Positions 1 to 64,000 of a DNA stretch of 64,000 nucleotides are shown here, piece by piece. The notes under the pieces are model-generated. The model ran no database searches and had not been told where the DNA came from. It saw nothing but the letters and a program-made list of their open reading frames with translations. The translations under genes and the position numbers were made by a program. The DNA comes from an uncultured Planctomycetaceae bacterium. GTDB lineage: Bacteria > Planctomycetota > Phycisphaerae > SM23-33. The stretch is from the NCBI GenBank assembly GCA_964428895.1, contig CAYRZU010000007.1, positions 688 through 64,687 on the forward strand, in the 5' to 3' direction. How positions within the stretch are numbered: position 1 is the stretch's first letter; the number at the start of each line of letters is the position of its first letter.

Positions 1-319
1 TCGGGTCGACCTCGGGGTCCTCGGCCTTGACGGGGCTCTCGCCACGATTCAGCAGCGGGATCTTCCAATAGCTGCGCGTACTCGGCCGTTGACAGCCGAT
101 CACGAACTTGCTGGGCTTGCCCTTCTCGTCGACGGTGTCGGCCACGATGGCGGCCATGACGGCCCCCACGAAACCCACCCCCATGACCACCACAATCTCC
201 TGACCATCCTTGCGCGCCGCGTCGACCAGGCCCTCCAGCCTCGTCATCTCAGCGGCAAACTCCTCCTTGCCGGGGATCTCGAACTTCTCCCCAGCGGGGC
301 TTACGGAATACTCAGCCAT
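1..319 (-). CDS. Nucleotide-sugar dehydrogenase (UDP-glucose/GDP-mannose dehydrogenase family), N-terminal ~106 aa only; the gene runs off the window start
   Basis: Minus-strand translation from the ATG at 317-319 gives MAEYSVSPAGEKFEIPGKEEFAAEMTRLEGLVDAARKDGQEIVVVMGVGFVGAVMAAIVAD... This has a Rossmann GxGxxG motif and an ...NRGESPVKAEDPEV segment typical of UDP-sugar dehydrogenases. No stop codon is reached before position 1. The plus-strand track ORF 89..322 is read as its shadow. Confidence 0.55.
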   Translation of the reverse strand, partial: MAEYSVSPAGEKFEIPGKEEFAAEMTRLEGLVDAARKDGQEIVVVMGVGFVGAVMAAIVADTVDEKGKPSKFVIGCQRPSTRSYWKIPLLNRGESPVKAEDPEVDP

Positions 320-513
320 TGACTTGTCCTTTCAGTGCGGGACCTCATGTGAATCGGGGAATCCCGAATGATACAGCAGGAATGGGGGATTTGCGATTTT
401 CGATTTCTGATTTTCGATTGAACGACAAGGTGCCGCTCACCGCCAATCGCACGTCGGAAATGGGGCCGCTCTCACAGCCGATTCGCGACAGGCCCCTCGA
501 AGCCAACTAACGC

Positions 514-2040
514 CTATACGTCCACCGTCACGACCTTGGTGTCGGCCGCGGCGACGTAGGTGCCGTCGCGTTTGGCTTGCTCGCGTTCGGCTTTGCGTTC
601 CTGGATGATCTTACGGAAGACCTCAATCTCCACGCGCCAGCCCTTCATGGCTCGGCCCGACAATCGGCTGGTCTGCAACATCTCGAGGAGCTTGCTGGTG
701 AAGGACATCTTCCGACTCAGCACGGCCCGGAAGCTCCGGCCGTTCAGGTTGGTCCGGTAGAACCGGCGGTGGGCGTCGAAGAGCACGTCCTGGAAGTTTT
801 CGATGCCCAGGTGGCTGTGATCGTACAGGCAGTGCGTGCCGTCGAAGAAATCCCAGTCGCCCGGGAACTTCCGGAACAGCAGGTGCGGGCGATATTCGTC
901 GAACAGCGGCGTGCCCGGGAACGGCGTCAGGCACGAGAGCTGAATGGAGTTGATCTTGTTGCGCTGGCCGAACTCGAGAATGCCGTCCACGTGGGTCTGC
1001 TTGTGCTGCGGGCCGACCACGAACATGCCGTGAATCCAGATGCCGTTTTCCACGATGAGCTTCGTGTCGGTGGCAAGTCGCTCGGCCAGGGAAACGTCGC
1101 CCTTCTGGTAGCCCTTCTTCCAGCCCTTGGCGGTGGCCTCGTCGATGGTTTCGTAGCCGATGTAGAGGCTCTGGGCGCCGCCGCGGCGCATCAGCCGCAT
1201 CAGGTCCTTATCCAAACGCGTGCGGGAGGCGTCTTCCCACATGAAGTCGATGCGGCTCTGCGTGTTGAACCGCACGTTCATGGGGGCGATGCGGCGGAGG
1301 AGGTTCTTCAGCCACGGGCGGTTTGAGGTAAAATTGTCGTCGTAATAGAACAGCTGATTGAAGCCGCGGCCGGTATAGACCTTCAGGTCGTCGGCCACCT
1401 TTTGGACCGACTGCTGTCGCACGCGACGGCCGAACATGCGCGTCACCGAGCAGTACACGCACCCATAGGGGCAGCCCCGGCTGGTCATGGCGGGCAGTTC
1501 GTACAGTTCGTTGCGGTAGCAATGATCCAGCAGGTCTTCCTGGAAGCGGTGGATCAGGAAATGGTTCAGCGCGGGCAGTTCGTCGAGGTCTTCGACGGGC
1601 TCGCCCTCGTGGATGCCGTCTTCGACTTCCCCGGCCGCGATGGCCTCGATCATCCGCTCGCCTTCGCCGCGGCAAACGATGTCGGCGTGCTGGATCACTT
1701 CTTCGGGGACCATGGTCGCGTGCACGCCGCCCATGGCGATCTTCCCGGTGAAGCCATCCTCCCGCAGCTTGGCGGCGATGTCATAGCCCCGACCGGCGGT
1801 GGACGTCATGATGGTCAGACAGACCACGTCGGCGCTCTTCAGGTCGTCATAGACGACCGGGTCGGAATCGACCAAGCCGGAAATGTTCTCATTGAAAATG
1901 CGGACGTCGTAGCCGCGATTGTCCAGGATCGTCGCCAGCGTGATCGGCCCGACCAACGGCCAACGGGTGATCCAGACGTTCAGGGGGCGCGAGTGGCGCC
2001 CCTGCGGCTCGATAAACCGGATTTTCTTTCGGCTGAGCAT
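514..2040 (-). CDS. B12-binding-domain/radical SAM (class B) enzyme, probable methyltransferase
   Basis: 508 aa. Radical-SAM cluster motif CPYGCVYCSV (CxxxCxxC). An N-terminal cobalamin-binding-like Rossmann segment (DVVCLTIMTSTA...GGVHAT). The size is typical of class-B radical SAM methylases. Confidence 0.8.
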   Translation of the reverse strand: MLSRKKIRFIEPQGRHSRPLNVWITRWPLVGPITLATILDNRGYDVRIFNENISGLVDSDPVVYDDLKSADVVCLTIMTSTAGRGYDIAAKLREDGFTGKIAMGGVHATMVPEEVIQHADIVCRGEGERMIEAIAAGEVEDGIHEGEPVEDLDELPALNHFLIHRFQEDLLDHCYRNELYELPAMTSRGCPYGCVYCSVTRMFGRRVRQQSVQKVADDLKVYTGRGFNQLFYYDDNFTSNRPWLKNLLRRIAPMNVRFNTQSRIDFMWEDASRTRLDKDLMRLMRRGGAQSLYIGYETIDEATAKGWKKGYQKGDVSLAERLATDTKLIVENGIWIHGMFVVGPQHKQTHVDGILEFGQRNKINSIQLSCLTPFPGTPLFDEYRPHLLFRKFPGDWDFFDGTHCLYDHSHLGIENFQDVLFDAHRRFYRTNLNGRSFRAVLSRKMSFTSKLLEMLQTSRLSGRAMKGWRVEIEVFRKIIQERKAEREQAKRDGTYVAAADTKVVTVDV

Positions 2041-2169
2041 GTGGCTTCCGGGCCTAGAGCCCGACCTCGCTGGCTGGTTATGGAAAAACGCCCCGCACGC
2101 GAGCGGGGCAACTCATCGAGCGAACATAATAGCAGACAAAGTCGACAAATGCGAGACGGCGTCGCTGAA

Positions 2170-4290
2170 TTATGGCGAAACGCCGCGCCGCCGCCTCGGC
2201 CGCCAGAAGAGCTTCAGGCAGGCCGGTAGGAGGAGGATGTCGCCGACCGCGGCGGCGGTCATGGTGACGCCTATCAGTTCGGCGAAGCGGCGGGTGGGAA
2301 CGAAACTCGAGCCCAATAGCACGCTCATGCCGCCGACGATGATGATGGTGGTCAGGATGATGGCCCGGCCGGTCGTTCGATAGGTCCGGCCGATCGCCGC
2401 GGTCACGTCGCCGTCGACGGCGATCTCTCGGCGGAAGCGGGCCAGCGCGTGGACGCTGTCGTCGACGGCCATGCCCAGGCCGATCGAGAAGATGATGATG
2501 TTGGAGATGTTCATGTCGTAACCCCGCAGGCCGATGTAGCCCCAGGCGGCCGCCAGCGGCGCGGCGTTGGGGATCACCGCGATCAGCCCCATCCGCACCG
2601 ACCGGAACAACAGCCCGATCAGCGTCAGAATCACCACTGATGTGCCCACGAACGACAGCATGAACTCCCGGACCACCCACCGGATCACCCGGGCGTAGTC
2701 GACCGTCCGCCCCCCCAGCCGGGCCCGAACGTCCAGCCCGGCGAAGGCCGTGTTCAGGCCCGCCGTCAGGCGATCCGCCAACGCGCACATGCGGCGCGAG
2801 CCTTCGTAGTTGACGTTCAACGTCAGCGCGTGTCGGCTGGCTCGGCCAGTCGTGGGTTCGACTACGGCCCGGCCGGCGTCCCCGTTGGTGGGCTGCACCG
2901 CCAACACGCGGTCGGTCGCTTCGGCGAGCTCGGCGAACCGAGCGACCGCGGCATCCGTCTGGGGCGATTGCAGCGATTCGGCGTCGCCGGCCTCCAGCAC
3001 CACCCCCACTTCCGAAAAGCCGCCGAAATGGTTCTCGACAATATCGATGGCTTGGAGGATCGGATGATCGTCGTCATAAACCGCCGCCACGGAGGCGTTG
3101 ATTTTCGACCGCTGGCCCAGCCCCACGCACGCGGCCAACACCACCACGCCGATCAGCAACACCCACTTGGGCCGCCGCGAGGCCACCGACGACATGGCCA
3201 CCGCCGCCCGAGCTAACCAATCGTCGCCCGTGGCCCGAACCGGGGCCGGCCGCCGCGCCATCGGCAGCAGGCCGATCATCAGCCACAGCAACGCCAGATA
3301 TAGCAGCCCCAGCCCCACCACCGCCTGGCGGGCAAACGTGTGCAGCATCTCGGCCTGGGCCCCGCGCAGCGTGGCAAACCCAATCGCCGTGGTGGCCACC
3401 GTCAGCAAGCACGGCAAGGCCATCTGCCACAGCGTCCGCAGCGCCGCCCGGCGCGGCGAGAGCATGGTCAGCTCGCCCGTCTCGATATGCCGCGTCAGCA
3501 CGTGCACGCAGTTGGCCGTACCGATCGTGAACAGCACCGCCGGCAGAATGCTGCTGAGCAGGCCGAAGCTCTGACCGGTAACGGCCATGAAAACCATGAA
3601 CCACGCCATGGCCGCGGTGATCGTCACCAACGGCAAGGCCACGTCGATGGGTCTGCGAAACGCCACCACCAGCAGGATCGCAATCACCACCCCGGCCAGC
3701 GGCATCAGGCGGTGCTGGTCGGCCCGCAGGTCCTTCATAATCACCGCATGCACCGCGGGCCAACCGGCCTGATAGACCCGCCACCCCGCCGGGGGCGCTG
3801 ATCCCTTCAGCAACCGATCGACCTCACGCGATACGGATTGAGCGGCTGTCGGCTCGAGCCCATCCGGTTGAATCGCAATGCTCGCATATCGCCGATCGGC
3901 ACTAACGAGCTTGCCTTCCAGCCGAGCCAGCACCGCTGGCGACCTAGCCCCCGGGACCTCTGTCAACGCCCAGACGGTCTTGACCCGCGGCAACAACTTG
4001 ACCGCCTTGACGAACTCCCCCTGCCAGGCCAGGCCCTCCTCGCTTATCGCCGTCTCGCCACCCGGCGCCTCGGCCAACACAAACAACATCTCACTATCAT
4101 CGGACTTGACCAACGAACCGGCGTCCGAAAGCCGATGCTCGTATCCATCGAGAATGGCCCATGGCGAAAAATCGAATGCGATCTGCGGCGTCAGCGCCAC
4201 CCCCGCCAAGGCCACCAGCGCCGCCGCGGCCGTCAGCCACCAGCGACGCCGATACAAGAAGATGGACACCCGCCACCGCTTGATCGCCAC
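2170..4290 (-). CDS. MMPL/RND-superfamily membrane transporter (exporter)
   Basis: 706 aa with two blocks of about 5-6 hydrophobic helices, each preceded by a large soluble loop. This is MMPL-type topology. It has a GTG start with a GGAAGGGAAG Shine-Dalgarno upstream. It is tandem with the radical SAM gene. Confidence 0.7.
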   Translation of the reverse strand: MAIKRWRVSIFLYRRRWWLTAAAALVALAGVALTPQIAFDFSPWAILDGYEHRLSDAGSLVKSDDSEMLFVLAEAPGGETAISEEGLAWQGEFVKAVKLLPRVKTVWALTEVPGARSPAVLARLEGKLVSADRRYASIAIQPDGLEPTAAQSVSREVDRLLKGSAPPAGWRVYQAGWPAVHAVIMKDLRADQHRLMPLAGVVIAILLVVAFRRPIDVALPLVTITAAMAWFMVFMAVTGQSFGLLSSILPAVLFTIGTANCVHVLTRHIETGELTMLSPRRAALRTLWQMALPCLLTVATTAIGFATLRGAQAEMLHTFARQAVVGLGLLYLALLWLMIGLLPMARRPAPVRATGDDWLARAAVAMSSVASRRPKWVLLIGVVVLAACVGLGQRSKINASVAAVYDDDHPILQAIDIVENHFGGFSEVGVVLEAGDAESLQSPQTDAAVARFAELAEATDRVLAVQPTNGDAGRAVVEPTTGRASRHALTLNVNYEGSRRMCALADRLTAGLNTAFAGLDVRARLGGRTVDYARVIRWVVREFMLSFVGTSVVILTLIGLLFRSVRMGLIAVIPNAAPLAAAWGYIGLRGYDMNISNIIIFSIGLGMAVDDSVHALARFRREIAVDGDVTAAIGRTYRTTGRAIILTTIIIVGGMSVLLGSSFVPTRRFAELIGVTMTAAAVGDILLLPACLKLFWRPRRRRGVSP

Positions 4291-4292
4291 GG

Positions 4293-5045
4293 CTACTTCC
4301 CTTCCGCCAGTCCCTTGCTGGTCAGGAAATCATAGCTCTCGGCCAGAGCGTCGAACATATCGCCTTCAACCACGTCGAGTTCAACCACGGCCCATCGCAA
4401 CACATTGGGGTCCGTCCGCTCCAGGCAGCCGACGATGTCCATCTTGCCCTGGCCCAGCGGCGCCGAGGGGAACTTCGGCTCGATGGGCCCGTCCCGCAAG
4501 TGGATCACGGGCATGCGGCCGGCGTATTGCTCGATGACGGTTAGGTAGTCGGCCCCGGCGCAAGCGGCCCAGTACGGGTCGAATTCGGTCTGTAGCTTCG
4601 GACACAATTCGAACAACACCTCAAAGCCCACGCGTCCATTGACGCGCAACGCGAACTCGCCGTCATGGTTGTGCATGAACATGCCCATGCCAATCGATTC
4701 GAGTGTCTCGATGCCGGCGTTGATCTGCTCAGCTTCGGCTCTCAGGTCGTCGAAGGAGGCATCCTCAGGCAGGCCGCTGTGGCACATCATTGCCAGCCCC
4801 ATCGTCTGATAGGCTCCGATGCAGGTGTCGAAGCTCTCCCACTCCACGCCCGGATCCATCGACGAGCACAACTCCATGCCGACGTCCTCGACCATCGTGC
4901 GCCAGTCACGGGGCGAAAGCCCCAACAGCCCAACGGGCTCGACCGCCCGAAAGCCGATGTCGGCCACTCGCTTCAATGTGCCCGCGACGTCAGCTTGAAT
5001 CGTCTCCCGTAGCGTCCACAGATTCACACCAATCGGAGGAGCCAT
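4293..5045 (-). CDS. Sugar phosphate isomerase/epimerase (xylose isomerase-like TIM barrel) family protein
   Basis: 250 aa starting MAPPIGVNLWTLRE... The fold motifs match xylose-isomerase-like TIM barrels. It is paralogous to the next gene. Confidence 0.8.
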   Translation of the reverse strand: MAPPIGVNLWTLRETIQADVAGTLKRVADIGFRAVEPVGLLGLSPRDWRTMVEDVGMELCSSMDPGVEWESFDTCIGAYQTMGLAMMCHSGLPEDASFDDLRAEAEQINAGIETLESIGMGMFMHNHDGEFALRVNGRVGFEVLFELCPKLQTEFDPYWAACAGADYLTVIEQYAGRMPVIHLRDGPIEPKFPSAPLGQGKMDIVGCLERTDPNVLRWAVVELDVVEGDMFDALAESYDFLTSKGLAEGK

Positions 5046-5123
5046 GATCGATCTCCCAAAATGAAGCGCGGCGAGCCGCCCTGGCCCGCCGCGCTATTCA
5101 ATTCAAGCTTCTGAGACCTGGGC

Positions 5124-5870
5124 CTACTTGCCCGTACCCAAACCGTTGCTGGTCAGGAAGTCGATGCTCTGGGCAACCGCCTCCAGCATGTCGCCTTCGG
5201 CTTCGTCGAGCTCGACCACCGCCCACTTCAGGGCGCCGCCTTCAGCCGCCTTGAGGCAGCCGGCGATGTCGACCTTGCCCTGCCCGACGGCGGTCATGGG
5301 GCTGGCCGGTGAAATCGGGCCGTCCTTGACGTGCATCAGCGGCATGCGCGACCTGTAGCGGCTGATCACGTCCACCGGATCGGCCCCGCCGACCTGCACC
5401 CAATAGATGTCGGTTTCGGTCTGCAGCTTGGGGCACATCTCGAATAGCGTGTCGAACAGGCATTTGCCGTCGAACATCGCCTCGAACTCGCCGTTGTGGT
5501 TGTGCATGAACATGCTCATGCCCAGCGCGTCGAGCTTCTCGCACACCGCGTTGATGTCAGCCGCGGCCGCGGTGAGCTCGTCCAGCGTCGTGCCGCCGCC
5601 GAAGCCCATGTGGCTGACCATGTCCAGCCCTAAATCCTTGGCCGACTGAACGGCGCCGTCGAAATCGCTCATCACGTCCGGGCCGTGCGAACTGCTGACC
5701 TGCATGCCGAGGTCTTCGACCGCCTTGCGGACATCAGCGGCCGACATGTCGCCGAAACCGGCCGGCTCGACACCGGCATAGCCCATGTCGGCAATCTTCT
5801 TCAGCGTGCCCAGCATGTCCTGGGCGGTCTCTTCGCGAACGGAGTACAGTTGTACCGAAATAGGCGGCAT
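5124..5870 (-). CDS. Sugar phosphate isomerase/epimerase (xylose isomerase-like TIM barrel) family protein, tandem paralog
   Basis: Start chosen at the internal ATG (5868-5870, MPPISVQLYSVRE...), which has a GGAAGGA Shine-Dalgarno 9 nt upstream. The track ORF extends further 5' but has no SD. The protein aligns along its length with 4293..5045. Confidence 0.75.
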   Translation of the reverse strand: MPPISVQLYSVREETAQDMLGTLKKIADMGYAGVEPAGFGDMSAADVRKAVEDLGMQVSSSHGPDVMSDFDGAVQSAKDLGLDMVSHMGFGGGTTLDELTAAAADINAVCEKLDALGMSMFMHNHNGEFEAMFDGKCLFDTLFEMCPKLQTETDIYWVQVGGADPVDVISRYRSRMPLMHVKDGPISPASPMTAVGQGKVDIAGCLKAAEGGALKWAVVELDEAEGDMLEAVAQSIDFLTSNGLGTGK

Positions 5871-6476
5871 GGCTGGTGATCCTTCCATTTCTTGTGTTGT
5901 GTTGCCAAGTGTCCTATCGCCCGCGCGACGCGTCACCCACGGCCCAAAAGCCGAGAAACACGCCCCACGCGAACGCTGGAAGGTAGCCCCGCGACCGGCA
6001 CCTGTCAATCCGAACCGAACGTGTCATGACGAAAACGCCACCCCACCGTCAGCGCCACCCTCCAAGCCCATCGACTGCGTCGATGGGATCGCACCCGCAA
6101 ACCCAATGCGCGCAAAAAACGACAGACAGGCCCTATGGAGGCGATGGCCTGTCCGTCGCGACTCAAACCTTAGGTCCAGAGCCCTCACTTACCCTTACGG
6201 ACCCTCGGCGAATCAAAGAGCTACGTATGTTTGCCTGAACATCCTTGCGGCGACTTCTAGAAGTGTGCGTCTCGAATCGGTTGTCAGATATGCAACTCAA
6301 TTGATTATACGCGCGCCCTACAGGGACGACCTGAAAACCAATTACCACGGGTGAATTTTCTGCGCAAGTGAAGGCTGAATCGGCAAGAACACCTTTGTCA
6401 GACTTTGCGGCCGCATCTACAATGATCCCGAAACGCTCTGGGCGCCCCGGGCGGACAAGTCTATCAGATATCAGGG

Positions 6477-7583
6477 ATGACCATGTCAGACGCCTTGCTC
6501 GACACTCAGCCGGCCGAACTGCTCGTCAACTCGCATAATGAATGGGACCCGCTCGAAGAGGTCATTGTCGGGCGCGTCGCCGGCAGCGCCATGCCCCCCT
6601 GGCACGTCACGCTGAAGTCCACCGTCCCCCAGCGCGCCTGGGAAGTGCTGCAGGCGCTGTCAGGCAAGCCGGCGCCGCCGCCGTTCGTGACGGCCGCCCA
6701 GAAAGAGCTCGACACCTTCATTGACATCCTCGAGGCCGAAGGTGTGACCGTCCGCCGGCCGGACCTGATCCCCCAGGCCCGCCCGTTCGCCACGCCGGAT
6801 TGGGACTGCGAGGGCGGCTACAACATCGCCAACCCGCGCGACCTGCTGCTGGTGATCGGTGATGAGATCATCGAGACCGCCCCGGCCTGGCGGTCGCGCT
6901 ACTTCGAGGTCAATGCGTATCGGTCGTTGCTGATGGAATACTTCCGCGCCGGCGCCAAGTGGTCGGCCGCCCCCCGGCCGCGGTTGACCGATGATTTCTA
7001 CAATGACGATTACGAGGTCCCCGCCAAGAGCCAACCCCAACGGTACGCCATCAACGAGACGGAAGTCACCTTCGACGCCGCCGATTTCTGCCGATGCGGA
7101 CGGGACCTGTTCGTTACGCGAAGCAACGTCACCAACGATCTCGGCATCAAGTGGCTCGCCCGTCATCTCGGCGACGGCTATCGCATTCACACAATCGAAA
7201 CCAAGTCACGCCAGCCGATGCACATCGATACCACCTTCGTGCCGCTGGCGCCCGGCAAGGCGTTGATTAACCCCGAATACGTTGATACCGATCGGCTGCC
7301 GAGCGTGCTGGCCGAATGGGAGCTCCGCTACGCCCCCCTGCCGGTGGTCAACCCGGGTATGACCATCGATATGAGCAGCACCTGGCTGACCATGAACGTG
7401 CTGATGCTCGACCCCAAGCGCGTGATGGTCGAGGCCGCCCAGGAGCCGCTCATGCAGATGCTTCGGGACTGGGGCTTCGAGCCCGTCCCCTGCCCCTACC
7501 AGAACTACTACTACTTCGGCGGCGGCTTCCACTGCTCCACGCTCGATGTCCGCCGCCGCGGCGAACTGCAGTCCTACTTCTAG
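6477..7583 (+). CDS. L-arginine:glycine amidinotransferase (AGAT/StrB1) family amidinotransferase
   Basis: 368 aa with SHNEWDPLEEV near the N-terminus. The C-terminus GGGFHCSTLDVRRRGELQSYF contains the catalytic Cys and the VRRRG.LQSY signature of true amidinotransferases (AGAT-like). This distinguishes it from hydrolases of the same superfamily. Confidence 0.85.
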   Translation: MTMSDALLDTQPAELLVNSHNEWDPLEEVIVGRVAGSAMPPWHVTLKSTVPQRAWEVLQALSGKPAPPPFVTAAQKELDTFIDILEAEGVTVRRPDLIPQARPFATPDWDCEGGYNIANPRDLLLVIGDEIIETAPAWRSRYFEVNAYRSLLMEYFRAGAKWSAAPRPRLTDDFYNDDYEVPAKSQPQRYAINETEVTFDAADFCRCGRDLFVTRSNVTNDLGIKWLARHLGDGYRIHTIETKSRQPMHIDTTFVPLAPGKALINPEYVDTDRLPSVLAEWELRYAPLPVVNPGMTIDMSSTWLTMNVLMLDPKRVMVEAAQEPLMQMLRDWGFEPVPCPYQNYYYFGGGFHCSTLDVRRRGELQSYF

Positions 7584-7605
7584 TCGAGGCTGCGGGAGTC
7601 CGCCC

Positions 7606-10179
7606 ATGAAGTTCGCGTTTCTCATCCATCCCCTCAACGCCTACACCAAGCTATTGCTGCATCTGGGGGCGGGGGGCTTCTTCGCCAAGGATCGTCAGGA
7701 ACTCGACCTGTTCGACTTCTACGCCGACCTGCACAATACCGTCCAAACGCAAGGCCGCACCGTTCAGGACGCCGCCAGCGATGACGTACGCGTGGTCGAT
7801 GAGATGGCCGAACTGGTCAGCCACAACGGCTGCCGCGCCGCCGGTCGCATCTATGAAGTCCCCATGCAGGCCACCGAGATCATCGACAACCCCCAGCAAG
7901 CCGTCGGCTACATGGAAAAGGCCGTCGACCAGGCCGCCGACTGGGGCGCCGAACTGGTGGGACTGGGCTCGATGACGGGCGTGGTCGGCAGCCAGGGCGT
8001 GTACCTGGCCAACCGCGGCACCACCGCCATCACCACCGGGAACTGCCTGACCGCCTACGCCACGCTCGAGAATCTCCGCAGCCTTAGCGAGGACGCCGGC
8101 ATCGATCTGGCCGACGAGATCGTTACCGTGGTGGGCTGCCCGGGCAGCATCGCCATGGCGCTGGCCCACGCGCTGGTCGGAAAGTGTCGCGAGCTTCACC
8201 TGGTGGCCCGGCGGTTGTCGGCCCGGTCGCAGAGCCTGGCCGAACAACTCGGCGCCAAACTCCTGCTGGATATCCCCGAGGCCCTGTCGCAATCCCGCGT
8301 GGTCCTGTCGGCCACGTCCTCGGGCGACTGCATCGACCAGGCGTGGCTGCAGCCGGGCAGCGTGGTGCTCGACGTGGCGATCCCCTCCGACGTGGTCTGG
8401 CAGCCCGAGCCGCGCCCGGACGTGCTGGTGATCTCGGCGGGCCTGGCCACCGTGCCGCAGCAGATGATCGGCGATTCCATGCTGCTGGGGTTCTACGGCG
8501 GGCTCGTGCCCTCTTGCCTGGGCGAGACCATCATCCTGGCCCTGGAGAACCGCCCGGAGAACTACTCCGTCGGCCGCGACCTGGACCCCAAGCACATCCA
8601 GGAGATCGGCCAGCTCGCCCACAAGCACGGATTCGACTTCACGCGGCTGACCAGTTTCGGTCTGCCCATCGCCGAGAACGAGTTCACGCGGTTCCGCAAA
8701 ATCGTCACCCAACACGGCGCCCGCCCCCAACGCAAGATCCCCGCTGGAACCGACGGCGCCCCTCCTGCCAACGTCTTGCCCGACATCCCCTCCCTGGCCC
8801 AGCGCGCCCGCCAACGCTACCAGCGCTACGTCAACCCGGTCTGGGCCGCCCTGGGCGGTGAGTCCGGGCTGGTCAAGACATTCGTCCGCGCCGAAGGCGC
8901 GTTCCTCTACGACGCCGCCGACCGACGCTTCCTCGACTTCGTCGCCGGCTACGGCTCGATGAATCTCGGCCACAACCATCCGGCTGTTGTCGAAGCCGTC
9001 AGCTCGGCGCTTACCCAAAAAGCGCCCGGCTTCGCCCAGACGGCCGTCAACCCCCTGACGGCTGCCCTGGCTGAGAAGCTCATCTCCATCACACCCGGCA
9101 GCCTCGAACTGGCGTTCTTCACCAACAGCGGGGCCGAATCCGTCGAAGCCGCTCTCAAGCTCGCCCGCGCCGCGACTGGCCGAACGGGCCTGCTCAGTTG
9201 TGAAGGCGGCTACCACGGCAAGACGTTCGGCGCCCTGTCCGTTACCGCCAGCCCGCATTACCAAAGGCCGTTCTCGCCGCTGCTGGCCGATACCGCGGTC
9301 GTGCCCTTTGGCGACCTGGAAACGCTCGAGCGCGCCCTGAGCACACGGCGATTCGCCGCCTTTATCGTTGAGCCCATCCAGGGCGAAGGCGGTATGAACG
9401 TCCCGCCGGCCGGATACCTGGCCGAAGCACGAAAGCTCTGCCACGACGTCGGCACGTTGCTGATCGTCGATGAAGTCCAAACCGGCCTCGGGCGAACCGG
9501 CGAGCTGTTCGCCGTCAACCACGACGGGGTCGAGCCCGACATCATGACGCTGGCCAAGAGCCTCGGCGGCGGCCTCGTCCCGCTCGGCGCCATGCTCGCC
9601 CGCCGCGACCTATGGACCAAAGCCTACGGCACGCTCGACAGCTTCGCCCTGCACACCTCCACCTTCAGCGGGGGCAGTCTGGCCTGCGCGGCCGGCCTGG
9701 CCACACTGGACGTCCTCTGCAACGACGGGCTCGCCGACAGCGCCCGCCAGCACGGCCGGCAGCTCATGGCCACCCTCACCGAACTGTGTCGGCAATCCAC
9801 CATCCTCCAGGCCGTCCGCGGACGGGGCCTCATGATTGGTCTGGAGTTCCAGCCTATCTCCAAGGCGATCGCCCATCAGTTCGAACGCATGGCCCTGGCT
9901 GCCAACGCCGAGTTTATGGTCCGAGGCCTCGACGACCTGATCCAGACGATCCCCGTTACCTACGTGATGGCCACGCTGCTCCACGAGCACGGCATCTACA
10001 CCCAATTCACGCGATCCAACCCCAACGTGCTCCGCGTTCAGCCGCCGCTGATTGTCACCGAACGCCAGGCCGATCACTTCTGCGAGGCCGTCGAGCAGGC
10101 CTGTTCCGAGTGCTTCTACGTCAGCGGCCTGGCCGAGTCCGTCCTCAGCAAATCCATCGGCGACCACCGCAACCAGTAG
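7606..10179 (+). CDS. Bifunctional fusion: N-terminal NAD(P)-binding dehydrogenase-like domain (shikimate/amino-acid dehydrogenase-like Rossmann) joined to a C-terminal class-III PLP-dependent aminotransferase
   Basis: Start at ATG 7606 (MKFAFLIHPLNAY...), with a GGGAG Shine-Dalgarno 9 nt upstream. The N-terminal half has the Rossmann motif TVVGCPGSIAMALAHAL around residue 190. The C-terminal half (from about residue 420) has class-III aminotransferase motifs: GSMNLGHNHP, the DEVQTGLGRTG box, and the PLP-lysine context MTLAKSLGGG. Total length is 857 aa. Confidence 0.75.
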   Translation: MKFAFLIHPLNAYTKLLLHLGAGGFFAKDRQELDLFDFYADLHNTVQTQGRTVQDAASDDVRVVDEMAELVSHNGCRAAGRIYEVPMQATEIIDNPQQAVGYMEKAVDQAADWGAELVGLGSMTGVVGSQGVYLANRGTTAITTGNCLTAYATLENLRSLSEDAGIDLADEIVTVVGCPGSIAMALAHALVGKCRELHLVARRLSARSQSLAEQLGAKLLLDIPEALSQSRVVLSATSSGDCIDQAWLQPGSVVLDVAIPSDVVWQPEPRPDVLVISAGLATVPQQMIGDSMLLGFYGGLVPSCLGETIILALENRPENYSVGRDLDPKHIQEIGQLAHKHGFDFTRLTSFGLPIAENEFTRFRKIVTQHGARPQRKIPAGTDGAPPANVLPDIPSLAQRARQRYQRYVNPVWAALGGESGLVKTFVRAEGAFLYDAADRRFLDFVAGYGSMNLGHNHPAVVEAVSSALTQKAPGFAQTAVNPLTAALAEKLISITPGSLELAFFTNSGAESVEAALKLARAATGRTGLLSCEGGYHGKTFGALSVTASPHYQRPFSPLLADTAVVPFGDLETLERALSTRRFAAFIVEPIQGEGGMNVPPAGYLAEARKLCHDVGTLLIVDEVQTGLGRTGELFAVNHDGVEPDIMTLAKSLGGGLVPLGAMLARRDLWTKAYGTLDSFALHTSTFSGGSLACAAGLATLDVLCNDGLADSARQHGRQLMATLTELCRQSTILQAVRGRGLMIGLEFQPISKAIAHQFERMALAANAEFMVRGLDDLIQTIPVTYVMATLLHEHGIYTQFTRSNPNVLRVQPPLIVTERQADHFCEAVEQACSECFYVSGLAESVLSKSIGDHRNQ

Positions 10180-10257
10180 TTCCCCGCCTCGCTCCCACCG
10201 TTGAAATCCCCATCCGCGCCCCGTATCATCGCCCTTTCTCTCGCAAAAGGAGCATCG

Positions 10258-11229
10258 ATGCCGTCATTCAAAGTCCTCATCACCGATTACGTCTTTGAGC
10301 ACTTCGACGCCGAAACCGAAGTCCTCTCGGCCGTCGACGCCGAACTCGACATCCACCAGGCCAAGTCCGCCGATGAACTTGTCCCGCATCTGGGCGGCGT
10401 CAACGCCATCCTCAACACCTACCTGCCCGGCATGGACGACGCGATCTTCTCGGCCGCCCCGGACCTGAAGGTCATCGTCCGATACGGCATCGGCGTCGAC
10501 ACCATCGACGTCGCCGCCGCGACCGCCCGCGGCATCATGGTCGCCAACGTGCCCGACTACTGCATCGACGAAGTCTCCGACCACGCCCTGGCCCACTTCC
10601 TGTCGCTGGCCCGGAAGATTCCCTTTTCCGATCGCAAGGTCAAGGGCGGCGAATGGTCATTGGCCTACCTCAAACCCATGAAGGGCATCACCAACATGAC
10701 CTGCGGCGTGATCGGCTTCGGCCGCATCGGCCGGGCCATCGCCGCCCGCCTCAAAGCGTTCGGACCGGACATCATCTTCGCCGACCCGTTCGGCGACGGC
10801 GACGTGGACGGCTGCCGCCGCGTGTCGCTGGATGAACTGTTCGCCGAATCCGACGCAATCTTCGTGCAGTGCCCCTCCAGCGCCGAGACCTACCACCTGA
10901 TCGACCGGGCCGCCATTGAGAAGATGGCTAAGCAGCCCTTCATCATCAACTGCGCCCGCGGCGACGTTATCGATACCGACGCGATCGTCTGGGGCCTCGA
11001 AAACGACAAGATCGCCGGGGTCGGCCTCGACCTGCTCGACGATGAAGACGCCGTCGTCAAAGCAGACCATCCGCTCAAGGGGTTCGACAACGCCATCCTC
11101 ACCCCGCACAGCGCGTGGTATTCGGCCGACGCCCTCGACAAGTTGCAGCGAATGGCGGCCGAGGAAGTCGCCCGCGTGCTCCGTGGCGAAAAGCCCAAAT
11201 CGCTCATCAACCCCGACGTACTCAAGTAG
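10258..11229 (+). CDS. D-isomer-specific 2-hydroxyacid dehydrogenase family (PGDH/hydroxypyruvate reductase-like), NAD-binding
   Basis: Start at ATG 10258 with an AAAGGAG Shine-Dalgarno. It has the GVIGFGRIGRAIAARL Rossmann motif and a catalytic-domain layout typical of D-2-hydroxyacid dehydrogenases. Confidence 0.85.
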   Translation: MPSFKVLITDYVFEHFDAETEVLSAVDAELDIHQAKSADELVPHLGGVNAILNTYLPGMDDAIFSAAPDLKVIVRYGIGVDTIDVAAATARGIMVANVPDYCIDEVSDHALAHFLSLARKIPFSDRKVKGGEWSLAYLKPMKGITNMTCGVIGFGRIGRAIAARLKAFGPDIIFADPFGDGDVDGCRRVSLDELFAESDAIFVQCPSSAETYHLIDRAAIEKMAKQPFIINCARGDVIDTDAIVWGLENDKIAGVGLDLLDDEDAVVKADHPLKGFDNAILTPHSAWYSADALDKLQRMAAEEVARVLRGEKPKSLINPDVLK

Positions 11230-11238
11230 GAGTTCCCC

Positions 11239-12024
11239 ATGAAGCTCGCGAAAATCGACGCTAACGGCCACGTAGCCTACGCCCAGGTCGACGGCGACAC
11301 CTGCCGACTGATCGACGGCTGCATCTTCGGCGAATTCACCGTCACGGATAAGACCGTGGCCCTGGCCGACGTTAAGCTCCTGGCCCCCGTTCAGCCGCGC
11401 CAGCTCGTGGCGATCGGCCTGAACTATCGGGCCCACGCCGAAGAATCCGGCATGGCCATTCCCGAACGCCCGCTGATCTTCATCAAGACGCCCAACTGCG
11501 TGGTCGGGCCGGGCGAGCCCATCCTGCTGCCTAAGATGGCGCCCGACGAGGTCGACTACGAGTGCGAACTCGTGATCGTCATCGGCAAAGAGGCCAAGAG
11601 CGTCTCCGTGGCCGACGCCCCGGGCTACGTCCTGGGCTACACCTGCGGCAACGACGTCAGCGCCCGCGACTGCCAGCTCAAGCAGGACAAGCAATGGGCT
11701 CGCGGCAAGAGCTTCGACACCTTCGCCCCGCTCGGCCCGTGGATCGAAACCGAGCTCGACGCCGACAACGTCGGCATCAAGCTATCCGTCAACGGCCAAG
11801 AGCGCCAGAACTCCACCACCTCCGACCTGATCTTCCCCTGCATGGAACTGGTCAGCTACGTCTCCCAGTGCATGACGCTGTACCCGGGCAGCATCATCAT
11901 GACCGGCACGCCGTCGGGCATCGCCTTTGCGATGGACCCGCCGCCGTTCCTGCGCGACGGCGACACCGTTACCGTCGACATCGACGGCATCGGGGCGCTG
12001 ACCAACCCCGTGAAAAAGGAGTAG
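11239..12024 (+). CDS. Fumarylacetoacetate hydrolase (FAH) family protein (2-keto-4-pentenoate hydratase/oxaloacetate decarboxylase-like)
   Basis: 261 aa with an AGGAG Shine-Dalgarno 7 nt upstream. The FAH-fold signature segments are present (…GLNYRAHAEE…, …ECELVIVIGK…, …IMTGTPSG…). Confidence 0.8.
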   Translation: MKLAKIDANGHVAYAQVDGDTCRLIDGCIFGEFTVTDKTVALADVKLLAPVQPRQLVAIGLNYRAHAEESGMAIPERPLIFIKTPNCVVGPGEPILLPKMAPDEVDYECELVIVIGKEAKSVSVADAPGYVLGYTCGNDVSARDCQLKQDKQWARGKSFDTFAPLGPWIETELDADNVGIKLSVNGQERQNSTTSDLIFPCMELVSYVSQCMTLYPGSIIMTGTPSGIAFAMDPPPFLRDGDTVTVDIDGIGALTNPVKKE

Positions 12025-12028
12025 CAAC

Positions 12029-13501
12029 ATGGATATCCGAAACCAACTCTTCATCGGCGGCGCCTGGTGCGATTCATCCGATGGCAAGACGTTCGAGGTG
12101 ACCAACCCCGCCACGAATGCATCCATCACGGCCGTCCAGTCGGCCTCCGAAGCCGACTTGAACCGCGCGATCGATAACTCCAAGCAGACCTTTGACGCGG
12201 TCTGGAGTAAGACCACCCCGTTCGAGCGGAGCGCGTTCCTGCACAAGCTGGCCGAGGCCGTCGAGAACAATGCCGACTTCCTGGCGGCTGTCGAAACCGA
12301 CGACGTCGGTAAGCCCATCTTCGAAAGCGCCAACATCGACGTCGCCAGCGCCGGCGCCACGCTCCACTACTTCGCCGACATCTGCGTGGAGGTCCTCGGC
12401 GGCGTCAAGGCCAGCCCCTACAACGAGGTCTTCGACTACACCCTCCGCGAGCCGCTGGGCGTGGTCGGGGCTATCACCCCGTGGAACTTCCCGTTCCTGA
12501 TCGCCGCCCGCAAGATCGGCTCGGCCCTGGCCGCGGGCAACACCATGGTCCTGAAGCCCGCCTCCTGGGCGCCGCTGAGCACGATCCTATTCGGCGAACT
12601 CGCCAACGAGGCCGGCCTGCCCGCCGGCGTGCTGAACATCGTCCCCGGCGCCGGGGCGACGGTCGGCAAGGTCTTCACCGAAAACCCCGACCTCGAAGAG
12701 ATATCCTTCACCGGCTCGACGGAAGTCGGCATGGGCCTGTACGGCCAGTGCAACACCGGGCTGAAGGGTTGCACGCTGGAACTGGGCGGCAAAGGCGCCG
12801 GGCTGGTCATGCCCGACTGCGCCATGGACGAAACAGTCGCCGGCACGCTGTTCGGCGTGTTCCTCAACCAGGGCGAATGCTGCTGCGCCCTGACGCGGCT
12901 GATTGTGCATGAAGACGTCTACGACGAGTTCGTCGACAAGTTCGTCGCCGGCGCCCAGGCCATCCCCGTCGGCGTGCCGACGGCTGAGGACACCCGCCTC
13001 GGGCCGTTGGTCCACCCCGACCATCTCCAGACCGTGCTCGATTACGTCGAAGCCGGCAAGGCCGAAGGCGCCACGCTCGCTTGCGGCGGCGAGCGTCTGA
13101 CCGACGGCGAGATGGCCAAAGGCAACTACATGGCCCCGACTGTCTTCACCGACGTAAGCCCCCAGATGCGAATCTGGAAGGAAGAAATCTTCGGCCCGGT
13201 GGTGACGGTGACGAAGGCCTCCAGCGTCGACGAGATGGTGGCGTTGTGCAACGACACCGAGTACGGCCTCGCCTCGAGCGTCTGGACCAACGACCTGCGG
13301 CTGGCCCACACCATCGTCCCGCGGATGAAGACGGGCACGGTGTGGTTCAACCTGCACAACTTCGTGTTCCCCAGCGCCCCGTACCCCACCTGCGGATCGT
13401 CCGGCGTGGGCTTCGAGCTGGGCAAAGAAGGCGTCCTGGCGCTGACCCGCATCAAGAACGTCATGGTCAGCCTGTTTCCCGACGGCTTCGCTTGGTACTA
13501 G
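12029..13501 (+). CDS. NAD(P)+-dependent aldehyde dehydrogenase
   Basis: 490 aa with an AAGGAG Shine-Dalgarno. The ALDH glutamate box is ELGGKGAGLVMPD and the catalytic Cys region is NQGECCCALTRLIV. Confidence 0.9.
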   Translation: MDIRNQLFIGGAWCDSSDGKTFEVTNPATNASITAVQSASEADLNRAIDNSKQTFDAVWSKTTPFERSAFLHKLAEAVENNADFLAAVETDDVGKPIFESANIDVASAGATLHYFADICVEVLGGVKASPYNEVFDYTLREPLGVVGAITPWNFPFLIAARKIGSALAAGNTMVLKPASWAPLSTILFGELANEAGLPAGVLNIVPGAGATVGKVFTENPDLEEISFTGSTEVGMGLYGQCNTGLKGCTLELGGKGAGLVMPDCAMDETVAGTLFGVFLNQGECCCALTRLIVHEDVYDEFVDKFVAGAQAIPVGVPTAEDTRLGPLVHPDHLQTVLDYVEAGKAEGATLACGGERLTDGEMAKGNYMAPTVFTDVSPQMRIWKEEIFGPVVTVTKASSVDEMVALCNDTEYGLASSVWTNDLRLAHTIVPRMKTGTVWFNLHNFVFPSAPYPTCGSSGVGFELGKEGVLALTRIKNVMVSLFPDGFAWY

Positions 13502-13596
13502 GTCGCGCCGCTTGCATTGACCTGGCCGCGCCCCGTATGATCAGCGTCTCGCCGGTGTAGACACATGTGCCTTGGGGTCGAGGCGGAGGTCGATCA

Positions 13597-15162
13597 GTGA
13601 TTTCGCGCGTTCATAGCAGCATTCTGCAGGGCATTGACGCGGTCGCCTGTGAGGTCGAAGCCGACGTCGCTATCGGCGGCATGGGAGAGATCAAGTTGGT
13701 CGGCCTGGCCGAAGCGGCCGTCAAGGAATCGGTCAGCCGCATCCAGGCGGCGCTTCGCAATAGCGGTTACCGCTGGCCCGGGCCCAAGGTGACCATCAAC
13801 CTCGCGCCGGCCGACGTGAAGAAGGACTCCGCCGCGTTCGACCTGCCCATCGCCATCGCCGTCTGCGTGGCCGGCGGGCTGTTCGCCTCCGAAAAGCTCA
13901 CCGACTACGTGCTGATCGGCGAACTCGCCCTCGACGCCCGCGTCCGCCCGGCCAAGGGAGTATTGGCGACGGCCATGATGGCCGCCGCTGAAGGGCGCCG
14001 GGGTGTGATCGTGCCCACCGAGAACGCCGCCGAGGCGGCCGTGGTCGACGGGCTCGACGTGATCGCCGTCAGCCATCTCGCCCAGGCCGTCGGCTTCCTG
14101 ACCGATGAATTGCTGATCGAACCGGTCGACCTCGACCTGGACGACATCTTCGCCATCGCCAGCCAATACGACGAGGACTTCGCCGACGTTCGCGGCCAGG
14201 AATCGGCCAAGCGGGCGCTGATGGTGGCCGCCGCCGGCCATCACAACATTCTCATGATCGGCCCTCCGGGGTCCGGCAAGACCATGCTGGCCAAGCGAAT
14301 CCCCACCGTCCTGCCGCCGCTCTCGTTGGATGAATCGCTGGAGACCACCCGCATCTACTCCTCGCGCGGCCTGCTTACGCCCGGCGAATCGCTGATGGCC
14401 ACACGGCCCGTCCGAACCCCCCACCACTCCAGCTCGTCAGCCGCCCTGATCGGCGGCGGGGCCATCCCCCAGCCGGGCGAGGTCTCGCTCGCCCATCACG
14501 GCGTATTGTTCCTCGATGAGTTCCCCGAGTTCGCACGGCCGACGCTGGAGATGATCCGTCAGCCGTTGGAGGATCGGTGCGTCACCATCCCCCGCGTGCA
14601 CAGCACGCTGAAGTTCCCGGCCTCGATCATGCTCGTCGCGGCCATGAACCCCTGCCCGTGCGGTTACTTCACCGACCCCAAACGCCCCTGCAAATGCACC
14701 CCCAACGCCATCGAGCGTTACCTGGGAAGAGTCTCCGGCCCACTCATCGACCGCATCGACATCCACGTAGAAGTCCCCCCCGTCCCCTGGCGGGAACTCC
14801 GCGGAGAACCCAACGGCCTATCCAGCCAACAAATCCGCACCCAAGTTAGCGCCGCCCGCCAAATCCAACGCGACCGCTTCGCCAACGGCTCCCCCACTCC
14901 GCATTCCGAGCTCCGCACTCCGCACTCAACCACCACCAACGCGACCATGTCGTCGAAAGAGCTACGGACCCACTGCCCCCTGGACGACGCATGCGAAGCA
15001 TTACTAAAGCAGGCCATGCTAGAACTAGGCCTATCCGCCCGCGCTCACGACAAAGTCCTAAGAATCGCCAGAACCATCGCCGACCTAGAAGCCACAGAAG
15101 CCATCCACCCCCACCACCTCGCCGAAGCCATCCAATACCGGCGGCTGGATAGAAAGCTGTAA
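13597..15162 (+). CDS. YifB/ComM family Mg-chelatase-like AAA+ ATPase
   Basis: GTG start at 13597 with a GGAGG Shine-Dalgarno 7 nt upstream (VISRVHSSILQGIDAV...). Walker A is GPPGSGKT. A C-terminal Mg-chelatase ChlI-like domain is present. Confidence 0.85.
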   Translation: MISRVHSSILQGIDAVACEVEADVAIGGMGEIKLVGLAEAAVKESVSRIQAALRNSGYRWPGPKVTINLAPADVKKDSAAFDLPIAIAVCVAGGLFASEKLTDYVLIGELALDARVRPAKGVLATAMMAAAEGRRGVIVPTENAAEAAVVDGLDVIAVSHLAQAVGFLTDELLIEPVDLDLDDIFAIASQYDEDFADVRGQESAKRALMVAAAGHHNILMIGPPGSGKTMLAKRIPTVLPPLSLDESLETTRIYSSRGLLTPGESLMATRPVRTPHHSSSSAALIGGGAIPQPGEVSLAHHGVLFLDEFPEFARPTLEMIRQPLEDRCVTIPRVHSTLKFPASIMLVAAMNPCPCGYFTDPKRPCKCTPNAIERYLGRVSGPLIDRIDIHVEVPPVPWRELRGEPNGLSSQQIRTQVSAARQIQRDRFANGSPTPHSELRTPHSTTTNATMSSKELRTHCPLDDACEALLKQAMLELGLSARAHDKVLRIARTIADLEATEAIHPHHLAEAIQYRRLDRKL

Positions 15163-15193
15163 GGAGTGTGGCCCAGTTCTTGCGAGAAGCCGA

Positions 15194-15619
15194 ATGCAGA
15201 AGAATAGAAAGAAGCTGGTACTAGCACTGATCCTGGTGGCGTTAGGTGCGCTAGCTGTCGCGGCAGGCCTCTTCGTCTACTGCATCGCCAACATTGAATG
15301 GGGGACCGATATCGACGAAACGGATTTCGACACCGACGCCGAACGGATCGCGTTCATCCAGGAGGTCTTGACGCTCCCGATTCCCCCGAACGTAACTGAC
15401 ATCCGACTGCGCTACGTTGCATGGATGGACTGGTACTTGGAGGCAAGCTTCACACTGCCTCCCGATTCGATAGAGCCCTTCCGTGCCGAATTGGCGAAGT
15501 GCAAAGCGGAAGGGCCAAACCGCTGGTCCGTCGAGCATGTCGACAAGCCCACGCATTGGGAAGCCTACGAACTGGACCCCACGACCGGAATCGTTACAGC
15601 CGAATACGTTGTACCGTGA
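15194..15619 (+). CDS. Hypothetical protein with N-terminal membrane anchor
   Basis: 141 aa with an N-terminal hydrophobic helix (LVLALILVALGALAVAAGLFVY). No motif recognised. Confidence 0.5.
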   Translation: MQKNRKKLVLALILVALGALAVAAGLFVYCIANIEWGTDIDETDFDTDAERIAFIQEVLTLPIPPNVTDIRLRYVAWMDWYLEASFTLPPDSIEPFRAELAKCKAEGPNRWSVEHVDKPTHWEAYELDPTTGIVTAEYVVP

Positions 15620-15743
15620 GGTCAGACCAACACTCAAGGTAGCGACGGCTCCTTGCCCTGGGCTGACGAATATGAGCCCTTTGGGCTCGTTCCCACCTGT
15701 GTTAATCTGCCCTCATCTCTGTTGCGGCGAAAGGTGGTTGGGT

Positions 15744-16124
15744 ATGTTGATGTCCATGTCTACGACCATGCCTGACGGCTCGGGGAGCTTGAGTTTGTTG
15801 TATGGGATGGTGGCCCTAGTAGCCGGGGGGCTGACGATTCTGATCTCCTGGTTCATCGTGCGGAAGGTGGCGATTGTTTTGGCTATTCTGACGCCGGTGG
15901 CGGGGGCGATCGTCGCGGGGGTCGCCGCTGAGCAACTGGCGGCGCAATACCCCGACGGCAATGCGCTGATCATCGCGATCGTCATCGGCATTGCGGTCGG
16001 CATGACGGCGGTTCCGCTGATGGTGCTGGTGCAGGTGGATCGGCTGATGCGGGAGGTCCGGCAGCTTAAGAGCAAGCAATACGCCGCTGCCAAGATGATG
16101 GGGCCTAAGCTCAAGAAGAAGTAG
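15744..16124 (+). CDS. Hypothetical small integral membrane protein
   Basis: Start at ATG 15744 with an AGGTGG Shine-Dalgarno 7 nt upstream. It has 3 predicted transmembrane helices and a Lys-rich C-terminus (KMMGPKLKKK). The longer track ORF upstream (15483..) overlaps the previous gene. Confidence 0.5.
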   Translation: MLMSMSTTMPDGSGSLSLLYGMVALVAGGLTILISWFIVRKVAIVLAILTPVAGAIVAGVAAEQLAAQYPDGNALIIAIVIGIAVGMTAVPLMVLVQVDRLMREVRQLKSKQYAAAKMMGPKLKKK

Positions 16125-16203
16125 GCCGGCCGGAGCGGTTGCGGCTGTTCCGCTGCGATTGGCGGGTTGACTTCGATTGACGCTAGGCCGACATTAGGGG
16201 GTA

Positions 16204-16500
16204 GTGGGACATGTCTTGGGATGGGATTGGCCTATGAAGAAGGACCCCGCCAGGTTCGCGCCGCATCACGCGTTGGTTGGCATGATTCTGGTGTTGTTGG
16301 GGGTGCTGTTTTCGACGATGACGATTCCGTTCGCCTGGGCTGTGGGTGTTGTGTTCGCGCTGATCGCGGCGCTGATGTGCTTACGGGTGCTGCTGATGCG
16401 GCGGGCGCCGGTTGTGGCCAAGGTGATCGCGGTGATCGTCATCCTGCCGGCGGTGGCGCTGATGGGCTTTGTGGCGGCCACCCAGTTGGGATTGCTCTAG
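16204..16500 (+). CDS. Hypothetical small integral membrane protein
   Basis: About 90 aa with 2-3 hydrophobic helices. The start is uncertain (GTG 16204 or ATG 16234). Confidence 0.4.
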   Translation: MGHVLGWDWPMKKDPARFAPHHALVGMILVLLGVLFSTMTIPFAWAVGVVFALIAALMCLRVLLMRRAPVVAKVIAVIVILPAVALMGFVAATQLGLL

Positions 16501-16606
16501 CGAATCGCCTGCGGCAAAGTGGAGGCGATGGCTTTACATCCACCCGGAAGTCGGTATAGAAAGGGCCTCGCTTCTCACTATTTGTGGGACCAAAAGGAAT
16601 CTCGCC

Positions 16607-17173
16607 ATGGAAATGCAAGTAACCCCCTCCGAGCCGCTTCCCGTTACGCCTCAACGCCCAAGGTCGCCCAAGCTGAGCGGGTATGTCATGACGTTTGTGA
16701 TCATAGACCTGTCCTTATCGGGCATTCGCATTATTCTTGGGCTGCTCGGGATCGTCGCCCCCCAGGCTATCGAGCCTGGCAACCCGCTCTATCCGACCGT
16801 TCCCTTTGAGTTGACGGCCAACATCAGCATCGGCGCGTTCGGCATCCTTGCGGGCGTCTTGCTGCTGTGCAAAGAAGCCTCGGGCGTGATCTTCGGCTGG
16901 CTCAAGGTGGTCCTTGCCGTATTCGGGCTGGGCGTAGCCGCTTGGCAGATCGTCCTGATGACCGGCAGCGAGGGCGCCGGACAGGACTCAGCCGAAGCGC
17001 TCGGCGACACCATTTTCGCCGGCGCCTTATTGCTGGTCTGCGCAGCCTTGCTGGTCTGCTACGCCATCGCAGTCAGTAAAGCGGCCAAGGTCATCAAGGC
17101 CCGGAAGGCTTACTACGCGGCCGCCCGGGGCCTCGGGTCGGCTACGGTTCAAGAGTTCCCTGAGCTGGGATAG
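16607..17173 (+). CDS. Hypothetical integral membrane protein
   Basis: Start at ATG 16607 (MEMQVTPSE...) with an AAGGA Shine-Dalgarno 9 nt upstream. About 4 predicted transmembrane helices. Confidence 0.5.
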   Translation: MEMQVTPSEPLPVTPQRPRSPKLSGYVMTFVIIDLSLSGIRIILGLLGIVAPQAIEPGNPLYPTVPFELTANISIGAFGILAGVLLLCKEASGVIFGWLKVVLAVFGLGVAAWQIVLMTGSEGAGQDSAEALGDTIFAGALLLVCAALLVCYAIAVSKAAKVIKARKAYYAAARGLGSATVQEFPELG

Positions 17174-17198
17174 GGCAACGCCCTGCGGCGAAATCCTG

Positions 17199-17990
17199 AT
17201 GAACCTATCGATCACGAGCGACTACACCACCGGCGCGGGCGATCCGTCGCCTTACCTCAAGCACATCGCCGAGGCCGGTTTCACCCACGTCCATTGGTGC
17301 CACCACTGGCACACGGACTTCATCTACACCGAGCCGGAACTGGCGGCCATCGAAGGCTGGCTGAGTGAGTTCGGCCTGAAGCTGCTGGACCTGCACGGAT
17401 CCAGCGGGGCCGAGAAGGACTGGACAAGTGAGGTCGAGTATCAACGGCAAGCCGGCGTGGAGTTGGTCCGCAACCGCATCGCCATGGCCAGCCGCCTCGG
17501 TAGCGACGTGGTCATCATGCACATCCGGTTCGAGCCGGACTGGGAGCCGCTTAAGCGCAGCCTGGACGAGCTCCGGACATTCGCCATGGAACGCGGCGTT
17601 CGCATCGCGATCGAAAACGGCAAGCTGCCGGCCGTCCAGAGCGTGTTCGATCAGTACGAACCGGAGTACGTGGGCCTCTGCTACGATTCCGGCCACGGCA
17701 ACCTGGGCTTTATGGACCTGGACTCGCTGGAGACGCACAAAGACCGGCTGTTGTCGATCCACCTGCACGACAACGACGGCGCCGCCGACATGCACTGGCT
17801 ACCGTTTACCGGCACGGTGGATTGGGAGCGCCTGACGCGCATTCTGGCGACGTCGGCTTATGACAAGTGCATCAGCATGGAATCCGGCCGCGGTGAAGAT
17901 GACGATGAGCAAGCCTTCCTCCAGGGCGCCTACGAAGCCGGGCAACGCCTGACCGAGATGGTCCAGGCCGCCAAGCAGGCGTCGGCCTAG
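17199..17990 (+). CDS. Sugar phosphate isomerase/epimerase (xylose isomerase-like TIM barrel) family protein
   Basis: 263 aa. The motifs are those of the TIM-barrel AP-endonuclease-2/xylose-isomerase-like family (HVHWCHHW..., IENGKLP, HLHDNDG). Confidence 0.75.
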   Translation: MNLSITSDYTTGAGDPSPYLKHIAEAGFTHVHWCHHWHTDFIYTEPELAAIEGWLSEFGLKLLDLHGSSGAEKDWTSEVEYQRQAGVELVRNRIAMASRLGSDVVIMHIRFEPDWEPLKRSLDELRTFAMERGVRIAIENGKLPAVQSVFDQYEPEYVGLCYDSGHGNLGFMDLDSLETHKDRLLSIHLHDNDGAADMHWLPFTGTVDWERLTRILATSAYDKCISMESGRGEDDDEQAFLQGAYEAGQRLTEMVQAAKQASA

Positions 17991-18010
17991 CGGCCCAAGC
18001 AGAAACAACA

Positions 18011-18047
18011 GAAGCGCCGGGAGGCCCGTAAGCCGCCGCGGCGCTTC
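18011..18047. terminator. Bidirectional rho-independent terminator hairpin between convergent genes
   Basis: A 9-bp GC-rich stem GAAGCGCCG/CGGCGCTTC (18011-18019 with 18039-18047). On the minus strand it is followed by UGUUGUUUCU, downstream of the RRM gene. On the plus strand it lies just after the TIM-barrel gene stop. Confidence 0.55.
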
Positions 18048-18077
18048 TATCAGTTTCAGGTGCAAATGGGGCTGGGT

Positions 18078-18389
18078 TTACCAGCGATCGCGCCGGCCAC
18101 CGCCGCCACCACCGCCGCCGCCACGCCGGCCACCGCCACCGCGATCTTCACGGGGCTGGGCTTCGTTGACCTTGAGGGTCCGGCCGTCCAGTTCGACGCC
18201 GTTGAGGCCCTCGATAGCGGCCTTGCCGTCTTCATCGCTCGACATGGTCACGAACGCGAAGCCGCGCGGGCGGCCCGTTTCCCGATCAGACGGCATGAAG
18301 ACTTCGTCGACGGACCCAAACCGAGAGAACTCGGCCTGGAGGGCGTCGGAATTCGTGTCAAAGTTCAAGTTACCTACATAGATCCGCAT
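18078..18389 (-). CDS. RNA-binding protein with a single RRM domain and a glycine/arginine-rich C-terminal tail
   Basis: RNP-2 motif IYVGNL and RNP-1 motif RGFAFVTM. The C-terminus is [21 protein letters not shown]. It has a 145-nt 5' leader. Confidence 0.9.
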
Positions 18390-18535
18390 GGAACGCTCCT
18401 ACTGCATGGTGAGCCACGAGTTCCACAAGACCCACGTGGGCATCACAAGTCCAGAACACGGCCGGCCCCATGGCCGACACAAGCTGAGTATCATACCCGC
18501 AACAGGGGTAGCGTGGGAAGCGTAATCCCCCATCC

Positions 18536-19153
18536 TCAGGCCAACGGCCACAGGATGAAGACCGCCACGTCCCACGCTGCGTGGGAGATCATCACCGGCC
18601 ACAGGCGATTGGTCTGCTTGAACAGCCACCCCCAGAAGACCCCGCAGACACCCGCGGCGACGATGAGCATGAAATTACCCGACCACGCGTGCACCCCCGC
18701 GTAAACGGCGGCGCCGACCAGGTAGCCAGGCCAGGGCCCGATCGCGTCCGCCAGACGTTTCTGAACCAGCCCCCGCCAGAATATCTCCTCGGCCGGGCCG
18801 ATCCAGCAGACCAACAGCGCCGCGATTAACCACGCAGGTACGCCCGCTCGAAGGTCGTAGACACCGCGGATATCGGCCTGGGCGAAGTCGAATAGCTCGA
18901 ACGCGGCCATACGTCCCAGCCAAAACACGCCGTAGAGCGCAGTTGCGGACGCAATGCCCACCGGCACGTAGATCCACCGAAAGCGGAACAACGTCCGCAG
19001 TTGCCGGCGTTGCAGCCACAACGCCAGGGCCGCCAGCAGCCCCGTGGCCGCGACCATGGCTGGCCAGAACGGCGCCATCCCCTGCGTCCATGGCGAGAAC
19101 AGGATCAGCCACAGCCCGCAAGCAATCACCAACGCGACGACAACCGGCTTCAC
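18536..19153 (-). CDS. CPBP-family (CAAX/Abi) intramembrane metalloprotease
   Basis: Motif EEIFWRGLVQ (EExxxR) plus the FxxxH-like and HxxxD-like motifs (YAGVHAWSGN, ISHAAWD). A multi-pass membrane protein. Its GTG start overlaps the upstream gene's stop (GTGA). Confidence 0.8.
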   Translation of the reverse strand: MKPVVVALVIACGLWLILFSPWTQGMAPFWPAMVAATGLLAALALWLQRRQLRTLFRFRWIYVPVGIASATALYGVFWLGRMAAFELFDFAQADIRGVYDLRAGVPAWLIAALLVCWIGPAEEIFWRGLVQKRLADAIGPWPGYLVGAAVYAGVHAWSGNFMLIVAAGVCGVFWGWLFKQTNRLWPVMISHAAWDVAVFILWPLA

Positions 19154-20076
19154 GTCAGCGCTCCGATGGCCAGACCCGCCGCCAGCAGCACGCAGAACGT
19201 CAGGTGCAGTTGGGCGGTCTCAACATCCAACGTGGCGATGGAGGCCGAATTGTCCGCTTGCGCGCGAATGATCTTGCGAACGTTCTTGATCGCCAGGGGC
19301 AGGCTCAGGGCCGTCAGCAAACACCACACCGGAACCGCCCCCGCCACGACCAGGCCCACAACCACGCCATAAGCGCCCGCCACCAGCAGGACGTACTCGA
19401 CCTTCGCCCCGGTCAAGCCCAGCAGGTTGGCCAGCGTACGGGATCGGGCGGCCAGGTCGTCGCGAATATCGCGGGTGTTGTTGGCGTGCAGGATCGCGGT
19501 GACCAAGCACCCCACCGGCAGCGACACCATCAGGGGCAACCACGCCAGGCGCCCGGTCAGAACGAAATGAGCGCCGCAGACGATCAGCGGGCCCATCAGG
19601 ATGAACACCGCCGCATCGCCCAGAGCGAGGTACTTGTAGCCGAGCCGCTTGCTGCCGTAGAAGAACGCCCCCGCCACGCCCGCCAGGCCGAACCACAACA
19701 CCTCCAGGCCGCACAGATAGACCAGCGCCAGCCCGATCAGCGACCCCAATGTCAGCGCCGCCATGCCTCCCCAAAACACCTGGCGAACCGTCATCAGCCC
19801 CTCCACCAACACGCCGCTGCCGCCGTGGGTACCCGGACGGTCCACGCCGCGATCAAAATCGGCAACGTCACTAAGCAAGTTCGTGGCCGCCTGCAGCCCG
19901 ACGGCCCCGACCAATACCAACGGCAATAGCGGCCAGGCAATCTCGCCGCCACCGGCCAGCGCCAGCGCCGCGCCCACCACCACGGGCATGGCTGACGCCG
20001 TAAACGAAAACGGCCGAACCGCTCGAATCCACAACGCAAGCGATGACGGAGTCTGCGGCATGGCGATATCGTTCAT
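19150..20076 (-). CDS. UbiA-superfamily polyprenyltransferase, MenA-like (1,4-dihydroxy-2-naphthoate prenyltransferase family)
   Basis: Motif 1 is NLLSDVADFDRGVD and motif 2 is ANNTRDIRDDLAARSRTLANLLG, the MenA signature. About 8 predicted transmembrane helices. Confidence 0.8.
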   Translation of the reverse strand: MNDIAMPQTPSSLALWIRAVRPFSFTASAMPVVVGAALALAGGGEIAWPLLPLVLVGAVGLQAATNLLSDVADFDRGVDRPGTHGGSGVLVEGLMTVRQVFWGGMAALTLGSLIGLALVYLCGLEVLWFGLAGVAGAFFYGSKRLGYKYLALGDAAVFILMGPLIVCGAHFVLTGRLAWLPLMVSLPVGCLVTAILHANNTRDIRDDLAARSRTLANLLGLTGAKVEYVLLVAGAYGVVVGLVVAGAVPVWCLLTALSLPLAIKNVRKIIRAQADNSASIATLDVETAQLHLTFCVLLAAGLAIGALT

Positions 20077-20160
20077 TCATGAATCCTTTTCGAACGCTGA
20101 GTTGGCCGAACATGATAGGGCTGTGACCCGGGAAGAGAAAGGGGCCCGGGCCCTTTTCTC

Positions 20161-21015
20161 TCAGTGAACACAGCGCAAGCCGACTGACGCGGCGTAGGTT
20201 CGTAGATCAGCCAACTCGGTCGGATCGACGGCGCCCATGAGCTCGGGGAACTGGTCGGCGTAGAAGCACGGGCGGTATTGGCCCATGACGTTGATGACGC
20301 AGCCGGGGGCCACGCGGGCGACGGTGTCGATCACGGCTCGGCTGTGGGCCAGGTCATTGGGCATGACTAGATGGCGGACCAATACGCCACGGACGGCGAC
20401 ATTGCGCTCATCGGTCGCAAGCGGCCCGACCTGGCGGAACATCTCGGCCAGGGCCGCTCCAGCCACCTGCGGGTACTCCGGCACACCCGAGTAGGCCCGG
20501 CCCGCATCGGCGTCGGCCCATTTGAAGTCGGGCATGTAGATGTCGATCAGGCCGTCCAGGCAACGGAGCGTTTCGACGGACTCGTAGCCGCCGCAGTTGT
20601 AGACGATCGGCACGGTCAACCCCGCGTCCCGAGCAATCTCGACCGCCTCGGATACGGCGTGGGCCACGTGCGTGGGCGTCACGACGTTGACGTTCACGCA
20701 GCCATCACGCTGCAGACCCAGCATCAACTGCGCCAGTTCGGCCGGCGTGGTTGCGCGACCACGGTCGCCGTGGCTGATGTCATGGTTCTGGCAGAATACA
20801 CAGTCGAGGTTGCAGCCGACGAAGAAGATCGTCCCGCTGCCGCCAGGACCAACCAGGACGGGCTCTTCCCCGAAATGCGCCCCCACCGACGCCACCAGCG
20901 CCTCAGCCCCAATCCGACAGGCGCCAATTTCGCCGGCCCCACGGTCCACACCACACCGACGCGGACAGAGCGTGCACTGGCGAATCATGTCACGCAATGT
21001 GGCGGCGCCGCTCAT
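20161..21015 (-). CDS. Radical SAM protein of the PflX-like (COG1313, pyruvate-formate-lyase-activase-related) family
   Basis: 284 aa. An N-terminal auxiliary Cys cluster CTLCPRRC...GAC is followed by the radical-SAM motif CNLDCVFCQN. Its ATG overlaps the stop of the DUF502 gene (ATGA). Confidence 0.7.
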   Translation of the reverse strand: MSGAATLRDMIRQCTLCPRRCGVDRGAGEIGACRIGAEALVASVGAHFGEEPVLVGPGGSGTIFFVGCNLDCVFCQNHDISHGDRGRATTPAELAQLMLGLQRDGCVNVNVVTPTHVAHAVSEAVEIARDAGLTVPIVYNCGGYESVETLRCLDGLIDIYMPDFKWADADAGRAYSGVPEYPQVAGAALAEMFRQVGPLATDERNVAVRGVLVRHLVMPNDLAHSRAVIDTVARVAPGCVINVMGQYRPCFYADQFPELMGAVDPTELADLRTYAASVGLRCVH

Positions 21016-21707
21016 GGCGCTTCGGCCGGTTTGTCGTAGGCCATCCGCTCGGGGGCAACGGCACCGCCGGACACGATGAAGGTCATCGCCTCATCGACGG
21101 TCCAATCGGTCTCGGTAATATTCTCGACGGGCACGATCTCCAGATAGCCGCTGGTGGGGTTGGGGGTGGTGGGCACATAGACGGCCGCCAGCTTTCGGCC
21201 GGTGGTGGCGTCGTCAAAAGTGCGCGTCACCAGGCCGACCGTCTTCATTTCCGGGGAGGGAAAATCGATCAGCACCACATTCTGAACGTCGCCCGATTGC
21301 TTCTGGAAGGTGGCCAGGAGCTTCTTGGTCGAACCGTAGATGGTCTTGACCAGGGGAATGCGATCCATCACCCAGTCAAACAGCATGATCGCCCATCGAC
21401 CGATGACTTTCGTGGCGATCCATCCCAACAGCACCAGCACCGCCACCACCAACACCACGGCCACGATGGTTCGAACATATTCGTTCTCGGGGACGTCATC
21501 CAGCATATTGGCCAGCCAGTCCACGCGCCCGCGACAGGCCTTTTCCAGCCAGGCCACTAGCGGCAGGCCTACACCCGCCAGGATGCCGGCGACGAACCTC
21601 ACGATGAAGACCGTCACCGCGATTGGGATCGCCGTCAGGATGCCAGCTACCAGGTTCCGGCGAAACGCGGCCCCGATCGAACGCTGCTTCTTGGTTGTTT
21701 CACCCAT
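21012..21707 (-). CDS. DUF502-family membrane protein
   Basis: Start at ATG 21705-21707 (MGETTKK...) with a GGGAGA Shine-Dalgarno. It has two N-terminal transmembrane helices and the conserved C-terminal segment PNPTSGYLEIVPVEN...DEAMTFIVSGG typical of DUF502. Confidence 0.7.
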   Translation of the reverse strand: MGETTKKQRSIGAAFRRNLVAGILTAIPIAVTVFIVRFVAGILAGVGLPLVAWLEKACRGRVDWLANMLDDVPENEYVRTIVAVVLVVAVLVLLGWIATKVIGRWAIMLFDWVMDRIPLVKTIYGSTKKLLATFQKQSGDVQNVVLIDFPSPEMKTVGLVTRTFDDATTGRKLAAVYVPTTPNPTSGYLEIVPVENITETDWTVDEAMTFIVSGGAVAPERMAYDKPAEAP

Positions 21708-21847
21708 CGTCACAATCTCCCGCCACAGCCGACGGTTCGACCGCCGGCCATTTTCGGCTTTTAGTTTCATCCGGCGGGCGATATCTTCTCTGCCCGCTCA
21801 AGCGACATAAGTCTGACGCGAACGGGCCCCACATACAAGGAGTGGCC

Positions 21848-22591
21848 ATGGCCGGCAAGCTCGACATCCCCGTCATCTTCACGACCAAGCGCGTGCCCTT
21901 CCGCCTGTGGGGTTCGATCACGCTGATCGTGTTGATCGTGGTCGGCTACTTCGCGTTCATGAACAACTGGTACGATCTGTTCTGGCCGAAGCAATGGGGC
22001 GCGGTCGAAGCCGGCCACGTCTACCGTTGCAACAAGATCTACCCCCACCTGACGCGGAAGGTGCTGAAGTCCAAGGGCGTTCAGGTGGTCGTCAACATGG
22101 AAGGCCTCGATCCGGATGATAAGTTCCAACGGGCCGAAATCAAGACCTGCGACGAGCTCGGCATTGAACTCGAACGCTTCCCCATGAAGGGCAACGGCAT
22201 CCCCGGCAACACGGACCTATCGGCCGCTCTGGACCGGTACGCCGCCGCGCTGGCCGCTGTGGTTGAGGCCCGGCGAAGCGGCAAGGTGGTGCTGATCCAA
22301 TGCGGGGCCGGCCGACACCGCACCGGTGGCATGACGGCCATGTACCAGATGCTGTTCCTGGGCGCGTCCGGACCGGACGCCTACGGCGAGCTTCGCCGGT
22401 ACGGCTGGAAAGCCCGAAAGCACCAGATTCTGCCCGACTGGCTCAACGCCAACATGGCCGAAATCGTCCGGCGACTGGTTGAGCGGGGCCTCATGGAAGG
22501 CGCCCCGGACCCCCTGCCATATCTGGCTCCCGAAGGGGCCGAGGTCGTCCGGAAAGACCCCGCCGCCGTTCACGCCGAAGCGATTCGCTAG
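21848..22591 (+). CDS. Membrane-anchored protein-tyrosine/dual-specificity phosphatase (CX5R active site)
   Basis: Start at ATG 21848 with an AAGGAG Shine-Dalgarno. A transmembrane segment (ITLIVLIVVGYFAF) is followed by the phosphatase P-loop VLIQCGAGRHRTGG. Confidence 0.75.
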   Translation: MAGKLDIPVIFTTKRVPFRLWGSITLIVLIVVGYFAFMNNWYDLFWPKQWGAVEAGHVYRCNKIYPHLTRKVLKSKGVQVVVNMEGLDPDDKFQRAEIKTCDELGIELERFPMKGNGIPGNTDLSAALDRYAAALAAVVEARRSGKVVLIQCGAGRHRTGGMTAMYQMLFLGASGPDAYGELRRYGWKARKHQILPDWLNANMAEIVRRLVERGLMEGAPDPLPYLAPEGAEVVRKDPAAVHAEAIR

Positions 22592-24264
22592 TTCCGCTTC
22601 TGCCGGGGGATCAGCTCCAGCAACCGGTAGTCGCGGCTGGAGGACTTCTTGAGGCTGGCGAGCATTCGCGGCCTGAGGGCCTTGAACTGTCCGGCCCTGC
22701 GCATCTCCTCCTGCACGACCCCCGAGACGATCAGGTACTCCGCCCCATGTTCGGGCAGCGTGCCCAGATCGACATAGTGGATCTCATGGGCCACATAGAA
22801 CAAGAAGGAGGGGTGCTCGCCGCGTTTGAAGTAGATGGGTTTGCCGGGCGGCACGGTCTGGTCCACCTGGGCCGCCGCCGGGCGACGGCGTTCGAAAGAG
22901 GGTGTCAGTTTCGGGCCGAACACGGCCAGGTGACCGACGACGATAATCATCAGCACCGCCTGGACCACGGACTGACGCATCGTGCCCTGGAAGGTATAGA
23001 GCTTTGGCCCGGCCGCCAGTGTGGCCGCCAAACTGAAGGCCGTTAGCACGCTCCCCCAGAGCCAGCACTCCATCACGATCGTCGCGGCGGCGGCTACGGC
23101 CGTGGCGGCGATCAGCAACGTCATCAGCACGTGCCGCCACAGCAGGTCTTCGTACCATTTCAGGCGGTATTGGCTGAGCGTCCAGCCCACCAGGAGCGCC
23201 GCCAGCGGGAACACCGGAATCGCATACCGCGCCCGAGCCCCCGGAATCAGGCTCACCATGGCCACGGTCGCCACCAACAGCGCCAATCGGGCGCCCTTGA
23301 ATGTCCGCCAATGATCGGTACTGCGAATCCGCTCCATGATGCTGCGTTTCCACAGGGCGATCAGGAAGATGGTCCACGGCAGGAAGTAGATTAGCAGTCG
23401 TCCGCCGCTGCCGAAGGAGTTCCGCAACCACAGCAGCGCGAAGGACCCCTGCTTCGGCCGGCTGGCGCGCTTGGCGGTCTCGGAGAACCAGGTCGACGTC
23501 ATCAGCTCGCGCTCGGCGGCGGTGGCCTGCTCGAACGCCATCGCCACCCACCCGCCGGTAATGCCCACCATCAGCAGCACGCACGCCAGATGACGGAGGC
23601 TGAGCAGGTCCTTGAGGCGCCGTTCATAGGCCAGAACGGAGATCACCGTGACATAGAACACCACCAGGTGCATCGGAGGTTTGGTGATCATGCCCAAACC
23701 CAGCAGCACGCCCGCGCCCAGCCACATCGACCAGCCGGCCCGGTTTCGACTCCAGCCGCTCAGCCACCACAGCACCGCCATGCCGGTCAGGCACACGTAG
23801 GGGCCCTCAATCTCGGCGAGGCGCCCTTTTTCGATGATGCTGATGCACGTCATGAACACCATCGCCGTGATGAACCGCCCCTTGGCCGTCAGCCACGCGC
23901 AGCGCGTCAGCAGTACATGAAGCGCGAAGATCAGCACGAACAACGACCCCACCACCCGGGCCGTCGCCTCGGTGCGTTCGCCCGTAATCGCGAACGACGC
24001 CGCAATGCACCAGTTGATCAGCGGCGGCTTATTGAAGTAAGGCGCATCGGCGATGTGCGGCAAGGCCCATTGGCCATGGTCGAGCATGTGCATAGCCGGC
24101 CAGATGCGGGTGGACTCCTCCCCCTTCAGCTCGATCACGCCGAGCCCGGGCAGGTACAGGCCGGCCCAGACCGCCGCCACCACCAGTACCGAGATCATCA
24201 CAATGCGGCGAGGCGGGCGGTTTTGGTCCCACGGGCTAGGATTGTTCAAGGCGTCCGTCATCAT
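22588..24264 (-). CDS. Glycosyltransferase family 39/83 (ArnT/PMT-like) membrane glycosyltransferase
   Basis: 558 aa, polytopic. The N-terminal loop has YFNKPPLINW, a GT-C/ArnT-PMT-type motif. There are about 11-13 transmembrane helices. Confidence 0.65.
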   Translation of the reverse strand: MMTDALNNPSPWDQNRPPRRIVMISVLVVAAVWAGLYLPGLGVIELKGEESTRIWPAMHMLDHGQWALPHIADAPYFNKPPLINWCIAASFAITGERTEATARVVGSLFVLIFALHVLLTRCAWLTAKGRFITAMVFMTCISIIEKGRLAEIEGPYVCLTGMAVLWWLSGWSRNRAGWSMWLGAGVLLGLGMITKPPMHLVVFYVTVISVLAYERRLKDLLSLRHLACVLLMVGITGGWVAMAFEQATAAERELMTSTWFSETAKRASRPKQGSFALLWLRNSFGSGGRLLIYFLPWTIFLIALWKRSIMERIRSTDHWRTFKGARLALLVATVAMVSLIPGARARYAIPVFPLAALLVGWTLSQYRLKWYEDLLWRHVLMTLLIAATAVAAAATIVMECWLWGSVLTAFSLAATLAAGPKLYTFQGTMRQSVVQAVLMIIVVGHLAVFGPKLTPSFERRRPAAAQVDQTVPPGKPIYFKRGEHPSFLFYVAHEIHYVDLGTLPEHGAEYLIVSGVVQEEMRRAGQFKALRPRMLASLKKSSSRDYRLLELIPRQKRN

Positions 24265-24387
24265 TGGGGGCCACCATCATAGAGACGCCCCACTTACATA
24301 CAAGCCGCTTTTGAGGCCAGGCCCATGGACACCAAGCCCGACCGGCGGTAGATTTAGGGTAGCACTTCACCAACAAGGAGCGTGGCC

Positions 24388-24954
24388 ATGGAACGCACAC
24401 TTGCCATCTTCGCTCTGGGGTCTGTTGTGATACTGACCGCAGTGGGCTGTCAGTCGGGCTCGGCCCAGCAGACCGCCCCCTCCGGCCGAATGGTCTTGAC
24501 GAGTACGGCTTTCGCTAACGGCCAGGCCATTCCGGCCAAATACACCGGCGACGGCGAAGACATCTCTCCCCCGCTGATGTGGACAGGCTTGCCCGAAGGG
24601 ACCCAACAACTCGCCCTGATCTGCGACGATCCGGACGCTCCCGGGCAGGTCTGGGTGCACTGGCTCATCTACGGCTTCGGCCCGACCGCAACCGGGCTGC
24701 CCGAAGCCATCCCCCGCCGCGCAAATGTCCCGGTTCCCGTCGGGGCCATGCCAGGCCTGAATTCCTGGCGGACCGTCGGCTACCGCGGGCCCAAACCACC
24801 CGCCGGCGGCGGTGTGCACCACTATCATTTCAAGTTGTACGCCCTCAACGCGATCCTGCCTCTGCCGCCGATGGCCACCAAGGCCGATCTGCTCAAGGCG
24901 ATGGAGGGTCACATTCTGGATGAGGCCCTGTTGATCGGCACCTACAGCCGCTAG
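24388..24954 (+). CDS. YbhB/YbcL-family phosphatidylethanolamine-binding (PEBP/Raf-kinase-inhibitor-like) lipoprotein
   Basis: Start at ATG 24388 with an AAGGAG Shine-Dalgarno 8 nt upstream. Lipobox LTAVGC. PEBP motifs are DDPDAP...HWL and GGVHHYHFKLYAL. Confidence 0.8.
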   Translation: MERTLAIFALGSVVILTAVGCQSGSAQQTAPSGRMVLTSTAFANGQAIPAKYTGDGEDISPPLMWTGLPEGTQQLALICDDPDAPGQVWVHWLIYGFGPTATGLPEAIPRRANVPVPVGAMPGLNSWRTVGYRGPKPPAGGGVHHYHFKLYALNAILPLPPMATKADLLKAMEGHILDEALLIGTYSR

Positions 24955-24976
24955 GCGTATCTGCTAGAATGGTCGG

Positions 24977-25741
24977 ATGCGTGTGGCGAGCCTCCAATCC
25001 GGCAGCAACGGTAACTGCTACTACGTCGAGGGCGGGGGCGTGCGTTTGCTGATCGACGCCGGCATCAGCGGCAAACAGGCCCGCCTGCGACTGGCCGACC
25101 TCGGCGCCGACCCCACCGACGCCCACGCGCTATTGCTGACCCACGACCATCGGGACCACGCCGGCTGTGCCGGCATCTACCACCGCCTGTTCGGCCTCGA
25201 TATCCACGCCACTGCCGGCACGATGCGACGGGCCCGGGAGCGCATCGGGCTGGGCCGAACGGCCGACCCGCAGGTGTTCCGCGGCGGCGGCGCGATGCAG
25301 TTCGGCGATTTGCGGGTCGAGGCCATCCGCACCCCGCACGACGGGGCCGAGCCGGTCTCCTTCGTATTCGATGACGGGCGTCGGCGGCTGGGCATCCTGA
25401 CCGACCTGGGGCACGTCTTTGACGCGCTGGCAGAGACCATCGCCTCCCTCGACGCCGTGATCATCGAAAGCAATTACGACGAGCATATGCTGGCCACGGG
25501 CCCGTACCCGGTGTTTCTCAAGCGCCGCATCGCCGGCGACGGCGGGCACATCTCCAACCGCCAGTCGGCCGAGCTGGTCCGCCAGGCCGGCCACAAGCTC
25601 AAATGGGCGTGCCTGGGACACCTTTCCGAAGACAACAACACCCCGGACTTGGCCGTCCGCACCTTTCGCAAGATCGTCAGCCGGCGACTGCCCGTCCGCG
25701 TCGCCGGCCGCTACAAACCGACCGACCTGATGGAGGTCTAA
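24977..25741 (+). CDS. MBL-fold metallo-hydrolase (beta-lactamase-like; PhnP/YycJ-like)
   Basis: HxHxDH motif LLLTHDHRDHAG plus downstream metal-ligand His/Asp residues. Confidence 0.7.
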   Translation: MRVASLQSGSNGNCYYVEGGGVRLLIDAGISGKQARLRLADLGADPTDAHALLLTHDHRDHAGCAGIYHRLFGLDIHATAGTMRRARERIGLGRTADPQVFRGGGAMQFGDLRVEAIRTPHDGAEPVSFVFDDGRRRLGILTDLGHVFDALAETIASLDAVIIESNYDEHMLATGPYPVFLKRRIAGDGGHISNRQSAELVRQAGHKLKWACLGHLSEDNNTPDLAVRTFRKIVSRRLPVRVAGRYKPTDLMEV

Positions 25742-25744
25742 CGC

Positions 25745-27514
25745 ATGAGCGCTCTGTGGATCGTAGTGGTCACGTTTGTCGGCTATATCGTGGTCTATCA
25801 CACCTACGGGCGGTTCCTGGCCCGTAAGGTGTTCGGTCTGCGCCGCGACGCACCGGTGCCGTCCATGGCGTTCCAGGACGGCGTGGACTTCGTCCCCACA
25901 CACAAGAGCGTACTGTTTGGCCACCATTACACCTCCATCGCCGGAACGGGGCCCATCGTGGGCCCGGCCATCGGCATCATCTGGGGGTGGGTGCCGGCCC
26001 TGATCTGGGTGTTTGTCGGCTCGATCGTGATGGGTGCGGTCCACGACCTCGGGGCGTTGGTGGTCTCGCTCCGCAACGAAGGCAAGTCCGTTGCGGAGAT
26101 CGCCGCCCGTTACGTCAACCGCCGCGTGCGAATCATCTTCTTCCTGATCGTCTTCCTGGCGCTGCTGATCGTGATCGCCATCTTCGGCGTCGTGGTCGCG
26201 GCGGTATTCGACATTGCCAAGACGTCCGTCATCCCCATCTGGTGCCAAATCCCCATCGCACTGCTCCTGGGTCTGGCCGTCTACCGCTGGCGGGCCAACC
26301 TGGTGCTGGCCACGGCCGTGGCGGTAGCGGTGATGTACGGCACGATCTACCTGGGAAGCCGCATCGGCGATGTCGCCATGCCGGACTTGGTGATCGGGAG
26401 TTTCTCCCTACCGAGCATGGGCGTGTGGGTGCTGATCCTGCTGGGCTACGTGTTCGTGGCCTCCACGCTGCCGGTAACGGTGCTGCTGCAGCCGCGAGAT
26501 TACATCAACGCATGGCAACTGTTCATCGCGATGGGCCTGCTGGTCACCGGTGTGGTCGCGGCGACCGTCACCGGGGACGGCCTGCCGGTGGTGGCGCCGG
26601 CGTTTCGCGCCGCCCCGCCGGGGGCGCCGCCGATTTGGCCGTTCCTGTTTGTGACCATCGCCTGCGGGGCGATTTCGGGCTTTCACTGCCTGGTGGCCTC
26701 CGGCACGTCGGTCAAACAACTCAAATGTGAGACGGACGCCCAGTTCGTCGGCTACGGGTCGATGCTACTGGAAGGCGCGCTGGCGGTGTTGGTGATCGTG
26801 GCGGTCTCGGCCGGGCTGGGTCTGGGGTACACCCACGACGGGCAAACCCTAACCGGCGCCGCCGCCTGGAACGCTCACTACGCCGAATGGCTCGGCCACG
26901 CGGGCCTGGAAGAGAAGCTCGAGGCCTTCATGATCGGCTCGGCCAACATGCTGGGTAGCTTCGGCATTCCGACGGGCGTGGCCATGGTGCTGATGGGCGT
27001 GTTTGTGGCAAGCTTCGCCGGCACGACGCTGGACACCTCCACCCGAATTCAGCGGCACGTGATCAGCGAACTGGCCACCAACTTGAAGATTCCGTTCCTG
27101 GCCAATCGTTACTGGGCGACGGCCATCGCGGTCGGCACGGCCGCGGCGCTGGCCTTTGTGACCGGGGCTTCCGGCACCGGCGCCCTGACGCTGTGGCCGA
27201 TGTTCGGCGCAGTCAACCAACTGCTGGCAGCGCTGGCGCTATTGGTGGTGACGCTCTACCTGCGACGGCGCGGTGGAGCGTGGTACCTGCTGACACTTCT
27301 GCCATGCCTGTTCATGCTGGTCATAACTGCCTGGGCCATGATCGTCAACGAAGTAACTTTTGTTGCCGCCGAGGTCACCGCGAAGATGCCGCCCTACAAG
27401 AAGTGGACGCTGGTGGTGGTCAACGCCGCGACGCTGCTACTAGCGGCGGCGATGGCGTTTGAGGCGCTGGTTACGCTGCTCCGTCGTCCGGGATCGGCGG
27501 CGGCGACAGACTGA
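25745..27514 (+). CDS. cstA: Carbon starvation protein A (CstA) family transporter
   Basis: 589 aa with a GGAGG Shine-Dalgarno. The N-terminal region matches the CstA signature (HHYTSIAGTGPIVGPAIGIIWGWVPALIWV) and there are many transmembrane helices. Confidence 0.85.
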   Translation: MSALWIVVVTFVGYIVVYHTYGRFLARKVFGLRRDAPVPSMAFQDGVDFVPTHKSVLFGHHYTSIAGTGPIVGPAIGIIWGWVPALIWVFVGSIVMGAVHDLGALVVSLRNEGKSVAEIAARYVNRRVRIIFFLIVFLALLIVIAIFGVVVAAVFDIAKTSVIPIWCQIPIALLLGLAVYRWRANLVLATAVAVAVMYGTIYLGSRIGDVAMPDLVIGSFSLPSMGVWVLILLGYVFVASTLPVTVLLQPRDYINAWQLFIAMGLLVTGVVAATVTGDGLPVVAPAFRAAPPGAPPIWPFLFVTIACGAISGFHCLVASGTSVKQLKCETDAQFVGYGSMLLEGALAVLVIVAVSAGLGLGYTHDGQTLTGAAAWNAHYAEWLGHAGLEEKLEAFMIGSANMLGSFGIPTGVAMVLMGVFVASFAGTTLDTSTRIQRHVISELATNLKIPFLANRYWATAIAVGTAAALAFVTGASGTGALTLWPMFGAVNQLLAALALLVVTLYLRRRGGAWYLLTLLPCLFMLVITAWAMIVNEVTFVAAEVTAKMPPYKKWTLVVVNAATLLLAAAMAFEALVTLLRRPGSAAATD

Positions 27515-28097
27515 CGGCCGGCGGCTCTCGCACGGCGGCGGATTCGACCTCGAAGAAATCCTCCCGCGTGAAACCGAACATCCCGGCGACCAGGTTCGAC
27601 GGGACCGTCGCCACCTTGGTGTTCATCTCCCGGACGTTGGCGTTGTAGAACCGCCGGGCTGCCTGGATGCGGTCTTCGGTGTTGGCCAACTCCTTCTGCA
27701 GATGCAGGAAGTTGTCGCTGGCTTTGAGCTGGGGGTAGTTTTCCGAGACCGCAAACAGGTGTCGCAACGCACCGACCAGCATGTTCTCATCCCGGGCCTG
27801 ACTGGCCGGCGACCCGGTCGACGCCACCGCCTGTGTTCGGGCGGCGACCACGGCTTCCAGCGTCTCTCGTTCGTGGGTGGCGTAGGCTTTGACGGTGTCG
27901 ACCAAGTTGGGGACCAGGTCGTAACGGCGGCGCAGCTCGGCGTCCACGTCCGACCAGCTCTCGCGACACCGCACCCGCAGGCGCACCAGGCCGTTGTAGG
28001 TCCCCACGAACCAGACCAGCACAATCAGAACCGGAATGAGCAAGACAAGTGCGGCCGAGCCGGGCACATGCTGGGCAAGGCTTTCCCAGGGAAACAT
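27471..28097 (-). CDS. lemA: LemA family protein
   Basis: 208 aa with an N-terminal transmembrane helix, followed by the LemA signature NGLVRLR...SWSDVD...RRYDLVPNLV...ENYPQLKASDNF. Its 3' end overlaps the cstA 3' end by 44 nt (convergent). Confidence 0.85.
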   Translation of the reverse strand: MFPWESLAQHVPGSAALVLLIPVLIVLVWFVGTYNGLVRLRVRCRESWSDVDAELRRRYDLVPNLVDTVKAYATHERETLEAVVAARTQAVASTGSPASQARDENMLVGALRHLFAVSENYPQLKASDNFLHLQKELANTEDRIQAARRFYNANVREMNTKVATVPSNLVAGMFGFTREDFFEVESAAVREPPAVSLSPPPIPDDGAA

Positions 28098-28100
28098 GGC

Positions 28101-28769
28101 CTAGGCCTCCTGCGCCTGTTGGGCGACAAGGTAATCTGGAAAGGACTGGAATAGATCGCGCACCAATCGGATGGCGTCATCAAAATCGGCCGGCTGAAGG
28201 CAACGATCGTGCCAGACGATCGCCGTCGTCGTGTGGAACTCGACAGCGTACCGGGGACCCGCCATCAGGAGTTCCATCGCCCGCGGATGCAGCACGTCGT
28301 AGGCCCAGCGGCGGTCATTGGCTTTGACAAAGAACTGACGGCTGAAGTCCTCCGACTCGAAATCGATGTCGTCGAACCCCACCATCGACGCCAGCTTATC
28401 AAAGAAGCCCTCCGGGCGGATGACCAAGCCCTTCAACGGGAAGGGCGAATCCAGAATGACGGCTGAGAAGGTGTAGGTGTGTTGGTCCTTGCCCGAGCCG
28501 GTGGTGTAGCGGTAGTCGAAGGCGATCAGCCTCTCGCCGCCGGCGTTGCCGTCGACAATATTGTAGGCGTGGCGGCTGTGACCGCGTTGAAGGCAACTGA
28601 AGGGGTGACACTCGTCGAAGTCGCCATCCTTGCCCGCCCGCATTCGCCACCCGTTGGCGGCGGCCCACTGGCGGAGGAGTTCGGCCCGACGATGGGCGGC
28701 CCGCAGCGCGATCACGATAATGACAACGACAACGGCCACCACGAAGATGAAGACAGGGAAACCGGCCAC
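28101..28769 (-). CDS. Hypothetical membrane-anchored protein, LemA-associated (possibly DUF3137-like)
   Basis: GTG start with a GGGGGAGG Shine-Dalgarno. It has an N-terminal transmembrane helix (FPVFIFVVAVVVVIIVIAL). It ends 3 nt before the lemA start. The family assignment is a guess. Confidence 0.45.
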   Translation of the reverse strand: MAGFPVFIFVVAVVVVIIVIALRAAHRRAELLRQWAAANGWRMRAGKDGDFDECHPFSCLQRGHSRHAYNIVDGNAGGERLIAFDYRYTTGSGKDQHTYTFSAVILDSPFPLKGLVIRPEGFFDKLASMVGFDDIDFESEDFSRQFFVKANDRRWAYDVLHPRAMELLMAGPRYAVEFHTTTAIVWHDRCLQPADFDDAIRLVRDLFQSFPDYLVAQQAQEA

Positions 28770-28792
28770 AGCCCATGCCTCCCCCGGGCCGC

Positions 28793-29209
28793 CTACAACC
28801 CTTGCAGCACGCGGCGGGCGGCGCCGGATTCAGTTTTGCAATCGAACGCCACGTACGCGATGAAGTGCCGGCCTGCCGACGTGGTGCTCATACCGGCGAT
28901 GTTAACACCCGCGTCGGCCAGGCTCTGAGTGATCAGCGATCCGACGCCGGGCTTATCCATGCCTTCCACCCGCAGCACACACACGTCCGCGTCCTGGACG
29001 AAGCCCGCCCGCTTGGCCGCCTGGATCTGCTTGCTGCCCTTCAGCGGCGCCACGTAGACCTGCCCGGCGTGCGCGGTGGTGCGACGGCACAGAAGGAAGT
29101 CCAGGTTCGCGCCGGCATCGGTGAGCTGTTCCAACTTCGTCGCCAACGCGCCGGGCTTGTCCTGGAGTTTCGAGGACCAAACGGTTACGGGCGTAATCTC
29201 AAGCTTCAT
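28793..29209 (-). CDS. ACT-domain-containing protein
   Basis: Start at ATG 29207-29209 (MKLEITPVTVWSSKLQDKPGALA...) with a GGAGA Shine-Dalgarno 8 nt upstream. It has two ACT-like beta-alpha-beta-beta-alpha-beta units, with G-rich loops DKPGALA and DKPGVGS. The long track ORF extends 5' into Gly-rich nonsense. Confidence 0.6.
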   Translation of the reverse strand: MKLEITPVTVWSSKLQDKPGALATKLEQLTDAGANLDFLLCRRTTAHAGQVYVAPLKGSKQIQAAKRAGFVQDADVCVLRVEGMDKPGVGSLITQSLADAGVNIAGMSTTSAGRHFIAYVAFDCKTESGAARRVLQGL

Positions 29210-29353
29210 CGTGCGTGTCTCCGGTACGGCCAGTTGCGCCGTCGAGGTGACCGGGAGTATACCACCGCCCTCCCCTTGCGTCACGCCGACAAACGACGAC
29301 CATATGGGTACAATGAACTGGGCCCCGATTCCGCCTGACCAAGGAGACCGACC

Positions 29354-29761
29354 ATGCGAATCGTCCTGCTTGCCGTTGCCGCCAGCCTCGCCTTGTTCGC
29401 CGCGTCCTGCGACAATCAGCAGTTCGAGCAGGACGGCATCCTCACCCTCACCGCCGCCGACACCGACCAGACCAAGGCCCTCACCGTTGGCGAGGCCGTC
29501 CAGATCGAACTGGCCGGAAACGCCACCACCGGGTATCGCTGGGAAGTCCAGGCGATCGAGGGCACGGCCGTCCGACACGAGGAGACACTCTACGAGCCGG
29601 AGCAAACCGACCGCGTCGGCTCGGGCGGCCTATTCGTGGTGAAGTTCACCGCCGTCGAGGCCGGGGCCGCCACGGTGCAACTGGCCTATCGCCGACCGTG
29701 GGAGACCGATGCCGAGCCGGCCGAGACCTTCACCGCCACCTTCAACGTCAAGGCGGAATAG
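29354..29761 (+). CDS. Chagasin-family peptidase inhibitor I42 lipoprotein
   Basis: AAGGAG Shine-Dalgarno. Lipobox LALFAASC. The chagasin signature NATTGYRWEV (NxTTGYxW) is present. About 135 aa, consistent with the Ig-like fold. Confidence 0.8.
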   Translation: MRIVLLAVAASLALFAASCDNQQFEQDGILTLTAADTDQTKALTVGEAVQIELAGNATTGYRWEVQAIEGTAVRHEETLYEPEQTDRVGSGGLFVVKFTAVEAGAATVQLAYRRPWETDAEPAETFTATFNVKAE

Positions 29762-29775
29762 TCACGCTGCCGGGC

Positions 29776-31203
29776 CTAGATGGTGTGAACCACCACGGTG
29801 TTGATCGTTCCGCTCTTGCCCAGCGGGCGGCCGGAAACGACCAGGACTTTCTCGCCCGCCTTGGCCCAGCGGAGGCGGCGGATTTCCTTGCCGGCGATGG
29901 CCAGCACTTCCCGCGTGTGCTCACACGCCGGCGCCAGGCGACCCAGCACACCATAGAGCAGGCACATCTGCTGGGCGACGCGCTGCGACCGCGTCAGACC
30001 CAGAATCGGAACGGGCAGTTGCATCTTCGACAGCGCCACCGCCGTGCCGCCGGAGATTGTCAGCACGGCCACGGCCTTGACCGCGTCGTGGGCCACCAGC
30101 GACCGGACAGCCTCGGCAATCGCCAACAGATTACCAGCGTCGGAGTCGGCGTGGAGCCTCGGCCCGTACTGACGCTGGTCGCAGACCTCGGCCTGGAACG
30201 CGTCGGCCTTAGCGACCACGCGCTCCATCATCTGCACCGCTCGGGCCGGGTACTTGCCGATGGCGGTCTCCCCCGAAAGCATCACCGCATCGGCCCCATC
30301 CAATGCAGCGTTGGCCACGTCGGAGACCTCCGCGCGGGTCGGGCTGGGATGCTCGGTCATGCTCTCCAGCATCTGGGTCGCCACAATGCACACCTTGCCC
30401 GCCCGGGAGGCATGGTGGACGAGCCGTTTCTGGGCGATGGGCACTTCCGGAAGGCTCATCTCCACCCCCAAATCGCCGCGCGCAACCATAATGCCGTCGG
30501 CGGCGTCGAGGATGGCGTGGATATTCCGTAGGGCCTGGGGCTTTTCGATCTTGGCGATGATCTTGGCGTCGCTGCCGCCGGCGCGGAGGATCTTCCGAAG
30601 CTGCTTGACGTCCGCGGCGCGGCTGACGAAAGATAGCGCCACGTAGTCAACGTCCTGCTTGGCCAGCCAGCGGGCGTCGGATCGGTCCTTTTCCGTCAGG
30701 GCCGACAGCTTCAGGTTGGTCTTGGGCACATTTACGCCCTTGCCGCTAGCGAGGATGCCGCCGACCACCACCTGACACTGCAGGTTCTTGCCGGCCTCGC
30801 GGTCGACCACCTTCAACTCGATCTTGCCGTCGTCCAGCCGGATGCGATGGCCGATCCGGGCCGCATCGATCAGTTCCGGCAAGGTAGTGCTGATCTTTCG
30901 GGCCGTGCCGACAATCGCCTTTCGCTGAATCGTCAGCTCCGCGCCTTCAGCCAGCAGAGCGCTGCCGCCGGTGATCTTGCCCACGCGGATTTTCGGCCCG
31001 CATAGGTCGGCCATCACGCCCAGCGGCTCGCCGACTTCCTTGGAGACGTTTCGGACGCATTTAAGCATTCGTGCATGGTCGTCCCGGTGGCCGTGGGAGA
31101 AGTTCAGCCGAAAGACATCCGCCCCGGCCCGGACCAGCCGCCGCAACATCGGCAGTTCGCCACTGGCCGGACCCAGCGTTGAAACGATCTTCGTCCTGAT
31201 CAT
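29776..31203 (-). CDS. pyk: Pyruvate kinase
   Basis: Start at ATG 31201-31203 (MIRTKIVSTLGPAS...) with an AAGGGAG Shine-Dalgarno. Motifs present are RLNFSHG and the MVARGDLGVE region. Confidence 0.9.
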   Translation of the reverse strand: MIRTKIVSTLGPASGELPMLRRLVRAGADVFRLNFSHGHRDDHARMLKCVRNVSKEVGEPLGVMADLCGPKIRVGKITGGSALLAEGAELTIQRKAIVGTARKISTTLPELIDAARIGHRIRLDDGKIELKVVDREAGKNLQCQVVVGGILASGKGVNVPKTNLKLSALTEKDRSDARWLAKQDVDYVALSFVSRAADVKQLRKILRAGGSDAKIIAKIEKPQALRNIHAILDAADGIMVARGDLGVEMSLPEVPIAQKRLVHHASRAGKVCIVATQMLESMTEHPSPTRAEVSDVANAALDGADAVMLSGETAIGKYPARAVQMMERVVAKADAFQAEVCDQRQYGPRLHADSDAGNLLAIAEAVRSLVAHDAVKAVAVLTISGGTAVALSKMQLPVPILGLTRSQRVAQQMCLLYGVLGRLAPACEHTREVLAIAGKEIRRLRWAKAGEKVLVVSGRPLGKSGTINTVVVHTI

Positions 31204-31343
31204 CAGAGCGTGGCTCCCTTGACGGCCCGTCCGTCGGTTAGGCTTCGAAGATAGCCCCTGACGGGCAAGGGGGCAAGGCTTGCCCGTTGCAGCCGGGCGG
31301 CGGAGTCCGTATACTGACGATCTTTGCTGGGAAGGAAAAGACG

Positions 31344-31481
31344 ATGGGACGTAGACGCGACCGTAAAGATCAGCGACTGGAAAACCAGATAGCGACTCGC
31401 CGCAAGAACGCGAAGCGCAAGGAACGTGAACGCGCCCGCAAGGCGGCCAAAGCCGCCGCTGCCGCCGAAGCCGCCGCCTGA
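31344..31481 (+). CDS. Hypothetical small highly basic protein (45 aa, Arg/Lys/Ala-rich)
   Basis: ATG at 31344 is preceded by GGAAGGAAAAG. The product is MGRRRDRKDQRLENQIATRRKNAKRKERERARKAAKAAAAAEAAA. No family recognised. Confidence 0.4.
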   Translation: MGRRRDRKDQRLENQIATRRKNAKRKERERARKAAKAAAAAEAAA

Positions 31482-31561
31482 GGTCGTTCTGAATCGCCAC
31501 CAGGCCGTTGCAGCCCGCTATGGCCTGCGCTTGGTCTCGCGCGCCCATCGATAGCGGTTCT

Positions 31562-34500
31562 ATGAGGGGCTTGAAGACATCCGTCGCCGTTGCGCTGGTG
31601 TTGTCGGTCCTGGCTCTGGCGCCGACGGCGTCCGCGGCCGGCCCGGCCACTGCCGCCGATCTGGCCGACCAGCGCCAGGCGATCTGGTCGGCCGAACTCC
31701 TGGCCGCCTACGCCGCCGCCGAATCCGACCCCCCAGAGCCGTGGGACGCCGACGCCCGAGCTTTCCTGGCCAACATCGCCCGGTGGCTGGCCGCCGATGC
31801 CGATCTGCCCCGAGCTGTCCCCGCCGCCACGCTCGAAGCCGCCGGCCGGACGCTGCTCGCCAACGGCTGTGACAATCCGGCAATCTGGGGCGCCTACGGC
31901 CTGGTCCTCGCCAAGCAAGGCCTGTACGGCGAGGCCGCGGCGATTTTGGCCGAGGCCATTGCCGCGACCGACGACCTCGCCGCCGCCGACCTGCTGCGCG
32001 GCCTTCTGGCCGGGGCCCAGTCCGAAGCAATGAAGCGGCTGGGTGAGCCCGACCTGGCCACCCACTACATCCGGCAGGCCTCCAGCCATTTCGCCCGAGC
32101 GCTCGGCCAGACCTACGCCCGCGACGACCACCAACGCGCCGTGCTGCAGCTGATCCGCCGCCATTGGTTCGACGCCTTGCCGGTCGACGGAAAATGGATA
32201 TTCCTCCAGCGTTGTGAGGATCGGAACGATACGCCGGTGTGGACGTTTCGAATGTTAGGCGGGCTCTACCTAGCGGCCAACGCCGACGTCGTCATCGACC
32301 AGAGCCTTGCCCCCGCCGGCGGGGGGGAGGTCGCCGCCCAGCCCGGGTGGCAAGCCATGAGCGTCTTCGCAGCCGCCTTGGACGACCGGGCCGACCGACC
32401 CGAGGCCGCCGCCGAAATCCTCCGCCTGGTGGCCCATCGGCTGGTCCTGAGCTCCGTTGATCCGGGAGCGATCTTCACACGAGGCGCCGCAGCCCAACGG
32501 GATTACCGGCCGATCTATGCCAATTTCGCCGCCGCCCGTGAGAGCCTATCCCTCTGGCGCGACTACGACAAGACTGCCGATGCCCTGAGCATCTTCGCCG
32601 CCTATTGCCTCCGGTCCGGCTACAATTCCGCGGCTCCCACGCTGACCTACCCGCTCATTCTCCAAGCGGGACAGTTGCGGGGTCGCGGCGCCCGCGCCAG
32701 TCTGAACCAACCGGCCAACCAGGACAGCATGGACCGACTTACAGCCGGCTACGCCGCCGAGGACCTCGACGCCCCCGTGGCGGCCCGGGTGCGGCTGATC
32801 GCCGCCGCCGCTGCCTTCGCCCGGGGGCAGTGGCCCCAAGCTCGCGCCCAGTTGGACGCGATACCCCATCTGACCGACCACTCGGAGATGATCGACCAGA
32901 TCCTCGGCGTCTTCAACATGCCGGCCGCGGCTGTGGTGGGCCGTATCTATGCCGAGACCTCCGATCACGCCGACGCCCTGGCCGACGCCCGGCGACAGGT
33001 CCGCGCCGAGGAGTATGACCAGGCTGTGGCTTCGCTTCACGCGATCGCCGCCCAGAACCACGACAACGGCTGGGTGATGGCCTATCTGCGGCATGCCGTT
33101 CGCCATGTCCTGATTACCCGGGATCTCAAGGCCGGCGGCTGGGTCTCCATCGCCCCCTTCCCCGATCAGCGGTACTGGCGGACCGACCGCGGACGAGCCT
33201 GGGTCGATTCGACCGGTGATTGGGTCGCCGATCCCAAGGCCGGGCCCACCGCCGCCGTTTGCACCACGCCGTTCGGTCCGCGCGTGGAGTTGCGAGCGGA
33301 TGTGGACTTGGGTCCCGATCATGCCGGCGCCACCGCACTTCTGTTCGGATACGAGGGCTGGTTGAGTCGCTGGCACGCCGTGGTGCTCGACGGCAAGACG
33401 CAATCCCTCGACGTTCGCCGATGTTGGCCGGCCCCCAGGCCCAACACACTCACCGCCGGGCTCGAGGCTGTCAGCCGAGTCAACCTTCTTCTCGATCGGG
33501 GGGAGATTACCCTCTACGTCAACGACAAGGCCGTCGTGTCCGGCTGGCGACCGGGCCCCTGGCGGACCGACCTGCTTGCACTCATGGGCTTGGCCGTCGG
33601 ATCGGCAGGAGCCGACCAACCACTCGCCCGGGCCCGCAACGTCCAAGTCCGTCGATTGCCCGATGACGCCACCGGTGACAATCGCGACGCCACCAGTGAC
33701 CCCGTCGCCCCCATCGACCCGACCTTTGCCGGCTACGACGACCTGCCGACCACCGACCAGCAGAACCGGACCGTCGTGGCCGGCGCAGCCGACGGCGATG
33801 AGGCCAGCGATCACTGCCCCGGGCCCGGTTGGCTGGCTGGGTTGCGAATCGCCATCACGTCCGATTCCACCGGCCCGGGGGTTGAAGCCGTTGAACCGGT
33901 CTACCAAACGCCCATCGGCCTACGCAACGGGCGACGGTTCGGGCAAGGCCGAGCCCCTCTCGTCGACGTGCTCGCCCGAGACGGCTTCGCGCTCGGCGGG
34001 CTGGTGGTTCACGGCCACGACGGCGTGACCGGCCTGCAGGCAATCTTCCTGCGAATCAACGCCGACGGGACATTGGATGCCGGGACCCGCTACCACAGCC
34101 AGCTATACGGCCGCCCGTCCGATGCACCCCAGCAACTGGGCGTTGACGGCCGGGCCGTCATGGGCATCGTCGGCCGCGTCGGCCCAGACCTGCGAGCGAT
34201 CGGACTGATCACCACCGACGCGCCCAACATCGCCGGGCAGACCATCCGCCCGCCGCTGGGCCTCGGGCTAGTGGCGCCGGCCAAGCCGAATCTGGTCCCC
34301 ATCGGTGACACCGTGACGGAGCTCAACGGCCTCTACTATCGCCATGTCGACCTGCCCGTCAGCTTGGCCGAGGCCCAGCGACGATGTGAAGCGCTCGGCG
34401 GGCGACTGGCCATCGCCGACAGTCGCGCCCTCAGCAACTTCCTGTTCGGCCTGGCCGACGGCCAGCCCTGCTGGGTGGGCGTAACCCGAACGGCTGCCGG

Positions 34501-35575
34501 CGCCTGGCAAGGTGTGGACGGCCGACCTGTCGCCCTGGACTACTGGGTCGGCGACCCGCCCGCCGAGCCGGCCCCCGGCGCCGCAGCCGCGATTGGCTTC
34601 GATGGCGAGGCCGCCTGGGCCCTCACCAGCCCTCACGCGCGGCGGAGCTTCGTCTGCCAATGGGATGCCGATCCGCGCGTCGACCCCGAGCCCGTACCGG
34701 CCGGGCCGGTCGTCGAAATGGTCGGCCATGACGTTATCTACGACGGCCATCGATATCGCGCGTTCGATCAACCAACCACCTGGCCGGAAGCCATGGCCAT
34801 ATGTCGCCAACTCGGCGGCGACCTAGTTACCATCGACAGCGAGGCCGAGAACCAAGCGGTCACCTTGCTGGTCGGCGACCGTCGCTATTTCATCGGCGCG
34901 ACCGACGAAGCCGAGGAAGGCTACTGGCAGTGGGTGGACGGCCGACCGGTCGAATACGCCGCCTGGGCCGACGGCGAGCCCAACAACATGGGCGGACAGC
35001 AGCACGTGGCCCTGATCGGTCACGTCGCGCCCCACGCCTGGGACGATCTCAATCCCGCCGAGCCGATCGGCTTTATCTGCGAATGGTCGGACGCGTCCGC
35101 CCAGCCCCCGGATGCACCCGGCCCGCTGCCCGTCGACACCACGGGTGCTTTCAAATTCGGCGAACACTGGTACAAGGTTTTCTACGAGGCCGTCACCTGG
35201 AACGAAGCTCGCGCCGCCTGCGATCGCCTGGGCGGGCGGTTGACCCGTGTCGAAGACGAACCCACGCGCGAATTGGTCCGGATGCTGGCGCGGCCAGACC
35301 GACCCTTGTGGATCGGCGCGTCTCGACCCGACAAGGTCCTCCCCTGGGTCTGGACCGATGGCACCGTGATCGAAAGCTGGGAGACGCCCAATGGGACCGA
35401 CGAGCTCATCGCCGCCGTCGTCGGTTTGGCCAGAGACGGCCGTTGGCAGATCGTCGTCGGGTCCAAGAGGCACGGCTCCGTCTGCCAGTGGAACACCGAC
35501 CCCAGCGCAACCACCCGGCCCGACCCGGCCCCGGAGAGCACCCATGACCCCGCCGAACAGCCCCCAACAGATTGA
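31562..35575 (+). CDS. Large secreted protein with three tandem C-terminal C-type lectin-like domains
   Basis: Signal peptide MRGLKTSVAVALVLSVLALAPTASAAG. The three C-type lectin-like domains contain CEALGGRLA...WVGV...CQW, CRQLGGDLV...EPNNMGGQQHVALI...WDD...CEW, and CDRLGGRLT...CQW. The central domain has the EPN/WDD Ca-mannose-type motifs. The N-terminal 900 aa is Ala/Leu-rich and unassigned. Confidence 0.75.
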   Translation: MRGLKTSVAVALVLSVLALAPTASAAGPATAADLADQRQAIWSAELLAAYAAAESDPPEPWDADARAFLANIARWLAADADLPRAVPAATLEAAGRTLLANGCDNPAIWGAYGLVLAKQGLYGEAAAILAEAIAATDDLAAADLLRGLLAGAQSEAMKRLGEPDLATHYIRQASSHFARALGQTYARDDHQRAVLQLIRRHWFDALPVDGKWIFLQRCEDRNDTPVWTFRMLGGLYLAANADVVIDQSLAPAGGGEVAAQPGWQAMSVFAAALDDRADRPEAAAEILRLVAHRLVLSSVDPGAIFTRGAAAQRDYRPIYANFAAARESLSLWRDYDKTADALSIFAAYCLRSGYNSAAPTLTYPLILQAGQLRGRGARASLNQPANQDSMDRLTAGYAAEDLDAPVAARVRLIAAAAAFARGQWPQARAQLDAIPHLTDHSEMIDQILGVFNMPAAAVVGRIYAETSDHADALADARRQVRAEEYDQAVASLHAIAAQNHDNGWVMAYLRHAVRHVLITRDLKAGGWVSIAPFPDQRYWRTDRGRAWVDSTGDWVADPKAGPTAAVCTTPFGPRVELRADVDLGPDHAGATALLFGYEGWLSRWHAVVLDGKTQSLDVRRCWPAPRPNTLTAGLEAVSRVNLLLDRGEITLYVNDKAVVSGWRPGPWRTDLLALMGLAVGSAGADQPLARARNVQVRRLPDDATGDNRDATSDPVAPIDPTFAGYDDLPTTDQQNRTVVAGAADGDEASDHCPGPGWLAGLRIAITSDSTGPGVEAVEPVYQTPIGLRNGRRFGQGRAPLVDVLARDGFALGGLVVHGHDGVTGLQAIFLRINADGTLDAGTRYHSQLYGRPSDAPQQLGVDGRAVMGIVGRVGPDLRAIGLITTDAPNIAGQTIRPPLGLGLVAPAKPNLVPIGDTVTELNGLYYRHVDLPVSLAEAQRRCEALGGRLAIADSRALSNFLFGLADGQPCWVGVTRTAAGAWQGVDGRPVALDYWVGDPPAEPAPGAAAAIGFDGEAAWALTSPHARRSFVCQWDADPRVDPEPVPAGPVVEMVGHDVIYDGHRYRAFDQPTTWPEAMAICRQLGGDLVTIDSEAENQAVTLLVGDRRYFIGATDEAEEGYWQWVDGRPVEYAAWADGEPNNMGGQQHVALIGHVAPHAWDDLNPAEPIGFICEWSDASAQPPDAPGPLPVDTTGAFKFGEHWYKVFYEAVTWNEARAACDRLGGRLTRVEDEPTRELVRMLARPDRPLWIGASRPDKVLPWVWTDGTVIESWETPNGTDELIAAVVGLARDGRWQIVVGSKRHGSVCQWNTDPSATTRPDPAPESTHDPAEQPPTD

Positions 35576-35726
35576 CATCGATACCGACCTGACGGTCTGC
35601 CCCGAATGCGACTACACCAACGGCTTTCACGTCACCTTCCTCCGTAATGATGACGGCAAGCTGAAGATCATCCTGGTCTGCCCAAGTTGCTCGGCCAAGT
35701 TTGACATAGGCTGGACGACAACATGA
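35544..35726 (+). CDS. Small zinc-ribbon protein (CxxC...CxxC), 60 aa
   Basis: ATG 35544 with a GGAGAG Shine-Dalgarno. Cys pairs are CPEC and CPSC. It overlaps the 3' end of the lectin gene and its stop overlaps the xthA start (ATGA). Confidence 0.5.
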   Translation: MTPPNSPQQIDIDTDLTVCPECDYTNGFHVTFLRNDDGKLKIILVCPSCSAKFDIGWTTT

Positions 35727-36487
35727 AGATCGTCACCTGGAACGTCAACTCCGTTCGCTCGCGACTGGAACGACTGCTGGCGTTGCTGGCCCGTGACCAG
35801 CCGGATGTGGTCTGCCTGCAAGAACTCAAGTGCGTTGAGGATGACTTCCCCGCCGACGCCATCGCCGCGGCCGGCTACTCTTCGGCCGTCTACGGGCAGA
35901 AGACTTACAACGGCGTGGCCATCCTGTCGCGCAAGAAGCTCATCGGCGTTACGCGGGGCTTTGGCGATGACGATCCCCAGGCCCGCTTCATTGCCGGCAA
36001 GCTGGGCAAGCTTCACATCGCCAGCGCCTATGTCCCCAACGGCCGAGAGGTCGGATGCGAACATTGGGCCTACAAGCTGCACTGGCTCACCAGGCTGCGT
36101 GAATGGTTGGACGAAGTCGCCGGGCCCGCCGCGCCCGTCGTCGTCTGCGGCGATTTCAACGTAGCCCGAGACGATCTCGATGCCGCCAATCCCGACAAAT
36201 GGCAGGACACCGTTCTCTGTCACGCCGACGGCCGAGCCGCTTTGCGGGCGCTGCTCGACTGGCCCTTGGTGGATGTCTTCCGAGACCACCACCCCGACGG
36301 TGGCGTATTCACCTGGTGGGACTACCGACGCTTGGCCTTTCCCAAGAACAACGGCCTGCGGATCGACTACGTCCTGGCCACGCCTACGCTGGCCAAGCTC
36401 TGCACCGATGCCCAGGTCGATCGCAACGAGCGCAAGGGTGAGAAGCCCTCCGACCACGCCCCGGTCATCGCGACCTTTGACCTCTAG
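35723..36487 (+). CDS. xthA: Exodeoxyribonuclease III
   Basis: MKIVTWNVNS...QELK...NGREV...GDFN...DHAPV. These are the AP-endonuclease family 1 motifs. Confidence 0.9.
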   Translation: MKIVTWNVNSVRSRLERLLALLARDQPDVVCLQELKCVEDDFPADAIAAAGYSSAVYGQKTYNGVAILSRKKLIGVTRGFGDDDPQARFIAGKLGKLHIASAYVPNGREVGCEHWAYKLHWLTRLREWLDEVAGPAAPVVVCGDFNVARDDLDAANPDKWQDTVLCHADGRAALRALLDWPLVDVFRDHHPDGGVFTWWDYRRLAFPKNNGLRIDYVLATPTLAKLCTDAQVDRNERKGEKPSDHAPVIATFDL

Positions 36488-36525
36488 GCGGGCCGGCGTT
36501 AAGCTCTCGGCCCCGAGGGCATCCG

Positions 36526-37482
36526 ATGCGGGCGAAACGCCAAATGCAATTCTATCCGTGGGTGTGGGTGGGCCTGTCACTGTGGCTGGCCGCCGGCTGC
36601 ACGCGCCCGGCCCCCTACGGCCGGCCGAAACTGATCGGCGAACTGGCCGACCAGCGCATTCACGAAAGCTCCGGCTTGGCCGCCAGCCGCCGCACGCCCG
36701 GCGTGCTGTGGACCCACAACGACTCCGGCAATCCACCCCAGCTATTCGCCATCGATACCCAAGGCCAGGCCCTGGCCACCGTCGCCATCACCGGCGAGAG
36801 GGTCAAGAACGTCGACTGGGAGGACATCTGCTCCTACCAACTCGACGGCCAGCCCTTCCTGCTGATCGCCGACATCGGTGACAACACCGCCCAACGCAAG
36901 CGCTGCCAGCTCTACATTATCCCCGAGCCGCAGATCGACCCGACCCAACTCGGCCAGACGCTCTCGGCGGAGGTCCAGGCAACCGTTGTCATTCGCTTCC
37001 CTGACGGCCCGCGCAACTGTGAAGCCGTCGCCGTAGACGCCTCTGCTCGGAAGAGACAAGGAATCTACCTGGCCAGCAAGAGCGTCATCGGCCTTTCCAA
37101 CGTCTACCGAGTCGTTCTCCCAGCCAGCGACTACCGGGGAGAATTGGCCGCTGTCGTGGGCGGGAGCATGACGCGGATGCCGGGCTCGACCTTTGCGCCC
37201 AGCCGCATCGCTGCCCCCTGGGTCCCCATGGTCACCGCCATGGACATCTCCCCGGACGGCCGACGCGCCGTGCTGGCCACCTACGACCGCGCTTACGAGT
37301 ACACCCGCAACGACGACGAAACCTGGGGTGACGCATTTTCTCGGAGCGGCCGACCGATTACACTGCCCCCACGTCGCCAGGGAGAAGCGATCTGCTACAG
37401 CCACGACGGCCGACGCCTGTACCTGACCAGCGAGCACTTACCGGCCCCGCTATGGATGCTGCCGGTGATTGAAGATGAGTGA
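36526..37482 (+). CDS. Lipoprotein with predicted beta-propeller (SdiA-regulated/YjiK- or phytase-like family)
   Basis: Lipobox LAAGC. Repeated motifs HESSGLA, WTHNDSG, LFAID and DIGDN. The family call is tentative. Confidence 0.4.
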   Translation: MRAKRQMQFYPWVWVGLSLWLAAGCTRPAPYGRPKLIGELADQRIHESSGLAASRRTPGVLWTHNDSGNPPQLFAIDTQGQALATVAITGERVKNVDWEDICSYQLDGQPFLLIADIGDNTAQRKRCQLYIIPEPQIDPTQLGQTLSAEVQATVVIRFPDGPRNCEAVAVDASARKRQGIYLASKSVIGLSNVYRVVLPASDYRGELAAVVGGSMTRMPGSTFAPSRIAAPWVPMVTAMDISPDGRRAVLATYDRAYEYTRNDDETWGDAFSRSGRPITLPPRRQGEAICYSHDGRRLYLTSEHLPAPLWMLPVIEDE

Positions 37483-37494
37483 ACGGAGTCTGCC

Positions 37495-38682
37495 ATGAAG
37501 TATGTCATCGTCATTCCGGACGGCTTGGCCGACCAGCGCCTGGATGAGCTGGGCAAGATGACGCCGCTCGAGGCGGCCGAAACGCCCAACATCGACTGGC
37601 TCGGCGCGAACGGCCGACTTGGCACGGTCGCCTACAGCGACAAGCGTCACCCGGTCGGCCGGGCCCAGGCCCTGCTAACGCTGCTGGGCTATGACATGCG
37701 GCGCACGCCCATCGGCAGCGCCGCCCTGGAGGCCCTGGGCGCCGGCCTCGACGACGCCGCCACCGACCATTTCTACCACTGCAACCTGGTAACCGTCACC
37801 GACCGCGTCCTGATCGACGCCGCCGCCGGGAGAATCTCCGACTCCGAAGCCCAAGCCGTCGTCGCCTTGCTCAACGAACACCTCGCGCCCGGGCGTCTAA
37901 CGTTCCACTACGGTCGGCAGCATCGCCACCTGATGAACACGCCGGAGGCGCTGGATGTCCAGACCACCTGCCCGTATGAGGTTCAAGGCAAGTCCATCCG
38001 CCGTGGCCGCGTCAGGGGCACAGACGCCGAGCGACTCCAGGAGATTATGGACCTCGCCGCGGCGGCCCTGGCCGACCACGAGATCAACGCCATCCGCCGT
38101 GAACTGGGCGAAAGCCCCATCACCGGCGTGTGGCTATGGGGAGAAGGGCCGTTAACGCCCCTGCCTAGCTTCGCCGACCGAACCGGCCTGAGCGGCGCGA
38201 TGGTCAGCCTCGATCCGTTGGCGGTCGGCGTCGCCCGCCATATCGGTTGGGATGTGGTCGACATCGACGCTCAAGATCACTACACTGACGCGGCTATGGC
38301 GGCCCTGGCGGGAAGCGCCGTTGAGGCCGTCGACACCTACGACGTGGTGTGCATTCACACGGCCTGGCCGGATGCGGCGGCCCTGGCCGGAGACCTTCGC
38401 GGCAAGTTGGAGGCCACGGAATCACTCGATCGACACGTGATCGGCGACCTGCTGAGGCGCCTGCGGAAAGTCGAGCCGAGCTGGCGATTGCTGATCGCCC
38501 CGGCCCAGACCACTGGGGCGGTCTCCCGGCAGCGGACGGCAGCGCCCGCCCCGTTCGTGCTGACCGGCCAAGGCGTGGAGAGCGTGCTTCACAAGCCGTT
38601 CTATGAAGCAACGGCCCAGGCGGCCGACCTGCAGATCAAGCGGGCCTGGGAACTGATGGAGTTTGTTCTAACGGTGAGATAG
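37495..38682 (+). CDS. apgM: Cofactor-independent phosphoglycerate mutase, archaeal-type (ApgM, alkaline-phosphatase superfamily)
   Basis: MKYVIVIPDGLADQRLDELG... matches the ApgM N-terminus. About 395 aa with metal-binding Asp/His residues throughout. Confidence 0.75.
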   Translation: MKYVIVIPDGLADQRLDELGKMTPLEAAETPNIDWLGANGRLGTVAYSDKRHPVGRAQALLTLLGYDMRRTPIGSAALEALGAGLDDAATDHFYHCNLVTVTDRVLIDAAAGRISDSEAQAVVALLNEHLAPGRLTFHYGRQHRHLMNTPEALDVQTTCPYEVQGKSIRRGRVRGTDAERLQEIMDLAAAALADHEINAIRRELGESPITGVWLWGEGPLTPLPSFADRTGLSGAMVSLDPLAVGVARHIGWDVVDIDAQDHYTDAAMAALAGSAVEAVDTYDVVCIHTAWPDAAALAGDLRGKLEATESLDRHVIGDLLRRLRKVEPSWRLLIAPAQTTGAVSRQRTAAPAPFVLTGQGVESVLHKPFYEATAQAADLQIKRAWELMEFVLTVR

Positions 38683-38684
38683 TC

Positions 38685-39989
38685 ATGAGCGTTGTGGTAA
38701 TGAAATTCGGCGGCACGAGCGTGGCCGACGCCGACAAGATTCGCCACGCTGCGGATCGCGCCATTCAGTTCCACCGCAAAGGCGACCAGGTCGTGATGGT
38801 GGTCTCGGCGATGGGCAAGAGCACCGACGGGCTGATCGACCTGGCCCGCCAGATCACCGCCAACCCGCCGCGGCGGGAAATGGACCAACTGCTGTCGACC
38901 GGCGAGCAGGTCACCATCGCCCTGATGGCTATGGCCTTGCAGGCCAAGGGCGTCGATGCGGTGAGCATGACCGGCGCCCAGGTCCGGCTGATTACCGACG
39001 AGGTCCACACCCGCGCCCGCGTCAAGAGCATCGACGCCGAGAAGATCCGAACCCACCTACGGGCCAAGCGCATTGTGGTGGTCGCGGGGTTCCAGGGCAT
39101 CACGCCGGACGGGCAGACCACCACGCTCGGCCGCGGCGGCTCCAACGTCTCCATGGTCGCGTTGGCGGCGGCCTTGGGCGGCTCGTGCGAGAACTTCACG
39201 GATGTCGACGGCATCTTCACCTCCGACCCGCGTGTGGTGCCCAACGCCCGCAAGATCAACCGCATCAGCTATGAAGAAATGCTGCAGATGGCCCAACTGG
39301 GCGCAGCGGTCCTGCAGGACCGCGCGGTCGAACTGGCCATGCACTACAACGTCCCCATTCACGTGCGTAACAGCAATCACAACCGCAAAGGAACCATGAT
39401 CGTGCCTGCCAACGAAGCCATGGAACGCATCGTCGTCGTCGGGGCGGCCCTCAAAGAGAAGCTCGGCCGCGTCACCCTCTTCCGCACGCCCAACAAGCCC
39501 GGCATCGTCGCCAAGATCTTCCAGGTCGTCGCCGACCACAACATCATCGTCGACGACATCATCCAAACCAGCGTCGACGCCAAGACCGCCACGGTCTCCT
39601 TCACCATCGACCTGACCGACCTGCCCGACACCAAGAAGGTCGTCAACGAACTGTCCCGCACGCTCAAATGCAAGGCCGTCTACGAGGATCACCTCGCCAA
39701 GGTCTCCATCATCGGCGGCGGCATGCGCACCCACGCGGGCGTGGCCTTTAAGATGTTCACCGCCCTGGGCGCCGCCAAGATCAACATCGAGAACATCACC
39801 ACCAGTGAGATCAAGGTCTCCTGCATGATCGACAGTCGGGACGGCAAGAAGGCCCTGCGCACCGTCCACGACGCGTTCGGGCTCGGCCGCGGCCAATACA
39901 TCCACGAGCCGCGCGTCTCCGCCAAAGCCGCCAAGAAGAAGGCAAAGAAGAAGACGGCTAAGAAGAAGACCACCAAGCGGAAGAAATAG
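38685..39989 (+). CDS. lysC: Aspartate kinase with two C-terminal ACT domains and an appended lysine-rich tail
   Basis: MSVVVMKFGGTSV...VVSAMGKSTD... The ACT region runs from about residue 270. The last 25 aa are AKAAKKKAKKKTAKKKTTKRKK. Confidence 0.9.
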   Translation: MSVVVMKFGGTSVADADKIRHAADRAIQFHRKGDQVVMVVSAMGKSTDGLIDLARQITANPPRREMDQLLSTGEQVTIALMAMALQAKGVDAVSMTGAQVRLITDEVHTRARVKSIDAEKIRTHLRAKRIVVVAGFQGITPDGQTTTLGRGGSNVSMVALAAALGGSCENFTDVDGIFTSDPRVVPNARKINRISYEEMLQMAQLGAAVLQDRAVELAMHYNVPIHVRNSNHNRKGTMIVPANEAMERIVVVGAALKEKLGRVTLFRTPNKPGIVAKIFQVVADHNIIVDDIIQTSVDAKTATVSFTIDLTDLPDTKKVVNELSRTLKCKAVYEDHLAKVSIIGGGMRTHAGVAFKMFTALGAAKINIENITTSEIKVSCMIDSRDGKKALRTVHDAFGLGRGQYIHEPRVSAKAAKKKAKKKTAKKKTTKRKK

Positions 39990-40006
39990 GTTCGGTCTAC
40001 GAACGA

Positions 40007-40068
40007 CCCCCCAAGCCCCGACGGCGCGTCTTGTCCCGGACAAGTCGCACCGTTGGGGCTCTTTCATT
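40007..40068 (+). terminator. Probable rho-independent terminator after aspartate kinase
   Basis: A nested GC-rich hairpin (CCCCAA...CTTGTC-ccg-GACAAG...TTGGGG) followed by CTCTTTCATTG. Confidence 0.45.
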
Positions 40069-40104
40069 GTCAATGCGCGGGGTCCTGCCTTACCCTAACC
40101 GGTC

Positions 40105-40740
40105 ATGCCTCGCCAACACCCCAAGCTCACAGACACGCAGCGCCGCCGGCGCTACTTGATCCGCCGGCTGACGAGGCTGCTCCTGATCGTCGCCGCCGTC
40201 GCGGCGGTGGCGGTCGCGGATCGCTGCGGCGTTTTCGGCCGACAGCCCACCGCCGACCGGGCTGCCTACGACGGCCGTACGGTCACGTGTGTGAAGGTCG
40301 TTGACGGCGACACGCTCGACGTGGACCTCCCCAACGGCCGCCACGCAACCACCCGCATTCGCCTCTGGGGGGTGGACACGCCCGAGACCGTCAAGGAGGA
40401 CACCCCCGTCCAACACTTCGGCCCGGAGGCAACGGCCCTGACCAAGCAACTCGTCCTGGACAAGCCCGTCACGCTTCGCCTCGAGCCCAACGGCAACACA
40501 CGCGGCAAGCACGGGCGACTGCTCGCCTACGTGATCCTTCCTGACGGGCGAATGCTCAACCGCGTGTTGCTCGAGACCGGCCACGCCTACGCCGACCCCC
40601 GCTACGACCACCACCTCCGCGGCGAATTCCTCGACCTTCAAAATCGCGCCCGCAAGAAGCGGCTAGGCCTCTGGGCCTCCGTCACGCCAGCCGACCTCCC
40701 CTACTACTGGCGCGACAAGCTAGAGTTGCCCGACCGGTGA
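40105..40740 (+). CDS. Thermonuclease (staphylococcal-nuclease/SNase-like) family protein, membrane-anchored
   Basis: N-terminal transmembrane helix. SNase motifs VDGDTLDV, IRLWGVDTPE and HGRLLAYV. Confidence 0.8.
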   Translation: MPRQHPKLTDTQRRRRYLIRRLTRLLLIVAAVAAVAVADRCGVFGRQPTADRAAYDGRTVTCVKVVDGDTLDVDLPNGRHATTRIRLWGVDTPETVKEDTPVQHFGPEATALTKQLVLDKPVTLRLEPNGNTRGKHGRLLAYVILPDGRMLNRVLLETGHAYADPRYDHHLRGEFLDLQNRARKKRLGLWASVTPADLPYYWRDKLELPDR

Positions 40741-40747
40741 CGGCCCT

Positions 40748-41224
40748 ATGCCCTACCTGATTGATGGGAACAACTTGATTCATGCGTTGATGGAGGTCGG
40801 CCCGGCCGTCGAGCGTGTGGGGCTGTGTGCGGTGTTGGCCAAGGCCTTGCCGGCGGGGGAGGATGTTTGCGTGGTCTTCGACGGGCCGCACCCGGAGATG
40901 GGCTTCCCGGCCGAATTGGCCGAGCGGGTGGAGGCGATTTTCACGCCCGGTCACCCGGCCGACGAGACGATCATCGCCCGCATTGCCGCCAACAGCGCCC
41001 CGCGCCGCCTAACGGTCGTCAGCAGCGATCGCGAAATCCGCCGGGCCGCCACCCGCCGCCGTTGCCAGTCCGTCTCAAGCGAGGACTTCGCCCAGACCCT
41101 CTGCCACTTACTCGACAAGGCCGACACCCCCGGGCGGCCCGGCCCCGAGCCCAAAGAGAAGCGCCACGGCCTGTCCGAGGAGCAAACCGACGACTGGCTG
41201 CGCTACTTCGGCCTGAAGGACTGA
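40748..41224 (+). CDS. NYN-domain (YacP/Rae1-like) putative ribonuclease
   Basis: MPYLIDGNNLIH... then VVFDG and a VVSSDREI segment. This is the typical YacP-like NYN architecture. It begins 7 nt after the SNase gene. Confidence 0.65.
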   Translation: MPYLIDGNNLIHALMEVGPAVERVGLCAVLAKALPAGEDVCVVFDGPHPEMGFPAELAERVEAIFTPGHPADETIIARIAANSAPRRLTVVSSDREIRRAATRRRCQSVSSEDFAQTLCHLLDKADTPGRPGPEPKEKRHGLSEEQTDDWLRYFGLKD

Positions 41225-41336
41225 CCGCCAGCCCTTAGTTCCGGGGGACTTACGGCCTCTGCCGGCGTTTTCACATCAATTTCGGCCTCTCTGACAGCGA
41301 TTACCTACTGGACGAAACAGGTAGTCACCGTCTGTC

Positions 41337-42449
41337 ATGAGATCGACACGCACATTCTCTGGGTGTCTCACGGCCGGGCTGATGCTCGCGCTGACGGCCG
41401 CGGCCGCCGCCGAGCCCATCGACGCTTGGACGGCCGGCCCGCTCTACGCGTCGCCGACGCCGGACCTGCGCCGCCGACTGCTGCTAGGCCCGGTGCAGTT
41501 GACGTGGCTGCGGCCGCGCAAATCGATGCGACCGGTCTTCGCGCCTCCGGAGCTGAGAGGCCCGCTGCTGGTCCGGTCGACCTATGCGGCTCCTAAATCG
41601 CTCAATCCGGCGCCGCCGGCGCCTCGGATCGATCTGGCCGGGCCGCCGCCGCCGACCGTTACGCTTCACACCTCGACCGACGTGGTGCCCTTCGAGACCT
41701 TGGCCGTTCATTTGCCGTTGCTTCGGCCCGCCCTGGAGGCCACACGCCCCGTGGCCGGCGCGCCGAACACGCTGGGGGCTGAGAGAATCGGCCCGGGCGA
41801 GCATAGCCCGACCGACCAGCCGCTTCAGTTAGCCGATGATCGCGGCGACCTGATCATCGCGCCGCCGCTGGAGGCGGACGTGCGCTATGTGCTGCTCAAA
41901 GGCGGCCAAGTTAAGGGCCAGGCCCTGACCGTCCGCCAGCCCGGGACCAAACTGGAACTGGACAACGTGCTGCTGACGGTCCAGGGCGCTGCGACGGTCA
42001 AACAGAACGCCGAAGTGGTCACGCACATCCGCCGGCGGTCGGCCGGGCTGGATCTGACCGGTCAGACCGAGTTGGACCTGACCGGCGGACGATTGATCGT
42101 CCTGTTCCACGATCATCCGGAGGGCACGGGCCTGCACTGGGGCCTGCGGGCAGCCGGCGACCGGAGAGATTCCCTCCGCGACCAAATCGAAGCCGGCGAA
42201 CTCATCGTGGCCGCCGTCCGAAACGGCGGTGCCGTCGACGCCGAGCCGCTGCTGATCTTTGACGGACAGTTCACCTATCTGACCATCGATAAACCCGTCT
42301 ACGACGACCCCATATGCTCTTTTGGGTACGTCAAGACCCCCGTGCCCGAGCCTGGCCTTGTGGGGCTGCTAGCCACCGGGGGGCTGGCCCTGTTGCGACG
42401 ACGTCGACGATCCGATCCTACCGGCCCGTCCCGCCGGACCCATGGTTAG
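41337..42449 (+). CDS. PEP-CTERM-anchored secreted protein
   Basis: N-terminal signal peptide. The C-terminus is VPEPGLVGLLATGGLALLRRRRRS, a VPEP motif followed by a transmembrane helix and an Arg cluster. This is the PEP-CTERM/exosortase sorting signal. Confidence 0.75.
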   Translation: MRSTRTFSGCLTAGLMLALTAAAAAEPIDAWTAGPLYASPTPDLRRRLLLGPVQLTWLRPRKSMRPVFAPPELRGPLLVRSTYAAPKSLNPAPPAPRIDLAGPPPPTVTLHTSTDVVPFETLAVHLPLLRPALEATRPVAGAPNTLGAERIGPGEHSPTDQPLQLADDRGDLIIAPPLEADVRYVLLKGGQVKGQALTVRQPGTKLELDNVLLTVQGAATVKQNAEVVTHIRRRSAGLDLTGQTELDLTGGRLIVLFHDHPEGTGLHWGLRAAGDRRDSLRDQIEAGELIVAAVRNGGAVDAEPLLIFDGQFTYLTIDKPVYDDPICSFGYVKTPVPEPGLVGLLATGGLALLRRRRRSDPTGPSRRTHG

Positions 42450-42880
42450 GGCTCCGAAGGCGCATCGGCGACGTCGTCGGCAGCCGAGCCCGGCTGAGTC
42501 GACGCCGCCTGAGTCGCGGGCCTCTCAAAAGTCAGCTTCTCCCCCGGCCGAAGCATGGTGACCGACCGCCCCCATTCACGTTTGAACGGCACGGTGGTGG
42601 TGTTGTAGCCGTCCTTGACGATAGCGATCAGCTTCGGCGTGGAAAAGTAGTACCACAGCGTGACCATGTTGCCATCGAGGCCGCTGATCGCCGCGGTCGA
42701 GCCCAGTTCCTTCCAGTCGGGATCGCCGGGGATTTCGGTGGTCTTCAGCAGGACCCCCTTGGCGCCGACAATGGGTTTGCCGCTACTGTCCTTGACGGAG
42801 ATGAAGGTGCAACCGGCGGCGGCCAGCAACCCCGCCAGCAGCGTGGCCAACATCATCGGCATGAATCGACGTCGCATCAT
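42446..42880 (-). CDS. Hypothetical lipoprotein
   Basis: MMRRRFMPMMLATLLAGLLAAAGCTF has a lipobox. 144 aa, no recognised domain. Convergent with the PEP-CTERM gene, with a 4-nt 3' overlap. Confidence 0.5.
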   Translation of the reverse strand: MMRRRFMPMMLATLLAGLLAAAGCTFISVKDSSGKPIVGAKGVLLKTTEIPGDPDWKELGSTAAISGLDGNMVTLWYYFSTPKLIAIVKDGYNTTTVPFKREWGRSVTMLRPGEKLTFERPATQAASTQPGSAADDVADAPSEP

Positions 42881-42902
42881 ATCCGGTCACTCGCCGAAAA
42901 CG

Positions 42903-43418
42903 TCAGATTCCCATGTCCGTCTTGGTCAGAATGGCCTCGAAGACAAATCCCGCGGCCTCCACATTCTCTCGCGCGCCTTGCTCGCGGTCGATGGCGAACA
43001 CCATTCGCTTGATGTTGGCGCCGGCGGCTTTGAGCGTTTCGGCCGCTTCCAGGGCGGCCCCGGCGGTGGTGCCGATATCCTCGACCAGCAGGACGTCCTT
43101 GCCCGCCACGGGTGTGCCCTCGATGAGCTTTTCCGTGCCGTAGTCCTTCTTGGCCTTTCGAACGATGGTGAAGGGCTTGCCGCAGGCCATGGCCGTCGCC
43201 GCCGCCAGCGCCACGGCGCCCAGTTCCGGCCCGGCGATGACGTCGACGTCACCGGCGTAGTCAGCAAAGCATCGTCCCATCTCGGCCAGCACGTCCGGTT
43301 GGGTCTCGAACAGGTACTTGTCCAGGTAGTATTTGCTCCGCTGCCCGGAGCGTAGAACGAAGTCCCCCTCCAGATAGGCGATTTCCCGAACGCGGGCGGC
43401 AAGTTGGGCTCTGTCCAT
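42903..43418 (-). CDS. pyrE: Orotate phosphoribosyltransferase
   Basis: Start chosen at MDRAQLAARV... (ATG 43416-43418, GGAGA upstream). Motifs present are GDFVLRSGQRSKYYLD and the PRPP-binding site VLLVEDIGTTAGA. Confidence 0.85.
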   Translation of the reverse strand: MDRAQLAARVREIAYLEGDFVLRSGQRSKYYLDKYLFETQPDVLAEMGRCFADYAGDVDVIAGPELGAVALAAATAMACGKPFTIVRKAKKDYGTEKLIEGTPVAGKDVLLVEDIGTTAGAALEAAETLKAAGANIKRMVFAIDREQGARENVEAAGFVFEAILTKTDMGI

Positions 43419-43567
43419 CGACACGTATCTCCGTTGGTGGATCGGCAAGGGTCAACTCTAGCGGGCCGGGCCCGGCCGGTCAAGGGAACGGCCTTGGCTC
43501 GCGAAAGACCGATTTTTGTCCTGCGGCCTTGGCTGTTGGGAGCGTAGAAGCTAAGGTGGTTCCTTCT

Positions 43568-45319
43568 ATGGCAGATGTTTCCGACACCCCCGGCGTACCG
43601 CGTCGCGGCTGGCAGGCCGAAGTGGCCGCCATTCGCCACACGGTCGAGAGCATCGGCGTCGCCATCGTGTTGGCCTTCGTGCTGCGCGCTTTCCTGATCG
43701 AGGCGTTCGTGATCCCGACCGGCTCGATGGCGCCGAACCTGATGGGCCAGCACCGCGAATTGCTGTGCCCGCACTGCGGATGGGCGTTCGATTTCGGCTA
43801 TGTGGCCCAAGAGGAAGCTCGCCGCCAGGAACAAGCAAAGTTCCGCAGGAGCGGCTCGACGCAGACCTTGGCGATATGCCCCAATTGCCTGCGCCCCTAT
43901 CCTCGTTCGCAGACTCATTGGACCGTCCCTCGAAGCGGGGACCGGGTGCTGGTGGTCAAGTACCTCTATAACTTCGTCGATCCCGAACCGTGGGACGTAG
44001 TGGTCTTCCGCAACCCCCAGAATAACCGGGAGAACTTCATTAAGCGGCTGGTGGGCCTGCCCGGGGAGACCATCGAGATCCTTCGCGGCGATCTCTGGTT
44101 CAAGGCGCCCGAATCGGGCCAGTGGGACATTCGCCGAAAGCCCCCCGACGTCCAGGAGGCCATGTGGGACGTCGTCTTCGACAACGACTATCCCCCCAAG
44201 TCCAATAGCGATTATCGCCCCGTGCGCAAGTATCCGGCGCGGGGGTGGTTCGCGGCCGTCGGAGACGAAACCAGTTGGGACCTCCAAGGCGACCAGGGCC
44301 GACGCTTCCGGTTCAACGGTCACGGTGACGCCGCGTCGCTGGCTTTCGAGCCCGGGAATGGCAACTTTTTCCCCTTCTTCGCCTACAATTACAACCCTCA
44401 AGACCGGTCCCGGGTCAGCCACGACTACAATGCCGGGATCTGCTCGGACCTGAAGCTCTCGGTCGTCTTCATGCCCCAGGCCGACGACAGCCGTCTCTTG
44501 CTCCGGCTGGAGGCCCTGGATCACGCCTTCGTCGCCGAGGTGGCCGCTGACGGGGCCGTTCGGCTCTGGCAGAGAGATCGAGACGGTCTGCCGGCCAATC
44601 AGCCCTCCTCCGATCGGCCCACGAAAGATACCTGGCAGCTGTGGGGACAGACATCCGTATCTCCCATCCGGCCCGGGACAGGACGCCAGATTGCCCTGGT
44701 CAACGCCGACTACCAGGCCCAGGTCTGGGTGGACGGGAAGGTGGTTCTGGAATCGACCGACGAGCAATACCCGGCCGACCGTGACGCCCTCCTGAAGCGT
44801 CTGACCGGCGAGGCCCTGCAGGCCAATCCTCTGCGGCCGACCTGGGTGTCCTTAGCGGCCGAGGGCGGCCCCAGCGACCTGCTCCACCTCCGGCTGGACC
44901 GTGACGTCTACTACACCTATCATGGACTGCTCCCCCCGGAACATCCCACCAACATCTACGCCAAGGCGCATCCGATTTACGGCGGTCGGAGGAATTGGAA
45001 GGGCCAGCCGGGCTGGGGGGTTGCCGGCAACCCAATAACTATCCCCGAAGACAGTTTTTACGTCCTTGGCGACAACAGCCCCGCCAGCTTCGATTCGCGA
45101 GGCTGGACGCAAGTAGCCCCCACGGTTACGCCCGCGGCCTCGGATCCCGAAGCCTACAAGCTCGATCCATCGGCTTGGACCTACAAGTTGGGAACCGTCC
45201 CGCGACGAAACATGATCGGCAAGGCCGTGTTCGTGTACTGGCCGGCGGGCTTCTCCGCGCCGCTTCTGCCCAACTTGCCGCTGGTGCCCAATGTGGGTAG
45301 AATGCGGCTGATTCGCTAG
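43568..45319 (+). CDS. lepB: Signal peptidase I (LepB), unusually long, with a Cys4 insertion
   Basis: ATG 43568 with an AAGGTGG Shine-Dalgarno. Box B is IPTGSMAPNL and box E is YVLGDNSPASFDSRGW. A CPHCGW...CPNC insertion sits between the boxes. Total 583 aa. Confidence 0.8.
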   Translation: MADVSDTPGVPRRGWQAEVAAIRHTVESIGVAIVLAFVLRAFLIEAFVIPTGSMAPNLMGQHRELLCPHCGWAFDFGYVAQEEARRQEQAKFRRSGSTQTLAICPNCLRPYPRSQTHWTVPRSGDRVLVVKYLYNFVDPEPWDVVVFRNPQNNRENFIKRLVGLPGETIEILRGDLWFKAPESGQWDIRRKPPDVQEAMWDVVFDNDYPPKSNSDYRPVRKYPARGWFAAVGDETSWDLQGDQGRRFRFNGHGDAASLAFEPGNGNFFPFFAYNYNPQDRSRVSHDYNAGICSDLKLSVVFMPQADDSRLLLRLEALDHAFVAEVAADGAVRLWQRDRDGLPANQPSSDRPTKDTWQLWGQTSVSPIRPGTGRQIALVNADYQAQVWVDGKVVLESTDEQYPADRDALLKRLTGEALQANPLRPTWVSLAAEGGPSDLLHLRLDRDVYYTYHGLLPPEHPTNIYAKAHPIYGGRRNWKGQPGWGVAGNPITIPEDSFYVLGDNSPASFDSRGWTQVAPTVTPAASDPEAYKLDPSAWTYKLGTVPRRNMIGKAVFVYWPAGFSAPLLPNLPLVPNVGRMRLIR

Positions 45320-45681
45320 ATATGGCTGGAACTGGCCTGGTAGGACGACCGTCAGACCGACCCAGCAATCTGAAAGGTTATGCACAAGCGACTTTTCCGG
45401 ACTCAAAGGGCCGACCTTCAGTGAATTCCGTAGCCAACCATCGGTCCTGAACGGGCCCGACGGATGGAAACGAGAAACGCACAAATCGGCAAATCTAGGC
45501 AACCCAATATATTCCAATGGATTATATGCTCAACAGGCCTGTGCACATTCCGGGAGCCAACAACCTGTGCGGCCCGGTTTGCCCTGGGATGTCCCCGCTC
45601 TTGCGGGCGTGCCGGGCAGCTCATGTGAGTTGTACACAGGTTTTCCACAGGGCCGATAGGTCGTAATCTGGGCGAGAAATT

Positions 45682-46416
45682 ATGATTCTTTTGCAGGCCA
45701 AAGGCTTGGTGAAGCGGTACAGCGGACGAACGGTCGTCGACAATGTGTCTCTGACGGTCAATCAGGGCGAAATCGTCGGTTTGCTCGGCCGAAATGGCGC
45801 CGGCAAGACAACCAGTTTCCGGATGGTCATCGGCATGGTCACCCCCAACGCCGGCCGCGTCACCTTTGACGGCGTCGACGTGACCGGCATGCCCATGTAC
45901 AAGCGGGCCCGTCGGGGAATCGGCTATCTGTCCCAGGAGCCCAGCATCTTCCAGCGGCTGACCGTGCGGGACAACATCATGGCCATTCTGGAACTGATGC
46001 CGCTGCCCAAGGCCGCCCGAAACGAACGCTGCGACCATCTGCTCGAGCAGTTCAGCCTCTCCCACGTATCTCGCCAACTGGCCCGGACGCTCTCCGGCGG
46101 CGAGCGGCGGAAGCTGGAAATCGCCCGCGCCCTGGTGACCAATCCTACCATGATCCTGCTGGATGAGCCCTTCTCCGGCGTGGACCCCATTGCCGTCGGC
46201 GATCTTCAGCATGAGATTCGGGCTCTGCGGGACAGGGGAATCAGCATTCTGCTGACCGACCACAATGTCCGCGAGACCCTCACCGTCACTGACCGTACCT
46301 ACATCATCGATAACGGCCAGGTGCTCCGGGAAGGCCCGCCCCAGGAGTTGATCAACGACGATTTGGTCCGGCGGACCTATCTGGGAGCGACGTTCCGCGG
46401 AGACGAATTCGATTAA
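45682..46416 (+). CDS. lptB: LPS export ABC transporter ATP-binding protein LptB
   Basis: Walker A GRNGAGKTT. The YLSQEPSIFQ motif is typical of LptB. Signature motif LSGGERRKLEIARAL. 244 aa. Confidence 0.85.
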   Translation: MILLQAKGLVKRYSGRTVVDNVSLTVNQGEIVGLLGRNGAGKTTSFRMVIGMVTPNAGRVTFDGVDVTGMPMYKRARRGIGYLSQEPSIFQRLTVRDNIMAILELMPLPKAARNERCDHLLEQFSLSHVSRQLARTLSGGERRKLEIARALVTNPTMILLDEPFSGVDPIAVGDLQHEIRALRDRGISILLTDHNVRETLTVTDRTYIIDNGQVLREGPPQELINDDLVRRTYLGATFRGDEFD

Positions 46417-47510
46417 TCCGCCGGCGGCTGGGGGATCGGCAGCGACAGGATCACGCGCGCGCCCTGGCCCGGCTCGGACTCGACCGTCAGCGATCCGGCC
46501 ATATCACTGATGATGCCGTGGACCACCGACAGGCCCAAGCCGATGTGGCTGTCGCTGGACCCGCCCGCCAAGACCCCCTTGGTCGTCACGAACGGCTCGG
46601 TCACGTGCGGCAGGATGTCCGCGTTGATCCCGCACCCAGTGTCCGAAATCGTCACCACCACGTGCCCCTCGACGCACTCGGCGGTGATGTCGATGGAGCC
46701 GCCGTCGGCAATCGCTTCTTCGGCGTTGGCCAACAGCCGCCGGAGCACATGATACATCCGAGCGGAACTAACGGGCATGACCGGAATCCGATCGACGTCC
46801 ATTCTCAATTCGATGCCGCGTTCGGCCAACGTCCGTTCGCTCATATGACCGAACGTCAGCAGGACTTCGGTCAGGTCGGACAGGTCTCCCTGGCCGTCGT
46901 CCTGCTCGGCGAAACTCAACAACCCGCTGGTCAGTTTGGTCGCGCGGGAGACGGCCTCGTTGGTCATCTGCAGGGCCCGGCGCATGACCGTCGGATCGTC
47001 GCTGGTCAGCGCGAAATCGACGAACGTCGCCACCCCGCCCAGGATATTGTTGAAGTGATGCGCCACCCCACCGGCCAAAGTCCCCAACGACGCCAGCCGC
47101 TTACTCTTGGCGCGACGCTCCGCCAACTGCCGGGGCTTGCTCTGATCGACAATCCACGCCACCAGGCCGAGGGTCTCGCCGGCGTCGTCCCGCAACGGGG
47201 CGACCGTTACCAGCAGCGGCGTCCGCGAACGTTGCACCGTCCAGGCCAGCAACTCGAACTGCTGAGTGTGCCCGTCAGCCAGGATCGCATCCAGTTGGGT
47301 CTGGAACTCATCCTGTAACGGCGGGGACACGATCGACGCCAACGGGCTCCCCAGGGCCTCGCCGACATCCGCACCAAACAACTGACCCGCCGCCTGCGAC
47401 CAGAAGATGATCCGCCCCTCGCGGTCCGCCGCAATCAACGCCGCCGCCGTCTGACAAATCAGACGGTATATCTCCGGCGACAACTGCGGATGTGATGGGT
47501 CATCGCTCAC
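46413..47510 (-). CDS. PAS-domain sensor histidine kinase (cytoplasmic)
   Basis: An N-terminal PAS domain, an H-box (HHFNNILGGV) and HATPase_c G-boxes (DTGCGI, GLGLSVVHGI). GTG start with an AAGGAA Shine-Dalgarno. Confidence 0.8.
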   Translation of the reverse strand: MSDDPSHPQLSPEIYRLICQTAAALIAADREGRIIFWSQAAGQLFGADVGEALGSPLASIVSPPLQDEFQTQLDAILADGHTQQFELLAWTVQRSRTPLLVTVAPLRDDAGETLGLVAWIVDQSKPRQLAERRAKSKRLASLGTLAGGVAHHFNNILGGVATFVDFALTSDDPTVMRRALQMTNEAVSRATKLTSGLLSFAEQDDGQGDLSDLTEVLLTFGHMSERTLAERGIELRMDVDRIPVMPVSSARMYHVLRRLLANAEEAIADGGSIDITAECVEGHVVVTISDTGCGINADILPHVTEPFVTTKGVLAGGSSDSHIGLGLSVVHGIISDMAGSLTVESEPGQGARVILSLPIPQPPAD

Positions 47511-47565
47511 GTGAAGCGGTTCCTTGCCTTGAAATGTCGCGCAGCCGCGTGGTGGGCTGCGCCGG

Positions 47566-48384
47566 TCACATCTTAACGACTTCCGGAAACAGAACCAGCA
47601 GCGTTGCCACTGGCATGCCGCCTTTGTCCTTGATAAAGAACCGATGACCGATGCTCGTCGCCCGCTCGGCCCGATGGCCCGGGCCCACCAGCAGGAATTG
47701 ACCTTGGGCCATTCGCGTTTGGAACGTCATCATGTCCAATCCCACCACCCGGTATTGATTGCTCAGTAAGGCGCCGTCGCCTGGGGCGCCGGTCCCCACC
47801 TGCCGTCGTCTGCCTCGCACCTGAGGCTGACAGGCCAGATGCATCTCGCTGGGGTCGTCCGGATCGAAGGCGCACATCAACGCCAACAGGTACTCTCCCG
47901 CCGGAAAGTCGAGCCCGCTGATCGTCTGGTCGGCATGAACGGCGAACACCGTGGCCGCCGGCTGCCGCTCCTTGACCGCCAGCGTAATGGGTTGGTTAGC
48001 GTTGTTGATGGCCAGGGCCTCGGTGATCTGTCGACCCGCCAGCCGCTTCAGCTCGGCCGCCACCTCCGGCCAGCTCTCTGCCGTGCCCAGCCCCGCCCGC
48101 ATGCCGTTGGCTGATAAGGAGCCCGATTCCTTCGCCGTCAGTAATGATTCGTCCACCATCCCCCACACATTCTCGACCGCCCGATTGCTGAACGGAAGCT
48201 CCACCACCATCACGCGGATCTGAACGAAATGCACCCCGGCCAGGGCCTCCTTCCGCTCGGCCGAACGGGCCGCCATCCAATCCCGCTCGGGGTCGTCTTC
48301 CACGGTGGGCCCACAGCCCGCCACCACCCACGCCGCGAGCAAGACCCACGCGATCCACCGGCGTTGTGCCCAGCGTCCGATCAT
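47566..48384 (-). CDS. Hypothetical lipoprotein
   Basis: Signal peptide plus lipobox (LLAAWVVAGCG). 272 aa, no recognised domain. Confidence 0.55.
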   Translation of the reverse strand: MIGRWAQRRWIAWVLLAAWVVAGCGPTVEDDPERDWMAARSAERKEALAGVHFVQIRVMVVELPFSNRAVENVWGMVDESLLTAKESGSLSANGMRAGLGTAESWPEVAAELKRLAGRQITEALAINNANQPITLAVKERQPAATVFAVHADQTISGLDFPAGEYLLALMCAFDPDDPSEMHLACQPQVRGRRRQVGTGAPGDGALLSNQYRVVGLDMMTFQTRMAQGQFLLVGPGHRAERATSIGHRFFIKDKGGMPVATLLVLFPEVVKM

Positions 48385-48393
48385 CGGTCGCCC

Positions 48394-49092
48394 TTACTCC
48401 TCCGACGGCGTCGGCAAGACCACCGTGGAAACCTGCTGTTTCAGCGGGCGATAGCCGCGAGCGAACTTCGCCCCCACCACCAGCGCGATCAGCAGCGCCA
48501 CCACCGGATAAGCCAGGAATCGCGCGAAGTAGTACACACAGGCACGCAGCGGCGCTTCCTCGACCTGCCAAGACGGTTTGAGTTGGACCAGTTGGTCCAG
48601 GTTGAACGTCGCCCCGCACACCACGGCCGAACTGAGAATCTGCTGCCACGGAATCAGCGCCACGAACAACAGCAGCGACCAGTAGAACGCGCTGATGAAC
48701 CCCGCCGGGCCGCCCACGCGGCCGACCAGCGACAGCTTCACGCTGAACATCACCGTTAACACCAACAGTAGGCTCGACACTAGGGCAATGAACTTCGTTG
48801 TCGGCAGGGCCCAGTGGAGCGATTCGTACCATAGCTCGGAGGTCTCGTCGCCGGCGGCAACTTGCGTGGTCGGCTGCGTGGTCGGCTCGGCCGGCGACAG
48901 CGCCTCGGCGCGCTTGGCCTTGAGTTCCGCCACGCGATCGGTCTTGTCCAATACGCCGACGAAGTCCACCAGCACGAACGCCGCCAGCTGCACCAGCAAA
49001 CACACCACGATGAACAGGAGCAACCAACACTTGGCGGATCGAAGCGACCGCAGGGCCTCGGGAAACTCGATTGGATTGATGGGCTGGGTCAT
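48394..49092 (-). CDS. Hypothetical integral membrane protein
   Basis: Start at ATG 49090-49092 (MTQPINPIEF...) with an AAAGGAA Shine-Dalgarno. About 4 transmembrane helices. Confidence 0.55.
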   Translation of the reverse strand: MTQPINPIEFPEALRSLRSAKCWLLLFIVVCLLVQLAAFVLVDFVGVLDKTDRVAELKAKRAEALSPAEPTTQPTTQVAAGDETSELWYESLHWALPTTKFIALVSSLLLVLTVMFSVKLSLVGRVGGPAGFISAFYWSLLLFVALIPWQQILSSAVVCGATFNLDQLVQLKPSWQVEEAPLRACVYYFARFLAYPVVALLIALVVGAKFARGYRPLKQQVSTVVLPTPSEE

Positions 49093-49191
49093 CGTGTGTT
49101 CCTTTCGGCGCCGCCGGCCTCGCGCCGCGGCGCGGCTATCCTCAACGTCACCTTTATCGGCAACAACCACACGCTGTGTCTATGATTTCGC

Positions 49192-51981
49192 TCACTTGAC
49201 CACCAGGTTGACCAGACGACCGGGCACCACGATGCGCTTGACGATCTCTTTGCCCTCGACCGCCGCGGCGACCTTCGAATCCTTCAACGCCAGCTCCACC
49301 GTGGCGGTCTCATCGGCGCCGGCCGGCATGGTCACCCGGGACTTCATCTTGCCGTTGACCTGAACCGCCATGTCCACAGTTTCTTCGGCCAACAGGGCCT
49401 CATCAAACTCGGGCCACGGTTCGTAGGCGACCGTCTCGTCATGCCCGAGCCGCTGCCACAGCTCCTCACCGATATGCGGGGCCAGCGGCGACAGCACCAG
49501 CACAAACCGCTCCGCTTGGTCGGGCGTCAGTCGCCCGACTTTGGTGGCGGTATTGACGAACTCCATCATCGCCGCGATGGCGGTGTTGAACTTCATCGCT
49601 TCCATGTCTTCGCCGACCTTCTTGATCAGCTTGTGCAACGCCTGCTCGACGTCGGCGTCCGGGTCCCCCTCGGCCAGGATCGCCGCGACGTTGTCATCCC
49701 CGGCCACCATTCGCCACACGCGTTGCAGGAACCGAAACACGCCGGGCACATCCTGGGTGTTCCACGGCTTGGAGACTTCCAATGGGCCCATGAACATCTC
49801 GTACAACCGGAACGTGTCGGCCCCGTATTCGGCGATGACCTCATCCGGGTTAACCACGTTCTTGAGGCTCTTGGACATCTTCTCCACGGACTCGGTCAAT
49901 TCCTCGCCCGTGGTCTTGTGACGCAACGTCTCGCCGGAGCGGTCTACGTCCTCCGGACTGATGTAGACGCCCCGCTGATCGCGGTAGGCGAAGCTGCGAA
50001 TCATGCCCTGGTTGAACAGCCGCCCAAACGGCTCGGCCGTGGCGACGTGCCCCAGATCGAACAACACCTTGTGCCAGAACCGCGCGTACAGCAGGTGCAG
50101 CACCGCGTGTTCGGCCCCGCCCACGTAGAGATCGATCCCGCCGGCCGGGTTGGCCTCGCTGGCGGCCATCCAGTAGTCCTGAATAGCCGGATCGCACAGC
50201 AATTGGTCGTTCTTGGGATCGCAGAATCGCAGGTAATACCAGCAACTGCCCGCCCATTGCGGCATGGCGTTCAGTTCGCGCCTGGCCGGGGCGCCGCAGG
50301 CCGGGCAGGTCGTGTCGACCCAGTCGGTCGCCTTCCCGAGCGGCGGCTGGGGCGGCGCGTCGGGGTCGTCGCTGCTGGCGGGCGTGAAATCGTCCATCTC
50401 CGGAAGGACCAACGGAAGCTGGTCTTCCGGAACGCCCACGATGCCGCAGGAGTCGCAATGAATGATCGGGAACGGTTCACCCCAGTATCGCTGACGGCTG
50501 AACAGCCAGTCCCGAAGCTTGTAGTTGACCGCGAACTCACCCAGTTCGTGTTCTTCCAGCCACGCGGTGATCTGCTGCTTGAACTCGGCCGTCGACAGCC
50601 CGTCGAATCGCCCGGAGTTAATCGCCACGCCGTCGCCCACGTACCCGCGCCAATCCTCGCCAGCCGGCGGCCCGACCACCTGCACGATCGGCAGCTCGAA
50701 CTTGGTCGCGAACTCGAAGTCGCGCGTGTCGTGGGCGGGCACGGCCATGATGGCGCCCGTGCCGTAGCCCATCATTACGTAGTCGGCCACCCAGATCGGA
50801 ATCTTCTCATCGTTGACCGGGTTGATCGCGTAGGCGCCGGTCCATTGACCGGACTTGTCCTTACTGTCGGCGGTGCGCTCCAGTTCGCTCTTGTGGGCAG
50901 CCACGTCGACATAGGCCCTGACCGCTTCTCGACGGTCATCGGTCGTGATCGTCGCCACCAGCGGATGCTCCGGCGCCAACACCATGTAGGTCGCCCCGAA
51001 CAGCGTGTCCGGCCGCGTGGTAAACACACCAATGATCTCGTCGGACCCGTCGATGGCGAAATCCACCTCCGCCCCCTCGGACCGGCCGATCCAATTCCGC
51101 TGCATGATCTTGATCGGCTCGGGCCAGTTGACGGTCTCGATGTCTTCCAGCAGCCGGTCGGCGTAGGCCGTAATCCGAAGCATCCACTGTCGCATCGCCC
51201 GTCGATACACCGGGTGGTCGCCGCGGTCGCTACGACCGTCGTTGGTCACTTCCTCATTGGCCAGCACCGTCCCCAGCTTGGGACACCAATTGACGGGTAC
51301 TTCATCCATGTAGGCCAGGCGCTGACCATCGATGACGGCCCGTTGCTGCTCGAGATTGAGTTCGCCGAAGGTGCTGGTCCCGTCGGCCGAGCCGACCAGG
51401 CTCGATATCCGTTCTGCTTGAGAGGTCGTGACCAGTTCGCCAAACAGATCGACCCGAATCATTCCGGACTGAAGCTCTTGGATGAGTTCCTCGATCGGGC
51501 GGGCCGCTTTGGCCTTGGGATCGTACCAACTGTTGAACAACTGCAGGAAGATCCACTGCGTCCAGCGGTAGTAGTCCGGGTCGGTGGTGGCCAACCGCCG
51601 CGACCAATCGTAGCTGAACCCGAACATCTTGATCTGCCGCTCGATGTTGGCAATGTTTGTGGCCGTGGTCTCTCGCGGGTGCACGCCGTGCTCCACCGCG
51701 TATTGCTCTGCCGGCAGGCCGAACGAATCGTAGCCCATTGGGTGCAGAACGTTAAACCCCTTCATCCGCGAGTAGCGGCAGACGATGTCCGTGGCGGTGT
51801 AGCCTTCCGGGTGCCCCACGTGCAGGCCCGCGCCCGACGGATAAGGGAACATGTCCAGCACGTACCGTTTGGGCCGATCCACGAAGCCGGCCTCGCCCGG
51901 GTTGGGCTGGCGGAAGGTCTCGTTGGCGGCCCAATACTCCTGCCACTTGCTCTCGATCGCGGTAAAATCGTACCCAGCCAT
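49192..51981 (-). CDS. leuS: Leucine--tRNA ligase
   Basis: 929 aa. The HIGH motif is PYPSGAGLHVGH and the KMSKS motif is present. It has the LeuS-specific editing-domain architecture. Confidence 0.95.
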   Translation of the reverse strand: MAGYDFTAIESKWQEYWAANETFRQPNPGEAGFVDRPKRYVLDMFPYPSGAGLHVGHPEGYTATDIVCRYSRMKGFNVLHPMGYDSFGLPAEQYAVEHGVHPRETTATNIANIERQIKMFGFSYDWSRRLATTDPDYYRWTQWIFLQLFNSWYDPKAKAARPIEELIQELQSGMIRVDLFGELVTTSQAERISSLVGSADGTSTFGELNLEQQRAVIDGQRLAYMDEVPVNWCPKLGTVLANEEVTNDGRSDRGDHPVYRRAMRQWMLRITAYADRLLEDIETVNWPEPIKIMQRNWIGRSEGAEVDFAIDGSDEIIGVFTTRPDTLFGATYMVLAPEHPLVATITTDDRREAVRAYVDVAAHKSELERTADSKDKSGQWTGAYAINPVNDEKIPIWVADYVMMGYGTGAIMAVPAHDTRDFEFATKFELPIVQVVGPPAGEDWRGYVGDGVAINSGRFDGLSTAEFKQQITAWLEEHELGEFAVNYKLRDWLFSRQRYWGEPFPIIHCDSCGIVGVPEDQLPLVLPEMDDFTPASSDDPDAPPQPPLGKATDWVDTTCPACGAPARRELNAMPQWAGSCWYYLRFCDPKNDQLLCDPAIQDYWMAASEANPAGGIDLYVGGAEHAVLHLLYARFWHKVLFDLGHVATAEPFGRLFNQGMIRSFAYRDQRGVYISPEDVDRSGETLRHKTTGEELTESVEKMSKSLKNVVNPDEVIAEYGADTFRLYEMFMGPLEVSKPWNTQDVPGVFRFLQRVWRMVAGDDNVAAILAEGDPDADVEQALHKLIKKVGEDMEAMKFNTAIAAMMEFVNTATKVGRLTPDQAERFVLVLSPLAPHIGEELWQRLGHDETVAYEPWPEFDEALLAEETVDMAVQVNGKMKSRVTMPAGADETATVELALKDSKVAAAVEGKEIVKRIVVPGRLVNLVVK

Positions 51982-52208
51982 CCCTGCGCCTCGATGCGTC
52001 TACCCAAACGTCGTCTGCCCGCGCTCCGGCGCACGGACCTCGATTGTCCATGGTACACATTGGCGCACCGCCGACCAGACCAAAGATTCCGCATTGCCCG
52101 AACCCCCCCGGCCTCGCGGGCGTAACACATTCGGCAATCGGCCATGGGGCCGGAATCATCTCTGTCGCTCCTCATCCCGCGCGGCGAGGCGACAGACGGA
52201 GTCAACAC

Positions 52209-53192
52209 GTGCTTGCCAACTACTTCCTCGGATTGCTCGATTATCAGGCGCTGGTCTTGATGGGCGTTGCCGTCTTCGTCATGGCCGCCGGATGCGCCGC
52301 CACCGTGGTCTTGGCGCGCCGGGCCTACCTGGCCGTCCGCCGCACGCCCGCCCGCCTCAGTCACCGTTGGCTGCGGTGGACCGAGCGCGCCATCATTGCC
52401 GTTGCCGCGCTCGGCCTGGTCTGCGCCGCTTACGGATGGCTGATCGAGCCCTATTGGCTCGACGTGACCGAAACCACCGTAACAACCCCTAAGCTCCCGG
52501 CCGGAGCCGAACCCATCCGCATCGTCCACATCAGTGACTTGCACTGCGACCCCAAGAAACGATTGGAGGATGAGGTGGTCGAAGCGGTTCGCCGGCTTCG
52601 CCCGGACGTCATCTGCTTCACCGGCGACGCCCTCAATAGCTCCGGCGGCATCGAGAATTTTCGGGCCTGCATGACCAGCGTGGCCCAGATCGCCCCGACC
52701 TATGCCGTCCACGGCAACTGGGAGAGTCACGAGCGCCTCCGCTATCTCGACCTTTATGGCGGCACGGGCGTCCGTGTCCTCAATGACCGACCGACGCGTC
52801 TGAGGGTGCGTGGCCAGCCGTTGAACGTTGTCGGCATCCGCCATCAATCGCGCTTGCAGGCGGGGTTGGTCAAGGCCATGACCGGCGTCGACACGAGTGT
52901 GCCTACTATCCTCCTCTGCCACGTCCCCAGTGTGGCCCTCAATCTGCCCGGGACCGGCATCGACCTGGCCCTGTCCGGCCACACCCATGGCGGACAGATT
53001 GCCCTACCGTTCTACGGCGCCCTGGTCACCCTGACCTCCACCGGCAAGCGTTTCGAGCGCGGCCTCTACAATCACCAAGACACCCATCTCTACGTCAGCC
53101 GCGGCATCGGTATGGAAGGCGGCCCGGCCCCACGCGTGCGCTTCTTTGCGCGGCCGGAGGTCACGCTGATCGAACTCTCGCCGGCCCCTTAG
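52209..53192 (+). CDS. Membrane-anchored metallophosphoesterase (calcineurin-like)
   Basis: Motifs VHISDLHCD, GDALN, HGNWE and GHTHGGQ. Two N-terminal transmembrane helices. The start is uncertain: GTG 52209 has a GACGGAG Shine-Dalgarno, while the track ORF begins at 52044. Confidence 0.7.
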   Translation: MLANYFLGLLDYQALVLMGVAVFVMAAGCAATVVLARRAYLAVRRTPARLSHRWLRWTERAIIAVAALGLVCAAYGWLIEPYWLDVTETTVTTPKLPAGAEPIRIVHISDLHCDPKKRLEDEVVEAVRRLRPDVICFTGDALNSSGGIENFRACMTSVAQIAPTYAVHGNWESHERLRYLDLYGGTGVRVLNDRPTRLRVRGQPLNVVGIRHQSRLQAGLVKAMTGVDTSVPTILLCHVPSVALNLPGTGIDLALSGHTHGGQIALPFYGALVTLTSTGKRFERGLYNHQDTHLYVSRGIGMEGGPAPRVRFFARPEVTLIELSPAP

Positions 53193-54418
53193 CGCCGCGT
53201 CTTCTTGGCCTTCTTGACCGTCTTCTTCTTGCCGGCGGCCAGCAGTTTCTTCAGGTCGGCGTTGGCCGCTTTGCGCATGCCTTGGCCCTTGCCGGTCGAG
53301 AGGCGCCGCTCCAGCGAGCCCATCAGGCTCTCCATCTCGGCGGCGTTGACGGGCAAGGAAATGGTCTTGGTCTTGTAACCGGCCAGGTGCATCGCGTTGG
53401 ACAGCTCCAGCTCGTTGAGCGCCTGGTCGCCGTCGGCAAAGTCGAACGGCTTCTTACCGGTCAGCACCCACTGAACGAACCCGCGCGTAACCTCCAGATG
53501 CCCGCCCGAACGGCCCTTCGGCTTGACCGGCTTCCACGTGATCCCTTGCTCGGCGCCGCCAGCCATGCCGTCCCTGGAAGCGAAAATGTGCTTGCTGACG
53601 GGCGTCTTGAGTTTGCCCAGCTTGATGCCCTCGTCGCCGATTACGATCGTGCCCTTGTCGCCGCAGATCATGAACTCCTCGTAGCCGGGCTCTTCGGCCG
53701 TGGTCGCGTAGATGTAGCCGACCTTGCCGCTGCCGTAATCCAGCAGGAAGTTCGCGCAATCCTCCACCTCGATGTCGTGGCAGCGCGTCGACAGCAGCCC
53801 CAGCACCTTCTTGGGCATGCCCGCGATCCATTGATATAGATCCAGGTGGTGCGGGGCCTGGTTGATCAGCACGCCGCCTCCCTCACCGTCCCACGTGCCC
53901 CGCCAGGCGCCGGAATCGTAGTAGGCCTGCGTGCGGAACCAATTGGAGCAGATCAGTTGGGCCCGAAAAACTTCGCCGATGGCGCCGGAATCAATCAAGC
54001 CTTTAACCGTCTGCATGTCCGCCCGGGCCCGGTGGTGGAGCATGACTCCCAGCTTGACCTTGCGCTTCTTGCACTCCTTGATCATCGCACGGGCGTGGCC
54101 GACCGTGCTGGATAGCGGCTTCTCGCACATCACGTGCAGACCGGCCCGGGCGGCGCGGATCGTCAGCGGCGCGTGCCAGTAGTGCGGCGTGGCCACGATG
54201 ACGGCATCGCACAGGCCGGAGTCGATCATCTCCTCACCGGTAGCGAACCAAGGCACGCTGTATTTCTGGCCGAACTGCTTGGCTTTCTTGGCGTCGATGT
54301 CGGCCAACGCCGTGAGGCTCAGTCGCCGGTCGGTGGTTGTGGAGATCATCTCCACGTGGCCGCTGCCCATCATGCCCACGCCGATAACGCCGAAACGAAT
54401 GTGCTTGAGCTTCGCCAT
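53189..54418 (-). CDS. Gfo/Idh/MocA-family NAD(P)-dependent oxidoreductase with a lysine-rich C-terminal tail
   Basis: N-terminal RFGVIGVGMMGSGH Rossmann motif. The C-terminal 35 aa are MRKAANADLKKLLAAGKKKTVKKAKKTRR. Confidence 0.8.
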   Translation of the reverse strand: MAKLKHIRFGVIGVGMMGSGHVEMISTTTDRRLSLTALADIDAKKAKQFGQKYSVPWFATGEEMIDSGLCDAVIVATPHYWHAPLTIRAARAGLHVMCEKPLSSTVGHARAMIKECKKRKVKLGVMLHHRARADMQTVKGLIDSGAIGEVFRAQLICSNWFRTQAYYDSGAWRGTWDGEGGGVLINQAPHHLDLYQWIAGMPKKVLGLLSTRCHDIEVEDCANFLLDYGSGKVGYIYATTAEEPGYEEFMICGDKGTIVIGDEGIKLGKLKTPVSKHIFASRDGMAGGAEQGITWKPVKPKGRSGGHLEVTRGFVQWVLTGKKPFDFADGDQALNELELSNAMHLAGYKTKTISLPVNAAEMESLMGSLERRLSTGKGQGMRKAANADLKKLLAAGKKKTVKKAKKTRR

Positions 54419-54532
54419 GAGTCGCTCCTGTGTCGGAAGGTTGCTTCCGATTGGGTTTCGATTAGGCGGGTCAGTCTAGGTCGGCCCTGTGGCGATTGCA
54501 AGGTGAGCGGGCCGGTCGTAAGATGCCTGACC

Positions 54533-55717
54533 ATGGAACACATTTGGGTCAAGATCGAGGGGCTGACCAGGCCGGCCGACGCCGTCAAGGTCGCGGATCT
54601 CGGCGCCGACGCGATCGGCCTAGTCTTCGCCGACTCACCGCGACAGGTCACGATCCCGCAAGCCAAGGCCATCGTCGACGCCCTGCCGATGTTCATGCAA
54701 AGCGTGGCCCTGTTCGTCAACAGCGAGGTCGCCGAGATCAATCGCGTGGTCGAAGCCGTCCGACCCACCCACGTGCAACTGCACGGCGACGAGCCGCCCG
54801 AGATCATCCGCTGGATCGACGCCCGCTGCATGAAGGCCTTCCGCATCCGGTCGACCAACTGGGTCGACGAGGTCCAGGCCTGGCTAGATGGCCTGCTGGA
54901 CATCAACGACGTCGCGGCCATCGTCCTCGATGCCTACGACTCGGAGAAGCCCGGCGGCACGGGCAAACGGTTCAACTGGCAGTGGGTGGTCGACGCCCGC
55001 AAGGCCGGCAAGCTCGAAGGCTGGCCCCCCATCATCCTGGCCGGCGGCCTGACCGCCGACTGCGTAGCCGGCGCCATCGACGCCGTTCGCCCCTGGGGCG
55101 TAGATGTCTCCAGCGGGGTGGAACGGTTCCCGGCCGTCAAAGACTTCCGCAAGATCCACGCCTTCATCGACGCCGCCGGCAGCACGCAATTCTCAAACGG
55201 CGCCACCTCCCTGTGTCGCTGGATCCGCAACGGCCGACGGGCCAAGCTGCTGAACTTCCTGGCCGCCCACCCGGATATGAAGGCCGAGCGTCCCTGGGGG
55301 CCGTCCGCGCTGGACCTGGCCGTGCGGTCCAAGCGACGCTACACGCTCGTGCCGACCTTGCTAACCGCCGGTGTCTGCATCAACCAGCGCGACGACGGCG
55401 AGATGACCGCCCTGATGAGCGCCGCCGCCGACAGCGACGCCCGCATGGTCGAGTTGCTGCTCGCCCACGGCGCCGACGTCAACGCCTGCAACGACATGTC
55501 CGAGACCGCCTTCAGCTACGCCGCCGCCAACAACGCCCTCGACGCCGCTAAGCTCCTTCAGGCCCACGGCGCTGAAATCAACCGCCCCGATACCCACGGC
55601 GCCAGCCCCCTCGACTGGGCCAAATACCACGCCTCCGAAGAAATGTACGACTGGATGCGATCCATCCACTGCGTCCACCGAGCCGAAAAGCCCGGCTGGA
55701 TCGGCCGACGTCCCTAA
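54533..55717 (+). CDS. trpF: Phosphoribosylanthranilate isomerase (TrpF) fused to C-terminal ankyrin repeats
   Basis: MEHIWVKIEGLTRPADAVKVADLGADAIGLVF...VQLHGDE...ILAGGL...PWGVDVSSGVE is full-length TrpF (about 210 aa). About 3 ankyrin repeats follow (TALMSAAADSDARMVELLLAHGADVNA..., TAFSYAAANNALDAAKLLQAHGAEIN..., ASPLDWA). Confidence 0.8.
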   Translation: MEHIWVKIEGLTRPADAVKVADLGADAIGLVFADSPRQVTIPQAKAIVDALPMFMQSVALFVNSEVAEINRVVEAVRPTHVQLHGDEPPEIIRWIDARCMKAFRIRSTNWVDEVQAWLDGLLDINDVAAIVLDAYDSEKPGGTGKRFNWQWVVDARKAGKLEGWPPIILAGGLTADCVAGAIDAVRPWGVDVSSGVERFPAVKDFRKIHAFIDAAGSTQFSNGATSLCRWIRNGRRAKLLNFLAAHPDMKAERPWGPSALDLAVRSKRRYTLVPTLLTAGVCINQRDDGEMTALMSAAADSDARMVELLLAHGADVNACNDMSETAFSYAAANNALDAAKLLQAHGAEINRPDTHGASPLDWAKYHASEEMYDWMRSIHCVHRAEKPGWIGRRP

Positions 55718-55755
55718 CACCCCTCTGGCAAGCAAGGCCTTCAACTGTGACTGCA

Positions 55756-57987
55756 ATGACCTTCGATTCGATCGAGCAAGCCCTCGCCCGACCGACCAAC
55801 GACCTGTTCTGGGTGGAGTACGCGAACGGCAAGGCCCTCTGCGGGCATGCCGACAGCTTCTACGCGCCGGAGATCCCCGATAAGTATCTGGTCTACGACG
55901 TGGGCAACAACAAGGTGTTGGCCAACGTCGAACTGAACGGCACGGTTCAGCGGTTCAGCTTCTACCGCGGGTGCTATCCGTCGGATTCGTTGGCGCCCGG
56001 CATCTGGTGGTTTAAGGACCATAGCGAGTTCGGGCCGTTCCGGTTCCATCTGCGGCTGGGCGACGAGACGTTCGATCTGGCTGAAACAGACTGGCCGCTA
56101 CGGACGGACCTGCTGGGCAACATCCTGCCAAGGACAACGCTGACCGGGCCGGGCGTGGCGGTCACGCTGATTTCGTATGCCCCGATCTCGGCCGACGGCG
56201 CCGAACGGCCCCGCGCCCTCATCTACGGCCTGATGCTTCGGAACACGTCGGATGAGCCCATCACCGGGGCCGTCATCCCGCCCAAGAGTCAATCCAGCGA
56301 CGAAGCTGGCGCCCCGGTCCACGAGACCTTCACCGCCGTTCTCGACGGCGTCGCCTGCCACGACGGCGAAGTCCCCTTTGAGCTCATGCCTGGCGAAACG
56401 CTGTGGACGCCGGCTGTCATCACGCCCGTACCGGGCCAGGTCAACGTCGCCGATGTTGCCAAACGTACCGCCCTGGACTGGCTGAACGAAACGCTCGGCT
56501 ACTTCCACAACATGCTGGGCGAGCTGTCCATGCCCGCCGACCCATTCCCGGCGGCGTTCTTCGAACGAAGCATGCTGGAGTGCTTCCTGGCCATCGCCAT
56601 GGACGAGTCCGGCGAAATGGTCGGCGCGAACTGGTCGGGCTTCCCCTCCACCATGCAGATATGGCAGAAGGACCTCTACCATAGCTGCGCCCCTCTGGGG
56701 GTCCACGAACCGGAACTGATGCAGCAGATCATCCTGTGGTTCCTGTACCGGTCGGTCCGCCACAAAGGCGACAAGATCTACGGCGGCTATCATCTGGACG
56801 GCGGCGTGAGCTTTTCGCTGACCAACACGCTGACGCCGGTGGTCCAGGCCGGCGCGTATTACGAAGCCACCGGCAACCGAGCCTTCTTCGAAGCCCATCC
56901 GGAGGTGATGGCCCGAAGCTGTGAGTTGCTGGAGGCGGTGCTGGAAACGCGTGAGGGGGAGCCGGTCCTGTTCCCATCGATGTGGCTATCGGACGGTCCC
57001 AGCCGCGGCGACTACAACACCGGCTCGAACGTCGTGGCGTGGCTAGCCTTCAACTTGACGGCCGTCCTCGTTGATGACATCGCCGGCGACGCGGCGCTGG
57101 CTGCCCGCTATCGCGACATCGCCGACAGGATCCACGCCGACATCGACACATGGTGCATCACCGACGGCCCGCTCGGCCCGCAATACACCGAAGGCGCCTT
57201 CAAAGACGGCACGCACGAAACGCACCACGACGGCGAGGAGACCGACACCACCCTCATGCCCCACTACGGTTACTGCGCCTATGACAACACCGCCCATCAA
57301 AACCACGCTCGCGTGGCGATGACCGAAGACAACACGTGGTACCGCCAATGCAGTCGCGGCATTAAGGACTCCACCTGGCTGGAAGACCCCGACCCGCCAA
57401 TCGAAGCGACCTACCCCGGCTACATGACGGGCCTGGCCGGTGTGGCCAACGCCGAGGAAATGTCCGGCCCCGACGGCGCGATGACCATTATCCGCCAACG
57501 CACGGACGTGGACGGATCGATCTGGTGGTGGCCGTTCTGTGACGGCCACATCAGCCGCGCGTATGAGATTCATGGCGGCGTCGTCGGCAAGAGCGGCTGG
57601 GCCGCCGGCGTCTACGCCTGCCACTTCGTCTCCCAAATCCTGGGCCTAAGCTACCACGGGCCATCGAGGACGCTGCGCTGGCGGCCGTTCAGCCCGACCA
57701 GCAACTTCACCTGGACCGATTGTCGCCTCGGCGCGGGCCGATTCAGCGCCGACTTCACCCGAGACGACACCACCACCCGCTGCAGCATCACCAACCACAA
57801 CGACCACGACGTAACGGCGGAACTGGAGATCATTCTCCCGGACGGCGCCACGGCCGCGTCCATCCAACTCGACGGCCAATCGTTCGACGGCTCGACCGAG
57901 GCCGGCACGTTCTTCGAGGCGACCACCGTCAAGCTGTCCGTGGGCGTCCCGGCCGGCACGGGATGCACCATCGAAGCCATTTGCTGA
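55756..57987 (+). CDS. Hypothetical 743-aa protein, possibly an (alpha/alpha)6-barrel glycoside-hydrolase-like enzyme
   Basis: A large soluble protein with no signal peptide. The central region ([11 protein letters not shown]...[13 protein letters not shown]...) is reminiscent of six-hairpin glycosidases. The fold assignment is low-confidence. Confidence 0.4.
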
Positions 57988-58147
57988 TTGCCCAGCCGCC
58001 GCGGTTGCGGTTGAAATTGGCGGCCAAACGCCCGACAATAGCCGTCCCGGCGGCGGGAAACGGAACTACACGACGGTCGAACGGATTCGACACGAGGGAC
58101 ATCGAGCCGCCGCCGCTAATCGAAACAACCGCCCTCAAGGAATCACC

Positions 58148-59578
58148 ATGACCCCCAATACGGATACTGCCATGGATTATCAGGTCAAGGACATCACGCT
58201 GGCCGACTTCGGCCGCAAGGAAATCGCCATCGCCGAGCACGAGATGCCCGGCCTGATGGCCACACGCGAGAAGTACGGCCCGGACAAGCCCTTGACCGGC
58301 GTGAAGATCATGGGCAGCCTGCACATGACGATCCAGACGGCCGTCCTGATCGAAACCCTCGTCGAACTCGGCGCTGACCTGCGCTGGGCGTCGTGCAATA
58401 TCTTCAGCACGCAAGACCACGCCGCCGCGGCCATCGCCGCAGCCGATGTGCCCGTGTTCGCCTGGAAGGGCGAAACGCTGGAAGAATACTGGCTCTGCAC
58501 GTACCGGGCGCTGACCTGGCCGGACGGGTCCGGCCCGGAGCAGATCGTCGACGACGGCGGCGACGCCACGCTGCTTATCCACCTGGGCCTCAAGGCCGAG
58601 GACGATCCGAGCATTCTCGACAAGCCCGGCGACAGCCGCGAAGAGCAGGTCATCCTCGATTTGCTGAAGCGCATTCAATCCGAACGCCCGGGCCATTGGC
58701 ACGCCGTGGCCCCCAAGGTCGTGGGCGTTTCCGAAGAGACCACCACCGGCGTGCATCGGCTTATCCAGATGCAGGAGCGCGGCGAGCTGCTGTTCCAGGC
58801 GATCAACGTCAACGATTCGGTCACCAAGAGCAAGTTTGACAACGTCTACGGCTGCCGCCACTCGCTGGTGGACGGCATTAAGCGAGCGATGGACGTGCTG
58901 ATCTCCGGCAAGACCGCCATGGTCTGCGGCTACGGCGACGTGGGCAAAGGCTCGGCTGAGTCGCTGGCCAACGAGAAGGCCCGGGTGCTGGTCTCCGAGA
59001 TCGACCCGATCTGCGCCCTCCAAGCCTGCATGGCCGGCTACAAGGTCACCACCGTCGAAGACGCCCTGCCCACCGCCGACCTCTACGTGACCTCCACCGG
59101 CAATAAAGACGTCATCACCGCTGAGCACATGGCCAGGATGAAGGACCAGGCCATCGTCTGCAACATCGGCCACTTCGACAACGAGATCCAGATGGACGCG
59201 TTGGAGAACATCGCGGGCGTCGAAAAGGAAGAGATCAAAGGCAGCGTCTGCCCCGTGCACCGCTACAGGTTCCCGGACGGCCACTGCATCTACATCCTGG
59301 CCGAGGGCCGCCTGGTCAACCTCGGCTGCGCGACCGGCCACCCGAGCTTCGTGATGAGCAACAGCTTCACCAACCAGACGCTGGCGCAAATTGATATTCA
59401 GGCGAATCCGGACCGGGCCATCGACGTCTACCGATTGGACAAACAGCTCGACGAGGAAGTCGCCCGCCTGCATCTGGACAAGCTCGGCGCCACGCTAACG
59501 CAAATGACGCCCGAACAGGCCGACTACATCGGCGTCCCCCTCGAAGGGCCCTACAAGCCGGAGCACTACCGGTACTAA
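58148..59578 (+). CDS. ahcY: Adenosylhomocysteinase
   Basis: AAGGAA Shine-Dalgarno. [30 protein letters not shown]... is classic S-adenosylhomocysteine hydrolase. NAD site is GYGDVGKG. Confidence 0.95.
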
Positions 59579-59618
59579 CGACTTCAGATTTGCGATTTTC
59601 AATTCCCGATTGAAAGAC

Positions 59619-59660
59619 AAACGCCGCGGGTCAGATGACTCCGCGGCGTTTGGTGTTTCA
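59619..59660. terminator. Bidirectional rho-independent terminator between ahcY and the convergent response-regulator gene
   Basis: An 11-bp stem AAACGCCGCGG/CCGCGGCGTTT (59619-59629 with 59641-59651) with an 11-nt loop. GGTGTTTCATT follows on the plus strand, and UUGUCUUUCAAUC on the minus strand. Confidence 0.65.
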
Positions 59661-59695
59661 TTCCGCAATCCGCAATCGGCATTCCGCAATTGCGA

Positions 59696-60700
59696 TCAGT
59701 CGTTTCGCCTGACGGCCAGGGCAGCCGGGTGGGCGGCCATTTCGGCCAGGGCGCAGTCCATGTCGGTGAAAGGCTGTTCGCCTTTGCGGTAGAGAACCAC
59801 CAGGCCGATCAGTTCGCCCGGCTCGGGGATCAGGGGCATGGTCAGAATGGTCAGCCCGGGCAGGTACTTCTGAATGCTGGGGCTGAACTTGCTGGGATCG
59901 GCGCCGGCGTCCAGGAGGAGGCACTCCGGATTCTCGAGCGTTCGCTCGACCATCGGCGCTACCAGCGCCCGGCAGAACGGCAGGCCGTCCGGGCTGGGCA
60001 CGCCGAAGCGGCCGATGATGCGAAGCTGAGCGTCTTCGTCACACACCATGGCGATGCCGTTGACCGGCCCGCTGCGTTTGACGAACAGTTGGAACAGCGA
60101 CCGGAACACGTCGTCGTCGGATTTGGCGGCGACCAGGTCGTTCTGCAGGCCGAGGACGATCTGCTGCAACGCCATCTGTCCGCTGAGCGACTTATAGGCG
60201 GCCGTCAGGTCCGCACAGGTGGTCTCCAGATGCTCATTGGCCATCTTGCGTTCGATGTTCATCTCACGAGCCAGGTCGCGGAGGCGCAGCGTTCGGTGGT
60301 GGCTGCGGGCACGGGCGTGGTGGAGGTCGAGGTTCTTACGAACGGTCTGTTGGAGGCGGGCCATGTCGAGCGGCTTGGTCATGACCTCGACCAGGCCCAC
60401 ACGAGTGGCCAGGGCCATGGCGTCGGCTTCATCGCAGCCGGTAATCAGCACGGCCGGCACGTCGGCGGCGGTCTTGCGGAGTTGGCCGATCACGTCGGTG
60501 CCCAGGCCGTCGGATAAGTACAGGTCGGCCACGACTAAGTCGATGTCCATCTCGGCCGCGACCGACTGGGCCTGGCCGACCGAATCGGTCACGACCAGTT
60601 CCACGTCGTCGGCGGTCAGGGCGTCCGTCAGCAACTCCCGGATGTTGGGATCGTCGTCGACGATCAACACACAGCTTCTGGACGTGTCGGACAAGACCAA
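59696..60700 (-). CDS. Response regulator: N-terminal receiver (REC) domain plus C-terminal GAF-like domain
   Basis: CVLIVDDDPNIRELL...DLVVADLYLSDG is the REC domain with the phospho-Asp context. The C-terminal 180 aa are GAF-like. The start is ambiguous (TTG 60700, TTG 60694 or GTG), with an AGGAGG just upstream. Confidence 0.7.
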   Translation of the reverse strand: MVLSDTSRSCVLIVDDDPNIRELLTDALTADDVELVVTDSVGQAQSVAAEMDIDLVVADLYLSDGLGTDVIGQLRKTAADVPAVLITGCDEADAMALATRVGLVEVMTKPLDMARLQQTVRKNLDLHHARARSHHRTLRLRDLAREMNIERKMANEHLETTCADLTAAYKSLSGQMALQQIVLGLQNDLVAAKSDDDVFRSLFQLFVKRSGPVNGIAMVCDEDAQLRIIGRFGVPSPDGLPFCRALVAPMVERTLENPECLLLDAGADPSKFSPSIQKYLPGLTILTMPLIPEPGELIGLVVLYRKGEQPFTDMDCALAEMAAHPAALAVRRND

Positions 60701-60968
60701 CCCTCCTGAGGGCCCGCGGGCCGTCTGGAAATAATCGATTCATCAACTCCGGAAGCCTCGGCGGTTAAACACCCGCCCCGCCGGTGCTTCGTGACGTGGC
60801 TCTCCGACTAGATATCGGAAGCGAAATCCCACACTTGAGGTGCACTGCCGAACAAATCGTGAAATCTGTGGCTGGGCAAGCGTTGAGGTCGGCGTGCGTT
60901 AGCCATCGGCGCGGGCTCGACGGCCGGGCGGTAAGTCTCGGTAGTACATGCCCGGTCAGACTAAGGCC

Positions 60969-61538
60969 TTACGAGCCGACTAGCCCCACGATCTGCGTGA
61001 GCAGGTCTTTGACATCGAACGGCTTGGGCACAAAGGTGTCGGCCCCGGCATCGAGCAGGAGCTTGACGTCCCCCGGCCCGGCGTGGCCTGAAATAGCGAT
61101 GATCTTGGTTCCCGCCAACTCCGGATGCTTTCGGATGGTGCTGCAGACGACCTCACCGTTGACGTCCGGCAGTTCGTAGTCTAGCAGCAGCACGTCCGGG
61201 CGAACTTGCTGGGTCAGTAGGCCGGCGTCGTAACCGGTGGTGGCGGCGTGGACTTCGAATCGGCCGTCCGCGCCGAGGGCGTCGGTCAGCAACTCGATGA
61301 TGTCCGGGTCGTCGTCAACGACCAGCACACGAATCGCCCCGTCTTCGAGCCCTTCCAACGGGATATTGTTGCTCTTCATGAACTTGATCAGGCTGTCGCG
61401 CGGAATGCGGCGGAACCGGCTGCCCGGGACCCGGAACCCCTCCAACTGGCCGTTATCAAAGCAACGGATGATGGTCTGCTGCGACAGCCGACACATCTGG
61501 GCCGCCTCGCCGGTGGTAAAGACCGCTTTGCGCCGCAT
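60969..61538 (-). CDS. Response regulator with an N-terminal excisionase/MerR-type HTH DNA-binding domain fused to a receiver domain
   Basis: Start at ATG 61536-61538 with an AGGAGA Shine-Dalgarno 7 nt upstream. FTTGEAAQMCRLSQQTIIRCFDNGQLEGFRVPGSRFRRIPRDSL is an excisionase-family HTH. RVLVVDDDPDIIELL...DVLLLDYELPDVNG...PKPFD is the REC domain. Confidence 0.7.
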   Translation of the reverse strand: MRRKAVFTTGEAAQMCRLSQQTIIRCFDNGQLEGFRVPGSRFRRIPRDSLIKFMKSNNIPLEGLEDGAIRVLVVDDDPDIIELLTDALGADGRFEVHAATTGYDAGLLTQQVRPDVLLLDYELPDVNGEVVCSTIRKHPELAGTKIIAISGHAGPGDVKLLLDAGADTFVPKPFDVKDLLTQIVGLVGS

Positions 61539-61724
61539 GAAAGTCTCCTGGTTCGCCTCTGGCCTCACTGGCCGTCCAGAATCACATCGGCCCCGGGGAG
61601 GGGGCAACTTAAGCTCCTCAGACTCCCTATCTTCCCAACTTGCCCCATTTTCACTTCCGCCGCCAATGAAAAAGGGCGCCCGTTGGGGCGCCCTGGGTAA
61701 CGTTCGCATCGTCTATTGGGGAGA

Positions 61725-62048
61725 CTATTCCAGGAAGATCCCGCCGTCGCCCTCTTCGAACAGTTCCCGCAACATGCCTTCGACGGCCTTCTCCATTCGC
61801 TCCGGCGTGTCGTAGGTGCCCTCGGCGATCTGCTTCTTGATCCGCTGGACGAGTTCGGCGCGCACCTCAGGGATCTCCTGAAGCTTCTTGACGAGTTTCT
61901 CAGCCTGGGCCCGCTCCTTGGGAGTGGCCTTGTCGACTCGGCTGCGACGTTTCTTGACCGCCATGGTCTTCTTTCTGGCCGCAAGGGTGCGGCCTTTCTT
62001 CAGCGTCCGACGAGTCTTGCACGCACGATCGTCCAACGAATACGCCAT
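61725..62048 (-). CDS. flgM: Anti-sigma-28 factor FlgM-like protein
   Basis: C-terminal VRAELVQRIKKQIAEGTYDTPERMEKAVEGMLREL matches the FlgM signature (V..IK.AIA.G.Y.VD...A..ML). The N-terminus is basic and disordered. The start is uncertain (ATG 62048 or 61964), and neither has a strong Shine-Dalgarno. Confidence 0.5.
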   Translation of the reverse strand: MAYSLDDRACKTRRTLKKGRTLAARKKTMAVKKRRSRVDKATPKERAQAEKLVKKLQEIPEVRAELVQRIKKQIAEGTYDTPERMEKAVEGMLRELFEEGDGGIFLE

Positions 62049-62421
62049 AGGAACCCACGCCTTTACCAGTGCGCGAACGCGCACAAACACCGGTCCGTGT
62101 GAGAGTGTCGATGGGGCTCCTCCGTGATCCCCAGTGTCGCGCCCGGCCACGCCGGCCCAGGTCGCGTCACTGTGCCGTCGGTCGCTTCCGTTTGCGTCCG
62201 ACGCCCCCGCATCCTTGCCTTAACTGTATCGAGTCTACGGGCCGTTGAACTTAAGCAAAAACTGGTTGGAAAAAGAACGCAAGTCCTTCAGATATATATA
62301 CTTGAATAATCTGAAAAAGTCAAGCCCCGCCAAGAGCTTGACAGAGCGGAGACCCATCCAAGCTCGGGAACTCCCCTTCCATGCCGACAAGCCTATCCCA
62401 TTTCATTTCAAACGGTTGCAG

Positions 62422-64000
62422 TCATTCGCCAGGCCGGGCCGCCTGGGAAGCCAAGTAGACACCTAGGACCGTAATGTCGGCCGGCGTGATGCCGCTGACC
62501 CGCAGGGCTTGGCCAAGGCTGCGAGGCCGAACGTCAGAGAGCTTCTCGATGGCCTCGTGGCGAAGATGGCTGATGGCGGCGTAATCGATCTCGCCGGGGA
62601 TCAGCTTGGCGTCGAGTTGCTGCATGTGCTTCAGCGCGGCGGCCTCCTTTTCCAGATAGCCCGCGTAGCGGAGATCGACCAATCGTGAGTCGACCGCCTT
62701 GGGCTGGGCGGCCCGCAGATCGGTCAAGCGCTGGGCGGTCGGCGAATCGGCCAGGGCGAAGATGCCCTCGGCGGTCGCATCCGGCTGTTGGAAGCGGCCG
62801 GCCAGCGTCTTGCCGTCAACGCGCGTGGCCGCCAGAACGGTCTCGACTTCCGAAGCGGCCGCCCCGCCCCGCTGGAATCGGGCCCATCGTTCGTCATCGA
62901 CCAACCCCACGGCCCGACCGATCTCGGTCAGGCGCCGATCCGCATTGTCGGCCCGCAATCGCAGCCGATGCTCGGCCCGACTGGTGAACATGCGGTACGG
63001 TTCGTTGACGCCCTTGGTGACCAGGTCGTCGATCATCACGCCGATGTAGGCTTGGTCGCGCCGCAGAACGAGTTCGTCGCGGCCGGCCAGTTTCAGGGCC
63101 GCGTTGGCGCCCGCCATCAGCCCCAGCGCTGCGGCCTCCTCGTACCCGGTCGTGCCGTTGATCTGCCCGGCCAGGTATAGGCCCGCCGCCGCCTTGGTCT
63201 CCAGCGCGGAAGTCAGTTGCGTCGGCTGCGCGAAGTCGTATTCGATGGCGTAGCCGTAGCGGAGAATCTCGGCGTTCTCGAGGCCGCGGATGTTATGGAC
63301 GATGATGTCTTGCACATCTTCGGGCAGCGACGTGCTGATCCCGTTGATGTAGGTCCAGTTCGTGTCGCGCCCTTCCGGCTCGATGAAGACCTGATGACTG
63401 GGCCGATCCGGGAAACGGTGGATCTTGGTTTCCAAGGACGGGCAGTACCGCGGCCCGGTCGATTGGATTTGGCCTGTGAACAACGGCGCCCGGTGGAAGT
63501 TGGCGCGGATGACATCGTGGATGGCCTGGTTCGTCGCCGACAGCCAGCACGGAATCTGCTCCACCTGAAGCGACTCGTTCACGAACGAGAACGCCTGCGG
63601 ATCGGGGTCGCCGTCTTGGCGCGTGCAGCGGTCGGTGTCGATCGTCTCAGCCGCCAGGCGCGGACACGTGCCGGTCTTGAGGCGGTCGAGCGTTAGTCCG
63701 CACGCTCGCAGGCTGTCGGAGAGCCCCTCGGCCGCCGGCTCGCCGTAGCGACCGCCGGGAAAGGTTGTTTCGCCCACGTGCATCAGGCCGGCCAGGAACG
63801 TGCCGCACGTAACGATCACAGCCTGACACGTCAGTTCCTGCCCCGTCGCCAGGCGGACACCGGCGGTGCGTCCGTCTTTCGTCAGAACATCCACCACTTC
63901 GCCGGGGACGACGGTGAGATTGGGCGTTCTCGCCAGGGCTGCTTGGATCCATGCGGCGTAGGCGTGCCGGTCGGATTGGCAGCGAGGGCCCCAGACAGCC
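62422..64000 (-). CDS. mnmG: tRNA uridine-5-carboxymethylaminomethyl(34) synthesis enzyme MnmG (GidA), C-terminal ~525 aa; N-terminus lies beyond the window end
   Basis: The reading frame is open to position 64000. Motifs present are ...YAIEYDF..., GLYLAGQINGTTGYEEAAALGLMAGANAA and the C-terminal GidA-associated helical domain. Confidence 0.9.
   Translation of the reverse strand, partial: AVWGPRCQSDRHAYAAWIQAALARTPNLTVVPGEVVDVLTKDGRTAGVRLATGQELTCQAVIVTCGTFLAGLMHVGETTFPGGRYGEPAAEGLSDSLRACGLTLDRLKTGTCPRLAAETIDTDRCTRQDGDPDPQAFSFVNESLQVEQIPCWLSATNQAIHDVIRANFHRAPLFTGQIQSTGPRYCPSLETKIHRFPDRPSHQVFIEPEGRDTNWTYINGISTSLPEDVQDIIVHNIRGLENAEILRYGYAIEYDFAQPTQLTSALETKAAAGLYLAGQINGTTGYEEAAALGLMAGANAALKLAGRDELVLRRDQAYIGVMIDDLVTKGVNEPYRMFTSRAEHRLRLRADNADRRLTEIGRAVGLVDDERWARFQRGGAAASEVETVLAATRVDGKTLAGRFQQPDATAEGIFALADSPTAQRLTDLRAAQPKAVDSRLVDLRYAGYLEKEAAALKHMQQLDAKLIPGEIDYAAISHLRHEAIEKLSDVRPRSLGQALRVSGITPADITVLGVYLASQAARPGE

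Follow-up and report, generated by a model that had tools for sequence, protein, structure and literature searches.

A candidate guanidine-forming gene pair, an AGAT-family amidinotransferase and a PigE-type fusion protein, beside a separate three-gene module in a marine planctomycete-like genome

Introduction

Bacterial homologues of AGAT are numerous, and acceptors are known for only a handful of them. In saxitoxin biosynthesis, the amine that SxtG amidinates is assembled from a carrier-bound acyl chain by a PLP-dependent enzyme. HsvA, the polyamine amidinotransferase of Erwinia amylovora, amidinates a non-amino-acid amine and is thus a precedent for alkyl-amine acceptors; its partners are HsvB, an ATP-grasp ligase, and HsvC. 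StrB1 belongs to a route from inosose via inosamine to amidino-inosamine, and the inosamine aminotransferase of the streptomycin route belongs to an aminotransferase class other than class III. Proteins of the SugE/Gdx-type SMR family are exporters of guanidinium and related cations.

Amines can be made directly from thioesters by fused enzymes. PigE reduces a thioester and then transaminates the resulting aldehyde, the best amino donors being ornithine or arginine; Cys296 of PigE and Cys294 of cyanobacterial acyl-ACP reductase (AAR) have been named as catalytic (PMC8341465). TamH turns C12-acyl-ACP into a C12 amine (PMC9594044).

Here, a locus is analysed in which an amidinotransferase gene (AT) is followed by a gene for a PigE-like fusion protein. 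The window, which is the whole stretch of DNA analysed (64 kb), comes from a marine planctomycete-like genome. In the reading that we favour, to which we give an even chance, the locus is a composite of a two-gene guanidine cassette (genes 1–2) and an unrelated organic-acid module (genes 3–5).

Organization of the locus

The genes, domains and promoter candidates of the locus are as follows (positions in the window).

6395..6423, plus strand: sigma-70-like promoter candidate TTGTCA-17-TACAAT from a consensus scan, about 50 nt upstream of AT
6477–7583, plus strand: gene 1, AT, 368 aa; ATG 6483 is a possible alternative start
7606–10179, plus strand: gene 2, fusion protein, 857 aa
7606..8865, plus strand: N-terminal domain of the fusion, acyl-ACP-reductase-like thioester reductase with PigE-type GxPGSI nucleotide-binding motif and Cys304
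8866..10179, plus strand: C-terminal domain of the fusion, class-III (omega) aminotransferase with putative PLP lysine K651
10201..10229, plus strand: sigma-70-like promoter candidate TTGAAA-17-TATCAT from the same scan, within the 78-nt spacer before gene 3
10258–11229, plus strand: gene 3, D-isomer-specific 2-hydroxyacid dehydrogenase, 323 aa
11239–12024, plus strand: gene 4, FAH-family protein with Rv2993c-like N-terminus, 261 aa
12029–13501, plus strand: gene 5, NAD(P)-dependent aldehyde dehydrogenase, 490 aa

As an earlier sequence-only reading had assumed, the five genes are genuine ORFs whose GC3 is uniformly high (0.85–0.90); the JGI gene calls for the source contig agree with them, and searches of Pfam, NCBIfam and PDB sequences uphold all five family assignments. 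The spacers, given in that reading as 4–23 nt, are actually 22, 78, 9 and 4 nt. The start of gene 3 is ATG 10258, with an SD upstream, and not TTG 10201, in accord with the JGI call and the N-termini of homologues. SD-like motifs precede genes 2–5 as claimed (GGGAG, AAGGAG, TAGGAG and AAGGAG), and no plus-strand terminator-like site occurs between the five genes. The promoter scan found three sites against 1.2 expected by chance in the region, and these sites are candidates only. Larger ORFs sampled in the remainder of the window are housekeeping genes.

The amidinotransferase and the fusion protein

On sequence criteria, gene 1 is a true AGAT-family amidinotransferase and not a DDAH/ADI hydrolase. 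A PDB sequence search aligns it end to end with its solved relatives, the best being SxtG (2.3e-124), followed by human AGAT (3.4e-100), HsvA (6.5e-98) and the most distant, StrB1 (2.7e-70); in the phmmer alignment, the catalytic triad D200/H249/C353 matches AGAT D254/H303/C407. The C-terminal VRRRGELQSYF and the catalytic Cys, on which the sequence-only reading had based its choice of a transferase, are both present, and the only hydrolase-family signals are 24 bits to the DDAH model (cut-off 340) and 14.9 bits to Pfam ADI; no Pfam match exceeds its threshold. Transfer of an amidino group from arginine to an amine is the predicted reaction. AT homologues give more than 5000 matches in a protein search, and their contexts include a P-type ATPase, an SxtA-like PKS, an arginine decarboxylase, hopanoid genes and an IolG-like oxidoreductase, which follows AT in L089.

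The product of gene 2 had been described as a fusion of a dehydrogenase-like protein and a class-III aminotransferase; the aminotransferase half stands, and the other half is more specifically an acyl-ACP-reductase-like thioester reductase. In PDB searches, the N-terminal domain matches PigE (4ppm, 2.1e-49), cyanobacterial AAR (6jzq, 6.1e-11) and glutamyl-tRNA reductase (3e-3), and Cys304 aligns with PigE Cys296 and AAR Cys294. The C-terminal domain matches Pfam Aminotran_3 (5.7e-100) and PigE (8.8e-106), its nearest stand-alone relatives being putrescine aminotransferases (4.5e-87). The NCBIfam PigE model NF053554 aligns with residues 67–855 at 785.6 bits, below its equivalog cut-off of 850 bits; judged from these alignments, gene 2 is kin to PigE at the level of architecture and is not an equivalog.

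The fusion belongs to a group that is widespread in Planctomycetia and is found without any AT, in housekeeping contexts. Its identity to AT-less planctomycete homologues is 52–56% in the N-terminal domain and 62–66% in the aminotransferase (TA) domain, versus 46–56% to AT-linked ones. Because the fusion is nearer to the AT-less homologues, its primary role would be independent of AT. The amidinotransferase appears to have been recruited beside a resident planctomycete fusion gene.

Conserved pairing of the two genes

A PigE-type aminotransferase adjoins AT in all four independent lineages whose AT is at least 70% identical to that of the window, in three gene arrangements.

Window and sister contig L160 (~90% identical): one lineage, with all five genes kept together
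L161: AT, then a full fusion; N-terminal domain 46% identical
L157: AT and aminotransferase convergent; TA domain 56% identical
L086: aminotransferase, then AT; TA domain 53% identical

L157 and L161 are short contigs, and the L086 aminotransferase is without a reductase domain, having only a weak ACP-like N-terminus (E 2.5e-4). The AT clade defined by at least 70% identity is one branch of the NJ tree. Of the more distant AT loci, 79 have 3 kb or more of flanking sequence, and the pairing is found at none of these (4/4 versus 0/79, Fisher p ~5e-7, with loci counted without phylogeny correction). Because adjacency is conserved within the clade of this AT, the proposed functional link between AT and the neighbouring fusion is sustained.

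Coincidental adjacency, in which AT would lie next to a core fusion gene of planctomycetes but use an unrelated soluble compound as acceptor (glycine, lysine, a polyamine or an amino-cyclitol), would be in keeping with the highly varied contexts of AT homologues, with the frequent occurrence of the fusion gene in Planctomycetia without AT, and with the clustering of the window fusion among AT-less copies. However, the pairing recurs in four of four AT-clade lineages, in three gene orders and with divergent partners, and nowhere else; chance adjacency is therefore unlikely. The pair, taken as a guanidine cassette, probably makes a guanidine compound.

A SugE/Gdx-type SMR gene is also present at L157 and L086, and L086 carries an MMPL gene unrelated to that of the window; the window itself has no ACP, ligase or SMR gene. 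A literature search found no published description of the pairing, and no characterised cluster or paper matching it, in line with the earlier remark that no textbook pathway could be named.

Genes 3–5 form a separate conserved trio

Genes 3–5 are proposed to be a three-gene module for 2-oxo-acid/aldehyde metabolism that stands on its own, is inherited vertically and has its own promoter. The trio occurs without genes 1–2 in three other contexts, in the related Planctomycetota L154, L155 and L156, at 66–92% identity (gene 3, 83, 81 and 66%; gene 5, 92, 87 and 73%, respectively), and among the close homologues of gene 4, in Planctomycetota and other PVC MAGs, identity declines smoothly from 93 to 60%. 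Upstream of gene 3 in L154 and L155, the promoter-like TTGCGA/TTGCAA-17-TACATT is aligned with the spacer site of the window.

Gene 3 matches Pfam 2-Hacid_dh_C (3e-48) and 2-Hacid_dh (1.5e-26) and, in the PDB, phosphoglycerate dehydrogenase (8e-52) and glyoxylate reductases (~1e-47). Gene 4 matches Pfam FAA_hydrolase (1.5e-69), HpcE/HpaG-type isomerase/decarboxylases (2e-67 to 1e-60) and L-2,4-diketo-3-deoxyrhamnonate hydrolase (3e-45) in the PDB. Gene 5 matches Pfam Aldedh (1.1e-154); its best NCBIfam model is betaine-aldehyde dehydrogenase (450 bits, under the 593 cut-off).

These data bear on the view that all five genes are one operon serving one pathway, either guanidino-compound biosynthesis, with genes 3–5 in tailoring or precursor supply, or a shunt from arginine via ornithine and glutamate semialdehyde to glutamate, in which the aldehyde dehydrogenase would oxidise the semialdehyde left by ornithine-dependent transamination. 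The common strand, the spacer lengths, the absence of terminator-like sites between the genes and the intact arrangement in L160 favour it. Further points in its favour are that ornithine, as the donor of PigE-type enzymes, would be left as an aldehyde, and that in L094 and L103 the PigE-like gene is immediately followed by an aldehyde dehydrogenase gene. Against these points, the trio persists as a unit without genes 1–2 and with its promoter-like site in the same position, none of its genes was seen at the AT-linked loci L086, L157 and L161, and gene 5 fits glutamate-semialdehyde dehydrogenase models worse (318 bits) than betaine-aldehyde/phenylacetaldehyde dehydrogenase models (~450 bits). 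The other genes of the set are found near none of 80 reference-genome AT loci, and near full-length PigE-like loci there are none except a 39%-identical aldehyde dehydrogenase at two loci; all five genes are shared only with L160. The sequence-only reading had treated the five genes as one pathway and named co-conservation elsewhere as its check; since the trio is conserved without genes 1–2, the five-gene unit does not hold up in that check, and a single five-gene pathway is quite improbable. The shunt fails as the purpose of the locus, and would be possible only as a side-stream, given the preference of PigE for an ornithine donor (PMC8341465). Known arginine catabolic clusters (AST, ADI and arginine transaminase) were rejected: the AstC-type model scores only 247 bits versus 610, and an NCBIfam scan of ten genes gave no matches to AstA/B/D/E, ArcA/B/C or similar proteins. 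In the composite reading, genes 1–2 may still read through into genes 3–5 as one transcript; all five stay together in L160.

The divergent block

Four minus-strand genes (514..5870) lie on the other side of AT.

5124–5870, minus strand: TIM barrel
4293–5045, minus strand: TIM barrel
2170–4290, minus strand: MMPL/RND transporter
514–2040, minus strand: B12-binding radical SAM protein

The description of two of these as xylose-isomerase-like TIM barrels is borne out, weakly (48 and 30 bits). The aminocyclitol route raised on that basis gains no added support from the window: the barrels reach 21–29 bits with the IolE model (cut-off 290), and among the solved relatives of AT, StrB1 is the most remote. 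The block is tied to the locus by position alone, plus the unrelated MMPL gene beside the L086 pair, and none of its genes lies near PigE-like or AT homologues elsewhere.

This last point weighs against amidination of a lipid head group, in which the acceptor would be a membrane amine (an amino-hopanoid, cyclitol-ether amine or other amino-lipid) and the MMPL, radical SAM and TIM-barrel genes would belong to the same pathway. Guanidine-substituted bacteriohopanetetrol cyclitol ether does occur naturally (PMC5358736), and AT homologues are embedded in hopanoid clusters at L087 (SHC, HpnH, HpnG-like, then AT) and L003 (HpnM, HpnN, SHC, AT, HpnL-like). However, these hopanoid-linked ATs fall outside the clade of ATs paired with an aminotransferase in the NJ tree, and tblastn with the L087 and L003 proteins detected no SHC, HpnH or HpnG in the 64-kb window. 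HpnJ is the top NCBIfam match of the radical SAM protein, and the MMPL protein weakly matches HpnN, but at 102 bits versus a cut-off of 578 and 62 bits versus 752, respectively. A lipid acceptor of this kind is very doubtful.

Proposed mechanism

For the guanidine cassette, we propose the following order of events. The acyl-ACP-reductase-like domain of the fusion would reduce an acyl-ACP or acyl-CoA thioester to the corresponding aldehyde, which the class-III aminotransferase domain would convert to a primary amine. AT would then transfer the amidino group of L-arginine to this amine via a Cys353 amidino-enzyme intermediate, yielding an N-substituted guanidine and ornithine. Because PigE prefers an ornithine donor, the released ornithine may feed the transamination, and arginine would then be the source of both nitrogens. 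By analogy with PigE, TamH and AAR, our guess is that the acyl group of the thioester is a fatty or otherwise hydrophobic chain. The family and domain assignments, the retained catalytic residues and the two patterns of neighbourhood conservation are observations; which way the flux runs, the reuse of ornithine and any export of the product are what we infer. In its fullest form, which we put forward tentatively, the cassette would be an as yet undescribed N-alkyl (possibly long-chain, lipid-like) guanidine route in marine Planctomycetes and allies, in which a PigE-type fusion and a dedicated AGAT-family enzyme use arginine twice and SMR (Gdx-type) or MMPL proteins carry the cationic product out of the cell.

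Because AGAT can catalyse its reaction both ways, the direction of amidino transfer is an assumption. Salvage, in which AT would consume a guanidino compound taken up by the cell in the reverse reaction (4-guanidinobutyrate or agmatine, for instance, reacting with ornithine to give arginine and an omega-amine), the aminotransferase domain would deaminate the amine and the downstream aldehyde dehydrogenase would oxidise the aldehyde, suits this reversibility and the kinship of the TA domain with putrescine aminotransferases, but is the most improbable of these readings: it leaves the conserved thioester-reductase domain and its catalytic Cys without a role, no uptake system is nearby, the aldehyde dehydrogenase gene is part of the trio, which is conserved independently, and relatives carry exporters (SMR, MMPL) and no importers.

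The AT–fusion pairing offers a concrete hypothesis for one AGAT clade, namely the building of a guanidine on a thioester-derived amine by two genes, and draws attention to a group of unstudied PigE-like fusions that is widespread in Planctomycetia. Should an alkylguanidine be the product, a little-explored phylum would have yielded a new class of cationic amphiphile or antimicrobial, and arginine would be a neat example of a double nitrogen donor. The locus also cautions against reading a pathway into tight gene spacing: three of its five genes are part of a different conserved unit.

Comparison with known systems

The StrB1 route resembles the present locus in that an amidinotransferase follows an aminotransferase step and IolE-like TIM barrels lie near the window AT. 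In contrast, StrB1 is the most distant solved relative, and the window aminotransferase is of class III and fused to a thioester reductase. HsvA is likewise a bacterial AGAT homologue; the Pfam assignments of the genes within 10 kb include no ATP-grasp family.

SxtG, CyrA and human AGAT (EC 2.1.4.x) share full-length homology, the Asp-His-Cys triad and the C-terminal GGGFHC...VRRRG...SY with the window AT. Unlike them, this AT has no SxtA-type PKS/AONS, Cyr PKS-NRPS or creatine-pathway methyltransferase nearby, its partner being a thioester-reductase/omega-aminotransferase fusion.

TamH, of the TamA/TamH cascade for tambjamine YP1, likewise combines an AAR-like thioester reductase and an omega-transaminase in one fused protein, and the chemistry proposed here is the same. 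The domain order is, however, reversed in TamH (TA, then reductase), TamH needs the ANL-ACP protein TamA, for which the window has no such gene, and its amine is condensed with a bipyrrole rather than amidinated.

With regard to PigE, no ThDP-enzyme (PigD-type) or FAD-oxidase (PigB-type) family is among the Pfam calls within 10 kb, the score of the window fusion is under the cut-off, and the fusion comes from a large planctomycete group in housekeeping contexts; its amine is proposed to be amidinated, whereas the PigE product is cyclised to a pyrroline. The two proteins are alike in domain order, length (857 versus ~853 aa), catalytic Cys and PLP-domain fold.

Organization of the five-gene region

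Five plus-strand genes and their immediate neighbours are arranged as follows.

514-5870, minus strand: divergent block, tightly packed, encoding two TIM barrels with weak similarity to xylose isomerase, an MMPL/HAE3 transporter of 706 aa and a radical SAM protein of the B12-binding type
6477-7583, plus strand: gene 1, AGAT-type amidinotransferase (AT), 368 aa
7606-10179, plus strand: gene 2, fusion protein, 857 aa
10258-11229, plus strand: gene 3, 2-hydroxyacid dehydrogenase, 323 aa
11239-12024, plus strand: gene 4, FAH-family protein, 261 aa
12029-13501, plus strand: gene 5, aldehyde dehydrogenase, 490 aa
13597-15162: YifB-type Mg-chelatase-like ATPase, the gene after the aldehyde dehydrogenase

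The same five genes are present in the JGI gene calls of contig Ga0118727_1000150 (142 kb; found across several related metagenome samples), and their third-position GC (GC3; 0.85-0.90) is on par with that of neighbouring genes. Larger ORFs sampled elsewhere in the window encode chromosomal housekeeping proteins (LeuRS, aspartate kinase, AdoHcy hydrolase, MnmG, signal peptidase and CstA). A recent arrival of genes 1 and 2 by horizontal transfer was considered and rejected, as GC and GC3 are uniform over all nine genes and give no compositional signal.

The spacers between the five genes are 22, 78, 9 and 4 nt, and genes 2-5 are each preceded by a Shine-Dalgarno-like motif. The spacing of 4-23 nt given in the sequence-only reading is wrong for gene 3, whose start at ATG 10258, with its upstream Shine-Dalgarno motif, fits the N-termini of its homologues. 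The resulting 78-nt gap contains a candidate sigma-70-like site, TTGAAA-17-TATCAT, at 10201-10229. The divergent intergenic region between the minus-strand block and AT (5871-6476; 606 nt) has a GC content of 0.57, compared with 0.64 for the window, and contains two promoter-like sites on the plus strand. No Rfam family reaches its gathering score anywhere in the window; a riboswitch or other RNA in this long upstream region was rejected, as a search of 5900-6600 at E up to 10 returned only a chance lncRNA match.

Identities of the amidinotransferase and the fusion protein

Pfam yields nothing above threshold for gene 1. Solved amidinotransferases match it end to end (SxtG, 2.3e-124; human AGAT, 3.4e-100; HsvA, 6.5e-98; StrB1, 2.7e-70), and D200, H249 and C353 line up with the AGAT triad D254/H303/C407. 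By alignment, gene 1 is a transferase-branch enzyme and not a DDAH/ADI-type hydrolase, bearing out its earlier description as a true amidinotransferase. A protein search returns more than 5000 AT homologues, the closest of which, on the sister contig L160, is incomplete and 90% identical; identities then fall to only 73, 71 and 70%.

The NCBIfam PigE model covers almost all of gene 2, at 785.6 bits (cut-off 850). The N-terminal 420 residues of the fusion resemble PigE (2.1e-49) and cyanobacterial acyl-ACP reductase (AAR; 6.1e-11), with Cys304 aligning with the catalytic Cys of both, and a class-III aminotransferase (TA domain), closest to PigE and putrescine aminotransferase, makes up the C-terminal half. 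PigE itself reduces a thioester and then transaminates the resulting aldehyde, taking the amino group best from ornithine or arginine (PMC8341465). TamH carries the same two domains in reversed order and converts C12-acyl-ACP to a C12 amine (PMC9594044).

Conserved pairing of AT with PigE-type aminotransferases

AT contexts were compared over 80 reference-genome loci (AT identity 53-66%; usually 10 kb of flank on each side), and a GC3 filter was applied in neighbour clustering against antisense ORF artefacts in high-GC loci. In these 80 loci, the contexts are highly varied (P-type ATPase in 14, SxtA-like PKS in 3, arginine decarboxylase in 3 and hopanoid genes in 2), and none of the other four genes occurs near AT beyond marginal similarity. 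A PigE-type aminotransferase gene adjoins AT in the following comparison loci.

L161: AT 70% identical; full PigE-type fusion, downstream and co-directional, 46% identical in the N-domain
L157: AT 73% identical; convergent aminotransferase, 56% identical in the TA domain and truncated N-terminally by the contig end; SugE/Gdx-type SMR gene
L086: AT 71% identical; aminotransferase upstream of AT, TA domain 53% identical, with a weak ACP-like N-terminus in place of the reductase domain; SMR, MMPL and FAD-oxidase genes

In a neighbour-joining tree, the ATs of these loci and the window form one clade. All four independent lineages of the clade show the pairing, against none of the 79 remaining loci that have 3 kb or more of flanking sequence (p about 5e-7 by Fisher test, with no correction for phylogeny). 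As three different gene orders occur, selection is favoured over simple inheritance, and we argue from this comparison that the AT-PigE pairing would be under selection; the same distribution and the varied gene orders disfavour a coincidental placement of AT beside the fusion gene.

In the L086 variant, the N-terminal extension of the aminotransferase (5455-6069; 200 residues) has weak similarity to acyl carrier proteins (E 2.5e-4), a hint that the chemistry there may be carrier-tethered. Neither an SMR exporter nor an ACP, as in L086 and L157, is encoded in the window.

Pirellulales, Thermoguttaceae, Rhodopirellula and other Planctomycetia have many full-length PigE-like fusions (52-60% identity), which lie in housekeeping contexts (rph, glmS, phosphohexomutases and DUF1501 proteins) with no AT nearby. 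The planctomycete fusions of L091-L103 and proteins P0242-P0360 have no pigment genes beside them. The window fusion has its nearer relatives among the AT-less planctomycete copies (N-domain 52-56%, TA domain 62-66%), and the copies linked to AT in L161, L157 and L086 are more distant, so that recruitment of AT beside a resident fusion gene is the simplest history. In that case, the amine made by the fusion would itself have a function in Planctomycetia, and the wide distribution of these fusions would imply an undescribed amine product in the phylum.

A separately conserved three-gene module

Genes 3-5 (the trio) occur as dehydrogenase-FAH-aldehyde dehydrogenase in the same order and with tight spacing in L154 (83/86/92% identity, respectively), L155 (81/80/87%) and L156 (66/75/73%). 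No AT or PigE-like gene is within reach in these three loci, whose surroundings all differ; this disfavours the idea that the five genes constitute one pathway. In L154 and L155, TTGCGA/TTGCAA-17-TACATT aligns with the TTGAAA-17-TATCAT site of the window. Planctomycetota and other PVC MAGs contain a smooth series of homologues of the FAH-family protein (93, 87, 86, 80, 75% and lower), whereas genes 1 and 2 show an identity gap.

When all ten local proteins were compared by tblastn with the 80 AT loci and 63 metagenome PigE-like loci, no shared five-gene set was found; only L160 (~90% identical at the nucleotide level) has all five genes and YifB. Conservation of the trio alone and of the complete set only in L160 indicate that the apparent operon would be a two-gene cassette upstream of an independently conserved three-gene module, with read-through transcription from cassette into trio being possible. 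Of the sequence-only reading, the five genes and their named families hold, whereas their co-conservation as one set fails outside L160, and the proposed five-gene functional unit is not real on present evidence.

Genes 3-5 are generic family members, all scoring well under NCBIfam equivalog cut-offs. Their PDB/NCBIfam matches (glyoxylate reductase/PGDH-type dehydrogenase, HpcE-type FAH and class 1/2/betaine aldehyde dehydrogenase) allow no specific pathway to be assigned. With low confidence, the trio might be a small 2-oxo-acid/aldehyde catabolic module, in which the FAH-type enzyme might act on a 2,4-dioxo or 2-oxo-ene acid and the two dehydrogenases might handle the resulting fragments.

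Other AT contexts

In 14 loci (L004, L011, L015, L016, L019, L024, L026, L031, L036, L039, L044, L048, L058 and L064), the AT homologue has a heavy-metal-type P-type ATPase gene (382 bits to TIGR01525) no more than 7 kb away, directly adjacent in several; the hosts include cyanobacteria, Chloroflexota, Beggiatoa-like and other bacteria. In L004 (10001-15803), L036 and L063, from a Desulfamplus MAG, a Pseudomonadota MAG and a Methylococcaceae MAG, the PKS near AT combines acyltransferase, carrier and 8-amino-7-oxononanoate-synthase-like domains, and in L004 the ATPase gene separates PKS and AT. In L034, L037 (8046-11062) and L044, AT is close to the biosynthetic arginine decarboxylase SpeA (847 bits), directly following it in L037, in sulfur-oxidising Gammaproteobacteria (Thiotrichales and Marithrix) and a Desulfobacteraceae MAG; this proximity suggests that amidination is tied to agmatine or polyamine metabolism.

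Two planctomycete relatives (AT identity 66-68%) have IolG-like GFO/IDH/MocA oxidoreductase genes near AT: one begins 16 nt after AT in L089 (10001-12160), and in L158 oxidoreductases of this kind are found a few kb or less from AT together with a xylose-isomerase-like TIM barrel. These loci, outside the AT-plus-aminotransferase clade, are the only hint of a cyclitol substrate, and the aminocyclitol route once considered for the window finds nothing there beyond the weak TIM-barrel matches.

The divergent block and hopanoid-linked AT genes

The divergent block may be a lipid-modification and export unit. The best NCBIfam matches of its radical SAM protein are HpnJ, BchE and a ladderane-associated lipid radical SAM protein, all far sub-threshold. 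The TIM/TIM/MMPL/radical-SAM arrangement does not recur near AT or PigE-like homologues (80 and 63 loci), and its participation in the AT system is unproven.

Two AT homologues lie within hopanoid clusters. In L087 (4930-11104; AT 67% identical), SHC (650 bits), HpnH (404 bits) and an HpnG-like gene are followed by AT; in L003 (3216-15833; AT 55%), the order is HpnM, HpnN, SHC, AT and HpnL-like, with a class-III aminotransferase gene a few genes beyond. Known lipids include a guanidine-substituted bacteriohopanetetrol cyclitol ether (PMC5358736), and these ATs may be the missing guanidinylation enzymes for such lipids. A hopanoid link for the window itself was rejected: a search of the 64 kb gave no SHC, HpnH, HpnG, HpnL or HpnM, and for HpnN only a marginal match (88 residues, E 1e-4).

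Proposed function of the cassette

Comparative genomics suggests that the AT-plus-PigE-type cassette would be a small guanidino-compound biosynthetic module. The AAR-like domain would reduce an acyl thioester to an aldehyde, as indicated by domain identity, the conserved Cys and the activities of PigE, TamH and AAR, and the class-III domain would, by the PigE/TamH precedents, turn the aldehyde into a primary amine. The acyl group would, at a guess from these systems, be a hydrophobic chain. AT, a transferase by family and triad, would then amidinate this amine with arginine as donor, an acceptor proposed from the conserved adjacency. The released ornithine might serve as amino donor for the transamination, given the donor preference of PigE. 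Export of the cationic product is only hinted at, by relatives that carry SMR/MMPL genes and by the MMPL gene of the divergent block in the window.

Amidination of a lipid head group, in which the MMPL, radical-SAM and TIM genes of the divergent block would take part, is consistent with the AT homologues in hopanoid clusters elsewhere, but it does not fit a window devoid of SHC, HpnH and HpnG and with HpnJ/HpnN similarity far below threshold. If AT instead acted in reverse, in catabolic transamidination, the reductase domain would be left without explanation. The preferred reading, amidination of a fusion-made amine, is specific and cheap to test.

Comparison with known systems

In the library searched, no paper links amidinotransferases to the combination of thioester reductase and transaminase, to hopanoids or to alkylguanidines, and literature matches mentioning Planctomycetes concern saxitoxin gene origins only. 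The AT and PKS layout of L004, L036 and L063 resembles SxtA plus SxtG. All of the genes are ordinary members of known families. In predicted action, the fusion is similar to PigE and TamH, but it falls below the PigE equivalog cut-off and stands without prodigiosin context; AT would act like SxtG, AGAT or HsvA.

What the first reader, a model, noticed from the sequence alone, without database searches (positions are those of the whole stretch)
7606..10179. Unusual single-polypeptide fusion of an NAD(P)-Rossmann dehydrogenase-like domain with a class-III PLP aminotransferase
One continuous 857-aa ORF with no frameshift or stop. The N-terminal ~400 aa carry a mid-domain GxPGSxA dinucleotide-binding motif (TVVGCPGSIAMALAHAL). 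That motif is preceded by a substrate-binding lobe, a layout like shikimate/amino-acid dehydrogenases or glutamyl-tRNA reductase. The C-terminal ~440 aa are a complete class-III aminotransferase (DEVQTGLGRTG, PLP-Lys in TLAKSLGGG).

Oxidation/reduction and transamination of the same carbon in one protein would channel an alcohol-to-ketone-to-amine or an amine-to-aldehyde-to-alcohol conversion. I do not recognise this fusion as a described enzyme family.
Basis: seen in the sequence. Interest (0 to 1): 0.65.

Follow-up and report, generated by a model that had tools for sequence, protein, structure and literature searches.

The report
PigE-type thioester reductase–aminotransferase fusion enzyme
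The 857-residue protein is real, but it belongs to an already described two-domain enzyme type (PigE of prodigiosin biosynthesis) that reduces an acyl thioester to an aldehyde and then aminates it; here it sits in a marine planctomycete, outside any pigment cluster, directly behind an amidinotransferase gene.

Summary
Window 7606-10179(+) is one uninterrupted 857-codon gene, and the identical protein occurs on 11 metagenome contigs.

The claim that the fusion is undescribed is wrong.
- The whole protein aligns collinearly with Serratia PigE (PDB 4ppm, E=2e-159). It scores 786 bits on NCBIfam "PigE", below the 850-bit cutoff.

The chemistry is therefore acyl thioester to aldehyde to primary amine, not alcohol to ketone to amine.

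This protein is not PigE itself. The window has no pig genes, and the protein belongs to a large clade of such fusions (50-60% identity) whose named members are all Planctomycetota.

The new point is the gene 22 nt upstream, 6477-7583. It is an SxtG/AGAT-type amidinotransferase (E=2e-124 to SxtG). An unrelated 41%-GC lineage has a reverse-order aminotransferase-reductase fusion directly followed by the same kind of amidinotransferase, then SMR and RND exporters. This suggests, but does not prove, that the amine is converted to a guanidine.

Verdict: new member of a known kind, moderate-to-low interest.

The parts
7606..10179 (+). Gene for the 857-aa bifunctional thioester reductase-aminotransferase (PigE-type TR-TA), stop codon included
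   Evidence: No internal stop. NCBIfam NF053554 PigE scores 785.8 bits over residues 47-835. PDB 4ppm matches at E=2e-159. The A2 family profile against 4ppm gives E=9e-222 in one stretch.
7606..8715 (+). N-terminal AAR-like thioester reductase domain (residues 1-370)
8134..8154 (+). Dinucleotide-binding motif G177-C-P-G-S-I-A183
   Evidence: Read from the sequence. G177, P179, G180 and S181 are invariant in 114 homologues. It aligns with GATGDIG of AAR and GYPGSIC of PigE.
8515..8517 (+). Codon of Cys304, the predicted acyl-accepting catalytic cysteine
   Evidence: It aligns with the Cys of PigE (...lngCmaeti) and of AAR (...mfaCfaeam); the literature numbers these Cys296 and Cys294. Invariant in alignments A1 and A2.
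8716..8880 (+). Inter-domain segment (residues 371-425): a flexible linker followed by the first helices of the aminotransferase part
   Evidence: Per-residue pLDDT is below 50 only at 374-379, and the 10-residue block means for 371-390 are 50-55. Helices H394-408 and H411-417 follow. Conservation is poor in the A2 consensus.
8881..10101 (+). Class-III PLP aminotransferase domain (residues 426-832)
9556..9558 (+). Codon of Lys651, the PLP Schiff-base lysine
   Evidence: TLAKSLGGG motif. K651, D622, E623 and Q625 are invariant in 114 homologues.
6477..7583 (+). Upstream gene: L-arginine:amine amidinotransferase (368 aa), probably co-transcribed; proposed to act on the amine made by the TR-TA
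   Evidence: PDB hits: SxtG 6u1r E=2e-124, AGAT 1jdw/1jdx E~1e-100, HsvA 5wpi E=7e-98, StrB1 E=3e-70. Cys353 (FHC), His249 (PMHID) and Asp200/203 (FDAADF) are present. The stop lies 22 nt before the TR-TA start. Pfam misses the protein at its gathering threshold.
7594..7598 (+). GGGAG ribosome-binding-like sequence, 7 nt before the ATG at 7606
   Evidence: Read from the sequence.
2170..4290 (-). MMPL/HAE3-type RND transporter in the divergent gene set; a possible exporter of the product (weak link)
   Evidence: Pfam MMPL E=6.5e-28; TIGR00921 HAE3 132.8 bits. RND/MMPL or other efflux genes recur near homologous fusions (L089, L012, L087, L174, L101), but they are not orthologous.
10258..13501 (+). 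Downstream same-strand genes: 2-hydroxyacid dehydrogenase (10258-11229), FAH-family hydrolase (11239-12024), aldehyde dehydrogenase (12029-13501). Their relation to the fusion is unresolved.
   Evidence: Pfam and NCBIfam assignments. A 78-nt gap and a promoter-like site at 10201-10229 precede them. Their synteny is shared only with the 94%-identical relative L176 and is absent from all other loci.

Best explanation
The gene encodes a bifunctional PigE-type enzyme.

Proposed mechanism:
1. The N-terminal AAR-like domain takes an acyl thioester, most likely carrier-protein-bound, onto Cys304.
2. It reduces the acyl-enzyme with NAD(P)H to the aldehyde.
3. The aldehyde passes to the C-terminal class-III aminotransferase domain. 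That domain (PLP on Lys651) converts it to a primary amine, using an amino-acid donor such as ornithine or glutamate.

The enzyme is not the prodigiosin enzyme itself. It belongs to a large clade whose named members are all Planctomycetota and whose product is unknown.

In this organism the amine is probably amidinated by the SxtG-like amidinotransferase encoded 22 nt upstream. That reaction would use arginine as donor, give an N-substituted guanidine and release ornithine. The ornithine could in turn feed the aminotransferase.

What is shown here: the domain identities, the catalytic residues, the architecture and the gene linkage. What is inferred: the activities, the substrate and donor, the amidination step and the ornithine relay.
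For: Architecture and homology:
- Full-length collinear match to PigE.
- C304, the GxPGS motif, K651 and D622/Q625 are invariant in 114 homologues.

Experimental precedent:
- Lysate of E. coli expressing PigE converts a thioester to the aminated product, and PigE forms PMP best with ornithine and arginine (PMC8341465).
- TamH reduces acyl-ACP with NADH and transaminates the aldehyde (PMC9594044).

Carrier-protein machinery next to homologues:
- An ACP is adjacent in L087 and near in L089.
- A KS/CLF pair lies upstream in L010, a FAAL-ACP-KS-AT-ACP PKS lies directly upstream in L038, and a PPTase is present in L012.
- In the neighbour tally, ketoacyl-synt, PP-binding and ACPS recur.

Amidination step:
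- The upstream gene is a bona fide amidinotransferase with its catalytic residues.
- It lies 22 nt upstream on the same strand.
- A 41%-GC lineage (L099/L101) has an 884-aa TA-TR fusion, opposite domain order with the Cys conserved, directly followed by a 55%-identical amidinotransferase. An SMR, a HlyD and an AcrB gene follow.
- SxtG accepts diverse primary amines (PMC12371840).
Against: - No enzyme assay exists for this protein. Purified PigE itself showed no detectable NAD(P)H-dependent thioester reduction in vitro; activity was seen only in lysate.
- The 64-kb window contains no ACP, adenylating enzyme or PPTase. The thioester donor is therefore unknown.
- The amidinotransferase linkage is rare. 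It is absent from the 18 other fusion loci examined (tblastn; Pfam gene tables). It is present in only 2 of 80 amidinotransferase loci, and those two are one lineage.
- In 6 of 19 loci the recurrent partner is instead a FemAB_like acyltransferase.
- The downstream 2-HADH/FAH/ALDH genes are unexplained.
- The tool returns no coordinates, so whether the two active sites face each other could not be examined. Only pTM 0.75 is available.
Confidence: 0.6

Rival explanations
1. The TR-TA makes an amine, as above, but the adjacent amidinotransferase is functionally unrelated. The amine is used as in most relatives of this clade, for example N-acylated by a FemAB_like transferase encoded elsewhere to give an amide lipid or metabolite.
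For: FemAB_like genes lie adjacent to or near the fusion in L008, L010, L088, L089, L174 and L175. FemAB_like is fused to TA-TR in the 1245-aa protein P0249. A fatty-acid desaturase lies next to the fusion in L174. The amidinotransferase is absent from all other planctomycete loci (tblastn; gene tables).
Against: The 64-kb window has no FemAB_like gene. The 22-nt spacing on the same strand argues for linkage, as does the independent TA-TR + amidinotransferase pairing in L099/L101.
Confidence: 0.25
2. The locus is catabolic. The YgjG-like aminotransferase domain deaminates an amine, polyamine or guanidino-amine to an aldehyde. The downstream aldehyde dehydrogenase then oxidises it, or the reductase domain running in reverse converts it to an acyl thioester. 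The amidinotransferase would first remove or exchange the amidino group.
For: The best non-PigE matches of the TA domain are putrescine aminotransferases. An ALDH that scores 415.6 bits on the aminobutyraldehyde dehydrogenase model (cutoff 615) lies 1.8 kb downstream on the same strand. Amidinotransferase reactions are reversible (general knowledge).
Against: YgjG similarity is a property of the whole PigE family, including biosynthetic PigE. All characterised relatives (AAR, PigE, TamH) work in the reductive, biosynthetic direction. The ALDH trio is not linked to the fusion in any other lineage, and a promoter-like site precedes it. ALDH scores are below every equivalog cutoff.
Confidence: 0.08
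3. It is a true PigE orthologue that makes a dihydropyrrole (H2MAP-like) building block for a prodiginine-type pigment.
For: The top NCBIfam hit is the PigE equivalog model, E=5.6e-236. Some JGI annotations of homologues read '3-acetyloctanal aminotransferase'.
Against: The score of 785.8 is below the curated 850-bit cutoff. No PigD, PigB, PigC or other pig/tam genes occur anywhere in the window. ThDP enzymes near two homologues are indolepyruvate-decarboxylase-like and acetolactate-synthase-like, not PigD. Identity to PigE is only about 40%, against 50-60% within the planctomycete clade.
Confidence: 0.04
4. The long ORF is an assembly or frameshift artefact that joins two ordinary genes.
For: None found.
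Against: The identical product occurs on 11 contigs from independent assemblies. There are hundreds of collinear full-length homologues. The experimentally expressed PigE has the same length and order.
Confidence: 0.01

Closest known systems
PigE (Serratia sp.; prodigiosin MAP branch; PDB 4ppm; NCBIfam NF053554)
   Different: Below the equivalog cutoff, 785.8 against 850 bits. No PigD or PigB partners and no pigment cluster. The host is a planctomycete, not an enterobacterium or vibrio. Its neighbour is an amidinotransferase. The substrate is therefore almost certainly not a 3-acetyloctanoyl thioester.
TamH (Pseudoalteromonas tunicata; tambjamine YP1)
   Same: The same two catalytic domains in one chain. 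It is shown experimentally to convert acyl-ACP (C12) to aldehyde and then to fatty amine (PMC9594044).
   Different: Domain order is reversed (TA-TR). It works with a dedicated ANL-ACP partner, TamA, and no such partner is present in the window. The reverse order is the one found next to an amidinotransferase in L101.
Cyanobacterial acyl-ACP reductase AAR (PDB 6jzq/6jzu)
   Different: AAR is a stand-alone protein of about 340 aa whose partner is the aldehyde-deformylating oxygenase, not a fused aminotransferase. Identity is only 20-24%.
Glutamyl-tRNA reductase / glutamate-1-semialdehyde aminomutase complex (HemA/HemL)
   Different: These are two separate proteins, with a tRNA ester as substrate and an aminomutase rather than a transaminase. 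The similarity is far more distant than to AAR or PigE.
SxtG / AGAT / HsvA amidinotransferases (for the upstream gene 6477-7583)
   Same: Full-length alignment at E=2e-124 to SxtG, with the Cys-His-Asp catalytic residues present. SxtG and HsvA amidinate primary amines produced by a preceding biosynthetic step.
   Different: There is no sxt, cyr or hsv cluster context. The pairing with a thioester reductase-aminotransferase was not found in the literature searched.

Membership tests
PigE-type TR-TA didomain enzymes (architecture class) | N-terminal AAR-like reductase domain with the nucleophilic cysteine | tested here: met
   [not shown]
PigE-type TR-TA didomain enzymes (architecture class) | NAD(P)H-binding Rossmann motif in the reductase domain | tested here: met
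   G177-x-P-G-S-I-A is invariant. Pfam Shikimate_DH scores 27.6 bits against a 24.3 cutoff.
PigE-type TR-TA didomain enzymes (architecture class) | C-terminal class-III aminotransferase with the PLP lysine, in the same polypeptide, in the order TR then TA | tested here: met
   Aminotran_3 covers residues 426-832 at E=5e-100. K651 is invariant. A single stretch aligns to 4ppm 49-852.
PigE-type TR-TA didomain enzymes (architecture class) | Catalytic conversion of thioester to aldehyde to amine | not testable with these tools
   This needs an enzyme assay. The precedent comes only from PigE lysate and the TamA/TamH cascade.
PigE equivalog (prodigiosin MAP biosynthesis, NF053554) | Score at or above the curated cutoff of 850 bits | tested here: not met
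   785.8 bits.
PigE equivalog (prodigiosin MAP biosynthesis, NF053554) | Genomic association with PigD (ThDP enzyme), PigB and the bipyrrole genes | tested here: not met
   None is present in the 64-kb window. ThDP enzymes near homologues are not PigD-like. The rest of the genome was not available.
TamH-type TA-TR enzymes | Aminotransferase N-terminal, reductase C-terminal, with a dedicated ANL-ACP partner | tested here: not met
   The order here is TR-TA. No AMP-binding or PP-binding gene is present in the window.
Cyanobacterial AAR/ADO alkane pathway | Stand-alone AAR next to an aldehyde-deformylating oxygenase | tested here: not met
   The domain is fused to an aminotransferase. No ADO-type gene appears among the Pfam-annotated neighbours.
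L-arginine:amine amidinotransferases (upstream gene 6477-7583) | AGAT/SxtG fold with a catalytic Cys (FHC) plus His and Asp residues | tested here: met
   SxtG E=2e-124, AGAT E~1e-100, full length. C353, H249 and D200/D203 are present.
L-arginine:amine amidinotransferases (upstream gene 6477-7583) | Identity of the amidino acceptor | not testable with these tools
   Only the genomic linkage to the TR-TA points to its amine product.

The most novel reading that the evidence does not exclude
The amidinotransferase and the thioester reductase/aminotransferase form a compact, previously undescribed two-gene module. It would turn a fatty or other acyl thioester into an N-alkylguanidine, a cationic amphiphile like the synthetic fungicide dodine. 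[quoted passage not shown] The module would have arisen at least twice, as TR-TA in a planctomycete and as TA-TR in a 41%-GC bacterium where SMR and RND exporters follow it.
Probability: 0.3. Interest if true: 0.6.

Novelty: new member of a known kind. Interest (0 to 1): 0.35.

Why it matters
The fusion itself answers no open question. PigE and TamH already established that an AAR-like reductase and an omega-transaminase can be fused to make amines from thioesters.

The locus adds three things:
- **A large uncharacterised clade.** There are hundreds of PigE-like fusions, and the named ones are all from Planctomycetota. They lie outside any prodiginine or tambjamine pathway, so their product is unknown. 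Candidates are amine-derived lipids or metabolites, and a FemAB_like acyltransferase is often linked to them.
- **A testable new pairing.** The link with an SxtG-like amidinotransferase would be a short enzymatic route from acyl thioesters to alkylguanidines. That is of interest for natural-product discovery and for biocatalytic production of amines and guanidines.
- **A caution for annotation.** The labels 'putrescine aminotransferase' and '3-acetyloctanal aminotransferase' carried by these proteins are probably wrong.

Tried and rejected
**1. Prodigiosin cluster.** I annotated the whole window and found no pig or tam genes. ThDP enzymes near two homologues looked like possible PigD, but they are IPDC-like and ALS-like.

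**2. Conserved operon.** tblastn of all 10 window neighbours against 15 other fusion loci gave no hit except a weak MMPL match. All-vs-all clustering found only FemAB_like recurring.

**3. Genome-collection scan with the full-length alignment.** It was swamped by stand-alone aminotransferases. Only about 15 of the 80 loci were fusions.

**4. Riboswitches.** No Rfam family, guanidine riboswitches included, reached its gathering score in the window or in L101.

**5. Hopanoid side-chain link.** The divergent genes include a B12-radical-SAM protein and an MMPL transporter. They score far below the HpnJ cutoff (101.8 against 577.6 bits) and the HpnN cutoff (62 against 752 bits), so I rejected this as a basis for function.

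**6. Active-site geometry.**
- The first AF2 run (21 sequences) modelled the TA domain poorly (pLDDT 66).
- The second run (114 sequences) is good (pLDDT 83.4, pTM 0.75).
- The tool returns no coordinates, so the distance and orientation of the two active sites could not be measured.
- The afdb50 library was unavailable.

**7. Literature.**
- No paper in the library combines 'amidinotransferase' with 'acyl-ACP reductase'.
- The combined search on amidinotransferase, thioester reductase, aminotransferase, guanidine and 'biosynthetic gene cluster' (at least 4 of the 5 terms) returned nothing relevant.
- The searches for alkylguanidine biosynthesis and for PigE with Planctomycetes returned only irrelevant hits.

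**8. Downstream genes.** I could not connect the 2-HADH/FAH/ALDH genes to the pathway.
Full report
**Observation**

The stretch 7606-10179(+) translates into 857 codons followed by a stop, with no internal stop.
- G177-C-P-G-S-I-A183 within TVVGCPGSIAMALAHAL.
- DEVQTGLGRTG at 622-632.
- TLAKSLGGG, with Lys651.

The ORF finder extends the frame to an ATG at 7546. That start would overlap the upstream gene, whose stop is at 7581-7583. A GGGAG lies 7 nt before the ATG at 7606, and the N-terminus MKFAF..H is conserved among homologues.

The gene is not a chance high-GC ORF. Pfam Aminotran_3 matches residues 426-832 at E=5e-100. The 623-aa ORF on the opposite strand (7651-9522) is its shadow.

It is not an assembly artefact either. 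The identical 857-aa product is called on 11 contigs from several independent metagenome assemblies. The protein database returned 361 homologues, and the best 120 are almost all full-length proteins of 850-930 aa with the same order of domains.

**What the two halves are**

*The whole protein.* It matches the NCBIfam model 'prodigiosin MAP biosynthesis aminotransferase PigE' over residues 47-835 and model positions 30-832 of 837. The score is 785.8 bits, below the curated cutoff of 850. In the PDB the only full-length match is Serratia PigE (4ppm, an 861-residue construct). It scores E=2e-159 with the single sequence and E=9e-222 with a 114-sequence profile, in one collinear stretch.

*The N-terminal 400 residues on their own.*
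- They hit the PigE N-half (E=9e-48).
- They hit the cyanobacterial long-chain acyl-ACP reductase AAR (6jzq/6jzu, E about 6e-11).
- They hit glutamyl-tRNA reductase weakly (E=0.003).
- In those alignments the query's ...VPSC304LGETI... lines up with the cysteine of PigE and of AAR. The literature identifies these as the acyl-accepting nucleophile, Cys296 and Cys294 (PMC8341465).
- Cys304, the TTGN motif (143-146) and the GxPGS dinucleotide motif are invariant in 114 homologues. So are D622, E623, Q625 and the PLP lysine K651 in the other half.

*Structure prediction.*
- An AlphaFold model built on the 114-sequence alignment has mean pLDDT 83.4 and pTM 0.75. Its inter-domain linker (about residues 371-393) is poorly predicted.

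**Known biology of this architecture**

PigE was first described as the 3-acetyloctanal transaminase of the prodigiosin MAP branch. Couturier et al. (PMC8341465) showed three things:
- A thioester is the true intermediate.
- The N-terminal region of PigE is homologous to acyl-ACP reductases.
- Lysates of E. coli expressing PigE convert the thioester to the aminated, cyclised product.

Purified PigE did not show the reduction in vitro. PMP formation was strongest with ornithine and arginine.

TamH of tambjamine biosynthesis has the same two domains in reverse order. Together with the ANL-ACP protein TamA, it converts a C12 acid to the C12 amine via acyl-ACP and aldehyde (PMC9594044).

The proposed alcohol/ketone chemistry should be replaced by thioester to aldehyde to primary amine.

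**How the domains are distributed**

The reductase domain alone was searched against 1.84 billion cluster representatives. It gave 2204 hits at E<=1e-3 and 107 at E<=1e-30. The best 150 classify as follows:

| Architecture | Count |
|---|---|
| Stand-alone protein of 450 aa or less (some are fragments) | 95 |
| TR-TA | 17 |
| TA-TR | 8 |
| Reductase at the C-terminus of a ~700-aa protein | 21 |
| Other arrangements | 9 |

The N-extension of the ~700-aa proteins has no Pfam match. One 1245-aa protein is FemAB_like + TA + TR.

**Why this is not PigE itself**

Where the sources give names, the close homologues (50-60% identity) come from Pirellulales, Planctomycetia, Thermoguttaceae, Rhodopirellula and Schlesneria. 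The best genome-collection relative, at 67% identity, is a Planctomycetota MAG.

The 64-kb window contains no PigD, PigB, bipyrrole or tambjamine genes. The ThDP enzymes that lie within 10 kb of two homologues are indolepyruvate-decarboxylase-like and acetolactate-synthase-like, not PigD-like.

None of the window's neighbours is conserved next to homologues in 15 other loci. The only recurrent partners across 19 fusion loci are:
- a FemAB_like/Acetyltransf_6 protein, in 6 loci;
- carrier-protein machinery: an ACP in L087 and L089, a KS/CLF pair in L010, a FAAL-ACP-KS-AT-ACP synthase directly upstream in L038, and a PPTase in L012;
- assorted efflux systems.

This supports carrier-bound acyl thioesters as the substrates of the family. 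It also points to an amine that is modified further and probably exported.

**The local context**

The gene directly upstream (6477-7583, same strand, stop 22 nt before the fusion's ATG) gave no Pfam hit at threshold. It is nevertheless an unmistakable L-arginine:amine amidinotransferase:
- E=2e-124 to SxtG.
- E about 1e-100 to human AGAT.
- E=7e-98 to the polyamine amidinotransferase HsvA.
- E=3e-70 to StrB1, aligned end to end.
- The catalytic Cys353 (FHC), His249 and Asp200/203 are present.

SxtG is reported to accept many primary amines (PMC12371840).

A metagenome scan with this protein returned 80 loci at 50-58% identity. Two of them, L099 and L101, carry reductase and aminotransferase sequences. 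They are 92-95% identical to each other, so they count as one lineage, with 41% GC.

In L101 an 884-aa protein with TA at residues 22-414 and TR at 523-855 lies directly upstream of the amidinotransferase. It keeps the TTGN motif, the Rossmann motif and the cysteine. An SMR transporter, a HlyD-type adaptor and an AcrB-type pump follow. SMR genes are also the commonest neighbour of this amidinotransferase subfamily, in 14 of the 80 loci.

The reductase/aminotransferase pair therefore sits next to this kind of amidinotransferase in two unrelated lineages, with opposite domain orders. That is the main argument that the linkage is functional.

**Most likely mechanism**

1. Shown by homology only: an acyl thioester is transferred to Cys304 and reduced by NAD(P)H to an aldehyde.
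2. Shown by homology only: the aldehyde is transaminated on the PLP domain to a primary amine.
3. Inferred from gene linkage: the amidinotransferase transfers the amidino group of arginine to that amine, giving an N-substituted guanidine and ornithine.
4. Speculative: the ornithine is the amino donor of step 2, as PigE prefers ornithine or arginine.
5. Speculative: the product is amphiphilic and is exported, for example by the divergently encoded MMPL/HAE3 transporter.

I put about 0.8 on steps 1-2 and about 0.35-0.4 on step 3.

Weak points:
- No assay exists for this protein.
- The window has no ACP or activating enzyme.
- The amidinotransferase pairing is rare.
- The same-strand genes downstream (2-hydroxyacid dehydrogenase, FAH-family hydrolase, aldehyde dehydrogenase) remain unexplained. 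They are preceded by a 78-nt gap and a promoter-like site. They are syntenic only in the 94%-identical relative.

**Rivals**

- The amidinotransferase may be a bystander, and the amine may be acylated by a FemAB_like enzyme encoded elsewhere, as in many relatives (0.25).
- The locus may be catabolic, with YgjG-like amine deamination followed by the ALDH (0.08).
- The protein may be a true PigE orthologue (0.04).
- The ORF may be an artefact (0.01).

**Verdict**

The protein is a new member of the known PigE/TamH kind of thioester reductase-aminotransferase fusion, so the claimed novelty of the fusion does not hold.

Two things remain of interest. One is the very large planctomycete clade of such enzymes with no known product. 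The other is the candidate amidinotransferase-coupled route to alkylguanidines, which is cheap to test by expressing two genes.

Noticed in passing
window 6477-7583 (+): A full-length SxtG/AGAT-type amidinotransferase (E=2e-124 to SxtG) that Pfam-A misses at its gathering threshold; only a 14.9-bit ADI hit appears. NCBIfam gives only weak dimethylargininase hits. It would be left as 'hypothetical' by domain-based annotation.
   Followed up: yes
L101 3131-12164 (and L099, which is 92-95% identical): A 41%-GC metagenome lineage carries a run of same-strand genes: TA-TR fusion (884 aa), amidinotransferase, SMR transporter, HlyD adaptor, AcrB pump. It is a compact candidate cluster for a cationic guanidine product with its own exporters.
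   Followed up: partly
80 amidinotransferase loci L093-L172: The commonest neighbour of this amidinotransferase subfamily is a ~107-aa SMR-family gene, in 14 of the 80 loci. The acceptor substrate and product of this widespread pairing are unknown.
   Followed up: partly
L008, L010, L088, L089, L174, L175; protein P0249: A FemAB_like/Acetyltransf_6 protein (~390-410 aa) lies adjacent to or near the TR-TA fusion in 6 of 19 loci. It is fused N-terminally to TA-TR in a 1245-aa protein. In L174 a fatty-acid/sphingolipid-type desaturase lies between them. This suggests N-acylated amine products, possibly lipids, in Planctomycetota.
   Followed up: partly
proteins P0150, P0167, P0168, P0172, P0176 and others: About 21 of the best 150 reductase-domain representatives are ~700-aa proteins with the AAR-like domain at the C-terminus. 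The two of them that were Pfam-scanned (P0150, P0176) have no Pfam match in their ~370-residue N-terminal extension. This is an uncharacterised third fusion type.
   Followed up: no
window 514-6008 (-): A divergent gene set: a B12-binding radical SAM protein (weakly HpnJ-like or ladderane-rSAM-like), an MMPL/HAE3 transporter, and two xylose-isomerase-like TIM-barrel proteins. Upstream in the source contig lie a UDP-glucose dehydrogenase and a DUF2339 protein. All scores are far below the hopanoid-family cutoffs, and the function is unknown.
   Followed up: partly
window 10258-13501 (+): A tightly spaced trio (gaps of 9 and 4 nt): 2-hydroxyacid dehydrogenase, FAH-family hydrolase with an Rv2993c-like N-domain, and aldehyde dehydrogenase. 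It resembles the lower part of a non-phosphorylative deoxy-sugar-acid or aromatic catabolic route. It could not be connected to the fusion.
   Followed up: partly
[not shown]
   Followed up: no
L013 10001-12628: The closest genome-collection relative (67% identity; a Planctomycetota MAG on a 2.9-Mb contig) shows the fusion split into several ORFs. These are probably frameshift errors of a long-read assembly rather than a real split.
   Followed up: no

Follow-up and report, generated by a model that had tools for sequence, protein, structure and literature searches.

A MenA-like prenyltransferase and a CPBP-family membrane protein form a conserved gene pair within a four-gene string of an uncultured planctomycete

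Do four closely spaced genes on one strand amount to one functional system, or do they include units that merely lie side by side? This question is raised by a stretch of 64,000 nucleotides (64 kb; hereafter, the window) from an uncultured planctomycete, in which an ORF check bore out the four predicted minus-strand open reading frames, encoding, in transcription order, a DUF502 membrane protein, a radical SAM protein (rSAM), a MenA-like member of the UbiA family (MenA) and a CPBP protein (Table 1). The junctions that had been described between them were also found to be real: the sequence ATGA at 21015-21012 combines the DUF502 stop with the rSAM start, GTGA at 19153-19150 combines the MenA stop with the GTG start of CPBP, and the gap between rSAM and MenA spans 84 nt (20077-20160). 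Because overlaps of four nucleotides are commonplace between same-strand bacterial genes, those at this locus likely show co-translation, not shared function. Judging from the ATGA overlap, DUF502 and rSAM are probably co-translated in this genome.

Table 1. Features of the four-gene string, with positions in the window.
Feature	Position	Strand	Size	Remarks
DUF502 membrane protein	21012-21770	-	252 aa; 231 aa with the ATG at 21707 as start	PF04367, E 6e-29; gene callers disagree on the start (252 vs 231 aa)
rSAM	20161-21015	-	284 aa	Pfam Radical_SAM, 31.8 bits, barely above the cutoff of 29.5
MenA-like UbiA-family polyprenyltransferase	19150-20076	-	308 aa	PF01040, E 4e-31; first gene of the conserved pair
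CPBP (Rce1-like) intramembrane hydrolase	18536-19153	-	205 aa	PF02517, E 5e-18; second gene of the pair
Indel segment	20125-21002	.	878 nt	Most of the rSAM ORF and the 3' hairpin; blastn against the closest relative contig (L174)
GC-rich hairpin	20133-20162	-	12 bp	Begins in the rSAM stop codon; possible terminator without a U-tract
CTATCATGT	20110-20118	-		Starts 42 nt upstream of the MenA ATG; candidate -10 element; conserved in L174

The original prediction took the four genes for one functional system and proposed synteny in other genomes as the test that could refute it, and on this test the claim failed. No DUF502, UbiA or CPBP gene was detected, by phmmer or HMM, within ±6 kb of rSAM at any of 82 rSAM-centred loci, and neither rSAM nor DUF502 was detected at any of 82 MenA-centred loci. 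A single operon, DUF502-rSAM-MenA-CPBP, encoding a membrane system that tailors an isoprenoid quinone or lipid, with rSAM modifying the prenylated product, would account for the common strand of all four genes, the two 4-nt overlaps and the short gap, as well as for DUF502 preceding MenA in the closest relative too. However, it is highly improbable in the face of the zero co-occurrence over both sets of loci, of rSAM orthologues at 46-72% identity that sit among quite different neighbours, of the clean presence or absence of rSAM, as 878 nt, between close relatives, and of a hairpin and a conserved -10-like motif that lie between rSAM and MenA. It is likely that the string brings together, in a way specific to this lineage, three independent units, namely, a MenA-CPBP pair, an rSAM passenger and a DUF502 neighbour.

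The closest relative contig (L174, approximately 82% nucleotide identity) is collinear with the window minus exactly 878 nt: blastn aligns its positions 1-149 with window positions 21151-21003, and its positions 164-3098 with window positions 20124-17199, leaving the order DUF502, a 71-nt gap and MenA-CPBP, with no rSAM. A further contig (L175) has the order MoaC-MenA-CPBP, and where a 78% rSAM orthologue occurs (L176) it is followed by an unrelated gene. The rSAM gene would be a passenger that appears here as an indel of 878 nt separating DUF502 from MenA. The hairpin at its 3' end is located inside the indel segment, and, since it lacks a U-tract, read-through from rSAM into MenA is possible. 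The rSAM-MenA gap folds no better than shuffled sequences (z -0.28), a scan of it for consensus promoters and terminators returned nothing convincing and did not call the hairpin, and an Rfam scan of positions 17000-23000 gave no match. The window and L174 carry the motif CTATCATGT without any difference despite their differing upstream genes; as a candidate -10 element of a transcript that would cover MenA and CPBP separately it is, with two sequences, suggestive only. The DUF502 gene is a local neighbour, and its place beside MenA is restricted to this genus-level lineage: both the window and L174 have it upstream of MenA, and, setting aside the window's own contigs, none of the other 160+ fetched loci contains it (1.5 Mb, searched with phmmer and jackhmmer, which very divergent members could escape).

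The rSAM protein is a widespread, stand-alone enzyme of the PflA fold, outside the conserved unit. Its homologues make up more than 7,900 clusters, and orthologues at 45-57% identity were found in 80 species genomes of many phyla. Together with two Phycisphaerae loci, these constitute the 82 rSAM loci (46-72% identity, archaea included), over which neighbour clustering yielded no conserved partner and no recurrent family. The protein may be a PflX (COG1313), for which a length of about 290 aa, an N-terminal Cys cluster together with a CxxxCxxC motif, and a PflA-like fold would be expected; these features are present, and the cysteines concerned (C14, C17, C21 and C33 in the cluster; C68, C72 and C75 in CxxxCxxC) are invariant in 34 orthologues. 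That it is not an MqnC or MqnE enzyme, as had been stated, agrees with the NCBIfam matches at E<=0.01, all of them below threshold, among which there is no such model. Nor is it a member of the AmmeMemoRadiSam family (TIGR04337), which had been raised as a check: it has 24.8 bits against a cutoff of 220 over residues 9-107 only, and no recurrent neighbour family where AMMECR1/MEMO partners would be expected.

The idea that rSAM might turn out to be a canonical glycyl-radical activase, which the original prediction named as a second ground for refutation, did not come true, as no curated activase model passed: NrdG2 scored 32 against 131, PFLA 27 against 232 and PFLE_PFLC 23 against 174. Orthologues carry the JGI name 'putative pyruvate formate lyase activating enzyme', and the best solved fold is indeed that of PFL-AE (3c8f; TM 0.63/0.72, 12-15% identity), with which, as with other glycyl-radical activases, rSAM has in common the CxxxCxxC motif near the N-terminus and a similar size. 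It differs from these enzymes by its low sequence identity, by scores far below every curated activase cutoff, by the extra N-terminal 4-Cys motif and by the lack of a glycyl-radical enzyme or other conserved neighbour over the 82 loci; the window ORFs that were scanned include no glycyl-radical enzyme gene either. A literature search on PflX or COG1313 radical SAM proteins returned nothing relevant. For such a widespread PflX-type enzyme, a link to quinone biosynthesis drawn from one locus is a wrong annotation to avoid.

What does extend beyond this lineage is the coupling of MenA with CPBP, a part of the original prediction that proved real and deeply conserved, with adjacency, translational coupling and fusion all observed. 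In 41 of 68 informative loci the gene immediately downstream of MenA encodes a CPBP orthologue; the full set of 82 MenA loci comprises these 41, two with CPBP upstream on the opposite strand (divergent), 25 with none and 14 too short to judge. Given the 25 informative loci without an adjacent CPBP gene, the partnership is not obligatory in cis. When all fetched pair loci were measured (the MenA-centred loci plus L001 and L170-L175), 25 of the 46 junctions showed a 4-nt overlap, and 33 of the 46 fell between -17 and +12 nt. CPBP-linked loci are scattered across the whole MenA tree, and the two genes are neighbours in Planctomycetota, Omnitrophota, Bacteroidota and Desulfobacterota. The CPBP-centred view is similar, with a UbiA gene beside CPBP in all four orthologue loci from other lineages, namely, Omnitrophica, Bacteroidales and Deltaproteobacteria MAGs, and one 10-Mb genome with the arrangement UbiA-PAS-CPBP and then a UbiE-type methyltransferase. 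In addition, the two proteins occur as a single polypeptide of 471 aa (P0490), with UbiA at residues 23-254 and an Rce1-like domain at residues 372-462; in it, an entire MenA precedes a CPBP from which only the first helix is missing. Ten variants of this fusion, all of 471 aa and 98-100% identical, come from ten contigs (10 assemblies), and all belong to one species-level lineage. Our literature search found no paper that links CPBP proteins to menaquinone or to UbiA enzymes.

How much of a MenA is the prenyltransferase? The 'MenA signature' ascribed to it is loosely true, in that the protein passes TIGR00751 (menA; 112 bits against an NCBIfam cutoff of 102.15), but does not extend to the narrower MenA equivalogs, of which the best, NF004751, gives 180 against 264, and the others are also below cutoff. 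Seven further proteins of the clade, taken from other loci (six linked to CPBP and one unlinked), score 75-133 on TIGR00751 (cutoff 102), and all eight proteins fall below the cutoffs of the narrower models. Since the clade lies below these specific cutoffs, its substrate is assumed. Residues N66, D73, D79, N199, N200, R202, D203 and D207 of the Asp-rich motifs, both of which are present, are invariant in 38 orthologues, and the closest solved relative is human UBIAD1 (8djk, E 6e-34). The likeness to MenA and UBIAD1, as DHNA polyprenyltransferases, consists of the UbiA domain, the two Asp-rich motifs and the TIGR00751 score of the window protein, and extends to respiratory-chain neighbours at its orthologues: the quinone-related genes near them encode Na+-NQR and polyprenyl synthase, proteins with the complex I-type Pfam families Proton_antipo_M and Oxidored_q2, and UbiE, with a polyprenyl synthase immediately upstream of MenA in four loci. 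The differences are the scores of the clade on every narrower MenA equivalog and its usual pairing with a dedicated CPBP; such a partner is not known to have been described for the MenA of E. coli or Bacillus. The ORFs scanned in the window include no men or mqn gene. Futalosine-pathway genes are reported for five of five planctomycete genomes, as read from the table in PMC3914697, and with the host phylum reportedly on this route the head-group substrate may differ from that of MenA.

The CPBP protein has a PF02517 domain with the EExxxR, FxxxH and HxxxN/D motifs. Residues E122, E123, R127, H155, N160 and H191 do not vary among 25 orthologues, and most sequences also have D195. It belongs to a discrete subfamily, with 306 clusters (50% identity) at E<=1e-30 against 13,981 at E<=1e-3. 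Its AlphaFold model (pLDDT 96) has only two confident matches in the PDB, SpdC (6u0o) and Rce1 (4cad), both with probability 1.0 and TM 0.56-0.62. With Rce1, the type II CAAX prenyl endopeptidase, it shares PF02517, the EExxxR/FxxxH/HxxxD motifs and the same helical fold (TM ~0.6), and the recognition of a prenyl group by Rce1 would suit a partner of a prenyltransferase. However, the window protein has just 205 aa, 14% identity to Rce1 and no evident CAAX-type protein substrate, and is coupled to an aromatic, not a protein, prenyltransferase. The top structural match, SpdC from the SagB-SpdC complex of Staphylococcus aureus, offers an earlier case in which a protein of the CPBP fold serves another enzyme as its membrane partner. 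SpdC is described as being without catalytic residues, whereas the subfamily studied here retains all of them, and its partner enzyme and pathway are different.

The role of CPBP beside MenA is an inferred one. MenA is usually taken to suffice for the membrane steps of menaquinone synthesis, and most bacterial CPBP (CAAX-protease-like) proteins are without a known substrate. We propose that the two proteins may work together as a complex in the membrane, at the point in naphthoquinone (menaquinone) synthesis where prenylation takes place; MenA would attach the polyprenyl chain and CPBP, with its Glu-Glu-Arg / His / His-Asp site intact, could act at that same site as a hydrolase or lipid-binding partner on a prenyl-bearing substrate. 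A more specific version, in which CPBP is a catalytic subunit of the MenA complex and performs an unrecognised hydrolytic or substrate/product hand-over step of menaquinone biosynthesis in mostly anaerobic bacteria (Planctomycetota, Bacteroidota, Desulfobacterota and Omnitrophota), is possible, though doubtful. Were it true, it would be the first biochemical role beyond protein proteolysis for a bacterial CPBP subfamily. The association of a discrete CPBP subfamily with a MenA clade across phyla, fused in one lineage, gives a concrete hypothesis for knockout.

Three other explanations of the pair need to be weighed. Adjacency might reflect co-expression or historical accident, CPBP being a general membrane protease unrelated to MenA, as may be argued from the third of MenA loci without CPBP and the diverse roles of CPBP proteins; nevertheless, this is unlikely, as across four phyla the pair is kept and all other neighbours vary, the 4-nt overlap predominates at its junctions, a stable fusion protein exists and the CPBP subfamily is a discrete one. 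A hydrolase with a Glu/His active site that adjoins MenA could also be a membrane-bound DHNA-CoA thioesterase supplying free DHNA, a step assigned in only some taxa. The futalosine route has no DHNA-CoA intermediate, and no CPBP protein is known to act in this way. The thioesterase step is cited in PMC3914697, and because the same source reports Planctomycetes, in which the pair is nevertheless common, to be on the futalosine route, we downgraded this possibility to quite unlikely.

The remaining explanation, the processing of a prenylated peptide, was a second reading of the original prediction: the UbiA enzyme would prenylate a peptide, and CPBP would trim it as Rce1 trims CAAX proteins. Rce1 cuts next to the prenylated cysteine, and CPBP has the fold and the intact catalytic motifs common to Rce1 and is tightly coupled to a prenyltransferase. 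Yet no conserved small ORF accompanies the MenA-CPBP pair, none being found within 600 nt of it beyond one tight clade; moreover, the enzyme falls in the MenA/UBIAD1 aromatic group, not in a peptide prenyltransferase family, and at other loci it is accompanied by respiratory or quinone genes. We therefore regard this reading as unsupported and very unlikely.

Two other candidates for CPBP fusions were encountered. Members of one CPBP cluster with 342-392 aa were rejected as mis-clustered aminotransferases, and a CPBP-hydrogenase chimera (P0457) is probably an assembly or gene-calling artefact. The CPBP subfamily itself includes proteins from gut Bacteroidaceae, Tidjanibacter and Mailhella lineages.

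The four minus-strand ORFs of the original prediction, namely, those of a DUF502 protein, a radical SAM protein (rSAM), a MenA-like UbiA prenyltransferase (MenA) and a CPBP hydrolase, were recovered at their proposed coordinates, with Pfam support for each, and the ATGA overlap, the GTGA overlap and the 84-nt gap between them are as described. The contig, which derives from a metagenome of a Phycisphaerae-type planctomycete, has a GC content of 62-68%, its sequence is also present in identical form in JGI 3300009128 and ENA SUTE22-1, and its top homologues carry Phycisphaerae names. The MenA assignment held in part, as the protein scores 112 bits against a cutoff of 102 for TIGR00751, whereas all narrower NCBIfam MenA models remain below their cutoffs. 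The further claim, that all four genes make up one functional module, is not borne out by the comparisons described below: the four do not form a functional unit of the kind proposed, and the conserved part of the locus is the MenA-CPBP pair, which is a real cross-phylum unit.

Features of the window and of the comparison contigs
Feature	Location	Strand	Remarks
DUF502 protein	window 21012-21770	-	Pfam; alternative start 21707 (used in the original prediction), gene callers differ on the start
Radical SAM protein	window 20161-21015	-	284 aa; Pfam
UbiA-family protein (MenA-like)	window 19150-20076	-	308 aa; Pfam
CPBP	window 18536-19153	-	205 aa; Pfam
Hairpin	window 20133-20162	-
Candidate -10 element	window 20110-20118	-	CTATCATGT
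RRM-type RNA-binding protein	window 18078-18389	-	glycine-rich; 3' of CPBP in the window and L174
Four-gene run	window 514-6008	-	B12-binding radical SAM (508 aa), MMPL transporter (706 aa), two xylose-isomerase-like TIM-barrel proteins
Two-domain ORF	window 7546-10179	+	877 aa, start codon uncertain; shikimate/quinate dehydrogenase-like NAD domain 187-283, class-III aminotransferase domain 446-852
TrpF-ankyrin protein	window 54134-55717	+	527 aa; TrpF (phosphoribosylanthranilate isomerase) with ankyrin repeats joined at its C-terminus
ORF-poor region	window 29606-35575		about 1.9 kb with no ORF called, then a 1,355-aa ORF at 31508-35575 (+)
RRM gene	L006 9108-9431		adjoins rSAM orthologue
MenA or MenA-CPBP amid molybdenum-cofactor genes	L175 16-4268; L089 9015-10010		Planctomycetota contigs; MoaC, MOSC/MoCF_biosynth, MobB, MobA-like
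Methyltransferase-cytochrome protein	L173 5690-7693		667 aa, 3' of UbiA-PAS-CPBP; UbiE-type methyltransferase and faint multihaem cytochrome domains

The linkage was evaluated in a MenA-centred set of 80 metagenome loci, at 40-58% identity, together with two further contigs. A CPBP orthologue lies directly downstream of MenA on the same strand in 41 loci, and upstream on the opposite strand, that is, divergently, in two; 25 loci have space for CPBP beside MenA and none there, and 14 are too short to judge. The phmmer E-values of these CPBPs range from 1e-5, in copies cut by contig ends, to 1e-63, most full-length copies falling between 1e-26 and 1e-63. When junctions were measured in all fetched pair loci (the MenA-centred set plus L001 and L170-L175), 25 of 46 showed a 4-nt overlap and three a 1-nt overlap, with spacings from -17 to +12 nt in 33. 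No neighbour family other than CPBP is conserved in the MenA-centred loci, and a polyprenyl synthase is found immediately upstream of MenA in four. In a neighbour-joining tree of MenA the CPBP-linked loci occur on all major branches, so that the pairing is ancestral to this MenA clade and its linkage has been lost many times.

Seen from CPBP, a UbiA gene adjoins the orthologue in four out of four cases. Three of these are MAGs, assigned to Omnitrophica, Bacteroidales and Deltaproteobacteria; the fourth is a 10-Mb genome, in which UbiA-PAS-CPBP precedes a gene for a UbiE-type methyltransferase with a fused cytochrome. Members of the subfamily are likewise present in MAGs of gut Bacteroidaceae, Tidjanibacter and Mailhella, and the subfamily is discrete, since a profile run against 1.84 billion representatives gave 306 hits at E<=1e-30 versus 13,981 at E<=1e-3. 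None of E122, E123, R127, H155, N160 and H191 varies among 25 orthologues, and CPBP looks catalytically competent; confident matches of its predicted model (pLDDT 96) to solved structures are limited to Rce1 and the SpdC component of the SagB-SpdC complex. No small ORF conserved beside the pair was found.

The two proteins are also found fused. In P0490, of 471 aa (UbiA residues 23-254, Rce1-like 372-462), a complete MenA, which aligns with positions 16-307 of its window counterpart, runs directly into a CPBP missing just the first helix; the last helix of MenA would therefore stand in for the missing one, in what seems a topologically sensible arrangement. Its ten variants, 98-100% identical and from a single species-level lineage, are each 471 aa long and come from ten different contigs, so that P0490 is not a frameshift artefact. 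A different architecture was noticed in P0236 (456 aa), a MenA homologue that carries a cupin_2 domain at its N-terminus (PF07883 + PF01040) and belongs to a cluster of 18 member sequences.

As to what the pair may do, the nearest solved relative of MenA is UBIAD1, and MenA orthologues lie in the vicinity of genes for Na+-NQR, polyprenyl synthase, proteins with Pfam families of complex I type, UbiE or molybdenum-cofactor synthesis, a neighbourhood compatible with a respiratory quinone role; the molybdenum-cofactor setting hints at co-regulation with menaquinol-dependent molybdoenzymes. The specific MenA equivalog cutoffs are reached by none of the eight clade members scored, of which one is the window protein and seven belong to other loci, and Planctomycetes are reported to use the futalosine route (PMC3914697, as read from its flattened table). 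Hence, the head group prenylated by this clade may not be DHNA, and DHNA-CoA thioesterase is unlikely as a general role for CPBP. Among the window ORFs scanned there are no further men or mqn genes. The most economical model is that MenA and CPBP would form a membrane complex at the prenylation step, within which CPBP could either catalyse hydrolysis or bind prenyl lipids as a partner protein. The literature library that was searched contained no paper that ties CPBP or CAAX proteases to menaquinone or UbiA, and the cross-phylum pair appears to be undescribed so far.

The closest relative contig, L174, which is about 82% identical to the window in nucleotides and has a MenA of 76% amino acid identity, lacks rSAM. 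It is collinear with window 21151-14275, save for 14 nt standing in for window 21002-20125, and the ORF 5' of its MenA encodes the C-terminal end of a DUF502 orthologue. The 878-nt difference comprises the rSAM ORF, starting at roughly codon five, and a 12-bp hairpin starting in the rSAM stop codon. Since the opening few rSAM codons resemble L174 intergenic sequence, the difference may equally well stem from a deletion in the L174 lineage or from an insertion in the window. Common to both is CTATCATGT, which begins 42-43 nt before the MenA start codon (ATG) and is a candidate -10 element on the basis of these two sequences. Of the further relatives, L176 carries an rSAM orthologue (78%) followed by an unrelated gene, and L175 (MenA 65% identity) reads MoaC-MenA-CPBP-MOSC/MoCF-methyltransferase-MobB, with both DUF502 and rSAM absent. 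RRM genes lie downstream of CPBP in the window and L174 and beside rSAM in L006, probably by coincidence, as they are common in the phylum.

The rSAM family is very large (>7,900 clusters) and strongly conserved, with orthologues at 45-57% identity in 80 species-level genomes of Planctomycetota, Spirochaetota, Nitrospirota, Thermodesulfobacteriota, Firmicutes, Chloroflexota, Bacteroidota, Acidobacteriota and archaea. Within ±6 kb of rSAM in these 80 loci, and in two from Phycisphaerae whose rSAM is about 68% identical, DUF502, UbiA and CPBP were absent by both single-sequence phmmer and profile HMMs, and clustering of all neighbours gave no conserved partner. The sole recurrent neighbour, a PPP-type metallophosphatase directly downstream in eight loci, all from Desulfobacterota-type genomes, is a lineage-restricted pairing; in these loci (L043, L045, L048, L062, L068, L078, L082 and L087) it lies on the same strand, a median of about 15 nt past rSAM.

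No curated NCBIfam model is passed by rSAM: NrdG2, PFLA and AmmeMemoRadiSam, the last of which the original prediction had singled out for checking, score far under their cutoffs, and neither MqnC nor MqnE is among the matches, in agreement with their earlier exclusion. The AlphaFold model (pLDDT 93) is nearest in fold to PFL activase (TM 0.63/0.72, 12-15% identity), followed by lipoyl synthase. Invariant among orthologues are the radical SAM motif C68/C72/C75 and an N-terminal C14/C17/C21/C33 motif, and the enzyme probably carries an auxiliary cluster. Given this fold and the lack of conserved neighbours, rSAM is a stand-alone PflA-fold enzyme, still an orphan to whose function the window locus gives no hint.

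Elsewhere in the window, the run that includes the MMPL transporter may serve to modify and export lipids or hopanoid-type compounds, and the TrpF-ankyrin fusion has an architecture unusual for a bacterium.
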